A stretch of 32,000 nt of DNA, from the NCBI RefSeq assembly GCF_900289195.1, contig NZ_OMOH01000005.1, positions 150,001-182,000 on the forward strand, read 5' to 3'. The translations under genes were made by a program, and so were the position numbers. The DNA is from Propionibacterium ruminifibrarum (GTDB lineage: Bacteria > Actinomycetota > Actinomycetes > Propionibacteriales > Propionibacteriaceae). Numbering within the stretch: the first letter of the stretch is position 1; each line of letters starts with the position of its first letter. Under the pieces are notes generated by a model. It worked only from the letters and a program-made list of their open reading frames with translations. It ran no database searches and was not told the DNA's origin. Of the stretch, positions 1 through 32,000 are shown in pieces.

Positions 1-131
1 CGGACGTCGCGCCACCTGCCAACTCGGCAGCGATGGACGAGGCAGAAGAGGATTTCCTTACCTTGTTGAGGAAACTCGAGTCTAACCAGATCACCCCCGA
101 ACAGGCCATCGGCAAGGGAGAAGTCAAGTGA
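1..131 (+). CDS. 3' end (last ~42 codons) of an upstream ORF truncated by the window edge; acidic helical tail, possibly the docking tail of a preceding PKS/NRPS-type subunit
   Basis: The frame starting at position 3 reads DVAPPANSAAMDEAEEDFLTLLRKLESNQITPEQAIGKGEVK, then TGA at 129-131. This TGA overlaps the GTG start (128-130) of the PKS (GTGA coupling). No catalytic motif is visible, so the product is inferred from context only. Confidence 0.5.
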   Translation, partial: DVAPPANSAAMDEAEEDFLTLLRKLESNQITPEQAIGKGEVK

Positions 132-3100
132 GTACGGATTTTCGTCATGAGCTGATGGACATGGTGTATAGAGGAGAGATCAGCGCTGAACAGGCTGCTG
201 CTATGTTGCCACGGGCCGGGAAACCATTGCCAGCGAGAAGCGGCGAGGACGTCGCGGTCGTCGGGATGTCGGGACGTTTTCCGGGTGCAGACGATGTCGA
301 CGAATTCTGGCGGCTGATCGAGCAGCAACGCTCCGCCATCGTGGATGTGCGTTCCCGATGGCCGCAGATCGCGGAACTCCTCGACTCCGCCTCCCGCAGT
401 GGGCACGCCTACAGCCACTGGGGCGCCCTGATGAACAGCATCACCGACTTCGATCCGGCGTTCTTCGATCTGTCGCCTCGGCAGGCGCAGTTGATGGAAC
501 CGCGCCAGCGGTTGTTGCTCATGGAGGCCTGGCGTGCGATCGAGGAAGCTGGGTACTCTAGGGCTGAACTCGACGGTCGCAATTGCGGCGTATTCATCGG
601 CTGTGAGGGTAGCTCGGACTATTTCCACGACATGCGGTTCGACCGCATGGACGGAAATGTCGTGCTAGGACACTCGAATTCCGTACTGGCGGCGAGGCTC
701 TCATACTTCATGAATCTCACCGGCCCAACGATGAGCATCGACACGGCATGCTCGTCCTCATTGGTGGCCATCCACTTGGCGTGTCGTTCGCTTCTCGACG
801 GGACATGCGACATGGCCCTCACCGGTGGGGTCACGGTCATGTATTCCATGGCCGATCAACTGCTCCAGTCAGACATGGGCATGCTGTCGCCGACCGGACG
901 ATGCGCGACTTTCGACGTGGGCGCGGATGGCTTCGTGCCTGCAGAGGCAGCAGCCGTGCTGGTGCTGAAGAGGTTGTCGGACGCGGTCCGTGACGACGAC
1001 CACATCCATGGGATCATCCGCGCCACCGCCATCAACCAGGACGGCAAGACGAACGGCATCACAGCCCCCAGCGCACTGTCCCAGGAACGCTTGATCAGGG
1101 ATGCATGGCGGTCGGGACACGCAGACCTGTCGACAATGAGGTACATCGAGGCACATGGGACGGGAACGCCGCTGGGTGATCCGATCGAAGTCGACGCCTT
1201 GGTGCGGACCTATGGAGGACTGAGCGCCTCGGGGCGGATCGGTGTCGGGTCGGTCAAGACGAACGTTGGTCATGCCGGGGCAGCTTCGGGTGTCATGTCC
1301 ATGGTCAAGGTCCTCATGGCGATGAGGCACGGTGACATCCCCGCGAGCATCAATCTCACAGAGGTCAACCCCCGTATTCGACTGGAAGGCTCCAGTCTGC
1401 ACATTGTCAGAGACCTGGAGCCCCTGTACCTGGATGATGGGGAGGCTACCGTCGCGGTCAGCTCCTTCGGCTACAGCGGGACGAACGCCCACATCATCGT
1501 CGAGTCAGCGAGACATCTTGCCACCCCCGTGAACGGGGGTGGTCTGGAGGCTCCCGATTTGCCGTTGACGTTGTTTCTTTCCGCAGCCTCTGAGCAGGCA
1601 CTTCTGGACCTGTGCTCCGCGTATGACCGGTGGTTGGCGACGCACGGTGAGGGTTTAGATCTTCTCCAGCTGTGCATCCAGTCCTTGGTCACTAGGACCC
1701 AGATGCGGTACCGAGTGGCTGTCGAGTTCACCAACCTCGCCGAGTTGCAGGACGGCCTCCGGTGCGTTGACGGCTCTATGATCACCAGGGCCATGCGACA
1801 CGTCGACGCCCAGGACCTAGTCATTGTCGACCGACTGATCGCCGCTATGAAGCCGCCGAAGGGGGATCGCCACGGGCTGGCACGCCTGATGAACCGGCTG
1901 GTCACGACTTGGTCCCACGGAGTGGATGGTGACTACTTGGTGTTGCGTGCCTACACCGGGCGTCGGCTCAGTCTGCCCACTTACCGGTTCTCGCACGCGA
2001 CCTATGAGCTCGAATCGGACGACTTGGTCGCGGGAGAGCACGTCCGGGCGCTGCCGACCGGTGCGGACGCGCCTGTCTCCCCCCGGATACGTCGAACAGA
2101 TGACGGCTCCGGGTTTGAGTTCGAGATGTCCGGTGATGACTTCTACGTGCGTGACCACACACATGTCGTTCCTGCCGCGGTTCACTTGGAGATGATCGTG
2201 CAGGGTGCTGCGCATCTGGATCCTGATCGCCCGGTGACATCCATACGTAACGTCATGCTCATGCGTCACGTTGACGTGCCAGCCGGTGAAACTGTCACGG
2301 TCAGGTTGGACGTGGCGAGAATTGCCGACGACCGCATCCGGTTGGTCATCGGTTCGGGATACGGGCAGGATTACGGGCCATGCGTATCGGCCGAGGTCGT
2401 CTACGGAGACCGTGCCCGGGCCACTCCGCCCGGTGTGGCATCTCACGCCGACGCCTATCCCGAACCCGATGCAATTGCTGTTGGTGCCTACCGAGATTAT
2501 CTCGACCAGTGCAATGCCAGCGTGGGCCCGACCTTCCGAGGCGTCAGGACGCTCGCACTTGGGCCGGACGATGCGTTAGTGCACATGGACCCGAACGCCA
2601 GCGGGAATGATCTGAGTGGATTCATGCTCAATCCGACGCTGTTGGATGCTGGGTTCAGTGGCGCAGCGATCTGGGTGTGGGCAGCGCACCCGGAGGCCCA
2701 TGGTATCTACGTGCCGTTCTCGCTGGGGAGACTGGATCTGGTCAACCCATCGCTGCACCCGGTAGCCATTCGCATCCACCAAGCACGACCTGCCACCGGT
2801 GGTGACGTCCAGACTGTCGGATACAATCTTGATTACCTCTCGGACAGTGGCGACGTAGTCTGGCACATAGAGAATTTCTTCCTTCGCCGACTGGCGTCTC
2901 CGACGGTTGATGATCCATCTGATCTTGGCGTGTTGGCGGTGCGGGAGACCTGGCGCCGCAACCCAGGGCGAGCGTCCTGTGCCTCGGCACTGGTGGTGCT
3001 GAGTACCCTAGACAGACTGGGGCAGGCCCGTGAGATCGTCTCCGCCAACGGCGGCGCGCATGTCCTGATCAGCGTCGATGGATCCTGGAGCCCGGCCCAC

Positions 3101-6100
3101 GATGATGTGGTCTTCCTTGATGACCTCACCGAGGATGAACTGGCCGAGGCGCTGATTCCCGGCGTCGATTCTGATCTTGCAGTAGTGGCCCTCCCGATGC
3201 GTCCTCGGGTTGGTGGGGACCCGGCGCCAGGGCAGCAGACCTCCTGTGTTCTGCGTGTCGTCAGGAATCTCTTGAAGAACCAGCCGAACAGAATCACCGA
3301 CGTCATCACCACGACCTACGGTGATCCCGCCGAACTTGCCCTGGCAGGCTTCCTACGTACCATGCATGTCGAGAACTCCTGCTATCGTGGCCACGTTCTT
3401 CGCGCCGACGCCGACGATCTCGTCACGGCAGTGTGTGACGAGCTGGGGAACGCCAGCGCGTCGAGCGAGGTACAGCGCCGCGACGGTGTGCGGTACGAAC
3501 TGACCCCGCAGATTGCCCCAGACTTCCATGTTCGTCCGGAGGCCGAGGACCGCATCCGGGGCGGCGCTTTCCTCATCACAGGAGGAACCGGTGCGCTCGG
3601 CATGGTCCTCACCCGACATCTGCTCGATCACGGGGCCGATGTGGTGATCGTGAGCGGACGCTCCCATACGGTAGCATCCCGCATCGCCGAACCAGCCATG
3701 AACGCCAAGAGTGAATACCTCCAGTGGGATGTGAGCGGTACAGGACTGACAGCCGGAGTGACGGCGGACATCCGCCGAATCCTGTCCAAGCACGGCCACG
3801 ACGCCTTGACAGGCGTTTTCCATGCAGCGGGGGTCATTCACGATGGCGTGATCGCAGCCAAGGACGATGACGTCTTTCTGGCCACAGTCGCCCCCAAGAT
3901 GTGGGGCACTGACCATGTCATCGAAGTGGCTCGTGCCTGCGGCGCGGAGTTCGTCCTGCTCTTCTCGTCGACTGCAGCAGCCCTCGGCAACCCCGGCCAG
4001 TCTGACTATGCCTACGGAAATCGCTACATGGATGCGGTGGCGGCCAACCAGGACGAGGCATCCCTTCCGAAGATCCAGTCCGTGAACTGGACCATCTGGG
4101 CTGGCGACACCGGCATGACTGTCCCGAAGGCGCAGGCGCGGCTGATGGAGGAGCGCTTCGGCATCGTGCCCCTACCGGTGGACCAAGGGTTGTCGGTGCT
4201 CAATGCTGTGGTTGCATCAGGCGAGCGACGAGTGACGATCCTCTATGGACATCCCATGCTGATGCAGAAACGGCTGCTGGCAACCACCGAGCCGGAAGCC
4301 CTGGTAAGCATGTCCCTCCCCGCGAGGGAGGACACTGACCCCGCACTGGACGCCATGCTCGTGGCGGACTTGCGTGAAATCGTCGGAGTGGCCCTGCGGA
4401 TATCCCCCTCTGAGATCGATTTCGATGAGGATATGGCGCGCTTCGGATTCGACTCTATCTCTTTTTCTGGCTTGGCGAACACGCTTAACCAAAAATTCTC
4501 GCTCGACATGACCCCGGCAGTTTTTTTCAAGTATTCGAGCCTTGGTGAACTCAAGGACGACATGCTGGCGGAGTACCGGCAGGAACTCGAATCCCATTAC
4601 GCTCAGCAGGAGGCGTCTGACTGGACGCCGTCACAACTCTCTGATCACGGTACAGGAAACGTCGGGCAGCCTGCCCCGGCTTTCGCAGCGGCGAGGCGAT
4701 CGGCGGGCGTGCAACTCGCCGATGGCGCTCCCCTCCGGCCGCCCGACAACGAACCGATCGCCATCATCGGCATGTCTGCCCGGCTGCCGGGCTCGGATTC
4801 GATCGATGAATTTTGGGATCACCTGATGGCCGGAGATGATCTGATCAGCGAGATACCGGCTGACAGATGGGACTGGCGTGCCCACTACGGCGATACCAGC
4901 AAGGATAGGACGAAGACGCGATTTCACCACGGTGGTTTCATGAAGCGGATCGACACCTTCGACCCGTACTTCTTCGGCATCGCAGGGGTGGACGCGGAAG
5001 TCATGGATCCCCAGGAGCGGATGGTGCTCGAGGAGAGCTGGCATGCTCTCGAAGACGCGGGAATCGTGCCCGCTGCTCTGGCCGGCGGTGAGACGGGCGT
5101 GTTCGTGGGGGTCTCTACGGGCGACTACCAGGAACTGCTGATCCGGGACGCATACCCCAACATGCTAACCCAGACCATGATCCCGAACAGGGTCTCGTTC
5201 ACTCTCAACCTCCACGGTCCCAGCGAAGTGGTGGATACAGCCTGCTCGAGCACATTGGTCGCGTTGCACCGCGCTGCGTCAGCGATTCGATCGGGACGAT
5301 GCGAGATGGCGCTTGCCGGCGGTGTGAACGTAATCTGCTCTCCCGGCATGTACGTGACCCAGGGGCGTATGAACATGTTGTCGCCGGACGGTCGATGCAA
5401 GACCTTTGATGCCGCAGCAGACGGTTACGTCCGGGGTGAGGGCTGCGGCATATTCGTCCTCAAATCTCTCAGCGCGGCCGAGCGTGATCACGATAGGATC
5501 CTAGGTGTCATCAGGGGTTCTGCAGTGAACCACGGCGGAGCTGCCACCAATTTGTTTGCCCCCAATGAGGCCGCCCAGGTGCAAGTCATCCGCCGTGCTC
5601 ACGAAGGGATCGGAATCGCTCCGGACGAGGTTGCCTATATCGAGGCACACGGAACCGGGACGGTGCTGGGCGATCCGATCGAAGTCAACGCCTTGATCGG
5701 TGCCTACCGTGAACTCTACGAGGCGGCGGGGCTCCGATTCGACGGAGACGCAGCTGACGTTTACCTTGGCGCCGTGAAGACCAACACGGGGCACTTAGAG
5801 GCGGCTGCTGCCGTGCCCGGCCTAGTGAAGATCCTGCGATCCTTCCAGGCGGGGTTCATACCCCGCAACATCCACTTCACATCCATGAACCCGTACCTCC
5901 GGTTGGCTGGCACCCCGATCAAGCTGGCTAATGATCCGATCGCCTGGGGCTCGATCACCGCCGATCCCCGAAGGCAGCGGCCGGTGGCGGCCATCAGTTC
6001 CTTTGGTATCGGGGGAGTGAACTGTCACCTTGTGCTGGAGGCGCCGCCGCGCGATCCCGACGTGTCACCGGTCCGGGCCGAAGGTCCGTTCGTGCTGCCG

Positions 6101-8101
6101 GTTTCGGCTCGTACCGAGTCTCAACTGGTGGACTACGTGAACGAAATCCGTGGCTTTGCGCTGGCGCATATGGCCAACGACTCTGGGAAGAACCTATTCG
6201 AGCAGGTCAGCGCACGCTGCATGCAACTGCTCGGCGTCACATCCGCCGACGAGTTGGACATGGGTGTCTCACTGATCGACTACGGCGTGAGCCCGACGGA
6301 TCTGGCTGGGATGGACGATGGCATAGTGGCTCTCGACCCCAGGATGACTCTGGCGGACGTGGCCGCCCTGCCAGCATGTAGCGCGTCGCATTCTCAGGGC
6401 AGCGGAGCGGATCTGCTTGCTGACGTGTGCGAGACTTTCCGCGTCGGAAGAACCAGGTTCAACAACAGAGTGGCTTTCGTCGTCAGGGATATTAAGGAAC
6501 TGGTGGATCAATGCGGCGCCCACTTGGCTGCAGAAGGCACCGCTGGCGTCCTTGAGCCGGACCCGGCGACACCGGTCGAGCGGCAGGCACGCGCGTGGGT
6601 CGCTGGCGATGATTCGGCCCTTCAACCGATCCCCGGAGCGAGCCGGATATCTGCTCCCTGCTATCCGTTCGAGGAGCAGCGCTTCTGGTACACGGATTAT
6701 CAGCTTGATTCCGGGTCGGCGCAGGGCCGCGCGACCGATGCCGAGGACGTCTGTCCAACCGCGGGGGCGCAGGCTGTCACCTCGTCGGTGTCGATGAGCG
6801 AGGGTGGCCTCGGGATCAGAAGCAGGGTCTTGGCAAGCCTGTGCCACGTACTAAAGATCCCCGCCGAGCAGGTGGCAGATGACGAGCCGTTTGCATCCTA
6901 CGGACTCGACTCGATCAAGCTGATCCAGTTCGCAGATGAGCTGGCGCGCCAACTCAACCACGATGTAGATCCGGTTGTCCTCCTCGACTATCCAAGTCTG
7001 GGAACCCTTGCCCAGTATTTCGAGGCGCTAGAGGTTGTCTACTCGGATGCCCCACACGGCCAGGAAATCGTGGCCACGTCGGGACAGACCGAGATGATGC
7101 CGCCACCTCTCGGTCACGGAGTCATCCTCAGGCTGCCGGAACTGATCGTTCTCCACGCTGCCAAGGAGTTCGACCGACAAATGATGGTTTCGTTCTGGCG
7201 CGAACTGGCCGATGGGGAGATCGGGCACATTGACATGGTTCCGTGCGGCCCGGACGGTCTCGAGGGAATGCGTCGTAAAGGGCTCTGTTATGTTCACTGC
7301 CTCACCAGAGACGCTAAAGGTAGGCTGGCCGAGGCTTGGGTCGGCGGGCAGGGAGAGGAAACACTGCTGATCATCAATGGGATCGGCGTCGCCCCTTCCT
7401 TCGCGTCCCCGCAGATTGCGGGGTTTGCTGGTGGGCGACGCATCGTGTGTCTATCGATGCCGGGAGTCGGTTTGACTCCGATGATCGACGATCTCTCATT
7501 GGCTAGCCTGGCAGAATGGGTGCTGTCGAGCCTTGACGCGCTGCAAATCGAGCGATTCGACGTGCTCGGGGTCTCTTGGGGCTCCCTGCTGGCCACGACA
7601 CTCGCGTGGACAGCGCCAAAACGAGTCCAGCGACTCGTCCTGGAGTCGCCGAACGCTGACATGGGCGAGGTGGAGAACGCGACGAACTATGTCGAGGATC
7701 TCGCCACGGTCATGAACGCGGACTTTGCGATGGCGACCGGATCCCACGACGAGGCCGCCAGACTGTTCACCGATGCCAAGTGCTTCGAGCTGAGAGCCTT
7801 CCTGCGATGGAGCGACTACTTCGCGGTGAACAGCCCGTCGCGTCACGAAGTGCTCTCGCTGTTACCTGAGATTCACCAGCCCGTGCTCGTGATCACCGGG
7901 GACCGGGACACGATCACTCCAGCGCGGGAGTCTGACCTTGTCGCCCTCTATCTGAAGAACGCGCGGGTTCACACGGTCTACGGGGCATCGCATCTTCCAT
8001 CCGCCACGCACCCGAATGAGTTCAACACGGTGGTCACCGCTTTCTTGTGCGATCCCGACGCCATGCTTGGGTTCGCATCTGGTGACCAAGTTCACGAATA
8101 G
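128..8101 (+). CDS. Type I modular polyketide synthase, AT-less (trans-AT type), 2657 aa: KS-DH(noncanonical)-KR-ACP-KS-ACP-alpha/beta-hydrolase
   Basis: Single uninterrupted ORF with a GTG start coupled to the upstream stop and TAG at 8099-8101. Two complete KS domains carry Cys-His-His triads. There are a Rossmann TGGTGALG KR, two carrier domains (GFDSIS, GLDSIK) and a C-terminal GVSWG hydrolase. No GHSxG/AFHS acyltransferase motif occurs anywhere, and the post-KS linkers are too short to hold an AT. Confidence 0.97.
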   Translation: MSTDFRHELMDMVYRGEISAEQAAAMLPRAGKPLPARSGEDVAVVGMSGRFPGADDVDEFWRLIEQQRSAIVDVRSRWPQIAELLDSASRSGHAYSHWGALMNSITDFDPAFFDLSPRQAQLMEPRQRLLLMEAWRAIEEAGYSRAELDGRNCGVFIGCEGSSDYFHDMRFDRMDGNVVLGHSNSVLAARLSYFMNLTGPTMSIDTACSSSLVAIHLACRSLLDGTCDMALTGGVTVMYSMADQLLQSDMGMLSPTGRCATFDVGADGFVPAEAAAVLVLKRLSDAVRDDDHIHGIIRATAINQDGKTNGITAPSALSQERLIRDAWRSGHADLSTMRYIEAHGTGTPLGDPIEVDALVRTYGGLSASGRIGVGSVKTNVGHAGAASGVMSMVKVLMAMRHGDIPASINLTEVNPRIRLEGSSLHIVRDLEPLYLDDGEATVAVSSFGYSGTNAHIIVESARHLATPVNGGGLEAPDLPLTLFLSAASEQALLDLCSAYDRWLATHGEGLDLLQLCIQSLVTRTQMRYRVAVEFTNLAELQDGLRCVDGSMITRAMRHVDAQDLVIVDRLIAAMKPPKGDRHGLARLMNRLVTTWSHGVDGDYLVLRAYTGRRLSLPTYRFSHATYELESDDLVAGEHVRALPTGADAPVSPRIRRTDDGSGFEFEMSGDDFYVRDHTHVVPAAVHLEMIVQGAAHLDPDRPVTSIRNVMLMRHVDVPAGETVTVRLDVARIADDRIRLVIGSGYGQDYGPCVSAEVVYGDRARATPPGVASHADAYPEPDAIAVGAYRDYLDQCNASVGPTFRGVRTLALGPDDALVHMDPNASGNDLSGFMLNPTLLDAGFSGAAIWVWAAHPEAHGIYVPFSLGRLDLVNPSLHPVAIRIHQARPATGGDVQTVGYNLDYLSDSGDVVWHIENFFLRRLASPTVDDPSDLGVLAVRETWRRNPGRASCASALVVLSTLDRLGQAREIVSANGGAHVLISVDGSWSPAHDDVVFLDDLTEDELAEALIPGVDSDLAVVALPMRPRVGGDPAPGQQTSCVLRVVRNLLKNQPNRITDVITTTYGDPAELALAGFLRTMHVENSCYRGHVLRADADDLVTAVCDELGNASASSEVQRRDGVRYELTPQIAPDFHVRPEAEDRIRGGAFLITGGTGALGMVLTRHLLDHGADVVIVSGRSHTVASRIAEPAMNAKSEYLQWDVSGTGLTAGVTADIRRILSKHGHDALTGVFHAAGVIHDGVIAAKDDDVFLATVAPKMWGTDHVIEVARACGAEFVLLFSSTAAALGNPGQSDYAYGNRYMDAVAANQDEASLPKIQSVNWTIWAGDTGMTVPKAQARLMEERFGIVPLPVDQGLSVLNAVVASGERRVTILYGHPMLMQKRLLATTEPEALVSMSLPAREDTDPALDAMLVADLREIVGVALRISPSEIDFDEDMARFGFDSISFSGLANTLNQKFSLDMTPAVFFKYSSLGELKDDMLAEYRQELESHYAQQEASDWTPSQLSDHGTGNVGQPAPAFAAARRSAGVQLADGAPLRPPDNEPIAIIGMSARLPGSDSIDEFWDHLMAGDDLISEIPADRWDWRAHYGDTSKDRTKTRFHHGGFMKRIDTFDPYFFGIAGVDAEVMDPQERMVLEESWHALEDAGIVPAALAGGETGVFVGVSTGDYQELLIRDAYPNMLTQTMIPNRVSFTLNLHGPSEVVDTACSSTLVALHRAASAIRSGRCEMALAGGVNVICSPGMYVTQGRMNMLSPDGRCKTFDAAADGYVRGEGCGIFVLKSLSAAERDHDRILGVIRGSAVNHGGAATNLFAPNEAAQVQVIRRAHEGIGIAPDEVAYIEAHGTGTVLGDPIEVNALIGAYRELYEAAGLRFDGDAADVYLGAVKTNTGHLEAAAAVPGLVKILRSFQAGFIPRNIHFTSMNPYLRLAGTPIKLANDPIAWGSITADPRRQRPVAAISSFGIGGVNCHLVLEAPPRDPDVSPVRAEGPFVLPVSARTESQLVDYVNEIRGFALAHMANDSGKNLFEQVSARCMQLLGVTSADELDMGVSLIDYGVSPTDLAGMDDGIVALDPRMTLADVAALPACSASHSQGSGADLLADVCETFRVGRTRFNNRVAFVVRDIKELVDQCGAHLAAEGTAGVLEPDPATPVERQARAWVAGDDSALQPIPGASRISAPCYPFEEQRFWYTDYQLDSGSAQGRATDAEDVCPTAGAQAVTSSVSMSEGGLGIRSRVLASLCHVLKIPAEQVADDEPFASYGLDSIKLIQFADELARQLNHDVDPVVLLDYPSLGTLAQYFEALEVVYSDAPHGQEIVATSGQTEMMPPPLGHGVILRLPELIVLHAAKEFDRQMMVSFWRELADGEIGHIDMVPCGPDGLEGMRRKGLCYVHCLTRDAKGRLAEAWVGGQGEETLLIINGIGVAPSFASPQIAGFAGGRRIVCLSMPGVGLTPMIDDLSLASLAEWVLSSLDALQIERFDVLGVSWGSLLATTLAWTAPKRVQRLVLESPNADMGEVENATNYVEDLATVMNADFAMATGSHDEAARLFTDAKCFELRAFLRWSDYFAVNSPSRHEVLSLLPEIHQPVLVITGDRDTITPARESDLVALYLKNARVHTVYGASHLPSATHPNEFNTVVTAFLCDPDAMLGFASGDQVHE
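248..1507 (+). other. PKS domain KS1 (ketosynthase, predicted condensation-competent)
   Basis: aa ~41-460. Begins DVAVVGMSGRFPGA. Active-site DTACSSS has Cys208 (TGC at 749-751). EAHGTGTPLGDPIE supplies His343 and KTNVGHAG supplies His382. Confidence 0.9.
2075..2902 (+). other. PKS domain: double-hotdog dehydratase-like (DH/PS-DH fold) with noncanonical catalytic motifs
   Basis: aa ~650-925. FYVRDHTHVVPAAVHLEM stands where HxxxGxxxxP is expected; His677 is present, but the Gly is missing and the spacing is 4 residues shorter. The GPTF (YGPxF-like) motif lies at aa 800-803. LLDAGFS occupies the DxxxQ/H position, with Asp840 present and Ser instead of Gln/His. Confidence 0.6.
3560..4132 (+). 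other. PKS domain KR (ketoreductase catalytic subdomain); the structural subdomain probably spans ~2930-3560
   Basis: aa ~1145-1335. NADPH site FLITGGTGALG. HAAGVIHDG lies at the LDD position, with Asp retained, which suggests B-type stereochemistry. The catalytic region is SSTAAALGNPGQSDYAYGNRYMDA (Tyr1294, Asn1298). Confidence 0.85.
4340..4573 (+). other. PKS domain ACP1
   Basis: aa ~1405-1482. LVADLREIVGVALRISPSEIDFDEDMARFGFDSISFSGLANTL, with the phosphopantetheine Ser1443 (TCT at 4454-4456). Confidence 0.9.
4748..6043 (+). other. PKS domain KS2 (ketosynthase, predicted condensation-competent)
   Basis: aa ~1541-1972. Begins EPIAIIGMSARLPGS. DTACSSTL has Cys1706 (TGC at 5243-5245). EAHGTGTVLGDPIE supplies His1841 and KTNTGHLE supplies His1889. 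Confidence 0.9.
6809..7033 (+). other. PKS domain ACP2
   Basis: aa ~2228-2302. IRSRVLASLCHVLKIPAEQVADDEPFASYGLDSIKLIQFADEL, with Ser2262 (TCG at 6911-6913). Confidence 0.9.
7280..8062 (+). other. PKS C-terminal alpha/beta-hydrolase-fold domain (putative chain-release domain, not a classical type I TE sequence pattern)
   Basis: aa ~2385-2645. Oxyanion-region LLIINGIG. Nucleophile elbow GVSWG with Ser2483 (TCT at 7574-7576). VLVITGDRDTITP supplies the acid residue and GASHLP supplies His2622. Confidence 0.8.
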
Positions 8102-8114
8102 GAGACGCACTGAT

Positions 8115-10238
8115 ATGGTGAACGCATCGACGAGGGTCCGGCTGCTGTGCGCGGTAAACGGTGATTTCTATTCCCACGTCGCCAGGGTCCTGGCCATCGC
8201 TTTGAGATTGCGGGAATATCCTCAATTTGACATCGCATTCTCCGGCAGTGGACGTTTCATGTCCCTCGTCGAGGACCAGGGGTTTGAGGTTCTGGTGACA
8301 GACCATCTCACCGTCGAGGAGGTGGTAGAGAAGTCGGATGAGCGTGGAATTCATTGGTACGACGACCCGGTCCGCCTTGACGCGCTGTTCGCTGCCGAAC
8401 AGGAGGTGTTCGACCGTTGGCGACCTGATGTGTGCCTGAGAGACAACTTCCGCGATCCGGCCAGCGTAGTTGCTCATATGCGCGGGGTCTTGGATATCAT
8501 GATTATCCAGGCTAGCCAGACCGACGCCTACCGGTTCGATTTCATTCCCATCAACTATGATCTGACCGGAGGGGAGGATCAGAAGGAGGCGATGCCAGGC
8601 CTGGTTAGGCTGGCACGCCGAAACGTCTATGCCCCGCTTTACGCAAAAGCCCGAGAGATGGGATTGTCCCCCGAATGCTGTCAGGATTTTGGCGCGGCGG
8701 CGGACTTGTATCTAGTTGCTGACAGCTATTGCCTCTTCCCGATTAAGCCGAGTTCTGGTCACTACGAGCACGTCGGGCCCTTGTGGTACATCAATGCCCA
8801 GGCCAGGCCAGTCTGGCTCGAGGAATTCAGTAACTCGCCTCTGGACCGTTTTCTTATTGCGACCGGATCCACAGGAACTACCAGTTTCGATGAGTTCTTC
8901 CGTCAAGTTGATCCCCAACACGACACATACGCGCTGGCTTTCACTGATGAGGTTCCCCCGCCTTTCTTCGGGGGGTCACCGTCGATCACGAGCACCGTTC
9001 TTCCGCATTGTGATCTGATCGTAAGCGACGGGGGACTTGGTGCCACCTATATGGCCCTCTATGCGGCTAAGCCTACAGTCGCGATCTTCGACCGGTTCGA
9101 ACAACAAGCCAATAGTAGAGCCTTGGAACGGCTTGGCGTGGGGATCGGTTTCGGGATCGGCACGTTGGGCCCCGATGACTTGGTGTGTGCAACGCAGACT
9201 CTCTTGCGGAACCCCGTGGTTGCCTCACAGCTACGGAAAGCTCAACAACGACTGCTCGACGAGCCGGAAGGTGCTCGCTTTGCGGCCATGCTGGTGGCGC
9301 GTGAGTGCGCCCGGCACGCGTCATGGGCTTCGGAGTTCTTGGCTCCCGTGATAGCGGATCTCGAAGAAGAATCCCGGAGCCATCGTCTGGGCGATGAACC
9401 ATGGGTTGCGGCATTAGTTGCAGATTCCTGCTGGTCGGCCGACGGGCGAGGTGACGCAGCGCTCCAGTTCTCCAGCTACCGTGCAGCGCCCAAAGCACCG
9501 GTACTCGACTTCAGGCTCGATGTCGGCCATGTGATAGCGATTGTCGCACAATCGACGGAGGTGGCTGATCGAATCGTAACGGGGCTCGAGGGACGGGGCG
9601 CGGCTGAGGAGGGAAGCGTGACCTTGTTTGGCACGCCGGTGCATGTTGGCGAAACCACGGTGGTGGAACTCGAGTCTCCGACATCGGGGGCACGCGTGGT
9701 CCAGCTCGGTTCCCAACCACTATTCCGGGATGGCCTGCTCACCGGGGCCGACACCGCTGATCGGCTTCTGCTGGTGGTGACCGACGATGACGTTCATGAT
9801 GAAAGGACACTCGCGGAGATCGCCCAGCAGATGGCTCAGTTGCGTGACGATGACACAGCGGTGCTGCTGGTCACAACATCTCCACGTCTCGCGGAAATGT
9901 CCGCCGACGAGGTGGTGCTGGTCGCCCCTGACCATGCTCTCGGACCGGCAGAATCCCGGCGCATCGTGGCTAGATACTGTCCAGGTAGCATCGTGTCCTG
10001 GCATCCGTCCGGGCCGATGCAGGTCGTCGTCCGACACGCGCTCGAGGGGCGTCCTGAGTTCATCGACACGTCCGGGAAGTCGGCCTGCATCACCGACGAC
10101 GTCGCCGGATTCATCAAGCAGCTCGAGATGGCTGGTGCGCGTCAAGGACTTGCATTGGACGAACTGACCATTCGTGCAGCGCATCTCGATGACGTCTACG
10201 CCCTTCTGTTCCCGCCCACGCAGGCAGGTGACCGATGA
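8115..10238 (+). CDS. Fusion protein: N-terminal GT-B (GT1/MGT-like) glycosyltransferase plus a C-terminal degenerate ABC-type ATPase (DrrA/ABC-2-like NBD with a DUF4162-like tail)
   Basis: ATG at 8115 lies 10 nt after AGGAG (8100-8104) and 13 nt after the PKS stop. The N-terminus RVRLLCAVNGDFYSHVARVLAIALRLRE..FDIAFSG is a GT-B N-lobe. The C-lobe signature is LPHCDLIVSDGGLGATYMALYAAKPTVAIFDRFEQQANSRALERLGVG. From aa ~480 (ORF-track numbering) the sequence aligns to ABC NBDs. GHVIAIVAQSTEVADRIVTGLEG replaces the Walker A segment GxxGxGKT/S. LLLVVTDDD and AVLLVTTSPRLAEMSADEVVLV stand for Walker B and the H-loop region. No LSGG signature is present. The tail LTIRAAHLDDVYALLF resembles the sLEDVFl ending of DrrA-type ATPases. 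Confidence 0.85.
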   Translation: MVNASTRVRLLCAVNGDFYSHVARVLAIALRLREYPQFDIAFSGSGRFMSLVEDQGFEVLVTDHLTVEEVVEKSDERGIHWYDDPVRLDALFAAEQEVFDRWRPDVCLRDNFRDPASVVAHMRGVLDIMIIQASQTDAYRFDFIPINYDLTGGEDQKEAMPGLVRLARRNVYAPLYAKAREMGLSPECCQDFGAAADLYLVADSYCLFPIKPSSGHYEHVGPLWYINAQARPVWLEEFSNSPLDRFLIATGSTGTTSFDEFFRQVDPQHDTYALAFTDEVPPPFFGGSPSITSTVLPHCDLIVSDGGLGATYMALYAAKPTVAIFDRFEQQANSRALERLGVGIGFGIGTLGPDDLVCATQTLLRNPVVASQLRKAQQRLLDEPEGARFAAMLVARECARHASWASEFLAPVIADLEEESRSHRLGDEPWVAALVADSCWSADGRGDAALQFSSYRAAPKAPVLDFRLDVGHVIAIVAQSTEVADRIVTGLEGRGAAEEGSVTLFGTPVHVGETTVVELESPTSGARVVQLGSQPLFRDGLLTGADTADRLLLVVTDDDVHDERTLAEIAQQMAQLRDDDTAVLLVTTSPRLAEMSADEVVLVAPDHALGPAESRRIVARYCPGSIVSWHPSGPMQVVVRHALEGRPEFIDTSGKSACITDDVAGFIKQLEMAGARQGLALDELTIRAAHLDDVYALLFPPTQAGDR

Positions 10239-10246
10239 CGACTATA

Positions 10247-10288
10247 GTTTCTTTGCCATCTGTTTCAAAGAAACCGTCGGCGTTTTTT
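10247..10288 (+). promoter_or_regulatory. AT-rich 9-bp hairpin followed 8 nt later by a T6 run, lying between the GT-fusion gene and the ligase gene (weak terminator or attenuator candidate)
   Basis: GTTTCTTTG (10247-10255) pairs perfectly with CAAAGAAAC (10266-10274) across a 10-nt loop. TTTTTT lies at 10283-10288. This is unusual AT-rich structure in a GC-rich locus. Confidence 0.3.
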
Positions 10289-10316
10289 GCCAACTCGTTC
10301 GGGAAAGGCCATCCCG

Positions 10317-11924
10317 ATGAGCATCGTTGATCTTCTGAGGAAGAACGCCCGTGAAATCGGCGAACAGTGTGCTCTCGTTGAATTGGACGTAGATGTCAGG
10401 ACCCAGTGGGTCCCGGAGGAGCCATCGGGCTGGCGTCATAACCTGGCGGCTTGGTGTGTCCGTCGTGAACTGAGCTGGTCAGAGTTCAACCAGCTTTCCA
10501 ACCAATGGGCTGGTTTCCTCATGACTCGCGGAATCAGCACGGGTGACCGCGTCGGGATCCTTATGCTCAACGGGATCGAGTGGCTACCCGTCTACTTCGG
10601 AGTTCTCAAGGCAGGGGCGGTTGTCGTCCCGCTGAACTTCCGTTATGAATCAGCGGAGATCGACTACTGCCTCGAACTCGCAGAAGTCAAGGCTCTCGTG
10701 TTTGGCTCGGAATTCACTGCCAGACTCGCTGAGACCCAATCGGCCCGTGAAGGGCGGTGCGCGATGCTCATGGTGGGCGGTCCGTGTCCGGAGTTCGCAG
10801 AGCCATTCGTTGGGGATCCGTCCGCCGTTGACCCCTGCATTCTCACCGATCCTTCCGACGATGCAGCCATCTATTTCTCAAGCGGCACGACGGGTTTCCC
10901 TAAAGCGATCCTTCATTGCCATTCAGCCCTGATTCACGCTGCGCGGGCCGAGCAGAATCACCACTCCCAGACAGGCGACGACGTCTTCCTGTGTATTCCA
11001 CCTCTGTACCACGCCGGCGCGAAGATGCATTGGTTCGGGAGTCTGCTCACAGGCGGACGGTGTGTGTTGCTGCGTGGAGTGACCCCATGGTCGATCCTAG
11101 CAGCGGTCAGCGCTGAGAAATGCACCATCGTGTGGCTGCTGGTTCCATGGGCGCAGGACATCCTGCTGGCCATCGAACGGGGAGAACTCGATCCTGCAGC
11201 GCATGAACTGGACCAGTGGCGGCTTATGCATATCGGTGCTCAACCGGTTCCAGAGAACCTCATCTGGAGATGGCAGGAGACTTTCCCAAATCAACGCTAT
11301 GACACGAACTACGGTTTGACCGAGGCTACAGGTCCCGGGTGTGTCCATCTCGGCGTCGACAACGTCGACCACGCGGGAGCTATAGGGCGCGCAGGATATG
11401 GATGGCGGACCAAGGTGGTCGATGATTGCGGTCGCGATGTGGTGCGGGGGCAGCGTGGCGAACTCGCAGTCCGTGGCCCCGGGGTTATGAAGGGCTACTT
11501 CAAGGATGAGACCGCCACACGGGCGGTTCTCGATTCCGACGGGTGGCTCCTGACCGGAGATATCGTTGAGGAAGATCCCGATGGTTTCCTGTGGCTCGTA
11601 GATAGGAAGAAGGATGTGATCATCAGCGGGGGTGAGAACATCTACCCTGGGCAGATCGAGCGATTCTTAGCGGGGGACCCGCGGGTCAAAGATGTCGCAC
11701 TGATAGGTCTTCCCGATGAGCGCCTCGGAGAGGTTGCGGCTGCAGTCGTGGAGGTGAAGCCTGATGTTGTGCTCACTTCAACAGACGTATTCGCCTTGTG
11801 TGAGGAATTGCCGCGCTACAAGCGTCCGCGGCACATCATCTTTGCCCCAGTCATCAGGAACGGAACGGGAAAGATTGATAAACCTGCCTTGAGAGCCATG
11901 TACGCCCATTCAGATGGTTTCTGA
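10317..11924 (+). CDS. AMP-dependent synthetase/ligase (ANL superfamily; acyl-CoA synthetase-like)
   Basis: ATG at 10317 is preceded by GGGAAAGG; the track start at 10287 is a TTG and is less likely. Core motifs present: YFSSGTTGFPKA (A3), YGLTEA (A5), GWLLTGD (A7), DRKKDVIISGGENIYP (A8) and GKIDKPALR (A10 Lys). No obvious FAAL-type insertion was seen. Confidence 0.9.
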   Translation: MSIVDLLRKNAREIGEQCALVELDVDVRTQWVPEEPSGWRHNLAAWCVRRELSWSEFNQLSNQWAGFLMTRGISTGDRVGILMLNGIEWLPVYFGVLKAGAVVVPLNFRYESAEIDYCLELAEVKALVFGSEFTARLAETQSAREGRCAMLMVGGPCPEFAEPFVGDPSAVDPCILTDPSDDAAIYFSSGTTGFPKAILHCHSALIHAARAEQNHHSQTGDDVFLCIPPLYHAGAKMHWFGSLLTGGRCVLLRGVTPWSILAAVSAEKCTIVWLLVPWAQDILLAIERGELDPAAHELDQWRLMHIGAQPVPENLIWRWQETFPNQRYDTNYGLTEATGPGCVHLGVDNVDHAGAIGRAGYGWRTKVVDDCGRDVVRGQRGELAVRGPGVMKGYFKDETATRAVLDSDGWLLTGDIVEEDPDGFLWLVDRKKDVIISGGENIYPGQIERFLAGDPRVKDVALIGLPDERLGEVAAAVVEVKPDVVLTSTDVFALCEELPRYKRPRHIIFAPVIRNGTGKIDKPALRAMYAHSDGF

Positions 11925-11950
11925 TTATGGTGGTCCCGAGTAAAATGAGG

Positions 11951-11969
11951 CTCCATCGTGTCGGTGGAG
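11951..11969 (+). terminator. Short hairpin after the ligase gene (possible terminator or IS-end structure)
   Basis: CTCCATCG / CGGTGGAG forms an 8-bp stem (one G-U pair) with a 3-nt loop, 27 nt after the stop. There is no U tract. Confidence 0.25.
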
Positions 11970-12065
11970 CGATTAGGTCATCGTCAAGGCCTTGTCGATC
12001 TGGATGTGGATCTTAGCCTTGAAATCCAGCGGGTTAAAGCGTTCGATCTGATTCGTACCAGTTGA

Positions 12066-12331
12066 AAGATGATGACCGACCATGGGATTCTCCAATCCGT
12101 GGGCCGGATCGGTAGCTGCTTCGACAATGCCGCTGCCGAGTCCTTCAATGCGATCCTGAAGAACGAACTCGTGAACCGTAAGGTCTACCCGACCCGTCAG
12201 TACGCAGCCCAGGACGTGACAGCCTGGATCGAGTACGACTCGATCGCAAACGCCTCCACTCGGCCATCGATTACCAGACTCCCAACCAAGTCGATACCGA
12301 ATGGAGGCAACACCAGCAGACAGCAGCCTAA
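12066..12331 (+). mobile_element. IS3-family transposase (OrfB/integrase-core) C-terminal remnant, 5'-truncated and frameshifted (pseudogene)
   Basis: DHGILQSVGRIGSCFDNAAAESFNAILKNELVNRKVYPTRQYAAQDVTAWIEY matches the conserved ..G...S.G..G.C.DNA.AESF...LK.E. block of IS3 transposases. The expected continuation RKRLHSAIDYQTPNQVDTEWRQHQQTAA* is found only in the -1 frame from 12245 (TAA at 12329-12331). No N-terminal or DDE part is present. A possible right end ...CACTCCA lies near 12372. Confidence 0.75.
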
Positions 12332-12404
12332 ACCAACCATTAACCACTGTCCGAAAAACCTATATCACTCCAGAGTTTTGCATAACCCTCCTGGTTCTTC
12401 ATTG

Positions 12405-12535
12405 CTGAACGTCAAGCTATCCACCGCAGCACCTTCACCTCGGTGGCAAGGGCCGCAGTTCATCACTGGCTGGGACAAACGCAAACATCCATTCGTATGG
12501 ACAAAACCCTCGACAGAATCAACTGGAAAGGTAAG
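12405..12535 (+). mobile_element. IS630/Tc1-mariner-family transposase extreme C-terminal remnant (pseudogene fragment)
   Basis: QFITGWDKRKHPFVWTK (about 12456-12506) matches the conserved FI..WN....PF.WTK tail of IS630-family transposases. Nothing upstream resembles the catalytic domain. Confidence 0.55.
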
Positions 12536-12657
12536 TATGCCTCAACTACAGGATACACTTGGATCGTGTTCGCCTGCTCGCCTATGCTCTCTTGCGACGA
12601 CCGATCCCGTCCGGCCCACGACGTCCGGAACGGTTCCAGCACGTCAAGGAGACTCAG

Positions 12658-13194
12658 ATGACCTCTCGCCGAATCCCTCTTCTCGCCCGGCTCGGCCTGC
12701 CCGCCATCGCCCTGGCCCTTGTCACCGGCTGCGCACCCAGCGCCAGTACCGCGATGGTCATTGACGACGTGACGGTCTCCGAGAACCACCTCGACGCCCT
12801 CACCGAGGGGTGCTCCGAGGCCCTCGACATAGCCGGTCTCGGCGGCCAGTACCCAGACGGTGAGGTGCGCCGGAACGTCGCCTCCTGGGTCGCGCAGGGC
12901 CTCATGGCCGACGCCCTCATCGAGCGCGCCAACATCACCGTCTCCGACAGTGAGCTCCAGGAGGCCCGTGCCGGGCTGAGGAACTCCGAGCTGTTCACCA
13001 CCACCGCCAACTGCACCGACGCCTTCATGGGCATCGTCAAGCTCACCGCCTACGTCTCCATGGAGGGTGAGGCCACCGCTCTCGCCCAGGCCGCCGACGT
13101 CGAGGTCGAGATCAACCCCAGGTACGGCACCTGGGATCTCGACGAACTCACCATCGAGGGCACCGGTTCGCTGTCCTCACGCAGTGAGAGCTGA
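12658..13194 (+). CDS. Lipoprotein, SurA-N-terminal-domain-like (function uncertain)
   Basis: ATG at 12658 lies 8 nt after AAGGAG (12644-12649). The signal peptide has a lipobox: MTSRRIPLLARLGLPAIALALVTGC. The stop TGA (13192-13194) overlaps the mazG ATG by 1 nt. Confidence 0.8.
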   Translation: MTSRRIPLLARLGLPAIALALVTGCAPSASTAMVIDDVTVSENHLDALTEGCSEALDIAGLGGQYPDGEVRRNVASWVAQGLMADALIERANITVSDSELQEARAGLRNSELFTTTANCTDAFMGIVKLTAYVSMEGEATALAQAADVEVEINPRYGTWDLDELTIEGTGSLSSRSES

Positions 13195-13832
13195 TGGTCG
13201 CTGAGGACCCCGAACCCAGGGGCGCCCAGTTCGAGCGCCTCGTGCAGGTGATGGACCGGCTGCGGGTCGACTGCCCGTGGGATGCCGCGCAGACGCACCG
13301 CAGCCTCGTCAAGCACCTCATCGAGGAGTCCGCCGAACTGGTCGACGCCATCGAGACCGGCAGCGACGAGGACCTGCGCGAGGAACTCGGGGACGTCCTC
13401 ATGCAGGTGGTCTTCCACGCCAGGCTCGCCGAGGAGGACGGGCTCTTCACCATCGACGACGTCGCCGCCGCCATCGCCGACAAGCTGGTGCGGCGCCATC
13501 CCCACGTCTTCGCCGGCGAGGACACCCCGGACGACCTGGACACCCTCTGGGAGGTGCGCAAGCGCGCCGCCAAGCGCCGGGACTCCTGCCTGGACGGCAT
13601 CGCCGAGTCCCTGCCGACCCTGGCCCGTGCGGCGAAGACGGCCCAGCGCCTGGACAACGGGGGACCGGACCAGGTGCCGTTCGCCGACGAACCGATCACC
13701 GCCGAGGAGGCCGGTACACAAGTCCTTTTGCTGGTGCAAAGAGCCCAGGCGAGCGGCGTCGACATCGACCAAGCCGTTCGTGACGCCACCCGAGCCTGGG
13801 AGGACACTATCAGGGACGCTGAGAAATCCTAG
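13194..13832 (+). CDS. mazG: Nucleoside triphosphate pyrophosphohydrolase MazG
   Basis: FERLVQVMDRLRVDCPWDAAQTHRSLVKHLIEESAELVDAIE...LREELGDVLMQVVFHARLAEE...KLVRRHPHVF is the typical MazG EExxE/D motif context. The position upstream of eno matches actinobacterial synteny. Confidence 0.92.
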   Translation: MVAEDPEPRGAQFERLVQVMDRLRVDCPWDAAQTHRSLVKHLIEESAELVDAIETGSDEDLREELGDVLMQVVFHARLAEEDGLFTIDDVAAAIADKLVRRHPHVFAGEDTPDDLDTLWEVRKRAAKRRDSCLDGIAESLPTLARAAKTAQRLDNGGPDQVPFADEPITAEEAGTQVLLLVQRAQASGVDIDQAVRDATRAWEDTIRDAEKS

Positions 13833-13846
13833 GCGGGCCCGAGCCG

Positions 13847-13864
13847 GCGCACCGTCCGGTGCGC
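13847..13864 (+). terminator. Hairpin after mazG
   Basis: GCGCACC-GTCC-GGTGCGC, a 7-bp GC stem, lies 15 nt after the TAG. There is no U tract, which is common in high-GC actinobacteria. Confidence 0.35.
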
Positions 13865-13874
13865 GGACGCAGCC

Positions 13875-13935
13875 TTGACATTGTGTGAATTTGCTGATTT
13901 CGTTTAGTTATTCGCATATGCAAATGAAAGGAGGC
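13875..13935 (+). promoter_or_regulatory. AT-rich putative promoter/RBS region for the downstream lipoprotein gene
   Basis: A perfect TTGACA lies at 13875-13880 in a locally AT-rich stretch. The 8-bp palindrome GCATATGC lies at 13914-13921. The RBS AAAGGAGG (13927-13934) lies 5 nt before ATG 13940. No convincing -10 hexamer could be fixed. Confidence 0.35.
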
Positions 13936-13939
13936 TGCC

Positions 13940-14677
13940 ATGGCTCGCATCCCGGCCCTCATCCTCGGTCTCGGCGTGTCCACTCTGCTTCTCGTCAGCG
14001 CCTGCCTCGGCCCCACCGACAACGACTCCCAGACCGGTGCGGACGCATCCACGGCCGCCCGGTCCGCCTCCTCCGCGTTCGTCTCGCCCGCCGGCTCCAG
14101 CGGTACCGCCTCGCCGAGCCGTTCGGCGTCGAGCCCGGTCTCGTCCACGGCGTCCTCCAGCGCCTCGGGCGGCGCCGTGAGCGACGAGTACGAGGGCAAG
14201 CGCACCAACGACTTCCAACGCATCGCGGCCGACGAACTCGGCGGACTGCCCCAGCGCCGTCTCAAGAGCGACCCGCCCAACCACGAGATGACCGTCCAGT
14301 ACGTCACGGGCGACTCCAGCCGCCAGATCTTCCTGCGCGCCTACTTCGCCGGCCAGAACGGTGAACTCGGCCCGGTCGCATCGGTCGACGATCCCTACTT
14401 CGACACCGTCGTCACCAGCGCACGCGACGCCTTCGTCGACGAGGGCGCCCCGGACGTCGTCATCCGTACCACCACGGTGCAGGGCCTGGAGTGGAGCTGC
14501 GCCGAGGGCATCAACCCGACCAAGAACATCCACCGCGGGCTGTGCGCCACCGTCAAGTACGGCCGCGTCATCGAGATCCAGCCCACGCAGGTCGGCCCCG
14601 ACGCCGACGGAGCCACGAGCCGGGCCTGGGACGACCAGATCATGAACGAGGTCAGCGCACTCGTCAACGCGCTGTGA
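13940..14677 (+). CDS. Lipoprotein with Ser/Ala-rich linker (unknown function; occupies the position of lpqU in M. tuberculosis synteny)
   Basis: Signal peptide plus lipobox MARIPALILGLGVSTLLLVSAC. The low-complexity linker is SASSAFVSPAGSSGTASPSRSASSPVSSTASSSASGG. A strong RBS is present. Confidence 0.85.
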   Translation: MARIPALILGLGVSTLLLVSACLGPTDNDSQTGADASTAARSASSAFVSPAGSSGTASPSRSASSPVSSTASSSASGGAVSDEYEGKRTNDFQRIAADELGGLPQRRLKSDPPNHEMTVQYVTGDSSRQIFLRAYFAGQNGELGPVASVDDPYFDTVVTSARDAFVDEGAPDVVIRTTTVQGLEWSCAEGINPTKNIHRGLCATVKYGRVIEIQPTQVGPDADGATSRAWDDQIMNEVSALVNAL

Positions 14678-14781
14678 ACCGCCGCCCTCATCGTCGGCCG
14701 CCCTCCGTCTCGCCTGATGAGCGCCCCAGGAACCATGGCTCGGGCCGGTGGTGAACCGATAGGATTGGCGCGCGAGAGTGA

Positions 14782-16119
<1,338 letters not shown>

Positions 16120-16164
16120 ATGTCCTGGACGGCCAGGTGCACTGACCTGACCGGCCCCTGATCC

Positions 16165-16194
16165 GGAGGGCGGCGCCCCACGGTGCCGCCCTCC
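16165..16194 (+). terminator. Strong GC hairpin downstream of eno
   Basis: GGAGGGCGGC (16165-16174) pairs perfectly with GCCGCCCTCC (16185-16194). The stem can extend by 3 more pairs around a 4-nt loop. There is no U tract. Confidence 0.5.
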
Positions 16195-16308
16195 GACCAT
16201 GCCCTGGACCGGTGCCCTGACTCGTGCCCCGGGCCACCCCGGAAGAACCGTGCGAACCCATGACAGGCGAGGCCGCCACCAAGGGGACGGGCCGGCCGCG
16301 GGCCTACA

Positions 16309-16965
16309 ATGTCGGACATGACTTCCCCACGGTCCGGCCGGCCCGCCGGGGCGCGTCCCCCGGCCGGCGACACGCCGTCGCGTCGCACGGCGCAGCGCGC
16401 GTCCTCCCGGCACAGCTCACGCGACAGGAACCGCGTGCAGGTGCAGGCTGGCCCGGAGGCGACTTCCAGCGACGGGGAGGCCGCCGAGCAGCTCCCGGCC
16501 GATCGCGGCGGGATCCACCTGACGAAACGTCTGGTCGCCGTCCTGCTCGTCGGGGCCATGCTCATCTTCTCGATCATCTCGAACCTGACCGTCTACCTGA
16601 ACCAGAGACGGCAGATGGCCGAGGCGCGCGCGCAGATCATCGCGAGCAACGAGCACATCGCCGACCTGCTCACGGAACAGGAACGCTGGTCGGACCCCAA
16701 CTACGTGCGGGCCCAGGCCCGTGCCCGGCTCGGCTGGGTGCAGGCCGGTGAGGTCGGCTACCAGGTGATCGACGAGGACGGTCAGCCCTACGGCGGCGGC
16801 TCGGGCATCGACCACACGGGGGCCTCGACCAGCGAGGATCAGTCCTGGTGGGAACGCATCTGGAGCTCGGTCGGCGAGGCCGACGCCCCGACGAGCGCGC
16901 CGCCCAGCGTCGATGACGAACGGGTCGTCACCGAGGGCGGCGCCACCCCCACCCCTGGTGGCTGA
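16309..16965 (+). CDS. ftsB: Septum formation initiator family protein (FtsB/DivIC-like)
   Basis: A basic, disordered N-terminus is followed by a single TM (LVAVLLVGAMLIFSIISNLTV). Then comes a coiled-coil plus the conserved DPNYVRAQARARLGWV motif. The position between eno and DUF501 matches Rv1024. Confidence 0.85.
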   Translation: MSDMTSPRSGRPAGARPPAGDTPSRRTAQRASSRHSSRDRNRVQVQAGPEATSSDGEAAEQLPADRGGIHLTKRLVAVLLVGAMLIFSIISNLTVYLNQRRQMAEARAQIIASNEHIADLLTEQERWSDPNYVRAQARARLGWVQAGEVGYQVIDEDGQPYGGGSGIDHTGASTSEDQSWWERIWSSVGEADAPTSAPPSVDDERVVTEGGATPTPGG

Positions 16966-17018
16966 GCCCACCCCCGGCGCGTGCCGGTCCTTCGCTCGCG
17001 CCGTGGAAGAATTGAACC

Positions 17019-17555
17019 GTGCGTCAGCTCGAACCTCTGAACGATGAAGATCTGAGGATCATTGCCGGGCAGCTGGGCCGGGCTCCCCGTGGGCTCGTCG
17101 GTGTGGCGTGGCGCAGCCCGTGCGGTTGCCCCGGAGTCATCGCGACCGAGCCCCGGTTGCCCAGCGGTTCGCCCTTCCCCACGTTCTACTACCTCACCGA
17201 GCCCCGCGCCGTCACCGAGTGCTCACGCCTGGAGTCCAGTGGCCTCATGGCCGAGATGACGGCTCGTCTCGAGCGCGACACGGAGCTGGCGGCGGCCTAC
17301 CGGCGCGCCCACGAGGCCTACCTCGCCGATCGCGCCGCGCACGGCGAGGTCCCCGAGATCAGGAACGTCAGCGCCGGCGGGATGCCCGGGCGCGTCAAGT
17401 GCCTGCACGCCCTCGTCGGTCATGCGCTGGCCGCCGGGCGGGGCGTCAACCCGATCGGGGACGAGGCGCTCGACCTCATGGGGCCGTTCTGGGACAAGCC
17501 CTGTCCCTACCATGACGCGCCGCTGGGCGCGGGCCGGAAGGACGTCCTGTCATGA
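17019..17555 (+). CDS. DUF501 domain protein (Rv1025-like)
   Basis: GTG start. Contains CPCGxP.V..T.PRL..G.PFPT.YYLT and a VKCLHA motif. The 4-nt ATGA overlap with ppx indicates translational coupling. Confidence 0.85.
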   Translation: MRQLEPLNDEDLRIIAGQLGRAPRGLVGVAWRSPCGCPGVIATEPRLPSGSPFPTFYYLTEPRAVTECSRLESSGLMAEMTARLERDTELAAAYRRAHEAYLADRAAHGEVPEIRNVSAGGMPGRVKCLHALVGHALAAGRGVNPIGDEALDLMGPFWDKPCPYHDAPLGAGRKDVLS

Positions 17556-18514
17556 GAGTTGCGGCCATCGACTGTGGAACCAACACCCTGCGCCTGTTCG
17601 TGGCCGCCCTCGACTCCGACGGCTCCCTCAGGGAGCTCGACCGTCGCCTGACCTTCGTCGGGCTGGGGGAGGGGGTGGACGCCACCGGGCGTTTCACCCC
17701 CGATGCCCTGCAACGGGCCTTCAGGGCCTGCGAGCAGTACGCCGAGATCATCGCCGACCTGGACTGTGCCAGGGCGCGTTTCGTCGCCACCTCGGCCACC
17801 CGGGACGCCGCCAACCGTGAGGTGCTCTTCGAGGGCGTGCGTGAGCGCATGGCCATCGAACCCGAGGTGATCAGCGGCGTCGAGGAGTCCCGGCTGAGTT
17901 TCGCCGGTGCCGTCAGCGGTATCCGGTGCCCGAGGAACCCGGTGCTGGTCATGGACAGCGGCGGCGGCTCCACCGAGCTCGTGCGGGGTACGGCGGGCTG
18001 CTGTACGAACGGCGCCACCGCTGTGACGAAGGGCGTCAGCCTCGACATCGGGTCACGGCGGCTCCGCGAGCGCATGCTGCATGGCGACCCGCCCACGCCG
18101 GCCGAGATCGCCGGGGCCCGCGAATTCGTCCGGCACGAGCTGGACGACGCCGGCCTCGACCTGACCGGCATCGGCTCGTTCATCGGTGTCGCCGGCACGG
18201 TGACCTCGATGACGGCGCTCGCCCTCAGGCTGCACCGCTACGATCGGGCCAGGGTGCACGGGGCCGCCATGAGCGCCGAGGCCGTGCACGCGGTCACCGA
18301 CCGGCTGCTGACCAGTACGATCGCGGAGATCACCTGCTGGGGCCCCGTTCAGCCGCAGCGCGCCGAGGTGCTCTGCGCCGGCGCCCTCATCGTCGACGAG
18401 ATCGTCCGGCGCGTCGGAGCGGCCGAACTCATCGCCTCCGAGGCGGACATCCTCGACGGCGTGGCCCTGGGGCTGCTCACCGGCGGCCCAGGCCGGGAGC
18501 CGGCTGGGCGCTGA
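17552..18514 (+). CDS. ppx: Ppx/GppA family exopolyphosphatase
   Basis: MRVAAIDCGTNTLRL (phosphate-1 motif of the ASKHA fold), GGGSTEL and FIGVAGT. The 320 aa length and synteny match Rv1026. Confidence 0.9.
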   Translation: MRVAAIDCGTNTLRLFVAALDSDGSLRELDRRLTFVGLGEGVDATGRFTPDALQRAFRACEQYAEIIADLDCARARFVATSATRDAANREVLFEGVRERMAIEPEVISGVEESRLSFAGAVSGIRCPRNPVLVMDSGGGSTELVRGTAGCCTNGATAVTKGVSLDIGSRRLRERMLHGDPPTPAEIAGAREFVRHELDDAGLDLTGIGSFIGVAGTVTSMTALALRLHRYDRARVHGAAMSAEAVHAVTDRLLTSTIAEITCWGPVQPQRAEVLCAGALIVDEIVRRVGAAELIASEADILDGVALGLLTGGPGREPAGR

Positions 18515-18571
18515 GCCCGCTCAGACCGGACAGTGGGCTGCCGCCCGTCGTGGCCGATAGTCTTGGACGCG

Positions 18572-18644
18572 GCCCCCGTAGCCCAATGGCAGAGGCAGGC
18601 GGCTTAAACCCGCTCAAGTGCGAGTTCGACTCTCGCCGGGGGCA
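18572..18644 (+). tRNA. tRNA, anticodon UAA (nominally Leu/UUA) but with class I architecture (5-nt variable loop)
   Basis: 73-nt cloverleaf. Acceptor GCCCCCG/CGGGGGC. D arm GCC(C)-AAUGGCAG-(A)GGC. Anticodon stem GGCGG/CCGCU with loop CUUAAAC (anticodon at 18605-18607). Variable loop CAAGU. T arm GCGAG-UUCGACU-CUCGC. Discriminator A. CCA is not encoded. Confidence 0.85.
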
Positions 18645-18662
18645 CATCGGACGGCGCCGGTC

Positions 18663-19049
18663 TCAGACCGTGATCTCGACCCGGTTCCCGTCGGGGTCGA
18701 GCACGACACTCTCGTAGTAGCCGTCACCCGTCGTCCGCGGGCCATCGGCGATGACGAAGCCGGCGGCGGCGAGCCGAGCGGTGAGTTCATCAACCGCTCG
18801 CTCCGAGCCCACCGAGAAAGCCACATGACTCCAGCCCAGCGCGTCGGGGCCCGGCTGCGGGCCCGTGCCAGGTCGGGTCATGAGCTCCAGCCGCGCACCC
18901 CCTGGGAAGGTGAGGAAGTAGGTCCGCAGCCCTGTCCTCGGGTTGTGGTAGAGCCGACCGGCCTCGGCCTCGAAGTACTCCTCGTAGAAGGCACGGGAGC
19001 GGTCCAGATCGGTCACGAGGACGGCGACGTGGTTGACCGACACGGACAT
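18663..19049 (-). CDS. VOC family protein (glyoxalase/bleomycin-resistance/dioxygenase fold)
   Basis: The likely start is the ATG at 19049, preceded by AGGAGG. MSVSVNHVAVLVTDLDRSRAFYEEYF...WSHVAFSV...YYESVVLDPDGNRVEI. The longer 164-aa track ORF adds an Arg/Ser-rich N-terminus that does not look like protein. Confidence 0.85.
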   Translation of the reverse strand: MSVSVNHVAVLVTDLDRSRAFYEEYFEAEAGRLYHNPRTGLRTYFLTFPGGARLELMTRPGTGPQPGPDALGWSHVAFSVGSERAVDELTARLAAAGFVIADGPRTTGDGYYESVVLDPDGNRVEITV

Positions 19050-19284
19050 GGTGGCCTCCTGATGTGACGTGCTGCTGGTGCGACAGCACCACGATACGTT
19101 CCCGTCGGGTGCTCGTGCGCGGAGGCAACTGTGCCCGGAGCCGGATCCCCGGCGCATCGGATCTCATCCGCGCGTCGTACGGCCCTTCCGGGGGCGCTGC
19201 GGGTGAACGATCCTTCGGCTGCGCAACGCGTTCCGGTAGCCTGGATCAAAGGCCGGATGAGGCCCTTCGATCGATAGGAGCACC

Positions 19285-20124
19285 GTGCGAAGCACGAATC
19301 CCGTTCTCAGCAGGAGTGACGCCTTCACTCCTGGATATCAGCAGGCCAGCTACCAGAACCTCGGCTACCAGCAGCAGTACGCCCAGCCCGGTTACGGTCA
19401 GCCGCTGCAGGGTCAGCAGGCCTACGGCTACGCGCCGCAGGCGCGGCCCGGCGACGTCATGACGATCAATGACGTGCTCGCCAAGACCGGCACGCTGTTC
19501 GTCGTCCTGCTCGCCGCGGCCGCCGTCACATGGTTCTTCCTGCCCGTCACGATGCTCTACCCGGTGGCCATCGTCTCGTCACTGGTCGCGCTCGTGACCG
19601 CCTTCATCATCACGCCCCGCCACGTGGTCTCGGTTCCCGGCATCATGGTCTACACCGTCGCCGAGGGCTTCATGCTCGGTGCTTGGAGCCGCGTCTTCGA
19701 GTACCTGTACCCGGGCATCGTCTCCCAGGCCGTGCTCGGCACACTTGCTGCCTCAGCCGTCGTCTTCGCCGCGTACCGCTACCTCAACGTGCGCGTCAGC
19801 GGTCGGCTGCGCCGCATCGTCGCCCTGTCGGTCATCGCCTACGCGGTCGTGGCGCTCATCAACTTCGTCGTCGTCATCGCCGGCGGCAGCCTCGGCCTGA
19901 CCAACATCGGGGCCAGCGCGGGACCCCTGAGCTGGCTCTTCGCCGGGGTCGGCGTCGTCCTGGCCGTCTTCTGCCTGCTCACCGACCTTGAGGAGTGCGA
20001 GCGCGGCGTGCGCATGGGCGCCCCGGCGAAGGAGTCCTGGCGCGCCGGTTTCGGCCTGATGGTCACCCTGGTGTGGCTCTACACGAACATTCTGCGCATC
20101 CTCAGCTTCGTCCGCGGCAACTGA
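19285..20124 (+). CDS. Bax inhibitor-1/YccA family membrane protein
   Basis: GTG start 4 nt after AGGAG. A Q/Y/G-rich N-terminus (PGYQQASYQNLGYQQQYAQPGYGQP) is followed by ~7 TM segments. The C-terminal WLYTNILRIL motif is typical of the family. Confidence 0.85.
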   Translation: MRSTNPVLSRSDAFTPGYQQASYQNLGYQQQYAQPGYGQPLQGQQAYGYAPQARPGDVMTINDVLAKTGTLFVVLLAAAAVTWFFLPVTMLYPVAIVSSLVALVTAFIITPRHVVSVPGIMVYTVAEGFMLGAWSRVFEYLYPGIVSQAVLGTLAASAVVFAAYRYLNVRVSGRLRRIVALSVIAYAVVALINFVVVIAGGSLGLTNIGASAGPLSWLFAGVGVVLAVFCLLTDLEECERGVRMGAPAKESWRAGFGLMVTLVWLYTNILRILSFVRGN

Positions 20125-20150
20125 GCCCGAGGCGGACAGCACGGATCAGG

Positions 20151-20186
20151 CGAGGGGCCTCGCACCCAGGGGTGCGGGGCCCCTCG
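20151..20186. terminator. Bidirectional hairpin between convergent genes
   Basis: CGAGGGGCC (20151-20159) pairs with GGCCCCTCG (20178-20186). An inner GCACCC/GGGTGC pairing is also possible. The hairpin lies between the stops at 20124 (+) and 20198 (-). Confidence 0.5.
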
Positions 20187-20197
20187 TCATGCCGGCC

Positions 20198-20914
20198 TCA
20201 CCGGCGGTCATCACTCAGGTGATTGCCGGGAATCGTGCCCAGGTGCTTGTCGAGAGCCGACCGCGCGCCGGACGTCCATGGCAGTGAGCGCCAGTGGTGA
20301 TCCGGGATCCAACGCGCCGACTCGGTGGTGCCGCCGACGTCGAGCACCCGGGGAACCGTCGGATCCGAGCAGATGGCCGTGTAGATGATGCGCAGCGCCT
20401 GGAAGTCCTCGAGCACCCCGGCGGGGGAGGTCCCGATCCAGTGGTCCGACTGGAGGTCGACCACGCGCAGGATCCTCACGTGCTGGCCGGTCTCCTCGAG
20501 GACCTCGCGGATGACGGCCTGGCTGGGTGTCTCGCCCGGCTCGACGCCACCGCCCGGCAGCTGCCAGCGCCCGGGAACAGCGGTGCGCCGGCTGCAGATC
20601 GTGCCGAGCACGCCCATGGCCGACCTGACGATCGCGTAGGCGGCCACCCGTTGGTGAGGCACGGGCTCGACGTCGGCCCTGACCGGTTCGGCGTGGACGC
20701 GGTGCGCGTGCCGACGGGGCATGCGACTGCCCGCGTAGCGCTGGGCCACCCGGGCCGTCATGACGATCCCGTCGTCGCTGCCCGAGGCCGACATCCAGTC
20801 ACTGATCGTCCAGCCCTTGCTCCACAGGAGCAGGCGGGGATCCTGTCCGTGCCCGACTGTCACATCGACGACAGGTCCCTCGACCAGATGATGAACCCCA
20901 ACGATGCGCACCAC
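20198..20914 (-). CDS. NUDIX hydrolase (start codon uncertain; ~85-aa N-terminal extension if the GTG at 20914 is used)
   Basis: Nudix box [23 protein letters not shown]. Internal Met codons (MSASG.., MTARV..) are alternative starts. Confidence 0.8.
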
Positions 20915-20982
20915 TCAATTCTTCCACGTCGTAGCCGCGGCGGGGATGCGCGCCGTCGGCGGCCGGCTGTTCGCCGGCAGGG

Positions 20983-21954
20983 TCATTTCTTCAGGGTCGT
21001 GCCATTCATGTCCGTCACGACCTCGGTGCTGCCGGTCTGGAAACTCATGCGCGGATCGGTGTCGCCGGTGTCGACGCCGATCCGCACCGTCACGTCGGAG
21101 GCGGAGGCGTTTCCGGCCCGGTTGGCGGTTTGCGCGATGAGCCGGGCGATGACCTCGGGATTGATGGTGGCGGGATCGAACGAGGGGTCCTTGTCGCTGT
21201 TCTTGATCGTCGAGACGATCGTCGGCAGGCTCGCGCGACGTGTCCGCTCCTCGACGGTCGACTCGCTGGTGCGTACCCGGACGGTCAGGGCGTCCCGCTC
21301 GATCGTCACCGAGAGGATCTGGGGCGAGTCCTGGACGGTGTCGGCCAGCGCCTCGGCGATGTCAGCGGCCCGGGTCAGGTTGAGCTTGTTGATGACCGAA
21401 CCGTCGGAGCGGAAGAAGACCGTGCTCGATTCGGGGGTCGTCGTGACCGTCATGAGCACATTGCCGTGGTCGTACTCGTTGATCTGCAGGTCCTGGTCCT
21501 GGTCGGAGCCGGAGATCCTGGCCGCCGTCTCGAACAGGGCCGCCACGTCGTCGAAGGCGAAGTCGTCGGGGTCGAACTGGGCCTGGTCGATGTACTCGAT
21601 GGTGGCGTCCAGGTGCGCGATCGAGCCGTTGGCGTAGCCGATCGTCTCGGCCTCCTCGTCCTCGCTCAGATAGGTGAGGTTCGCCGATTCCGCGGTGATC
21701 TCGATGCGCAGCACCGGTCGGTCGCCGCTGGCGCTGCGCAGGAAGTCGATGACCTGTCTCGCCCTGCCGGGCTGGGCCAGGTCATACGCGGGCGTTGGGC
21801 TGGCGCCGGAACTGGACGCGGAGGCGCTCCTCGACGGCGAGGGGGAGACGCTGGGATCGGTCGTGTCCGAGCCCCGTGCACAGCCGGCGAGGACGAGGGC
21901 CCCGGCGATGAGGGCGCACAGGGCCGCGCGGGCGCGGGCGGTACCGATGTGCAT
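20983..21954 (-). CDS. Lipoprotein, unknown function
   Basis: MHIGTARARAALCALIAGALVLAGC (lipobox LAGC), followed by a Ser/Pro-rich linker and an acidic globular part. Confidence 0.85.
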   Translation of the reverse strand: MHIGTARARAALCALIAGALVLAGCARGSDTTDPSVSPSPSRSASASSSGASPTPAYDLAQPGRARQVIDFLRSASGDRPVLRIEITAESANLTYLSEDEEAETIGYANGSIAHLDATIEYIDQAQFDPDDFAFDDVAALFETAARISGSDQDQDLQINEYDHGNVLMTVTTTPESSTVFFRSDGSVINKLNLTRAADIAEALADTVQDSPQILSVTIERDALTVRVRTSESTVEERTRRASLPTIVSTIKNSDKDPSFDPATINPEVIARLIAQTANRAGNASASDVTVRIGVDTGDTDPRMSFQTGSTEVVTDMNGTTLKK

Positions 21955-22087
21955 GAGCCCACGCTACGTCCGGTGGGCCAACGGGAGTGGGCCGGCACGC
22001 GGTGAGGCGAGGCGGACCGGCACGAACGAGGCGCCTGGACGCCGGCTGCGGCTGCCACGAGGGGCACCCCTGGTGCACACTGGGGCC

Positions 22088-22675
22088 GTGATCGATCTGA
22101 GCGGACGTGCCGACGAGATCGCCCCCGGACTGCTCGGGGCGGTCATCCGGCGTGGTGAGGTCGCGGTGCGACTGACCGAGGTCGAGGCCTATCTGGGCAC
22201 CGACGACCCTGCCTCGCACGCCTACCGCGGGGAGCGGGGAAGGGCCGCTGTCATGTTCGGCGCCCCCGGCACCGTCTACGTCTACGTCAGCTACGGCATC
22301 CACCGCGCCGGCAACATCGTCTGCTCACCCGCCGGGCAGGCCTCGGCCGTCCTCATGCGCGCCGGAGAGGTCGTCGCCGGCGCGGACCGCGCCAGGGAGC
22401 GCAGACGGCTGGCCCCGGACAGGCCCGACACGCAGCTGGCCAGGGGGCCCGGCAACCTGGGCAGGGCGCTCGGCCTCGACCTGGCCGACAACGGCCTGCC
22501 GTTGGGAGGCCGTGACGATCTGTTCGAACTCATCGAGCCCGGGCCCGGCCGCGGTCGGGTCCTCGTGGGGCCGCGCATCGGCATCACGCGGGCGGCCGAT
22601 GCGCCACTGCGGTTCTGGCTCGCCGATGAACCCACCGTGTCGGCCCGTCGGCGCGGCACGCCATGGCGCCCATGA
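22088..22675 (+). CDS. mpg: DNA-3-methyladenine glycosylase (Mpg/AAG family)
   Basis: APGLLGAVIRRGEVAVRLTEVEAYLGTDDPASHAYRGERGRAAVMFGAPGTVYVYVSYGIHRAGNIV...ARGPGNLGRALGL...VGPRIGI. The start is taken as GTG 22088, with GTG 22073 as the alternative. The track ORF start at 21674 would overlap the divergent lipoprotein gene. Confidence 0.88.
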   Translation: MIDLSGRADEIAPGLLGAVIRRGEVAVRLTEVEAYLGTDDPASHAYRGERGRAAVMFGAPGTVYVYVSYGIHRAGNIVCSPAGQASAVLMRAGEVVAGADRARERRRLAPDRPDTQLARGPGNLGRALGLDLADNGLPLGGRDDLFELIEPGPGRGRVLVGPRIGITRAADAPLRFWLADEPTVSARRRGTPWRP

Positions 22676-22842
22676 CCTCGCGGACGGCGGCGGCATGGTC
22701 CGCGACGCAGAACAGGCCCCCACCTGTTCCCACCGGGGTGCCCAGCAGACTAGGGTTTGGGTACGTCGAGTCGCAGCGCTGCGGACGATCCGAGTGCCGG
22801 CCCGACCCACATGAAGAAACCGTCGGATGAATCGAGGTTCCC

Positions 22843-23256
22843 ATGTCGGAACAGTCAAGGAATGAGACGCCCGAACCCTCGCCCGAAGGCGTCGTCGTGA
22901 CGCGGACCATCGCCCAGCCGCTGAAGAAGGTATGGGGGGTGCTCATGACGAAGAAGGGCTCCGAGGCGCTGCTGGGCCGAGGCGCCATGCTCGGCGAGAA
23001 GGGCCAGGCCTGGAAGGCCGCGGACGGCCGCTCGGGCGTGATCAGAAGCTTCCACCCGCTCGAACAGGTCAGGTTCTGGTGGCGCAAGGACGACGACGCC
23101 CCCGCCTCACTGGTCGACCTGAAGGTGACGGCCCCCGATGACGACCACACCGAACTCACCGTGACCCACACAAGACTCGCCGAGGGCGTCGACCCGGCCT
23201 ATCTTCAGGGCCGCTGGGAGGTCGCGCTCGAACGCATCGAGAGCGACTGCTTCTGA
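22843..23256 (+). CDS. SRPBCC/AHSA1-like family protein
   Basis: 137 aa. VVVTRTIAQPLKKVWGVLMTKKG...LVDLKVTAPDDDHTELTVTHTRL fits the Activator-of-Hsp90-ATPase/START-like pattern. Confidence 0.7.
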   Translation: MSEQSRNETPEPSPEGVVVTRTIAQPLKKVWGVLMTKKGSEALLGRGAMLGEKGQAWKAADGRSGVIRSFHPLEQVRFWWRKDDDAPASLVDLKVTAPDDDHTELTVTHTRLAEGVDPAYLQGRWEVALERIESDCF

Positions 23257-23286
23257 ACCGAGGAATCTCACACGATCACCCCGTGG

Positions 23287-23328
23287 CGGCGCGCCCCTCC
23301 GGAACCGACAGGCCGGAGGGGCGCGCCG
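23287..23328 (+). terminator. Very strong GC hairpin downstream of the SRPBCC gene
   Basis: CGGCGCGCCCCTCCGG (23287-23302) pairs perfectly with CCGGAGGGGCGCGCCG (23313-23328), a 16-bp stem with a 10-nt loop. There is no U tract. Confidence 0.55.
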
Positions 23329-23425
23329 CATCCGGCTCCCCGGCGGCCGGCCGTAGCTGCCATGAGAACCGGCGGGGTGGCAACCATGGCGCGCCCGCGG
23401 GGGAGGGGTCCCTAAACTCGTCCGG

Positions 23426-25177
23426 GTGGGAACGGCACGACGATCAGCGGGCAGGCTCGGGCGCAGCCTCATCGTGCTGAGGCCCGAGCCCGGGCGGAGC
23501 ATCCGCGCGGTCCGCTGGTGCGCGGCCGTCGCCACCGGCCTCATCGCATCCTGCCTCGTCTTCGGGCCCTCGCTGGGGGCGATGGGTCTCATCGGCGCAC
23601 AGGCCGCGCACACCGGCCGCGAGGCGCCGATGCGCAACCGCATCACGGCGCTGCTCAGCGTCGGCCTCGCGACTCTGGCGATGGAGTGCATCGGTGCACT
23701 CGTCAGCCCGTACAGATGGCTGATGCCGCCCCTGTTCTGCCTGCTCACCCTCGTCGTCGTGTGGACCTGGCATGCCCTGCTCGTCGGTCCGCCGGGCCCC
23801 ATCAACACGCTCTTCGCGGCGGCCTTCTCGGCCTACATGACGGCCAACGGCTACGCCCTGACCACGCTGCTCCGGGTCACCGGTTTCTCGTGGCTCACCG
23901 CCTCACTGGCCTCGGTGCTCATCCTGACCACCGACCTGCTGGCTCCCGAACGCGAAGCCGTGGACGAGGCCGACGAGGCGGTCAGCGCCTACCGCGATCG
24001 TCCGGACGACTGTGCGGCTCGGCACGCGAACCGGATGCGTTCGAGAGCCGTCTTCGCGGTGAACAACGCCTGGCACGTCCTGCGCACCGGCCGCCGCCGC
24101 ATGACGGGCCGTACCGCGGCCCGCCGCGACGTCGAGGAACGGCTCATGGGCATTCACCTGAACCTCATCGACGTCCTGCGCTCCGAATCATTCCCCACCT
24201 CCAGCCTCGACATCGGCGAGAACTTCCGCCGCGTCCCGCTGGGCCGTCCACCGGTGCGGTACCTGCTGGCCACCGCGCTGGACCGCGGCTCCAGGCCCTG
24301 GCTGGTCGCCGGCCGGGCCGCGCTGGCCGTCTTTCTCGGGTCGACGATGATGATCGCCTCGCCGGTGGGTCACGCGTACTGGGCGATCCTGTCGAGCCTC
24401 ATCGTCCTGCACATGGGTGCCTCCCGCGCCGACCTGACGATCCGAGCCGCCCACCGCGTCATCGGCACCGGCGCCGGAGTGTTCTGCTACTTCGGCATCA
24501 TCGCCCTGCAGCCGGCCCCGTGGGTCCGCGTCGGCATCATCGTCGTCATGATCTACGCGCTGGAGGTCATCGTCACCCGCAACTACGCGCTGGCCGTGGT
24601 GTTCATCACGGTCTTCTCGCTCATGATGACGCCGGTCGCCTCCCGCGCCGACATCACCGCGCTCATGCGGGATCGTTTCGTCGAGACCCTCATCGGGGTC
24701 ACGGCGGCCACCCTGATGATCTGGCTCGTCGGACGCAGCGCCCCCGTGCTGCTCGTGCGGAGCCAGTACCGCCGCACGCTGCGGCGCATCGAGCAGGTGC
24801 TGGCCGATCTCGCCGACGGCAGGCTCCTCACCCGCGCATCACGCGAGGACCGCCGCACCATGGTCTTCGAACTCGGCCGCGCCTCCCAGGTCCTCTCATC
24901 GCAGCGGCCGGACGATCCGGAGGCGCTCGCGCGGTGGCAGAGCGTGCAGGAGGAGGTCAACCTCTTCGGGTTCGACGTGATGGCCTCGTGCTGGCGGCGG
25001 CTGCCCGGCGGCGACCCGGCGGCGGCGCAGGCGCGCCGTGAGCTGTCCAGGCTGCTCGACTCGCTGCCGCGGATCTCCCCCAGGACCATCGAGACGCAGG
25101 CCTTCACCACCCAGGTGCGAACGATCCACCGGCACTACATGAGCGAGAACTCCAAGAGGACCAGGGCAGGCGGCTGA
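23426..25177 (+). CDS. FUSC family (fusaric-acid-resistance/aromatic acid exporter-like) integral membrane protein
   Basis: Two hydrophobic multi-TM blocks (aa ~30-170 and ~290-420) are separated and followed by Arg-rich helical cytoplasmic regions. AYWAILSSLIVL...ADLTIRAAHRVIGTGAGV is typical of FUSC proteins. The start (GTG 23426) is uncertain. Confidence 0.75.
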   Translation: MGTARRSAGRLGRSLIVLRPEPGRSIRAVRWCAAVATGLIASCLVFGPSLGAMGLIGAQAAHTGREAPMRNRITALLSVGLATLAMECIGALVSPYRWLMPPLFCLLTLVVVWTWHALLVGPPGPINTLFAAAFSAYMTANGYALTTLLRVTGFSWLTASLASVLILTTDLLAPEREAVDEADEAVSAYRDRPDDCAARHANRMRSRAVFAVNNAWHVLRTGRRRMTGRTAARRDVEERLMGIHLNLIDVLRSESFPTSSLDIGENFRRVPLGRPPVRYLLATALDRGSRPWLVAGRAALAVFLGSTMMIASPVGHAYWAILSSLIVLHMGASRADLTIRAAHRVIGTGAGVFCYFGIIALQPAPWVRVGIIVVMIYALEVIVTRNYALAVVFITVFSLMMTPVASRADITALMRDRFVETLIGVTAATLMIWLVGRSAPVLLVRSQYRRTLRRIEQVLADLADGRLLTRASREDRRTMVFELGRASQVLSSQRPDDPEALARWQSVQEEVNLFGFDVMASCWRRLPGGDPAAAQARRELSRLLDSLPRISPRTIETQAFTTQVRTIHRHYMSENSKRTRAGG

Positions 25178-25773
25178 CGGACCGGCCCCTGCCGCGAGCC
25201 CGGACGCAGGCCCCGGGCACCGGTGCCTCTGCCCCATCGGGCACCGCGTTCACCGGGCCCGACGCGGACGGCCGACGGCCACCGGCAGACACGGCGGACC
25301 TCGCGGCGGGAGACGACCGGAGCCGGAAGCGGCCGGTGATCGGACGGCTTCTTGCCCGCCCCCCATCCGTGACCTATGGTGGTGCGTCATGGCGGCCCGT
25401 CGGGACCGCCCGCCGCTCATGGCGGCGTTGTAGGGTCGGGCTGTTCCCAGCCCCTGAGGAGTACGCACATGGCTCAGCGCACCATCTGCCGGCCGGCGGC
25501 CCGCCGAATCCAGGCGCCCGCGGTCGACTGTTGCGTCCGCGCAGCCCAGTGTCTGTGAGCCCTTCCCGCATCCCCTGACACGTACCGGGGGAGTGGCCGG
25601 TCCGGCCGGCCCGTTCCCGTGAGCCCTCAGGACAGCAGGCGCTCACCCGGTTTCTCCAGACACACCATCACCAGGAACCCATGGGGCCGGTGCGCCCTCA
25701 ACCGCGCCCGCCCGACATGGGCCCCTGCCAGACCCCAGGAAAACAGCCAAGACGAGGACAAGAGAAGAAGCAG

Positions 25774-26925
25774 ATGTCTGACACGAACAACCCCACCGAC
25801 GGCTCGGGCGAGACCGGAAGGGTCCTGCCCTCGGGCGCGGTCGTCCAGGAGACCGGAACCACCCAGCAGGCCAGGGACGAGAAGAGACTGTCCCGCCGCG
25901 GCCTGCTCGGCGGCGTCGCGGCCGGCGCAGCAGGCGGCCTCGTCGTCGGCGGCATCGCCGGCGGCCTGATCGGCAACAGCCGCGGCAGGTCGGCCGCCGC
26001 AGCGGACGCATCGGCCTCGGCCGAGGCCCGCAAACTGACCATCATCTACGGGGGCGACGTCTGTGACGCCCCGGCCATCGTCGCCCTCGAGAAGGGCTTC
26101 TTCGCCGACCACGGCCTGGACGTGACCCTGCGGAAGACCGTCGGCGACGAGGACATCAAGGCCGCCGTGGGATCGGGCACCTACGACGCGTCGAGCGGCA
26201 TCTTCTACAGCTGGCTCAAACCCGTCGAGCAGGGCCAGAACGTCAAGTTCGTCGCCGGTCTGCACAGCGGCTGCCTGCGCCTGCTCGTGCGCAACGACTC
26301 CGACATCAAGCAGGTCTCCGACCTGCGCGGGCGCACCATCGGCGTCCCCAGCCTGTCCAGCTCGGCGACCATGTTCTTCTCCCTCGACCTGGTCGACGCC
26401 GGCATCAACCCGGCGGCCGACGCCGGCGAGGTGCAGTGGAAGGTCTACGAACCCTCCCTCGTCGCCGACGCCCTGAAGAACAACGAGGTCGACGCCATCG
26501 CCGCCAGCGACCCCATCGCCTACCGGCCGATCCAGGAGGGCTACGGGTGGGAACTGGCCAGCAACATGACCGGGCCCAACGCGCAGGACTACTGCTGCTG
26601 CACCGCGCTCAACGGCGACCTCGTCAAGAACAACCCGGACGTGGCCCGCGCACTCGTCGAGGCCTGGGCCGAGGGCTCGCGCTACGTGCCGGGCAATGAG
26701 AACGAGGTCGCGCACCTCGAGGTCGACAACGGCTACATCGCAGGCGACATCGACCTCGTCGAGACCCTGCTCACCGAGTACGGCTGGGATCCCTCGGTCA
26801 CGAAGCTGCGCGCCGCGCTGATGCCGGGCATCGAGAAGTTCAAGCAGACCGGCTACCTCGAGGACGACGTCGACACGGAGCAGCTCGCCGACAGGGCCTT
26901 CGACACCCTCGGACTGGACTGGTGA
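25774..26925 (+). CDS. ABC transporter substrate-binding protein, NMT1/SsuA/TauA-like (NitT/TauT family), Tat-exported
   Basis: The twin-arginine motif LSRRGLLGG is followed by a hydrophobic stretch. The mature part KLTIIYGG.....ALEKGFFADHGLDV... fits the NMT1/THI5-like SBP pattern. The start was chosen at ATG 25774; ATG 25681 would add a Pro/Arg-rich stretch that does not look coding. Confidence 0.85.
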   Translation: MSDTNNPTDGSGETGRVLPSGAVVQETGTTQQARDEKRLSRRGLLGGVAAGAAGGLVVGGIAGGLIGNSRGRSAAAADASASAEARKLTIIYGGDVCDAPAIVALEKGFFADHGLDVTLRKTVGDEDIKAAVGSGTYDASSGIFYSWLKPVEQGQNVKFVAGLHSGCLRLLVRNDSDIKQVSDLRGRTIGVPSLSSSATMFFSLDLVDAGINPAADAGEVQWKVYEPSLVADALKNNEVDAIAASDPIAYRPIQEGYGWELASNMTGPNAQDYCCCTALNGDLVKNNPDVARALVEAWAEGSRYVPGNENEVAHLEVDNGYIAGDIDLVETLLTEYGWDPSVTKLRAALMPGIEKFKQTGYLEDDVDTEQLADRAFDTLGLDW

Positions 26926-28025
26926 GCATGAAGACGATCCTGTCGGAACAACCGGCCGCCGCCGACCGCGCCGTGCCGGACCAGGGCGTCGTGCCGTCGG
27001 CGCAGGACCGTGACGCGGCACTGGGGAATGATTCCCAGATCGCCGCCGAACTGGTCCGCCGCCACCGGCCCCACGCCGTCAACCACCTGCAGACCGGTGT
27101 CGCCTTCGCCCTGTGGGTTCTCACCGCGCTGGTCATCGCCCTCGTCCCACCAACCGACGCCTACCTCGTCAAGGGCGAGGCCCAGGCGCTCGGGCTGGCC
27201 GTGATCCTCGCGGCCCTGCTCGGTGCCCTGTGGCTCGCCTCCCGCGTCTGGGACACGGCCTCGCGCTGGCTCGGCGCCTGGTCGCCGTGGTGGATCGCCA
27301 CGGCCGTCGTCACCCTGGCCTGGGAGACACTCACCGCGAAGACCGGGGTCCTGTCCCCGCCCTACGTGCCGAGCCCCGGCCAGATCATCGCCGAGGGCTG
27401 GGCCGACCGGACCCTGCTGGCCCGCTCCGTCGGCAACTCGCTGCTGCTGCTGGCGGTCGGCATCGTGATCGGCGGCCTCGCCGGCCTCGGCACCGGCCTG
27501 TGGATGGGCTGGTCGAAACGGGCGGGTTACTGGCTCGACCCGATCGTCAAGTACATCGGCCCCGTCCCGACCCTGGCCTGGATCCCCATCGTCTTCATCG
27601 CCTTCCCCAACTCGTTCAGCGCCGCCGTCTTCCTGGTCGCCCTGACCGTCTGGTTCCCGATGGCGGTGACGACGAGCGCGGGCATCCGAGGGGTCTCCCG
27701 CGAGTACTTCGACGTGTGCCAGACCCTCGGCGCCTCCAGCCGGTTCCTCATCTTCAAGGTGTCGCTGCCGGCAGCCCTGCCGAACATCTTCACCGGTGTC
27801 TTCATGGCCCTGCCAACCGCCTTCGTCACGCTGACGATCGCGGAGACCCTGGGCGTGAACTCGGGGCTCGGCTGGTACATCAACTGGAAGAAGGGCTGGA
27901 GCGCCTACCCGTCCATGTACGCGGCGATCGCCCTCATGGTGATCATCTGCGGCTCCCTGCTGACCGCCGAACTGGCAGTGCGCAACCGCGTCCTGTCCTG
28001 GCAGAAGGACCTGACACGATGGTGA
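26922..28025 (+). CDS. ABC transporter permease (NitT/TauT family) with ~100-aa N-terminal extension
   Basis: The EAA-type region has the BPD_transp_1 pattern (CQTLGASSRFLIFKVSLPAALPNIFTG). GTG 26922 overlaps the SBP stop (GTGA); ATG 26928 is the alternative. The 3' end overlaps the ATPase start (ATGGTGA). Confidence 0.88.
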   Translation: MSMKTILSEQPAAADRAVPDQGVVPSAQDRDAALGNDSQIAAELVRRHRPHAVNHLQTGVAFALWVLTALVIALVPPTDAYLVKGEAQALGLAVILAALLGALWLASRVWDTASRWLGAWSPWWIATAVVTLAWETLTAKTGVLSPPYVPSPGQIIAEGWADRTLLARSVGNSLLLLAVGIVIGGLAGLGTGLWMGWSKRAGYWLDPIVKYIGPVPTLAWIPIVFIAFPNSFSAAVFLVALTVWFPMAVTTSAGIRGVSREYFDVCQTLGASSRFLIFKVSLPAALPNIFTGVFMALPTAFVTLTIAETLGVNSGLGWYINWKKGWSAYPSMYAAIALMVIICGSLLTAELAVRNRVLSWQKDLTRW

Positions 28026-28822
28026 ACACGATCACAGGGCAGAACCCGGCAGGACGGGGCGGGGCCACGGTCGGCGGCAGCGCCGTCGACGCGCTGCACG
28101 TGGTGCACGCCTTCGTCTCCCACCGCAAACCCCTGCCCGTTCTCGACGACGTGTCCGTGTCGGTCGAGCCCGGCCAGTTCGTCTCGCTCATCGGCCCCTC
28201 GGGCTGCGGCAAGTCGACCCTGCTGCGCCTCATCGCGGGTCTCGACACGCCGATCCGCGGCGAGATCTACGCCGACGGCCACCGCGTCGACGGCCCCGAC
28301 CCGTCGCGCGGCGTCGTCTTCCAGGACCCGACCCTGCTGCCCTGGCTGACCGTCGAGCAGAACATCGGGCTCGGGCCGCAGGTCCGTGGTGCAGCCGACC
28401 GGAAGGACGAGCAGGAGCGCGTCGAGGAGATGATCGAGATGGTCGGCCTCGGCGGCTTCCGCACCGCCTACCCCTCGGAGCTGTCCGGCGGCATGGCCCA
28501 GCGCGCCGCGCTCGCCCGGGCCCTGGCCAACCGCCCGCGCATCCTCCTCCTCGACGAGCCGCTCGGCAAGCTCGATGCGCTGACCCGCTCGGTCCTGCAG
28601 CGAGAGATAGCCGACCTGTGGCAGGCCCAGGGGTTCACGGGCATCATGGTCACCCACGATGTCGAGGAGGCACTCCTCCTGTCCGATCGGGTCGTCATCT
28701 TCTCCCCCCGGCCGGCGCGGGTGATCGCCGACCTGCCCGTCGAACTCGACCGCCCCCGTGCCCAGGACGACCCCGCGTTCCGTGACCTGCGCCGCCGGAT
28801 TCTCGACCTGCTCGGCCAGTGA
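28019..28822 (+). CDS. ABC transporter ATP-binding protein (NitT/TauT family)
   Basis: Walker A GPSGCGKST, Q-loop VFQDP, signature LSGGMAQR, Walker B ILLLDEP, H-loop VTHD. ATG 28019 overlaps the permease stop. The 5' two-thirds of track ORF 27113..28822 is an out-of-frame artefact over the permease gene. Confidence 0.93.
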   Translation: MVNTITGQNPAGRGGATVGGSAVDALHVVHAFVSHRKPLPVLDDVSVSVEPGQFVSLIGPSGCGKSTLLRLIAGLDTPIRGEIYADGHRVDGPDPSRGVVFQDPTLLPWLTVEQNIGLGPQVRGAADRKDEQERVEEMIEMVGLGGFRTAYPSELSGGMAQRAALARALANRPRILLLDEPLGKLDALTRSVLQREIADLWQAQGFTGIMVTHDVEEALLLSDRVVIFSPRPARVIADLPVELDRPRAQDDPAFRDLRRRILDLLGQ

Positions 28823-28851
28823 CGGAGCCGGCGCGAGCGGGGGAGATGCTT

Positions 28852-28870
28852 TGTGCCCGGCCCGGGCACA
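28852..28870 (+). terminator. Hairpin after the ABC operon
   Basis: TGTGCCC-GGCCC-GGGCACA lies 30 nt after the stop. Confidence 0.35.
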
Positions 28871-29062
28871 TGAGAGCCGTCGGCCAGTGATGGGGCCGAT
28901 GGAATGGCCGCCGAAGAGCCGGGGTTGCTCCTCCGGCGGCCTCACAGGGGGGCGGGCACCCGGCCGGGGCCGGGTGCCCGCTTCGCATGCCACGGCCACG
29001 TGGGCCATGCCGCGGGAGCCCGGTTGTTAGAGTCATGTCAGCGACGAACGTGGGGAGGGCGC

Positions 29063-29707
29063 ATGGAGCACAGGATTCATCGGTACCGCGAGCGGGAACA
29101 TCATGATCGCGGGGAGCTGTACGAGCTGCTCGACGGTGAACAGTTCGCCGTCCTGTCGACCGTCAGCGACGAGGGCGAGCCCTGGGCCGTCCCGATCAGC
29201 TACGGCCGGCTGGGCGACCGGATCGTCCTGCACGGCTCCACCGGCGCTGGCCTGCTGCGCGCCGCCGCGGCGGGCGCACCCGTCGTGCTCACCGTCGTCC
29301 ACGTCGACGCCCTGGTCGTCGGTGACAGGGGGAACGGCACGTCCTCGAACTACCGGTCGGCGACGATCCGCGGCAGGCTGCAGCGTCTGGAGGGCCCTGA
29401 GAAGGTCGAGGCCCTCAACGCCCTGCTCGACTCCTATCTGCCCGGCCGTTCCGGCGAGGTGCCGCAGCACACGAACAAGGAGCTGGCCGCGACGATGGTC
29501 TGCACGCTGGACATCGGGGAGGACAACTGGCTCTACAAGACGCGCACCGGCATGCCCAGCGCACCGGACGGCGAGGCCGCAGGCTGGGCCGGCGTCATCC
29601 CGCTCGAGACGCGGTTCGGGGAACCGGTCCCGGCCCCCTGGGCCAAGGGGGACATGCCCGCGTCCGTCCGGGCCGTCCGGCCCCAGGACGGCGGGGACGA
29701 GGGCTGA
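29063..29707 (+). CDS. Pyridoxamine 5'-phosphate oxidase family (FMN-binding split-barrel) protein
   Basis: ATG 29063 follows GGGGAGGG. LYELLDGEQFAVLSTVSDEGEPWAVPISYGRLGDRIVLHGSTGAG fits the PNPOx-like pattern. Confidence 0.8.
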   Translation: MEHRIHRYREREHHDRGELYELLDGEQFAVLSTVSDEGEPWAVPISYGRLGDRIVLHGSTGAGLLRAAAAGAPVVLTVVHVDALVVGDRGNGTSSNYRSATIRGRLQRLEGPEKVEALNALLDSYLPGRSGEVPQHTNKELAATMVCTLDIGEDNWLYKTRTGMPSAPDGEAAGWAGVIPLETRFGEPVPAPWAKGDMPASVRAVRPQDGGDEG

Positions 29708-29771
29708 CCCTCGTCTTGAGTGCCGCGCACCGGGCCGGGCCCGCTGGGGCTGAGGCCTTCCCGGCGGACCG

Positions 29772-30281
29772 TCACTGCTTCTCGTGGGCGATCGACCAGT
29801 GGCTGCCCGGAGCGACCGCCTGCTCGGTGGGCACGAGCAGGCGGGTGGTGAAGGTCCCCGCCGGGCAGACGATGAGTGCCGCCTTCTGCCCGCGACGGCG
29901 CAGCACCCAGTGACCCCCGGGGGTGGGCGGCAGATAGTGGTTCTGCTCGATCCAGGCCACCAGCTCCCCGAGCGTGGGCACCTGGTCGGCGTCGATGCCG
30001 CGGCGCCGGTCCGCCTCGTCCTCGCCCGGGAGTGACGAGCGGTCCAGATGGACCAGTTCCGTGTCCTCCTGTCGGTCGCGGTCCTCGCCGTCCGGGGCGT
30101 CCCGGGGCCGCCGGCCGAGGATGACCGTCACGGTCCCGCAGATCAGCAGGGTGATGGCGAGGACCGCGTGAAGCGGGTCGTGCCGTTGACTCCAGCTGAA
30201 CCCGAGTGCCACACCCATGGCGAGTTCGATGACACCAGTCGCCAGGAGGACAGCTGCACGTGGCGGCGGCAGATGTCTCAT
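29772..30281 (-). CDS. Small membrane protein, unknown function (2 TM plus an acidic linker and a C-terminal soluble domain)
   Basis: TM segments AAVLLATGVIELAMGVALGF and LHAVLAITLLICGTVTVILG. GC3 is high throughout this frame, and the competing frames are Arg/Pro-rich. Confidence 0.65.
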   Translation of the reverse strand: MRHLPPPRAAVLLATGVIELAMGVALGFSWSQRHDPLHAVLAITLLICGTVTVILGRRPRDAPDGEDRDRQEDTELVHLDRSSLPGEDEADRRRGIDADQVPTLGELVAWIEQNHYLPPTPGGHWVLRRRGQKAALIVCPAGTFTTRLLVPTEQAVAPGSHWSIAHEKQ

Positions 30282-30379
30282 GGCCGCCAGTATGCCCCGG
30301 TGCCTCCTGCGGCATCCGGTCGGCCGTGGGCCGTCCGGCTCCCTGGACGTATGCCGAGGGAGAAACCGACACCCACACG

Positions 30380-30408
30380 TTGTAATTCATTTTTCAATGA
30401 AATATGTT
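30380..30408 (+). promoter_or_regulatory. Putative sigma-A-type promoter with an operator-like palindrome in the spacer, upstream of the FMN reductase gene
   Basis: TTGTAA (30380-30385), a 17-nt spacer, then TATGTT (30403-30408). The inverted repeat TTCATT-N4-AATGAA (30386-30401) lies inside the spacer. This is the only AT-rich patch in the divergent intergenic region. Confidence 0.4.
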
Positions 30409-30467
30409 TCGTCGGGTCGTTGTGCCCAGTGGTCCCGGCCAACGCATGAGCAGCGGGAGGAAGACCC

Positions 30468-31136
30468 ATGAAGATCGGTGTCGTGAGCGGCAGCATCCGC
30501 GAGGGCCGCGTGGGCGAGTCCATCTCCCGGTGGGTGCTTGCCGGGGCGAGGGCCCATGGCGGAGCCGACTTCGAGCTCATCGACCTGAGGTTCTTCGACC
30601 TTCCGCTCTTCACCGATGCACGTATGCCGATGGCCGCGGGGAAGAGATACGACAACCCCGTCGTCCAGGCCTGGAGCAACGCCATCGACAGGTGCCACGG
30701 TTTCATCATTGTGACACCCGAGTACAACCACTCCGTGCCGGGCGCCCTGAAGAACGCCGTCGATCACCTGGCGAACGAGTGGGTGGGCAAGCCGGTTGCC
30801 TTCATCGGCTATGGCCCCGATGGGGCCGTGCATGCGATCGAGCACTGGCGTCAGATCTTCAGCACCTTCGAGGCCAGGAGCGTCAGTGCTCAGTTGTCAA
30901 TCAATTCCCCCGCGGGGACGGGCGGCGGGAACGGATTCGCCCCGGATGAGCACCATGTCGGTGAACTGAACGACCTGCTGGACGTGCTCATCGACAGTGC
31001 CGCCGAGATCCCAGCCGGACACCGGCAATGGCGCATCGGGAACAGGTACGGTCCGTGCCCGCCCGTTGCCTGGTCCACGACCGCCGCGCAGGAGATGCCA
31101 GAACCCGCGCGTCGTCTCACGGGGTGCCGCACTTGA
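30468..31136 (+). CDS. NADPH-dependent FMN reductase family protein
   Basis: MKIGVVSGSIREGRVGESISRWV...GFIIVTPEYNHSVPGALKNAVDHL...KPVAFIGYG. GGGAGG lies 7 nt upstream of the start. The last ~40 aa are atypical, and the ORF overlaps msrA by 20 nt in convergent orientation. Confidence 0.85.
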   Translation: MKIGVVSGSIREGRVGESISRWVLAGARAHGGADFELIDLRFFDLPLFTDARMPMAAGKRYDNPVVQAWSNAIDRCHGFIIVTPEYNHSVPGALKNAVDHLANEWVGKPVAFIGYGPDGAVHAIEHWRQIFSTFEARSVSAQLSINSPAGTGGGNGFAPDEHHVGELNDLLDVLIDSAAEIPAGHRQWRIGNRYGPCPPVAWSTTAAQEMPEPARRLTGCRT

Positions 31137-31752
31137 CACCGGTTGCGTGAACCGGGCAGTAGCCGTACGGGTTCGCCTCGAGGTACTGCTGGTGGTAGTC
31201 CTCTGCGTAGTACCAGTCACCGGCAGGGACGATGTCGGTGACGAGCCTGCCGTAACCCGCTCGGGTCAGTGCCGCCTGGTAGTCCTCGCAGAGCGCCGCC
31301 GCAGTGGCCTCCTGTTCGGGACCGGTGTAGAAGATCGACGAGCGGTACTGGGTGCCGACATCGGCGCCCTGTCTGTTGAGTTGGGTGGGGTCGTGGTTCT
31401 CGAGGAAGATCCTCACGAGCTCGGCGAACGAGGTCACAGCAGGGTCGAAGACGACACGCACGGTCTCGGCGTGCCCGGTCTGGCCGGTGCAGACCTCCTC
31501 GTACGTCGGGTTCGGCGTGAAGCCGCCCATGTAGCCGACGGCGGTGCTCAGCACCCCGGGCCGGCTCCAGTAGAGCTTCTCAACGCCCCAGAAGCAACCG
31601 GCCGCCAGGTAGGCGGTCTGCGATCCGGGGAACTCACGATCGAGCCGGTCCCCCGTGACACGGTGGAAGAACGGCATGGTCAGGACGGGTTTGCTGCGCC
31701 CGGTCAAGGCGTTCTCGGCGTCAACCATGGTGGTTTTCTCGAAACGCAACAT
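31117..31752 (-). CDS. msrA: Peptide-methionine (S)-S-oxide reductase MsrA
   Basis: AYLAAGCFWGVEKLYW (the GCFWG active site), GYMGGFTPNPTYEEVCTGQTGHAETVRVVFDP and HQQYL. It aligns from the N-terminus with E. coli MsrA. Confidence 0.95.
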   Translation of the reverse strand: MLRFEKTTMVDAENALTGRSKPVLTMPFFHRVTGDRLDREFPGSQTAYLAAGCFWGVEKLYWSRPGVLSTAVGYMGGFTPNPTYEEVCTGQTGHAETVRVVFDPAVTSFAELVRIFLENHDPTQLNRQGADVGTQYRSSIFYTGPEQEATAAALCEDYQAALTRAGYGRLVTDIVPAGDWYYAEDYHQQYLEANPYGYCPVHATGVKCGTP

Positions 31753-31805
31753 TGCATCAGCCTAACGCGGCGCTGAAGGCCCCACCCGGGTCCGCGGTCC
31801 GGCCC

Positions 31806-32000
31806 TCAGGCGCGCTCGTTCAGGTCCCAGTCGATCGGCTGCGCCCCGGCGGCGGTCAGGAACTGGTTGGCCCGGCTGAACGGGCGGGAACCGAAGAAGC
31901 CCGAACGGGCGGACAGCGGGCTCGGGTGAGCCGATTCGATCACCGGGATGCCGCCCGCGGTGAGTGCCGGGGCCAGCGACCGGGCGTCGCGGCCCCACAG
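31806..32000 (-). CDS. ung: Uracil-DNA glycosylase, C-terminal 64 codons (5' part lies beyond the window)
   Basis: This ORF is not in the track because it has no Met in the window. The reverse strand reads [64 protein letters not shown] with its stop at 31806-31808. HPSPLSA and GFFG..PFS.AN are family-1 UNG motifs. Confidence 0.85.

Follow-up and report, generated by a model that had tools for sequence, protein, structure and literature searches.

An orphan trans-AT polyketide synthase island, probably acquired horizontally, at the mfd-lipoprotein junction of Propionibacterium ruminifibrarum

The analysis presented here places the left-hand part of a 32,000-nt stretch of the Propionibacterium ruminifibrarum genome (hereafter the window) within a large biosynthetic locus, and we put at roughly 0.87 the probability that positions 1-12553 are the right end of a ~72.4-kb horizontally acquired orphan trans-AT polyketide synthase (PKS) island. 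The first-pass annotation of this DNA had proposed a horizontally acquired biosynthetic island, and that proposal is borne out by a shift in composition, by absence of the island from five relatives, and by the recovery of both junctions on one contig. The window holds the right-hand 12.5 kb of the island, whose features are collected in Table 1; beyond it, the analysis covered the far-left end of the island and the stretch leading up to the window, on either side of a central ~30.7 kb (window about -49.9 to -19.2 kb).

Table 1. Features of the window on either side of the island/core junction.
Feature	Position	Strand	Basis
3' end of 2840-aa trans-AT PKS gene	1..131	+	last 42 codons and stop; read directly in the sequence
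Final PKS, 2657 aa, no AT domain	128..8101	+	Pfam domains KS-DH-like-KR-ACP-KS-ACP-α/β-hydrolase
GT1::degenerate DrrA-type ABC-ATPase fusion, 707 aa	8115..10238	+	EryCIII-like_C; similarity to Brooklawnia GT::DrrA
ANL-superfamily acyl-CoA/acyl-ACP ligase, 535 aa	10317..11924	+	AMP-binding 242 bits and AMP-binding_C
IS3-family transposase 3' remnant, C-terminal integrase-core part only	12084..12377	+	rve_3; tblastn
IS630-family transposase 3' remnant, frameshifted, reaching the island/core junction	12392..12553	+	tblastn, two segments
First core bases, including RBS of lipoprotein gene	12554..12657	.	homology to P. australiense mfd-lipoprotein spacer resumes (blastn and pairwise alignment)
178-aa lipoprotein gene, conserved	12658..13194	+	signal peptide and LVTGC lipobox; 92% identical to P. 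australiense
Core block: mazG, 245-aa lipoprotein gene, eno, ftsB/divIC, DUF501, ppx	13194..18514	+	Pfam, translation, synteny; GC3 0.87-0.91

The chromosomal setting of the island is defined by comparison with five related taxa (P. australiense, P. acidifaciens, P. cyclohexanicum, P. freudenreichii and Brooklawnia cerclae), in each of which mfd lies directly upstream of the lipoprotein-mazG-eno-ftsB-DUF501-ppx block. This comparison of the mfd/mazG neighbourhood, suggested earlier as a check, found the island absent from five of five taxa, the absence at an orthologous locus that characterises a genomic island. The conserved block had been described as beginning with mazG, and Pfam confirmed mazG, eno, DivIC/FtsB, DUF501 and Ppx; its start has to be revised, since the core begins with the 178-aa lipoprotein gene, which follows mfd in six Propionibacteriaceae taxa and has a GC3 of 0.84 in the window. 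Between mazG and eno there is a further lipoprotein gene (13940-14677). The mfd-lipoprotein spacer of P. freudenreichii holds an IS481-type element.

Alignment with P. australiense places the right junction at 12553/12554, in keeping with the earlier observation that everything left of ~12.56 kb is set apart from the rest of the window. The breakpoints on the P. australiense sequence (L002:9270 on the left, L002:9360 on the right) indicate that the island replaces 89 bp, of which 46 nt are the end of mfd and 43 nt are spacer. Both junctions are present on a single metagenomic contig of the same species (ENA ERZ27247035 k141_7754, 123,450 bp; loci L017 and L106), where the island spans roughly 32,270-104,726 and through which the mfd stop is placed at about window -59,874. 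The left mfd junction is found on a second contig of 55.8 kb as well, and the right junction in six assemblies at 99.6-100% identity. A metagenome scan with P. australiense Mfd gave a best match of 74% identity and none from the window species. The tRNA site, integrase and direct repeats of a classical genomic island were not found in the island parts read: neither junction lies at a tRNA gene (the closest ones being 11 kb and 6 kb off), and there is no integrase in the 10 kb and 22 kb read and no direct repeat or att-like sequence common to both junctions. Rfam and tandem-repeat scans returned nothing in the island part of the window, nor did a promoter and terminator scan of the junction.

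The change in nucleotide composition at this junction is sharp. GC content within the window is 0.602 over 1-12553 and 0.695 over 12554-32000, the mean GC per 60-nt line is 36.1 to the left and 41.7 to the right (Mann-Whitney p = 1.6e-44), and the best single change point for GC falls at position 12683; the two spot counts on which the composition claim had first been based (32/60 at 8161-8220 and 42/60 at 13261-13320) were correct on recounting. Codon usage, whose uniformity across the 12.5-kb boundary had been named as a result that would refute the proposal, changes sharply as well. GC3 is 0.72 for the PKS, 0.65 for the glycosyltransferase (GT) fusion and 0.65 for the ANL ligase, against 0.84-0.93 for the core genes checked in the window. 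Codons ending in A or T, noted earlier as occurring left of the boundary and including TTA, make up 29.9% of codons in island genes and 9.7% in core genes, with TTA counts of 6 and 1, and the heterogeneity of synonymous codons between the two sets is large (chi2 = 813, df 41). The far-left end of the island has a similar character, with GC of 0.51-0.57 and GC3 of 0.52-0.74 beside neighbouring core GC3 of 0.90-0.96, so that the island (GC3 0.52-0.74) shows the deviating composition and codon usage of a genomic island relative to the core (0.84-0.96) at both ends.

Mobility genes mark both borders. As the first-pass annotation recognised, the right edge consists of two decayed transposase fragments, one IS3-like and one IS630-like, identified by rve_3 and tblastn. 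The IS3 remnant reaches 27.0 bits on rve_3 (cutoff 26.5) and aligns with annotated IS3-family transposases at up to 60% identity (tblastn, E 6e-10). The IS630 remnant reads QFITGWDKRKHPFVWTK, 15 of 17 residues being identical to a Rhodococcus IS630 transposase; two tblastn segments cover residues 251-293 of this 312-aa protein (joint E 2.7e-10), its ORF scores 208 bits on NCBIfam transpos_IS630, and the remnant DNA is 80% identical over 81 bp. About 95 C-terminal codons survive of the IS3 element and about 45, frameshifted, of the IS630 element, and terminal inverted repeats were not found for either, so neither qualifies as an intact IS. The left border carries an IS5-like element with an IS110 nested inside it; the left and right border elements thus come from different families, and blastn detects no similarity between the left junction locus (L106) and the window, which does not fit a composite transposon. 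The 398 bp between the truncated mfd and the left IS were considered as the lost 5' portion of the IS630 or IS3 element and showed no similarity, which leaves insertion of the island into a pre-existing IS630 unsupported.

The gene content of the island is that of secondary metabolism, and Pfam confirms the PKS, GT fusion and ANL ligase that had been read from the letters, the PKS being AT-less. The gene whose 3' end opens the window, predicted to belong to this system, proved to encode a further giant PKS of 2840 aa that starts ~8.4 kb left of the window, as called at L001:1482-10004 on a Logan contig matching window 1-12152 at 100% identity. The TGA stop of this gene and the GTG start of the 2657-aa PKS gene overlap (GTGA), and a third PKS of 3599 aa lies upstream. 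Pfam assigns to the 2657-aa protein two KS, a DH, a KR, two PP-binding domains and an Abhydrolase_1 domain, and a Pfam search of it found no Acyl_transf_1; among the Pfam matches listed for the 2840- and 3599-aa proteins there is likewise no AT domain. The combination of KS and ACP domains with no integrated AT is accompanied in the 2657-aa PKS by the post-KS linker, or AT-docking remnant, typical of trans-AT systems, with RhiE-like KS-MAT (48.6 bits) and CurL-like PKS_C (60.2 bits) models both exceeding cutoff. Its motifs include Cys-His-His in both KS domains, the DS(I) serine in both ACPs, GxSxG in the hydrolase and the KR catalytic residues; the canonical HxxxGxxxxP motif is absent from the DH-like domain. 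The trans-acting AT predicted to lie left of the window is present as a free-standing 316-aa Acyl_transf_1 protein (L106:16405-17355) within the left end of the island, and thus within the same cluster, and is 49% identical to the AT of the uncultured relative L111. The far-left end also encodes an MBL-fold protein, a PPTase, a PksF-like KS, an ACP and a MacB-type exporter, a discrete ACP and a KS matching NCBIfam PRK07103, 'polyketide beta-ketoacyl:ACP synthase'. A further candidate island PKS, P0059, was dropped as unrelated (25% identity).

Downstream of the PKS, the fusion protein combines an N-terminal GT1 region of ~430 aa, macrolide-GT-like, with a C-terminal region of ~270 aa that is a degenerate DrrA-type ABC-ATPase domain. 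Macrolide-GT family models match only the C-terminal sugar-nucleotide-binding region of the GT domain, and the scores fall far below cutoff for both TIGR01426 MGT (39.3 bits, cutoff 260) and NF033129 (28.9 bits, cutoff 700). PDB matches are Kcn28, YjiC and OleD. The GT belongs to a rare family of GT1-fold proteins, with 17 representatives at E<=1e-30 among 1.84 billion. Overall identity between the fusion and the Brooklawnia GT::DrrA protein is 39%. The window fusion lacks the Walker A, ABC signature (LSGGQ) and Walker B motifs, all of which occur in three orthologues, and the C-terminal part has no ABC match in Pfam, NCBIfam or PDB; DrrA profile homology is left in the C-terminal half of the ATPase domain only (27.8 bits), and an AlphaFold2 single-sequence model of the degenerate domain has a mean pLDDT of 37.6, too low to be of use. 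On its motifs and profile matches the ATPase half is predicted to be catalytically dead. The ANL ligase belongs to its superfamily by its AMP-binding (242.3 bits) and AMP-binding_C (35.2 bits) domains and reaches no specific NCBIfam equivalog cutoff, the best model, long-chain fatty-acid-CoA ligase, scoring 344 bits against a cutoff of 476.

Related clusters provide a framework for reading this gene content. The nearest is in Brooklawnia cerclae (JAAMOZ010000001.1, about 1.349-1.378 Mb; L022/L023), at 46-62% identity and at a different locus, and two uncultured relatives accompany it (Logan SRR29667955_1290, L024, and SRR5709926_321, L111). All three share with the island the order PKS-PKS-PKS-GT-...-ANL, with the last three PKS genes colinear at 41-51% identity (47% for the 2657-aa PKS and its 2745-aa Brooklawnia counterpart), GT domains 48-54% identical, a MacB-type ATPase 74% identical, an MBL protein 56% identical and ANL ligases at the same position 60-62% identical. 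They differ in lying at another chromosomal locus with host-like GC3 (0.84-0.89 in Brooklawnia), and in having an intact DrrA ATPase and a DrrB permease, where the DrrA of the window is degenerate and no permease gene comes after the GT/DrrA gene as it does in all three relatives. In these relatives a 137-aa gene, an AT/enoyl-reductase (AT/ER) gene and an accessory operon come after the ANL gene, whereas in the window it is followed by IS debris and the accessory operon (ACP/PPTase/MBL/AT) is found inverted at the far-left end. The right end of the island thus looks rearranged or truncated by comparison of gene order. No product is known for the Brooklawnia, L024 or L111 clusters.

That the cluster is instead ancestral at this locus and was lost independently elsewhere, its low GC reflecting gene-specific constraints, is a reading that we regard as largely refuted and to which we give very little weight. 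A homologous cluster does exist in Brooklawnia cerclae of the same family, and the mfd-lipoprotein spacer is unstable, as the IS481-type element of P. freudenreichii attests; the Brooklawnia cluster, however, lies 1.35 Mb from mfd, and the mfd-lipoprotein junction is clean in all five relatives, including the sister species at 87-92% DNA identity, so that at least three or four independent precise losses would be needed against one gain. Because the Brooklawnia orthologues have GC3 of 0.84-0.89, the low GC3 of the island is not forced by the proteins themselves. Scarcely credible is an assembly or binning chimera of two organisms at the PKS/core join. The short-read Logan assembly ERR1938110 breaks within the IS debris (12152/12343) and several of the supporting sequences are metagenomic contigs, but a break is expected there because the 190-bp gap falls on a repeat, the IS3 remnant. 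The same junction recurs in five further NCBI, ENA and JGI assemblies at 99.6-99.9% identity, and the left mfd junction lies on the same 123-kb contig and on the second, 55.8-kb contig.

Less easily set aside, though in our judgement improbable, is the possibility that the island was acquired but is now decaying and non-producing, with IS activity having removed essential pathway parts at its right end and the ORFs still intact because the event is recent. The 137-aa and AT/enoyl-reductase genes that follow the ANL gene in all three relatives are replaced here by IS debris, the DrrB permease gene is gone, and the DrrA and DH-like domains lack the motifs noted above. Three ORFs of 2657-3599 codons are nevertheless uninterrupted and intact in every strain seen, no catalytic residue is lost from the KS, KR, ACP and hydrolase domains, the island has kept its own AT, PPTase and MacB-type exporter, and the missing genes may sit in the central 30.7 kb. 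Strains differ by 3-5 SNPs in 9 kb of the island part, too few for dN/dS or an estimate of purifying selection.

Horizontal acquisition remains the best explanation, and we envisage transfer from an unsampled lower-GC donor once P. australiense had diverged; the closest homologues, only 46-62% identical and in higher-GC hosts, do not point to a particular donor. Insertion between mfd and the lipoprotein-mazG-eno-ftsB-DUF501-ppx block may have been IS-mediated; the parts read yielded no integrase, flanking direct repeat or tRNA target. IS activity may likewise have moved and inverted the ACP/PPTase/MBL/AT operon to the far end relative to the three relatives; the DrrA ATPase has decayed, and the DrrB permease gene is missing from its position. 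We infer the pathway logic, and the continued function of the cluster, from gene content. At least three giant AT-less PKS genes (3599, 2840 and 2657 aa) are oriented toward the window, whose PKS contributes the final pair of modules together with the release domain; the free-standing AT from the far-left end would load malonyl units in trans, and the island-encoded PPTase would activate the carrier domains. A carboxylic acid, used as starter or in tailoring, is the probable substrate of the ANL ligase; the GT1 domain probably glycosylates the product, with the MacB-type ABC system as its probable exporter.

Several known systems resemble parts of this arrangement. Like the bacillaene (pks/bae) clusters of Bacillus, the island combines AT-less megasynthases with a free-standing AT adjoining an MBL-fold protein in a PksB/PksC-like arrangement, with a discrete ACP and a KS that match PRK07103, and RhiE-like and CurL-like KS-linker remnants. 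The likeness is at the domain level only and the host is an actinobacterium; the island also differs in its GT and ANL genes and in a PF00561 α/β-hydrolase release domain rather than a PF00975 thioesterase, and no HMG-CoA synthase or ECH genes occur in the island parts read. The colibactin pks island of E. coli is similarly a large (50-70 kb) PKS block of atypical composition, present in some lineages and missing from the same locus of close relatives. It is, however, tRNA-associated and comes with a P4-type integrase and direct repeats on its flanks; the island described here has unrelated IS elements at its borders, and neither a tRNA target nor an integrase nor a direct repeat was found in the parts read. 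Macrolide and anthracycline self-resistance (OleD/OleI with OleB/C; DrrAB) offers a third parallel, as the nearest solved relatives of the GT include oleandomycin GTs and the fusion partner in the related clusters belongs to the DrrA subfamily of ATPases (TIGR01188, 254 bits), with an ABC-2 permease next in line. Unlike those systems, GT and ATPase form one polypeptide in Brooklawnia and L024, the GT of L111 is fused to a PKS, and in the window the ATPase half is apparently dead and the permease gone.

In summary, our work describes a clean example of acquisition, with both junctions mapped to the base in a spacer that has been hit by an IS in P. freudenreichii as well. The type of event, a biosynthetic gene cluster on a genomic island, and the enzymology are already well known, and the locus adds usefully to the catalogue without being surprising; the pathway itself is undescribed, and we found no report of trans-AT PKS pathways in Propionibacterium or Brooklawnia in the searchable literature. 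The orphan trans-AT PKS pathway, ~72 kb long, apparently intact and located in a rumen Propionibacterium that can be cultivated, is a new chemistry lead, giving natural-product chemists a concrete target and a small family of clusters to compare. More speculatively, and with doubt, the island might belong to an as yet undescribed family of trans-AT polyketides, encountered so far in P. ruminifibrarum, in Brooklawnia cerclae and in the two uncultured relatives alone; its product might be a glycosylated antimicrobial made in the rumen, and the GT::DrrA protein might be a new coupled 'glycosylate-and-pump' self-resistance device that was partly dismantled in this species after a swap to the MacB-type exporter.

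The low-GC block ending at window position 12553 is the right-hand end of a horizontally acquired island that is bounded by IS elements and encodes an orphan trans-AT PKS, a kind of element that is itself well known. Its composition is foreign, the corresponding locus of relatives has no such block, and the island carries the full set of trans-AT PKS hallmarks. The first-pass annotation had read it as a horizontally acquired island, and both the composition and the locus without the island in five related taxa support that reading.

Features of the island end and of the first core gene (window coordinates)
Feature	Position	Strand	Remarks
PKS gene, 2840 aa, 3' end	1-131		stop overlaps GTG start of next PKS gene
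PKS ORF, 2657 aa	128-8101		KS-DH-like-KR-ACP-KS-ACP-α/β-hydrolase
GT fusion gene, 707 aa	best start 8115		divergent GT1 domain
ANL ligase gene	10317-11924		
IS3 transposase remnant	~12084-12377	+	rve_3 region; 160 bp past ANL ligase gene
IS630 transposase remnant	~12392-12553	+	frameshifted
Lipoprotein gene, 178 aa	12658-13194		first of core

The compositional break near 12.5 kb is real and sharp, and the contrast is larger in coding frames than in overall GC. Sliding GC in the window is 0.54-0.63 up to ~12.5 kb and 0.65-0.73 past that point, overall GC is 0.602 (1-12553) versus 0.695 (remainder), the best single change point falls at 12683, and 60-nt lines left and right of the boundary differ with a Mann-Whitney p of 1.6e-44. 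GC3 is 0.72 for the PKS gene and 0.65 for both the GT fusion and the ANL ligase genes, against 0.84-0.93 in the core genes checked; A/T-ending codons make up 29.9% of the island and 9.7% of the core, with a synonymous-codon heterogeneity of chi2 = 813 (df 41), and there are six TTA codons in the window's island genes against a single one in the core genes examined. Earlier spot counts of 32/60 and 42/60 GC are correct to the base, and the claimed break in composition and codon usage is borne out by GC, GC3, codon chi2 and change point. A tRNA-Leu with anticodon UAA, which decodes the rare TTA, lies directly after ppx (18572-18645, +) and is kept in P. australiense (L002:15344-15419). GC also dips to 0.65 at 30001-31500, inside the ~0.70 core, across a family-less 169-205-aa minus-strand ORF and an FMN-reductase gene (30468-31136, GC3 0.81).

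Past the 178-aa lipoprotein gene the core runs mazG, another lipoprotein gene, eno, divIC/ftsB, DUF501 and ppx. The MazG proteins of the window and of P. australiense share 96% identity, and at the DNA level the two are 85-88% identical from 12555 on. In P. australiense, P. acidifaciens, P. cyclohexanicum and Brooklawnia cerclae the lipoprotein gene follows mfd directly, and in P. freudenreichii nothing but an IS481-type element in that spacer parts the two genes. A single 123-kb ENA contig from the window species carries both mfd and the window region; on it, homology to P. australiense ends 46 nt short of the mfd stop codon (L002:9270) and returns at L002:9360, equivalent to window 12554. 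With both junctions on this contig, the breakpoints give an island of ~72.4 kb that replaced 89 bp, and it supplies Mfd with a new nine-residue tail. The PKS-GT-ANL-IS-lipoprotein-mazG junction recurs in five further assemblies (NCBI, ENA, JGI) at 99.6-99.9% identity and is therefore no assembly accident; run ERR1938110 yields contigs 100% identical to the window, and another of its contigs encodes, with every residue the same, the Mfd protein listed at NCBI under Propionibacterium ruminifibrarum.

Several observations concern the surrounding core. The P. freudenreichii spacer (CP010341.1, L113 9752-10795) holds a 347-aa IS481-type transposase gene with an rve domain, which suggests that mobile DNA inserts repeatedly into the mfd-lipoprotein spacer. 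Just upstream of mfd are two tandem amino-acid permease paralogues (L106 7094-9854, DNA ~80% identical), a pair also present in P. australiense and P. acidifaciens. Between mazG and eno, the 245-aa lipoprotein gene (13940-14677, +; LVSAC lipobox, Ser-rich linker) matches no Pfam family; its P. australiense counterpart is 79% identical over 164 aa, and none was detected between mazG and eno of P. freudenreichii, P. cyclohexanicum or Brooklawnia. A glyoxalase-family gene (18663-19157, -) is uninterrupted in the window and in ERR1938110, where 128 aa are called. Two other same-species assemblies have it broken into ORFs of 72 and 56 aa, and in the NCBI MAG it is uncalled; this pattern points to a strain-specific frameshift or deletion.

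Four IS families are found at the island borders. On the right, the stretch QFITGWDKRKHPFVWTK of the IS630 remnant shares 15 of 17 residues with a Rhodococcus ORF that itself scores 208 bits on transpos_IS630. The left end (GC 0.51-0.57, GC3 0.52-0.74) opens with a 398-bp stretch, followed by an IS5-like element (DDE_Tnp_4, 20-nt inverted repeats) split by an IS110; on the opposite strand are a free-standing AT, as had been predicted for the region left of the window, an MBL-fold protein, a PPTase, a PksF-like KS, an ACP and a MacB-type ABC exporter. The IS110-family element (L106 14326-15798) is present in two ENA assemblies and missing from a third (L107), whose adjacent IS sequence is just 83.5% identical; either the strains differ in their IS elements or IS copies were cross-assembled. 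Neither an integrase nor an att site or tRNA target turned up in the island sequence read, on either side of the middle 30.7 kb, and no donor was found.

The 2657-aa PKS has no AT domain by Pfam and carries RhiE-like and CurL-like post-KS linkers, together a trans-AT signature. Full-length homologues are limited to one protein from Brooklawnia cerclae (47%) and two from uncultured organisms (46%), the remaining matches being generic trans-AT PKSs at ~30-40% identity over parts of the protein. All three related clusters (Brooklawnia, L024, L111) are colinear with the window: PKS-PKS-PKS, GT, DrrB-like permease, ANL ligase (60-62% identical), 137-aa gene, AT/enoyl-reductase, then accessory and exporter genes. 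The Brooklawnia cluster lies 1.35 Mb from mfd with a host-like GC3 of 0.84-0.89, so the encoded proteins do not dictate the low GC3 seen in the window. The relatives' post-ANL PPTase, MBL, AT and exporter genes sit inverted at the island's opposite end in the window species, and their 137-aa and AT/ER genes were not seen in the parts read, on either side of the middle 30.7 kb; because these genes are moved, inverted or not seen, the IS debris at 11925-12553 marks not just the edge of the island but also a breakpoint of rearrangement.

The GT fusion matches EryCIII-like_C, scores 39 bits on a macrolide-GT model, far under its cutoff, and has Kcn28, YjiC and OleD as the nearest solved structures to its GT domain. 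Matches to the GT at E<=1e-30 comprise only 17 representatives among 1.84 billion, only one other sharing the GT+ABC length and architecture. In two of the three relatives (Brooklawnia, L022 18240-20540; L024 18360-20654) the fusion partner of the GT is an intact DrrA-type ATPase, and in the third (L111 8141-17722) the GT is joined to the C-terminus of the last PKS.

The cluster could be an inactive remnant, although we consider this less likely than not. At the corresponding position it lacks the relatives' permease gene, the ATPase half of the GT fusion, recognisable in its C-terminal half only, no longer has the Walker A, signature and Walker B motifs that the relatives keep, and the DH-like domain of the 2657-aa PKS is missing HxxxGxxxxP. 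Both KS domains of that protein retain Cys/His/His, the KR retains GGTGxLG as well as the region of the catalytic Tyr, both ACPs retain the DSI serine, and the hydrolase retains GxSxG. Divergence among strains is low, too low for selection tests.

Horizontal transfer probably brought the island in once the lineage had separated from P. australiense, and it may have been resident long enough to be common to all sampled strains and too briefly to ameliorate; IS activity may have mediated insertion and/or later inversion and deletion. Its polyketide would be built on megasynthases that lack AT domains, with malonyl units loaded in trans, and the PKS in the window would carry out the last two extensions and the hydrolytic or cyclising release; the GT may serve product modification or resistance, the ANL ligase would activate an acid substrate, and the MacB system may export the product. 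No account of PKS clusters from P. ruminifibrarum or Brooklawnia turned up in literature searches. The island is of moderate interest, mainly because it offers a lead to a natural product and an acquisition event mapped with precision.

Follow-up and report, generated by a model that had tools for sequence, protein, structure and literature searches.

Is the AT-less polyketide synthase (PKS) gene that stands at the left end of this stretch of Propionibacterium ruminifibrarum DNA a pathway in its own right, or part of a larger one? Here, the window denotes the whole stretch analysed, 32,000 nucleotides in length (Table 1), in which a first-pass annotation had seen a novel, compact PKS architecture. 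We propose that the gene very probably encodes the chain-terminating subunit of a multi-subunit trans-AT PKS on a horizontally acquired island. As the last member of a far larger, uncharacterised PKS assembly line, the encoded protein is an orphan within a known enzyme class and not a new compact design.

Table 1. Features of the PKS locus, with positions counted from the first nucleotide of the window.
Feature	Position	Strand	Basis or remark
Tail of upstream 2840-aa PKS subunit, last 42 codons and stop (...EQAIGKGEVK*)	3..131	+	Frame translation
Terminal PKS subunit, dock-KS-LD-DH*-KR-ACP-KS-LD-ACP-hydrolase	128..8101	+	2657 aa, GTG start
KS1, aa 40-460, C208/H343/H382	245..1507	+	Pfam; motifs kept in 4 orthologs
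Post-KS flanking subdomain 1, aa 461-640, without AT	1508..2047	+	KAsynt_C_assoc, CurL-like_PKS_C matches
DH-like domain, aa 650-940	2075..2947	+	Pfam; motif alignment
KR, aa 941-1340, catalytic part 1146-1325	2948..4147	+	Pfam; motifs
ACP1, aa 1421-1500, Ser1443 in GFDSI	4388..4627	+	Pfam; motifs
KS2, aa 1541-1965, C1706/H1841/H1889	4748..6022	+	Pfam; motifs; PDB ranking
Post-KS flanking region 2, aa 1966-2190, without AT	6023..6697	+	RhiE-like_linker match at 2097-2130
ACP2, aa 2225-2300, Ser2262 in GLDSI	6800..7027	+	Pfam; motifs
Terminal alpha/beta-hydrolase, aa 2330-2657, conserved N-terminal extension	7115..8098	+	Abhydrolase_1
GT1-like domain, aa 1-430 of 707-aa protein	8115..9404	+	52-53% identical to syntenic relatives
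Degenerate ABC ATPase remnant fused to GT-like domain	9405..10238	+	No ABC_tran match
Class I adenylate-forming enzyme (acyl-CoA-synthetase-like), 535 aa	10317..11924	+	62% identical to Brooklawnia ortholog
Insertion-sequence debris, right edge of island	11940..12560	.	rve_3; GC shift; synteny
Frameshifted fragment, C-terminal end of IS3 transposase	12069-12335		NF033516 profile positions 296-350 of 369

Domain architecture of the terminal subunit

A GGGAGAA Shine-Dalgarno sequence lies 7 nt 5' of the start codon, and exact or near-exact copies of the protein are found in P. ruminifibrarum (WP_147385394.1 / SPF68550.1, with exact protein matches to this species) and in rumen-type MAGs. Pfam searches of the 2657-aa protein returned two KS domains, PS-DH/PKS_DH_N, KR, two PP-binding domains and Abhydrolase_1, together with two post-KS linkers (KAsynt_C_assoc/CurL-like/RhiE-like), and thus bear out the order KS-DH*-KR-ACP-KS-ACP-hydrolase given in the first-pass annotation. 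The residue numbers it gave for the two intact KS triads are exact, and its post-KS signatures are correctly placed (LPTYRFSHATYE at 616 and CYPFEEQRFWY at 2178). Its claims that the protein lacks an AT and ends in something other than a classical TE also survived: Pfam gave no match to Acyl_transf_1 or to PF00975 (E<=0.01 for the latter) anywhere in the protein, and a motif search found none of GHSxG, AFHS, YASH, HAFH or GQGxQ there.

The regions behind the KS domains, which had been taken for remnants left by AT excision, belong to the trans-AT type of flanking subdomain: they give RhiE-like linker matches, and the KS1 stretch at residues 5-595 aligns over the full length of the crystal constructs of the PksL/PksJ KS-linker (KS-LD) unit. 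Each KS has the Cys-His-His triad and is followed by such a short flanking subdomain, the modules contain KS and ACP but lack an AT, and their layout is split (see below), as in trans-AT modular type I PKSs. The best PDB matches of KS1 are trans-AT KS domains (7zma, PksL and PksJ). In rankings against PDB chains only, KS1 scored 391 bits with PksL versus about 335 with Lsd14/DEBS, and KS2 scored 461 bits with PksJ versus about 342 with DEBS. The top PDB match for KS1, KS2 and the DH-like domain is the trans-AT bimodule core deposited as 'Putative polyketide synthase' (7zma/7zmc/7zmf), presumably a Brevibacillus brevis enzyme, a likeness of single-domain structural homology only and not of an orthologous pathway. 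We rejected a cis-AT, iterative or PUFA-type PKS, since an AT is lacking and both the linkers and, in the PDB ranking, the KS domains resemble those of trans-AT systems.

The DH-like domain retains His677 and Asp840. Four residues are deleted after the catalytic His (RDHTHVVP versus HxxxGxxxxP), VGP stands where YGP is expected and DAGFS where DxxxQ/H is expected, so it had rightly been marked as divergent (DH*). This variant also occurs in the orthologs and in a distant homologue (P0159), and the best PDB matches of the domain are trans-AT DHs (7zmf, 5hst and PksJ). Such a divergent DH may fail to dehydrate. The KR has a B-type motif, HAAGVIHD (LRD in the orthologs), with K, S, Y and N present, and module 2 is devoid of any reductive domain, as had been stated.

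Upstream subunits and the assembly line

The window opens within the tail of another PKS gene, whose TGA stop shares bases with the GTG start codon of the terminal subunit (GTGA) and whose ORF leaves the window at the left. Public assemblies of this contig place two coupled PKS genes, for proteins of 2840 and 3599 aa, immediately upstream. The public contig in which the 2840-aa gene is complete matches the window over 12,152 nt without a single mismatch. The 2840-aa subunit has the domains KR-ACP-KS-ACP-KS-KR-ACP and the 3599-aa subunit, of which 3332 aa were read, DH-KR-ACP-KS-DH-KR-ACP-KS-DH. No Acyl_transf_1 match occurs in the 2657-aa protein, the 2840-aa protein or the visible 3332-aa part of the third. 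The modules are split across the proteins: DH closes the 3599-aa subunit and KR-ACP opens the 2840-aa one, which in turn ends in KR-ACP, and the terminal subunit starts with a KS. Modules split between subunits in this way (DH / KR-ACP) are typical of trans-AT systems.

The assembly line has at least seven modules, with more PKS upstream, and the terminal subunit gives the last two; its substrate should therefore be a long, partly polyene chain and not a starter unit. The run of DH-KR modules in the upstream subunits suggests a polyene segment. About 9,100 PKS codons are intact, a reading frame of about 27 kb without a stop codon.

Related clusters

The relatives of this cluster lie in Brooklawnia cerclae (GCA_011758645.1, JAAMOZ010000001.1:1349475-1377712; also GCA_039530465.1) and in two metagenomes, the Logan assemblies SRR29667955 and SRR5709926. 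Their terminal subunits have the same seven domains, are collinear with 99% of the P. ruminifibrarum protein, with BLASTP identities of 46-47% (about 50% when only aligned columns are counted), and have the DH* variant and the hydrolase triad in common with it. They too are preceded by a KR-ACP-KS-ACP-KS-KR-ACP subunit and by a DH-ending subunit of ~3,500-3,800 aa. In all three relatives the gene order is PKS, GT-like, ABC, AMP ligase and AT-ER, the last with GQGSQ/GHSLG. As first supposed, no characterised cluster comes near 70% identity, the best full-length matches being three orphans at the BLASTP identity just given.

No described product of Brooklawnia-type clusters was found in the literature, and searches on Brooklawnia or ruminifibrarum polyketides, trans-AT systems in Propionibacteriales or the rumen, and alpha/beta-hydrolase off-loading returned nothing relevant. 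Scans of genome contigs with the PKS protein and the GT-like alignment as queries found no further loci, a negative that is weak because Brooklawnia itself was not recovered; in metagenome contigs neither scan found any. The DH-tail fragments of the upstream subunits had no protein-database match.

Among known systems we compared the bacillaene-type trans-AT PKS of Bacillus, which we take to comprise PksJ/L/M/N/R, the PksE AT-ER, the PksB MBL hydrolase and the PksC/D ATs. Both have AT-less modules split over subunits and a DH-KR run; the PksL/PksJ KS domains are among the best matches for KS1 and KS2, and the PksJ DH for the DH-like domain. Moreover, among the relatives of the window cluster there are an AT-ER of the PksE type and an MBL-AT fusion. 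However, the similarity is at the level of domains only (about 30-45%), there are no NRPS modules, no HCS cassette (in the part read) and no PF00975 TE, and the window cluster has a GT-like/ABC module and an acyl-CoA-synthetase-like gene.

Accessory genes, the missing AT and the state of the island

The PKS genes apparently sit on a foreign island, no longer than ~59 kb and gained by horizontal transfer, which has a GC of 0.61 against 0.70 and a GC3 of 0.72 against 0.90 and adjoins mazG-eno-ftsB-ppx. At its right edge stands insertion-sequence (IS) debris, at the place where the relatives have a 137-aa gene, a flavodoxin-like gene (2/3 relatives) and the AT-ER. This debris has a weak blastn match to an integrase-core gene, and an IS630-like tail was read by eye near 12440-12520. 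An FMN_red gene at 30468..31136 was considered as the relatives' flavodoxin-like gene and ruled out, as it had no tblastn match.

The earlier statement that the window holds no AT gene was correct: with the relatives' AT-ER and MBL-AT as queries, tblastn gave no match in the 32 kb window or in 28.5 kb of the public contig. It weighs little, because the relatives' AT-ER lies downstream, at the place now occupied by IS scars. The AT is either in the ~28 kb of island further upstream or lost. Also missing from the window are a PPTase and an MBL-AT fusion, both of which one relative has.

Of the genes behind the PKS, the GT-like protein falls short of the family models (39.5 bits with TIGR01426 MGT, cutoff 260; 31.4 with PF06722, cutoff 31.7), and its profile match covers about 100 residues only (~290-400). 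Its sugar-nucleotide motif reads DGG...EQQANS versus HGG...ERQANA in the relatives. The fused ABC remnant has lost Walker A, Q-loop, LSGGQ, Walker B and H-loop and has a 56-column deletion; its identity is 25%, versus 78-89% among the relatives, which keep these motifs. The relatives also keep an intact GT::ABC-ATPase (or a separate ATPase) and an ABC2 permease gene, the latter absent from the window. The adenylate-forming enzyme belongs to its superfamily by PF00501 (242 bits) and PF13193 (35 bits), and since it misses the PRK06187 cutoff (344.5 bits, cutoff 476) the class assignment stops there. Its best PDB matches are the acyl-CoA synthetases FadD13 and FadD5, by which an OleC-like beta-lactone synthetase was ruled out.

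Macrolide self-resistance can pair a GT1 with an ABC exporter (OleI/OleD with OleB; DrrAB-type ABC2 exporters). The GT-like protein here matches the nucleotide-sugar half of MGT/OleD-type GT1 enzymes, and in relatives it forms one protein with a DrrA-like ATPase, with the ABC2 permease gene next in line. Unlike those pairs, the ATPase in the window is dead and the permease gone, and sugar transfer is putative. As the ABC motifs are lost, the permease is gone and HGG has become DGG, the pathway may be crippled.

Is the cluster, then, a decaying and non-productive remnant, in which IS-mediated deletion followed transfer and the export module has eroded before the PKS became stop-ridden? We regard this as unlikely. 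The absence of the AT-ER, 137-aa, flavodoxin-like and permease genes from their syntenic positions, the IS fragments found there, the state of the ATPase half and the altered HGG motif all argue for it. Against it stand the uninterrupted PKS frame with its catalytic motifs all intact, levels of identity in the AMP ligase (62%) and GT-like domain (52%) comparable to the PKS value of about 50%, the presence of the same gene set in at least two independent assemblies, and the upstream part of the island, which could hold the AT. The SNPs between two assemblies, 5 synonymous and 4 nonsynonymous, lean to purifying selection without reaching significance (p=0.057); with no more than 9 SNPs in 22 kb, a dN/dS test has next to no power.

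The terminal hydrolase and chain release

The catalytic triad of the terminal hydrolase, S2483 (GVSWG) / D2594 / H2622, is invariant across the family alignment, and its N-terminal extension of about 70 aa is family-specific. The predicted structure (pLDDT 80.5) and Foldseek confirm an alpha/beta-hydrolase fold. The best Foldseek matches are 3om8, C-C hydrolases and esterases, 3om8 is also the PDB sequence match, and no PKS TE is among the top 50 Foldseek matches of the model. By HMM, sequence and fold the nearest group is that of PcaD and the C-C hydrolases (3om8, CumD, BphD, MhpC, HsaD), with which it has the Ser-Asp-His triad and a cap-domain architecture in common; unlike them, it forms the end of a megasynthase, behind an ACP in the same chain, and carries the N-terminal extension. 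As the PcaD and C-C matches are far below cutoffs (93.5 bits with PcaD TIGR02427, cutoff 255.85) and at 17-25% identity (HMM, Foldseek), they indicate the fold class and not the reaction. In its sequence affinities, the domain resembles PcaD and C-C (meta-cleavage product) hydrolases and not the PF00975 thioesterases. In a stand-alone member of the hydrolase family (P0156), PF00975 does match over about 70 residues (28.2 bits versus a cutoff of 26.4), with no single stretch significant by itself.

The same ACP-hydrolase unit is C-terminal in other megasynthases of 1.2-7.5 thousand aa, and two further proteins have a seven-domain architecture identical to that of the P. ruminifibrarum subunit. 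Conserved terminal bimodules of this kind are present in Propionibacteriaceae; bacteria of about 31% GC have one too, at 32% identity. In the actinobacterial branch there are gene fusions, of hydrolase to GT at one locus and of GT to ATPase at two others.

In light of these affinities, what might the hydrolase do? Rather than being a plain thioesterase, it could act on the 3-oxoacyl chain by retro-Claisen (C-C) cleavage or an enol-lactone reaction, or hand the chain over to an acceptor that the adjacent GT-like protein provides. We consider this improbable. In favour of such a role, the family matches of the hydrolase are led by PcaD 3-oxoadipate enol-lactonase models and C-C hydrolases of meta-cleavage products and not by PKS TEs, the lack of a KR in module 2 predicts a beta-keto thioester as substrate, and in one relative (P0003) the hydrolase is fused directly to the GT-like domain. 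However, those matches speak for the fold class only, and the position right behind the terminal ACP is the standard site for a releasing hydrolase. The P0003 fusion, moreover, may stem from an assembly error of 1 nt, as just one nucleotide lies between the PKS stop and the GT-like start in Brooklawnia. Equally improbable is the broader proposal that the KS-DH*-KR-ACP-KS-ACP-hydrolase bimodule marks an undescribed polyketide family of anaerobes in which a PcaD/C-C-hydrolase-like domain releases the chain from 3-oxoacyl-ACP by a route such as enol-lactone formation or retro-Claisen cleavage and not by plain thioester hydrolysis, release being physically coupled in actinobacteria to the GT-like protein and an ABC exporter.

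Proposed biosynthetic route

That the gene encodes a self-contained, compact two-module trans-AT PKS, which joins a free starter and two units into a 3-keto-5-hydroxy (or 4,5-ene) product, is extremely improbable: only one complete PKS gene lies within the window, with the domains first described, but the ORF at the left edge is translationally coupled to it, the 2840-aa and 3599-aa genes stand directly upstream, a short docking-type helix and then a KS are found in place of any loading domain (AL, GNAT, KSQ or a leading ACP), and the orthologs at four other loci are likewise preceded by multi-module subunits. Of the earlier reading, the trans-AT modular type therefore stands and the compact enzyme on an unknown starter falls; the window starts 127 nt before the gene and so hid its upstream partners.

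As the chain-terminating subunit of a multi-subunit line, the protein would dock to the preceding subunit through short terminal helices and receive a long, partly unsaturated chain with a beta-hydroxyl from the previous KS-KR-ACP module. KS1 would add malonate loaded in trans, and the B-type KR, probably with the divergent DH, would turn the new beta-keto group into a D-hydroxyl or an E-enoyl. KS2 would extend the chain once more without reduction, giving a 3-oxoacyl-S-ACP, from which the fused Ser-Asp-His alpha/beta-hydrolase would free a beta-keto acid (and, by decarboxylation, a methyl ketone) or a lactone/pyrone. Two conserved accessory genes, for the GT1-like protein (translationally coupled) and for the acyl-CoA-synthetase-like enzyme, probably serve in product tailoring or self-protection. 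The intermediates are deduced from domain content only, and we infer the chemistry of each step, the release by hydrolysis or lactonisation and the continued availability of an AT (in the upstream ~28 kb or elsewhere in the genome).

Significance

Thus, we describe an orphan, apparently horizontally acquired trans-AT pathway added to a rumen Propionibacterium. To our knowledge, no trans-AT PKS product comes from this genus, and none was found in the literature. Our findings also define a small syntenic family, including Brooklawnia cerclae, with an unusual release domain. For genome mining, they illustrate that a window edge can disguise the last subunit of a large assembly line as a novel compact PKS, and that syntenic comparison locates the expected site of the AT and reveals accessory genes that the window copy has lost. 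If the pathway is active, a partly polyene beta-keto acid, methyl ketone or lactone could affect microbial interactions in the rumen; if it is inactive, the locus is a dated example of IS-driven cluster erosion.

Position in the assembly line

Here, we propose that the AT-less polyketide synthase (PKS) at the start of the window is the terminal subunit of a longer trans-AT assembly line, contributing the last two of at least seven predicted modules. Its gene, preceded by a ribosome-binding site (GGGAGAA) 7 nt before the GTG, was found by exact-protein look-up on a 59,188-nt Logan contig (run ERR1938110), which matches the window with 0 mismatches across a 12,152-nt overlap. On that contig, a PKS gene of 2840 aa (KR-ACP-KS-LD-ACP-KS-LD-KR-ACP, LD being the post-KS flanking subdomain) lies directly upstream, preceded in turn by one of 3599 aa (DH-KR-ACP-KS-DH-KR-ACP-KS-DH in the 3332 residues read). 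The module count follows because modules are divided between the proteins and because the 3599-aa protein starts inside a module, so that at least one further PKS gene precedes it. The first-pass annotation had described a two-module PKS and rated it highly for its compactness. That compactness is only apparent: the window edge hides the upstream genes and leaves only the tail of an ORF overlapping the start codon. The terminal subunit would receive a long chain that had earlier passed through three consecutive DH-KR modules, and these would be expected to yield a polyene-like segment.

The 2840-aa subunit also contains a stretch of ~230 aa (residues 1238-1475; 5195-5905 of the Logan contig) between a KS flanking subdomain and the next ACP that matches no Pfam family and resembles none of the terminal-subunit domains. 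The stretch may represent a domain, degenerate or of unknown type, within what is otherwise a "KS-ACP" module.

Features of the PKS region and adjoining core (window coordinates)
Feature	Position	Strand	Detail
Tail of upstream PKS gene	3..131		last 42 codons; TGA stop overlaps GTG start (GTGA)
Terminal PKS subunit	128..8101	+	2657 aa, GTG start
ABC-ATPase-derived C-terminal ~280 aa of 707-aa GT-like protein	9405-10238		reading frame still open
IS debris	about 11940-12560		at junction of 61% GC island and 70% GC core
"IERFN"-type fragment	near 11990-12060	minus	by eye
IS3 transposase fragment	12069-12335		C-terminal end, frameshifted
IS630-like tail (...GWDKRKHPFVWTK)	about 12440-12520		by eye only
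mazG-eno-ftsB(DivIC)-DUF501-ppx block	13194-18514		conserved actinobacterial housekeeping block, high-GC part
mazG	13194-13832
Enolase (eno)	14830-16119
ftsB/DivIC	16309-16965
DUF501	17019-17555
ppx/gppA	17552-18514

Domains and trans-AT affinity

Pfam recognises in the terminal subunit two KS, one KR and two PP-binding domains, a PKS dehydratase fold and a C-terminal Abhydrolase_1, along with two sets of post-KS linker families (KAsynt_C_assoc, CurL-like_PKS_C and RhiE-like_linker). Neither Acyl_transf_1 nor the PF00975 thioesterase has a Pfam match in the 2657 aa, and a motif scan of the whole protein found no GHSxG, GQGxQ, HAFH or YASH. Hence the earlier description of an AT-less KS-DH*-KR-ACP-KS-ACP-hydrolase (DH*, variant DH) stands, as do its residue numbers for the KS triads (C208/H343/H382 and C1706/H1841/H1889) and the post-KS signatures (LPTYRFSHATYE at 616, CYPFEEQRFWY at 2178). 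When the protein was aligned with its three closest full-length homologs, both KS triads, both ACP serines and the hydrolase Ser-Asp-His triad (S2483 in GVSWG, D2594, H2622) were conserved. In the KR, the NADPH-binding site and the catalytic K/S/Y/N are present, and the motif is of the B type (IHD in this protein, LRD in its relatives).

The DH-like domain retains the catalytic His and Asp but departs from the usual motifs, with a four-residue deletion past the His (RDHxHxLP vs HxxxGxxxxP), VGP in place of YGP, and DxGFS in place of DxxxQ/H. Since the identical variant occurs in a collinear protein of only 32% identity from a 31% GC organism, it is a family trait and not decay.

In a ranking against PDB chains, both KS domains matched best to trans-AT KS structures (7zma, PksL, PksJ and "AT-less polyketide synthase" entries), and the closest matches of the DH were trans-AT DHs. 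The alignment of KS1 with constructs that comprise a KS and its flanking subdomain extends to about residue 595, against an end near residue 500 for cis-AT modules. The system shares with known trans-AT PKSs the AT-less modules, the KS triads followed by short flanking subdomains and the division of modules between proteins, and probably works as they do.

Genomic setting

Exact look-up identified the window proteins as Propionibacterium ruminifibrarum entries SPF68550.1/WP_147385394.1 (PKS), SPF68551.1 (GT-like) and SPF68552.1 (AMP ligase); "Propionibacteriaceae bacterium" MAGs that are nearly identical encode them as well. GC content is 61% over the window's first 12 kb (GC3 0.65-0.72) and 70% over the remainder (GC3 about 0.90 in eno and ppx). 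Two independent assemblies (Logan contig ERR1938110_2 and JAWRJE010000086.1 of GCA_040307615.1) both stop ~47 kb upstream of window position 1, their ends no more than 12 nt apart. This suggests that a repeat, perhaps a complete IS, bounds the island on the left and that the island does not exceed ~59 kb. In P. australiense, MazG and DUF501 proteins fall into the same 90%-identity clusters as those of the window, but the PKS cluster has no member from this species, a hint that the island is absent there.

Elsewhere in the window, an NMT1/SsuA-type ABC uptake system (25681-28822: binding protein, permease, ATPase) is unrelated to the island. Several long ORFs in the high-GC core lack Pfam matches (20294-21637, 13904-14827, 20983-21954); some may be wrong-strand shadow ORFs, as both strands stay open in 70% GC DNA.

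Syntenic relatives and accessory genes

Only three full-length homologs of the terminal subunit were found, all orphans, in Brooklawnia cerclae and two Logan assemblies (46-47% BLASTP identity, 99% coverage; about 50% identity over aligned columns), and homologs ranked after them cover single domains only. The three loci are syntenic (3/3): a 3,500-3,800-aa subunit, a ~2,950-aa subunit and the terminal subunit are followed by a GT-like protein (in two loci fused to an ABC ATPase, in the third to the PKS), an ABC2 permease, an AMP ligase, a 137-aa protein, a flavodoxin-like protein (2/3 loci) and a free-standing AT-ER (Acyl_transf_1 + NMO; GQGSQ, GHSLG), with a PPTase and an MBL-AT fusion additionally in one locus. 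The encoded AT-ER confirms the trans-AT logic of the family.

Of this set, the window keeps the AMP ligase (62% identity) and the GT-like domain (52%). The permease gene is cleanly absent between 10238 and 10317, and IS debris stands in place of everything past the AMP ligase; tblastn found no trace of the missing genes in the window, the only match to the Brooklawnia cluster ABC proteins being the NMT1/SsuA-type ATPase (33-35% identity), a generic resemblance between ABC proteins. The C-terminal half of the 707-aa GT-like protein has lost Walker A, the Q-loop (56-column deletion), LSGGQ, Walker B and the H-loop, and is 25% identical to orthologs that share 78-89% among themselves; judging by these losses, it is a dead ABC ATPase. 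The GT-like protein matches the sugar-nucleotide half of GT1 enzymes only, under all cutoffs, and reads DGG where the motif is HGG. The AMP enzyme belongs to the generic adenylating enzymes of the acyl-CoA-synthetase type (nearest FadD13 and FadD5) and scores under the subfamily cutoff. Because the AT-ER position is now IS debris, with no tblastn trace, the AT would lie in the ~28 kb of island beyond the sequence read or elsewhere in the genome, or would have been lost.

Is the pathway then dead? The missing permease gene, the dead ATPase and the replaced AT-ER block are what decay would leave behind. However, the ~27 kb PKS reading frame remains open with all motifs intact, the same gene set occurs in a second, independent assembly, and SNPs over 22 kb (5 synonymous : 4 nonsynonymous) lean to constraint, not significantly (p=0.057). 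On balance, we regard decay as unlikely.

Terminal hydrolase and its probable role in chain release

The terminal hydrolase does not belong to the classical PKS TEs. Among HMMs it scores best with PcaD-type enol-lactonase models, far under cutoff, and among PDB sequences with 3om8. Its fold was modelled with AlphaFold from an 8-sequence alignment of the family (pLDDT 80.5, pTM 0.84), and Foldseek with this model against the PDB retrieved 3om8, meta-cleavage-product C-C hydrolases (CumD, BphD, DxnB2, MhpC, HsaD), esterases, PhaZ and BioH, with no PKS TE among the top 50 matches.

The close hydrolase family numbers only 8 representatives (E<1e-30) among 1.84 billion representative proteins, all of them carrier-protein-linked. 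Two further proteins (2665 and 2636 aa) have the same seven-domain architecture; others are stand-alone ACP-hydrolase (455-495 aa) or ACP-hydrolase-methyltransferase proteins (864-896 aa), an uncharacterised carrier-protein-linked release or tailoring unit. Remoter copies end megasynthases of 1.2-7.5 thousand aa. The hydrolase thus appears to be a recurrent but uncharacterised release domain.

Chain release is its most likely role, since it follows the last ACP with its triad intact. As module 2 has no KR, release would yield either a 3-oxo acid, which tends to decarboxylate and so give a methyl ketone, or a lactone/pyrone. Reactions of another kind, as in the fold neighbours, would be possible but are unsupported, and we think it improbable that the terminal bimodule and hydrolase represent a novel mode of release linked with glycosylation and export.

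A literature search found no description of a polyketide from Brooklawnia or P. ruminifibrarum, nor of this terminal-subunit architecture. The P. ruminifibrarum PKS is an orphan of a known trans-AT class; its release domain is less common, and part of its accessory set has eroded. Distant homologs on two 31-32% GC contigs (P0158 and P0159) have the same KS-DH*-KR-ACP-KS-ACP-hydrolase architecture, collinear over the full length at 32% identity, with no GT-like or AMP-ligase neighbours in those contexts. Given this recurrence, the terminal bimodule is far older than the Propionibacteriaceae cluster and far more widely distributed.

Follow-up and report, generated by a model that had tools for sequence, protein, structure and literature searches.

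What is a glycosyltransferase doing on the same polypeptide as an ATP-binding cassette (ABC) ATPase domain that has apparently lost the ability to work as an ATPase? Glycosylation and ABC export are the two classical routes to self-protection and product shipment in antibiotic producers, and the question is raised by a gene of Propionibacterium ruminifibrarum that lies directly behind a polyketide synthase (PKS) gene in a 32-kb stretch of DNA, here called the window. The gene (8115..10238, + strand; PROPJV5_1532, SPF68551.1) opens with an ATG at 8115, runs with its stop codon to 10238, and codes for 707 amino acids. A first-pass annotation described its product as one open reading frame (ORF) joining a GT-B glycosyltransferase (GT) to a degenerate nucleotide-binding domain (NBD) of the DrrA/ABC-2 type, and profile homology bears this out. 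The mechanically called ORF opens at 8016; the start at 8115 is backed by homologue alignment and by the gene calls at all six of the places shown. The gene is also tightly coupled to the PKS gene with a good ribosome-binding site, as the same annotation stated: 13 nt separate the PKS stop codon (TAG, 8099-8101) from the ATG, and an AGGAG (8100..8104, + strand), which can be read directly in the sequence, overlaps that stop codon and lies 10 nt before the ATG.

The protein begins with a GT1 domain of the YjiC/OleD/MGT-like kind (8115..9311, + strand; amino acids 1 to ~399), as seen in Pfam, profile, and homologue alignments. The Pfam family EryCIII-like_C matches amino acids 294-393 (E 2e-7), scoring 31.5 bits with the full protein and 31.7 bits with the GT half alone against a cut-off of 31.7 bits, and the MGT model TIGR01426 matches at E 3.5e-10, far under its curated cut-off. 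Among solved structures, the window protein on its own finds Kcn28 (E 7e-7) and OleD (1e-4), and a profile of the GT family run against the PDB finds YjiC (E 5e-25) and OleI (1.6e-18), with OleI/OleD and Kcn28 also matched. The YjiC/BmmGT-type GT1 enzymes of Bacillus, which are thus the top PDB relatives of the family, glycosylate polyketides of trans-AT origin, for example macrolactins and bacillaenes. They differ from the window protein in that they stand alone at ~390 amino acids and have an intact SHGGMNST motif, and the significant alignment with them covers about the C-terminal half only. A full-length AF2 model built from a 3-sequence alignment has a pLDDT of 39 and is unusable for the GT-B fold.

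The state of the GT active site is mixed. A His-Asp dyad shows wide conservation in GT1 glycosyltransferases (PMC8662728). Across 12 family members, His21 and Asp105 are invariant and Asp110 is nearly so, and by alignment the window protein keeps His21 and Asp110. In the GT1 donor signature, H-G-G-x-G-S/T, the His and the Ser/Thr bind the phosphates of the NDP-sugar. The corresponding stretch of the window (9012..9059, + strand; DLIVSDGGLGATYMAL), located by alignment with relatives, carries SDGGLGAT, which aligns with THGGMGG of Kcn28 and SHGGMNST of YjiC. Four substitutions in this region (F302I, H305D, S310A, and G314A) occur in the window protein only, with 11/11 relatives invariant there. 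The D/E-Q sugar-binding motif, ~24 residues downstream, is kept as FEQQAN (amino acids 328-333), in which E329 is invariant and N333 nearly so. Sugar transfer by the window GT is therefore uncertain, with its catalytic His and Asp positions kept and both donor-phosphate ligands replaced (H305D and S310A).

Behind the GT comes an inter-domain linker (9309..9476, + strand; amino acids ~399-454, by alignment), whose motif ADL..S..HRLG.E.WV is invariant in three actinobacterial fusion proteins, and then the relic of the NBD. Its C-terminal half (9816..10199, + strand; amino acids 568-695) corresponds to the post-D-loop helix, the H-loop strand, and a DrrA/NodI-type C-terminal regulatory domain, and is the sole part of the relic with significant profile homology. 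A profile of 41 standalone DrrA-like NBDs matches this segment at 31.5 bits (E 6e-12), compared to 7 bits for the best of 200 shuffles. Amino acids 600-699 line up with the domain that closes DrrA-like NBDs at the C-terminus, and the tail LDDVYALLF (10185..10211, + strand; amino acids 691-699), rightly noted earlier as retained, is an LDEVFL-like motif lying opposite LEDVFLKL. In a pairwise BLASTP, the relic matches an intact homologue's NBD at E 2e-10. Pfam, which had been expected to place ABC_tran and DUF4162 here, finds 0 families at E<=10 in amino acids 426-707 or 451-707 (257-282 residues), whereas intact homologues score E 2e-30; the homology could be established only by way of homologues and a custom profile. 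To judge from these comparisons, the C-terminal domain of the window protein is a descendant of a DrrA-type ABC-2 NBD.

The N-terminal half of the relic (9477..9815, + strand; amino acids 455-567) stands where Walker A, the Q-loop, the signature, and Walker B belong. It is 40-57 residues shorter than in intact NBDs, has no motif left, and aligns ambiguously. Regular expressions run over the whole protein find no Walker A (G..G.GK[ST] or [AG]....GK[ST]), no signature (LSGG or SGG, the absence of which had been pointed out before), and no Walker B (hhhhDE or hhhhD). Walker A was said to be replaced by VAQSTEVAD, and in a 40-sequence alignment VAQSTEVADR (9543..9572, + strand; amino acids 477-486) indeed lies ungapped opposite GPNGAGK[ST]T. 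However, a 3-sequence MAFFT alignment and pairwise alignments put this stretch elsewhere, so the loss of the motif stands while the residues that took its place depend on the alignment. In the same way, opposite the signature stands LGSQP in one alignment and a gap in the 40-sequence one, LLLVVTDDD lies opposite ILFMDEPTA in one alignment, and pairwise global alignments of this half give incompatible placements under different gap penalties. Since the alignments disagree over amino acids 455-567, residue-level equivalence there is uncertain, and none is claimed for the signature or Walker B. Further on, the H-loop TTH has become TTS (LLVTTS, 9864-9881), a replacement of the His that the first-pass annotation had called correctly and that is seen in the alignments. 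The distance from the GSVxxxG strand to the H-loop is 83 residues in the window and 123 in intact NBDs, with a gap placement that is alignment-dependent.

The relic is still predicted to fold. An AF2 model based on the 40-sequence alignment reaches a pLDDT of 76.8, with 86-94 over model blocks 111-180 and 67-94 across the segment of amino acids 568-695; it is low at model residues 45-100, and a helix begins inside the former P-loop. The best Foldseek matches of the model are all ABC NBDs bearing a regulatory domain at the C-terminus (MetN, ABCA7, TM_1403, PmtCD, and NosF), a fold match that is partly circular since the alignment contains intact NBDs.

The origin of this protein becomes clearer from its relatives. 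An exhaustive search of 1.84 billion cluster representatives found 3 representatives with the GT-NBD architecture. Looking for the same domain order in the databases, as had been advised, uncovered three intact fusion lineages. These are Brooklawnia cerclae (WP_167165676.1, in the cluster of P0003), a member of the Propionibacteriaceae like the window organism, and two metagenomic lineages, P0002 (Logan SRR29667955) and P0004 (Logan SRR7690493); one of the two is of low GC. The GT domain of the window protein is 55% identical to those of the two high-GC intact fusions and about 30% identical to that of P0004. The intact homologues keep all of the ATPase motifs, including TTHFMDEA, and, unlike the window protein, they keep THGGLGST in the GT. 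Their NBDs are recognized by Pfam as ABC_tran, and the best NCBIfam model is drrA (E 7e-74, 2e-82). The window protein, by these sequence criteria, is shown to belong to this very rare family as a degenerate member. Among standalone relatives, P0007 (6 kb of flank) and P0008 and P0009 (contigs of 2.8-3.9 kb) show no unfused GT/drrA/drrB arrangement. Literature searches on GT-ABC fusions and on the organism turned up nothing relevant, in line with the earlier remark that no GT-pseudoNBD fusion was known to be described; the GT-NBD architecture is rare and apparently undescribed.

The surroundings of the intact fusions are equally telling. Every intact fusion gene directly follows the last, thioesterase-terminated trans-AT PKS gene of its cluster, and ends in a stop codon that runs into the start of the next gene, which codes for a DrrB-like permease (overlaps of 1, 4, and 14 nt in L001, L010/L011, and L008), the best match of the permease being drrB/ABC2_membrane. 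Downstream of the permease, L001 and L010/L011 carry an AMP ligase, an AT-ER, and a MacB-type pump, with a PPTase, an MBL, and an AT further on in L010; L008 has a MacB-type pump and an MBL, with no ligase within the stretch seen. The window protein has the domain order, the linker motif, and the place after the terminal PKS/thioesterase gene in common with the intact fusions, but lacks their translationally coupled permease.

In the window, the terminal trans-AT PKS gene (128..8101, + strand; 2657 amino acids) codes for two KS, a DH, a KR, two ACP, and a C-terminal alpha/beta-hydrolase (thioesterase-like), with no AT domain according to Pfam. It is syntenic with the PKS lying upstream of the L001 intact fusion and shares 46% identity with it. 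The fusion gene is followed by an intergenic gap (10239..10316), the site of the coupled DrrB-like ABC-2 permease gene in intact clusters, which contains no permease remnant and no terminator on the + strand. Next comes an AMP-binding acyl-CoA/ACP ligase (10317..11924, + strand), which shares 61% identity with the ligase found behind the permease in intact clusters; a ligase thus stands after the permease in the high-GC clusters L001 and L010 and after the fusion gene here. The absence of a permease gene from the window, which had been reported before, is upheld by a tblastn search with the cognate permease and by a permease profile run over all six frames of the 32 kb with filters off (--max, E<=10), neither of which gave a match. 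The window contains a single ABC system, an importer of the NMT1/SsuA type. An IS3-family transposase scar (12069..12764, + strand) marks the 3' truncation of the cluster; the first ~56 amino acids of this ORF match just positions 296-350 of the 369-position transposase model. The scar stands in place of the entire 3' half known from the syntenic cluster, and both trans-ATs and the PPTase are missing at the locus. Among AT-ER homologues, no Propionibacterium entry is found in the best 120, and a homologue search with the C-terminus of the upstream 3599-amino-acid PKS gave no scored match. The GC content is higher past ~13 kb.

Divergence has not been even along the locus. Comparing the window with L001, and L001 with L010, identity is 46% and 62% for the PKS, 55% and 68% for the GT, 61% and 72% for the ligase, and 24% and 83% for the NBD. 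This means that the NBD is the most conserved part among intact fusions and the least conserved in the window. Expressed as a ratio of divergence, the PKS, GT, and ligase stand at about 1.4 and the NBD at 4.5, so divergence of the NBD has been about 3-fold faster than that of the other three. That these three share one ratio indicates continued constraint on the GT over the time in which the NBD diverged.

Because intact fusions occur with a permease in syntenic trans-AT PKS clusters, the window protein is a derived remnant of a GT-transporter machine and no separate invention. The reading preferred here, with a probability of roughly 60%, is that the NBD relic, catalytically dead, stays on the GT as a structural appendage following loss of the transporter. 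The permease gene has been cleanly lost from the locus, and the NBD has lost its Walker A, Q-loop region, LSGGQ, Walker B Asp-Glu, and H-loop His. The pseudo-NBD would now be unable to bind or hydrolyze ATP or to energize transport, and would serve as a passive structural module (for folding, stability, or oligomerization) of a tailoring GT that is now soluble. It is taken to be passive and structural since the relic is open, codon-structured, and predicted to fold, with its regulatory domain and tail best kept. Of the roles proposed earlier for the relic, dimerization is compatible with the data and is included in this preferred reading, as one form of a structural role.

In the intact system, the released polyketide would most likely receive its sugar on the cytoplasmic side of its own ABC-2 exporter and then be pumped out. 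Such coupling of glycosylation to export is suggested by the gene fusion and the gene order. A close precedent is the self-protection of the oleandomycin producer Streptomyces antibioticus, in which OleI/OleD GTs glycosylate the antibiotic inside the cell and the OleC/OleC-ORF5 ABC-2 exporter then ships it. Among solved structures, OleI and OleD rank with the best relatives of the window GT domain, but in oleandomycin the GT and the pump are separate proteins, whereas in the window and its intact relatives the GT and NBD form one polypeptide. The intact system may be this "glycosylate and export" scheme merged into one machine. The clusters examined showed no secreted glycosidase that would reactivate the product. 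For the transport part, the intact homologues score best, with NBD and permease alike, against the curated family of the DrrAB doxorubicin/daunorubicin exporter of Streptomyces peucetius (TIGR01188 drrA, TIGR01247 drrB). DrrA has the LDEVFL-type C-terminal domain that is also kept in the window protein, but it stands free as an ATPase with no GT attached. By contrast, the window domain fails all catalytic-motif tests and has no DrrB partner. The relic also resembles the degenerate sites of heterodimeric ABC transporters (TAP1, CFTR NBD1, and TmrAB, for instance) in having lost catalytic residues with the NBD retained. Those sites, however, keep the P-loop, still bind ATP, and have transmembrane domains attached, whereas the window domain has no P-loop, Q-loop, signature, or permease.

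One polypeptide made of a macrolide-type GT and a DrrAB-type ATPase suggests that glycosylation and export can be physically coupled, which is relevant to natural-product biochemists and to engineers of glycosylated polyketides. With an intact member in the cultured Brooklawnia cerclae, the idea is directly testable. The window protein, in turn, amounts to a natural experiment on what becomes of an NBD after permease loss: the catalytic half erodes, and the regulatory half and the linker persist. This informs the evolution of pseudoenzymes and helps to decide which parts of an ABC-2 NBD are structural rather than catalytic. Of course, since the window copy is degenerate and its cluster truncated at the 3' end, the immediate biological importance may be small. 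A bolder combination, in which the intact family is an undescribed GT-NBD-permease machine that glycosylates trans-AT polyketides while exporting them and the window protein is a selected pseudo-ATPase module required by its GT, is put forward tentatively as a possibility with the odds against it. In that case, the regulatory domain of the pseudo-ATPase might provide constitutive dimerization, or its LDEVFL-like tail might mediate docking, and the protein would be a rare instance of an ABC NBD repurposed as a scaffold.

A plainer and unlikely alternative is that the whole protein, GT included, is functionless and drifting toward a pseudogene in a dying cluster, with no stop codon acquired yet, after an IS3-associated deletion removed the trans-ATs, the PPTase, and the exporters. 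The locus offers this some support: the 5'-truncated transposase fragment takes the place of the syntenic 3' half, the permease and all ATPase motifs are gone, and the PKS has no AT domain of its own. The damaged donor motif of the GT, where H305 and S310 are replaced in the window protein only, also means that the whole protein might be inert. On the other hand, the three giant PKS ORFs (2657, 2840, and 3599 amino acids) are uninterrupted, and the shared ~1.4-fold divergence of the GT, PKS, and ligase speaks for continued constraint on the GT. An NBD frame of 245 codons that is still open after ~75% amino acid divergence is improbable under neutrality (P = 0.0004 under composition shuffling), and its GC at the three codon positions (0.74/0.46/0.68) is kept, similar to that of neighboring genes. 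The truncation may, moreover, be recent and independent of a much older erosion of the NBD.

It is less probable still that the pseudo-NBD acts as an adaptor whose regulatory domain and LDEVFL-like tail tether the GT to a permease or exporter from another locus, so that glycosylation would stay spatially coupled to export driven by other ATPases. The Q-loop/helical-subdomain region of ABC NBDs forms the groove that receives the coupling helix of the permease, and in the relic it is just here, at the Q-loop and where the helical subdomain begins, that the chain is 40-57 residues shorter and unrecognizable. In favor of the adaptor, conservation within the relic is best in the C-terminal domain and LDDVYALLF, and a permease clearly works together with the intact relatives. 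In DrrA, the LDEVFL motif is reported to contact DrrB, to cross-link to it, and to be required for assembly (PMC5947115; also PMC3533511). But the cognate permease has been excised, no ABC-2 permease is detected in any frame of the 32 kb, and the only ABC system there is an importer. An ABC-2 exporter would also need functional NBDs in the same sites. The docking role proposed in the first-pass annotation is therefore disfavored, even though the tail on which it could draw is kept.

The idea that the fusion or the garbled NBD comes from an assembly or sequencing error (a frameshift or two merged genes) has next to no chance of being right and is rejected, since the identical 707-amino-acid product is found on 13 contigs assembled independently (ENA, JGI, NCBI, and Logan), tblastn with an intact fusion gives a single collinear in-frame HSP at the window locus with no HSP to the intact NBD in another frame, and the three intact homologues are likewise single ORFs. 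The DNA of the gene is identical at five of the six places shown and in L009, and the sixth place (L004) differs by one synonymous base. The sampled population is nearly clonal, with 5-6 SNPs in 13 kb; across the seven loci compared, that one synonymous SNP is the only one inside the gene.

The gene at 8115-10238 (+ strand), an uninterrupted ORF of 707 codons, joins a GT1 glycosyltransferase (GT) to a degenerate DrrA-type ABC-2 nucleotide-binding domain (NBD; aa 455-707), the “relic.” Judged by its sequence, the gene descends from an intact module made up of a GT-NBD fusion and a permease, and the permease has since been lost. All of the ATP-binding and catalytic motifs of the relic have evidently gone as well, with an acceleration specific to that domain, and the C-terminal half stays open, coding-like, and apparently foldable.

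Searching databases for the same architecture, as the first-pass annotation suggested, uncovered rare intact GT-NBD fusions. A search through 5.8 billion proteins gave no more than two relatives (P0002 and P0003; 40-45% identity), each with a precomputed ABC_tran match. One further fusion, P0004, stood among the best 150 matches when 1.84 billion cluster representatives were searched exhaustively with HMMER; the remainder of these matches are standalone GTs of ~400 aa or NBDs. Counting the window gene, a collection of ~15 billion proteins contains the architecture in three representatives at 50% identity, or four clusters at 90% identity. P0002, P0003, and P0004 all keep I(L/I)F(M/L)DEPTAGLD and TTHFMDEA; for P0002 and P0004, the ABC_tran match reaches E ~1e-30, and the best NCBIfam model is drrA (E 7e-74 and 2e-82) over the full model length. 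The fusion at L010/L011 (P0003) falls in the 90% cluster of WP_167165676.1 from Brooklawnia cerclae, which belongs to the same family as Propionibacterium (Propionibacteriaceae), and a two-domain name for this protein is already present in the database auto-annotation, 'ABC-type multidrug transport system ATPase subunit/UDP:flavonoid glycosyltransferase YjiC'. The searchable literature yielded no description of a GT-NBD fusion or of a GT-pseudoNBD fusion, the latter in agreement with the first-pass annotation, which knew of none. Each of the kinds involved is already known (DrrAB-type pumps, macrolide-type GTs, degenerate NBDs); what is rare is their fusion. In the window, the copy is degenerate and derived, and its cluster is truncated; of greater value as a lead is the intact family, which the Brooklawnia protein makes open to testing in a cultured organism.

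In all three intact cases (L010 3653-6666, L001 10001-13011, L008 4446-7695), the fusion gene runs into the start of a DrrB-like permease gene and comes after a terminal polyketide synthase (PKS)/thioesterase gene. At L001, the locus of P0002 (GC 0.66), the order is PKS (2993 aa), PKS (2785 aa), GT-NBD (764 aa), ABC-2 permease (238 aa), AMP ligase, a 137-aa ORF, Flavodoxin_2, AT-ER, ABC_tran, FtsX, and FtsX. Here, the fusion and permease genes overlap via TGATG, and the permease matches ABC2_membrane, with drrB as its best NCBIfam model. L010/L011 repeats this order and continues with PPTase, MBL, and AT. The order at L008, the locus of P0004 (GC 0.30), is an ACP-thioesterase protein, GT-NBD (735 aa), ABC-2 permease (14-nt overlap), ABC_tran, FtsX, FtsX, and MBL. 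A second ABC pump, of the MacB type (ABC_tran plus two FtsX), is thus seen within the same intact clusters.

The window PKS (128-8101) has two KS, DH, KR, two ACP, a C-terminal alpha/beta-hydrolase, and a RhiE-like linker; it is without an AT domain and is therefore of the trans-AT kind. Nothing in the window matches the L001 permease or the genes 3' of the ligase, and a permease profile run over its six frames with the HMMER filters off (--max, E<=10) found none, so the earlier statement that the window holds no permease gene stands. The fusion and ligase genes are 78 nt apart, with no + strand terminator in the gap. Directly after the AMP ligase, in the boundary region 11925-13200, lies a 5'-truncated IS3-family transposase remnant (12069-12764, +), the first ~56 aa of whose ORF cover only positions 296-350 of 369 of the IS3 transposase. 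It sits where the syntenic clusters run on with nine or more biosynthetic/export genes, which suggests that an IS-associated deletion removed the 3' half of the cluster. Trans-AT, AT-ER, and PPTase genes are absent from the 32-kb window and the 10 kb examined upstream. Beyond the remnant are core genes (MazG, enolase, DivIC, DUF501, Ppx-GppA). GC is ~0.57-0.63 over the PKS/GT/ligase island (1-13000) versus ~0.65-0.73 in the core genes (13000-32000), and by this contrast the polyketide island looks horizontally acquired.

The GT half matches Pfam EryCIII-like_C at aa 294-393 (E 2e-7) and the NCBIfam macrolide-GT models weakly, far under their cut-offs. Kcn28, YjiC, OleD/OleI, and CalG are similar PDB chains, and a profile built from the window domain and eight standalone relatives scores YjiC at E 5e-25 and OleI at 1.6e-18. 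By alignment, the catalytic-dyad positions His21/Asp110 and the E-Q motif are intact; conservation of the His/Asp dyad is broad across GT1 glycosyltransferases (PMC8662728). Eleven relatives, fused and standalone, carry the donor signature F-[IV]-[TH]-H-[GC]-G-x-[GS]-S-T-[YF]-x-G, typically LFITHGGLGSTYxGL, with the Phe, His, Ser, and final Gly invariant. The window protein has LIVSDGGLGATYMAL (9012-9059, aa 300-315), in which THGGLGST has become SDGGLGAT. F302I, H305D, S310A, and G314A are unique to it among the 12 family members, and these four, all of the window-only substitutions of the GT, sit in one 13-residue stretch, the donor signature. In the alignments, D305 falls on the His in Kcn28's THGGMGG, and the motif falls on SHGGMNST in YjiC. 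In GT1 structures, the NDP phosphates are bound by this His together with the Ser/Thr five positions further on. Since H305D and S310A hit these positions, donor binding is probably impaired or re-specified, and the enzyme may be inactive or use a different donor. The closest standalone member of the subfamily, P0007 (context at L013 1302-8546), adjoins an alpha/beta-hydrolase, two AMP-binding enzymes, an ACP, and KAS III, with no ABC genes in the 6 kb read, which ties the GT subfamily to acyl/polyketide-type clusters even when unfused.

The divergence of the GT is in line with that of its neighbours. Identity between the window and L001, compared to that between L001 and L010, is 46% and 62% for the PKS, 55% and 68% for the GT domain, and 61% and 72% for the ligase, a divergence ratio of ~1.4 in each case. 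For the NBD, the values are 24% and 83%, a ratio of 4.5; it is the best-conserved segment among the intact proteins and the worst-conserved in the window comparison. The 245 relic codons are open (P = 0.0004 against composition-preserving shuffles), and the relic GC1/2/3 of 0.74/0.46/0.68 is as in adjacent genes. A linker motif, ADL..S..HRLG.E.WV (9354-9407, aa 414-431), is invariant in the three actinobacterial fusions, the degenerate one included, and unrecognisable in the low-GC P0004; its role may lie at the interface between the two domains. From the open frame, the codon-position GC, and the invariant linker, we read the relic as being under relaxed or changed constraint rather than in long neutral decay. 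The available population sequences are nearly clonal. A rival explanation is that the gene is a functionless remnant of a crippled pathway, a view that fits the damage to the donor motif and the cluster's missing 3' half; however, the three giant PKS ORFs (2657, 2840, and 3599 aa; window 128-8101 and L009 1-10004) are uninterrupted, and the relative rate of the GT is normal.

The NBD homology proposed for the relic is real, but it emerges through homologues: Pfam finds nothing in the last 257-282 residues, even at E<=10, so that the Pfam check proposed in the first-pass annotation fails when this sequence is taken by itself, and homologues bridge the gap. BLASTP against the NBD of an intact homologue gives E 2e-10, and a profile of 41 standalone DrrA-like NBDs, with the fusion proteins left out, matches aa 568-695 at 31.5 bits (E 6e-12, one sequence searched; best of 200 shuffles, 7 bits). 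Walker A (strict or loose), LSGG/SGG, and hhhhDE are absent from the entire window protein, and the TTH of the H-loop has become TTS; the missing signature and the replaced His had both been noted earlier. In the 40-sequence alignment, HVIAIVAQSTEVADRIVTGLEGRGAAEEGSVTLFG stands opposite the Walker A region without gaps, as the initial placement of VAQSTEVAD had it, but a three-sequence MAFFT alignment and pairwise alignments differ, and because the region is placed differently, residue-level equivalences in aa 455-567 are tentative. What is robust is the shortfall in length: overall, the protein is shorter by 57 residues, and from the GSVxxxG strand to the H-loop it has 83 residues versus 123 in intact NBDs. 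The residues gone appear to be those of the Q-loop and the first part of the helical subdomain.

An AF2 model of aa 455-707 (40-sequence alignment) has a mean pLDDT of 76.8, rising to 86-94 in model blocks 111-180 and falling to 43-63 in model residues 41-100; the former P-loop keeps a strand-helix, whose helix begins within the loop. The top Foldseek matches (MetN, ABCA7, TM_1403, PmtCD, NosF) are ABC NBDs with C-terminal regulatory domains, at E down to 4e-6 and a query-normalised TM-score up to 0.56, a partly circular result because the alignment is made of intact NBDs.

In MetN/MalK-type proteins, NBD dimers are held together by regulatory domains of this kind. The relic would neither bind ATP nor drive transport and probably survives as a structural appendage of the GT, serving its folding, stability, or oligomerisation via the regulatory domain. 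In the oleandomycin system, the GTs OleI and OleD go with the exporter OleC; the intact module would put the same logic into one fused protein, so that a thioesterase-released polyketide is glycosylated at its own ABC-2 exporter. The first-pass annotation also considered the relic as a possible adaptor docking the GT to an exporter. What speaks for that idea is the LDEVFL-like tail, whose retention had already been observed (LEDVFLKL of intact NBDs, LDDVYALL in the window); the loss of the Q-loop/helical-subdomain region and the excision of the cognate permease gene weaken it. In DrrA, the LDEVFL motif is reported to cross-link to DrrB and to be required for assembly (PMC5947115, PMC3533511).

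An assembly-derived fusion or hidden frameshift is excluded as far as sequence data can do so, since the exact 707-aa protein occurs on 13 contigs (ENA, JGI, NCBI, and Logan assemblies), and tblastn of an intact homologue against the window gives a single collinear in-frame match and none in other frames at the locus; the original call of a single ORF was right. The gene has identical DNA on contig L009 and at five of six places shown; the sixth place, L004, has one synonymous base different. The protein is 100% identical to SPF68551.1, 'Hypothetical protein PROPJV5_1532', of P. ruminifibrarum. Also borne out is the tight coupling to the PKS: 13 nt separate its stop (TAG at 8099-8101) from the ATG, and an AGGAG at 8100-8104 shares bases with that stop. 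The start at 8115 is backed by the homologue alignment and the gene callers (a 707-aa product at 6/6 places shown); a mechanical ORF list puts it at 8016. As its sole ABC system, the window carries an importer of the NMT1/SsuA type (25.7-28.8 kb) that has no relation to the ABC-2 relic. The importer operon (25681-28822, +) encodes a substrate-binding protein similar to NMT1/SsuA, together with a BPD_transp_1 permease and an ABC_tran ATPase; for the ATPase gene, the long, overlapping ORF at 27113-28822 probably extends too far at the 5' end.
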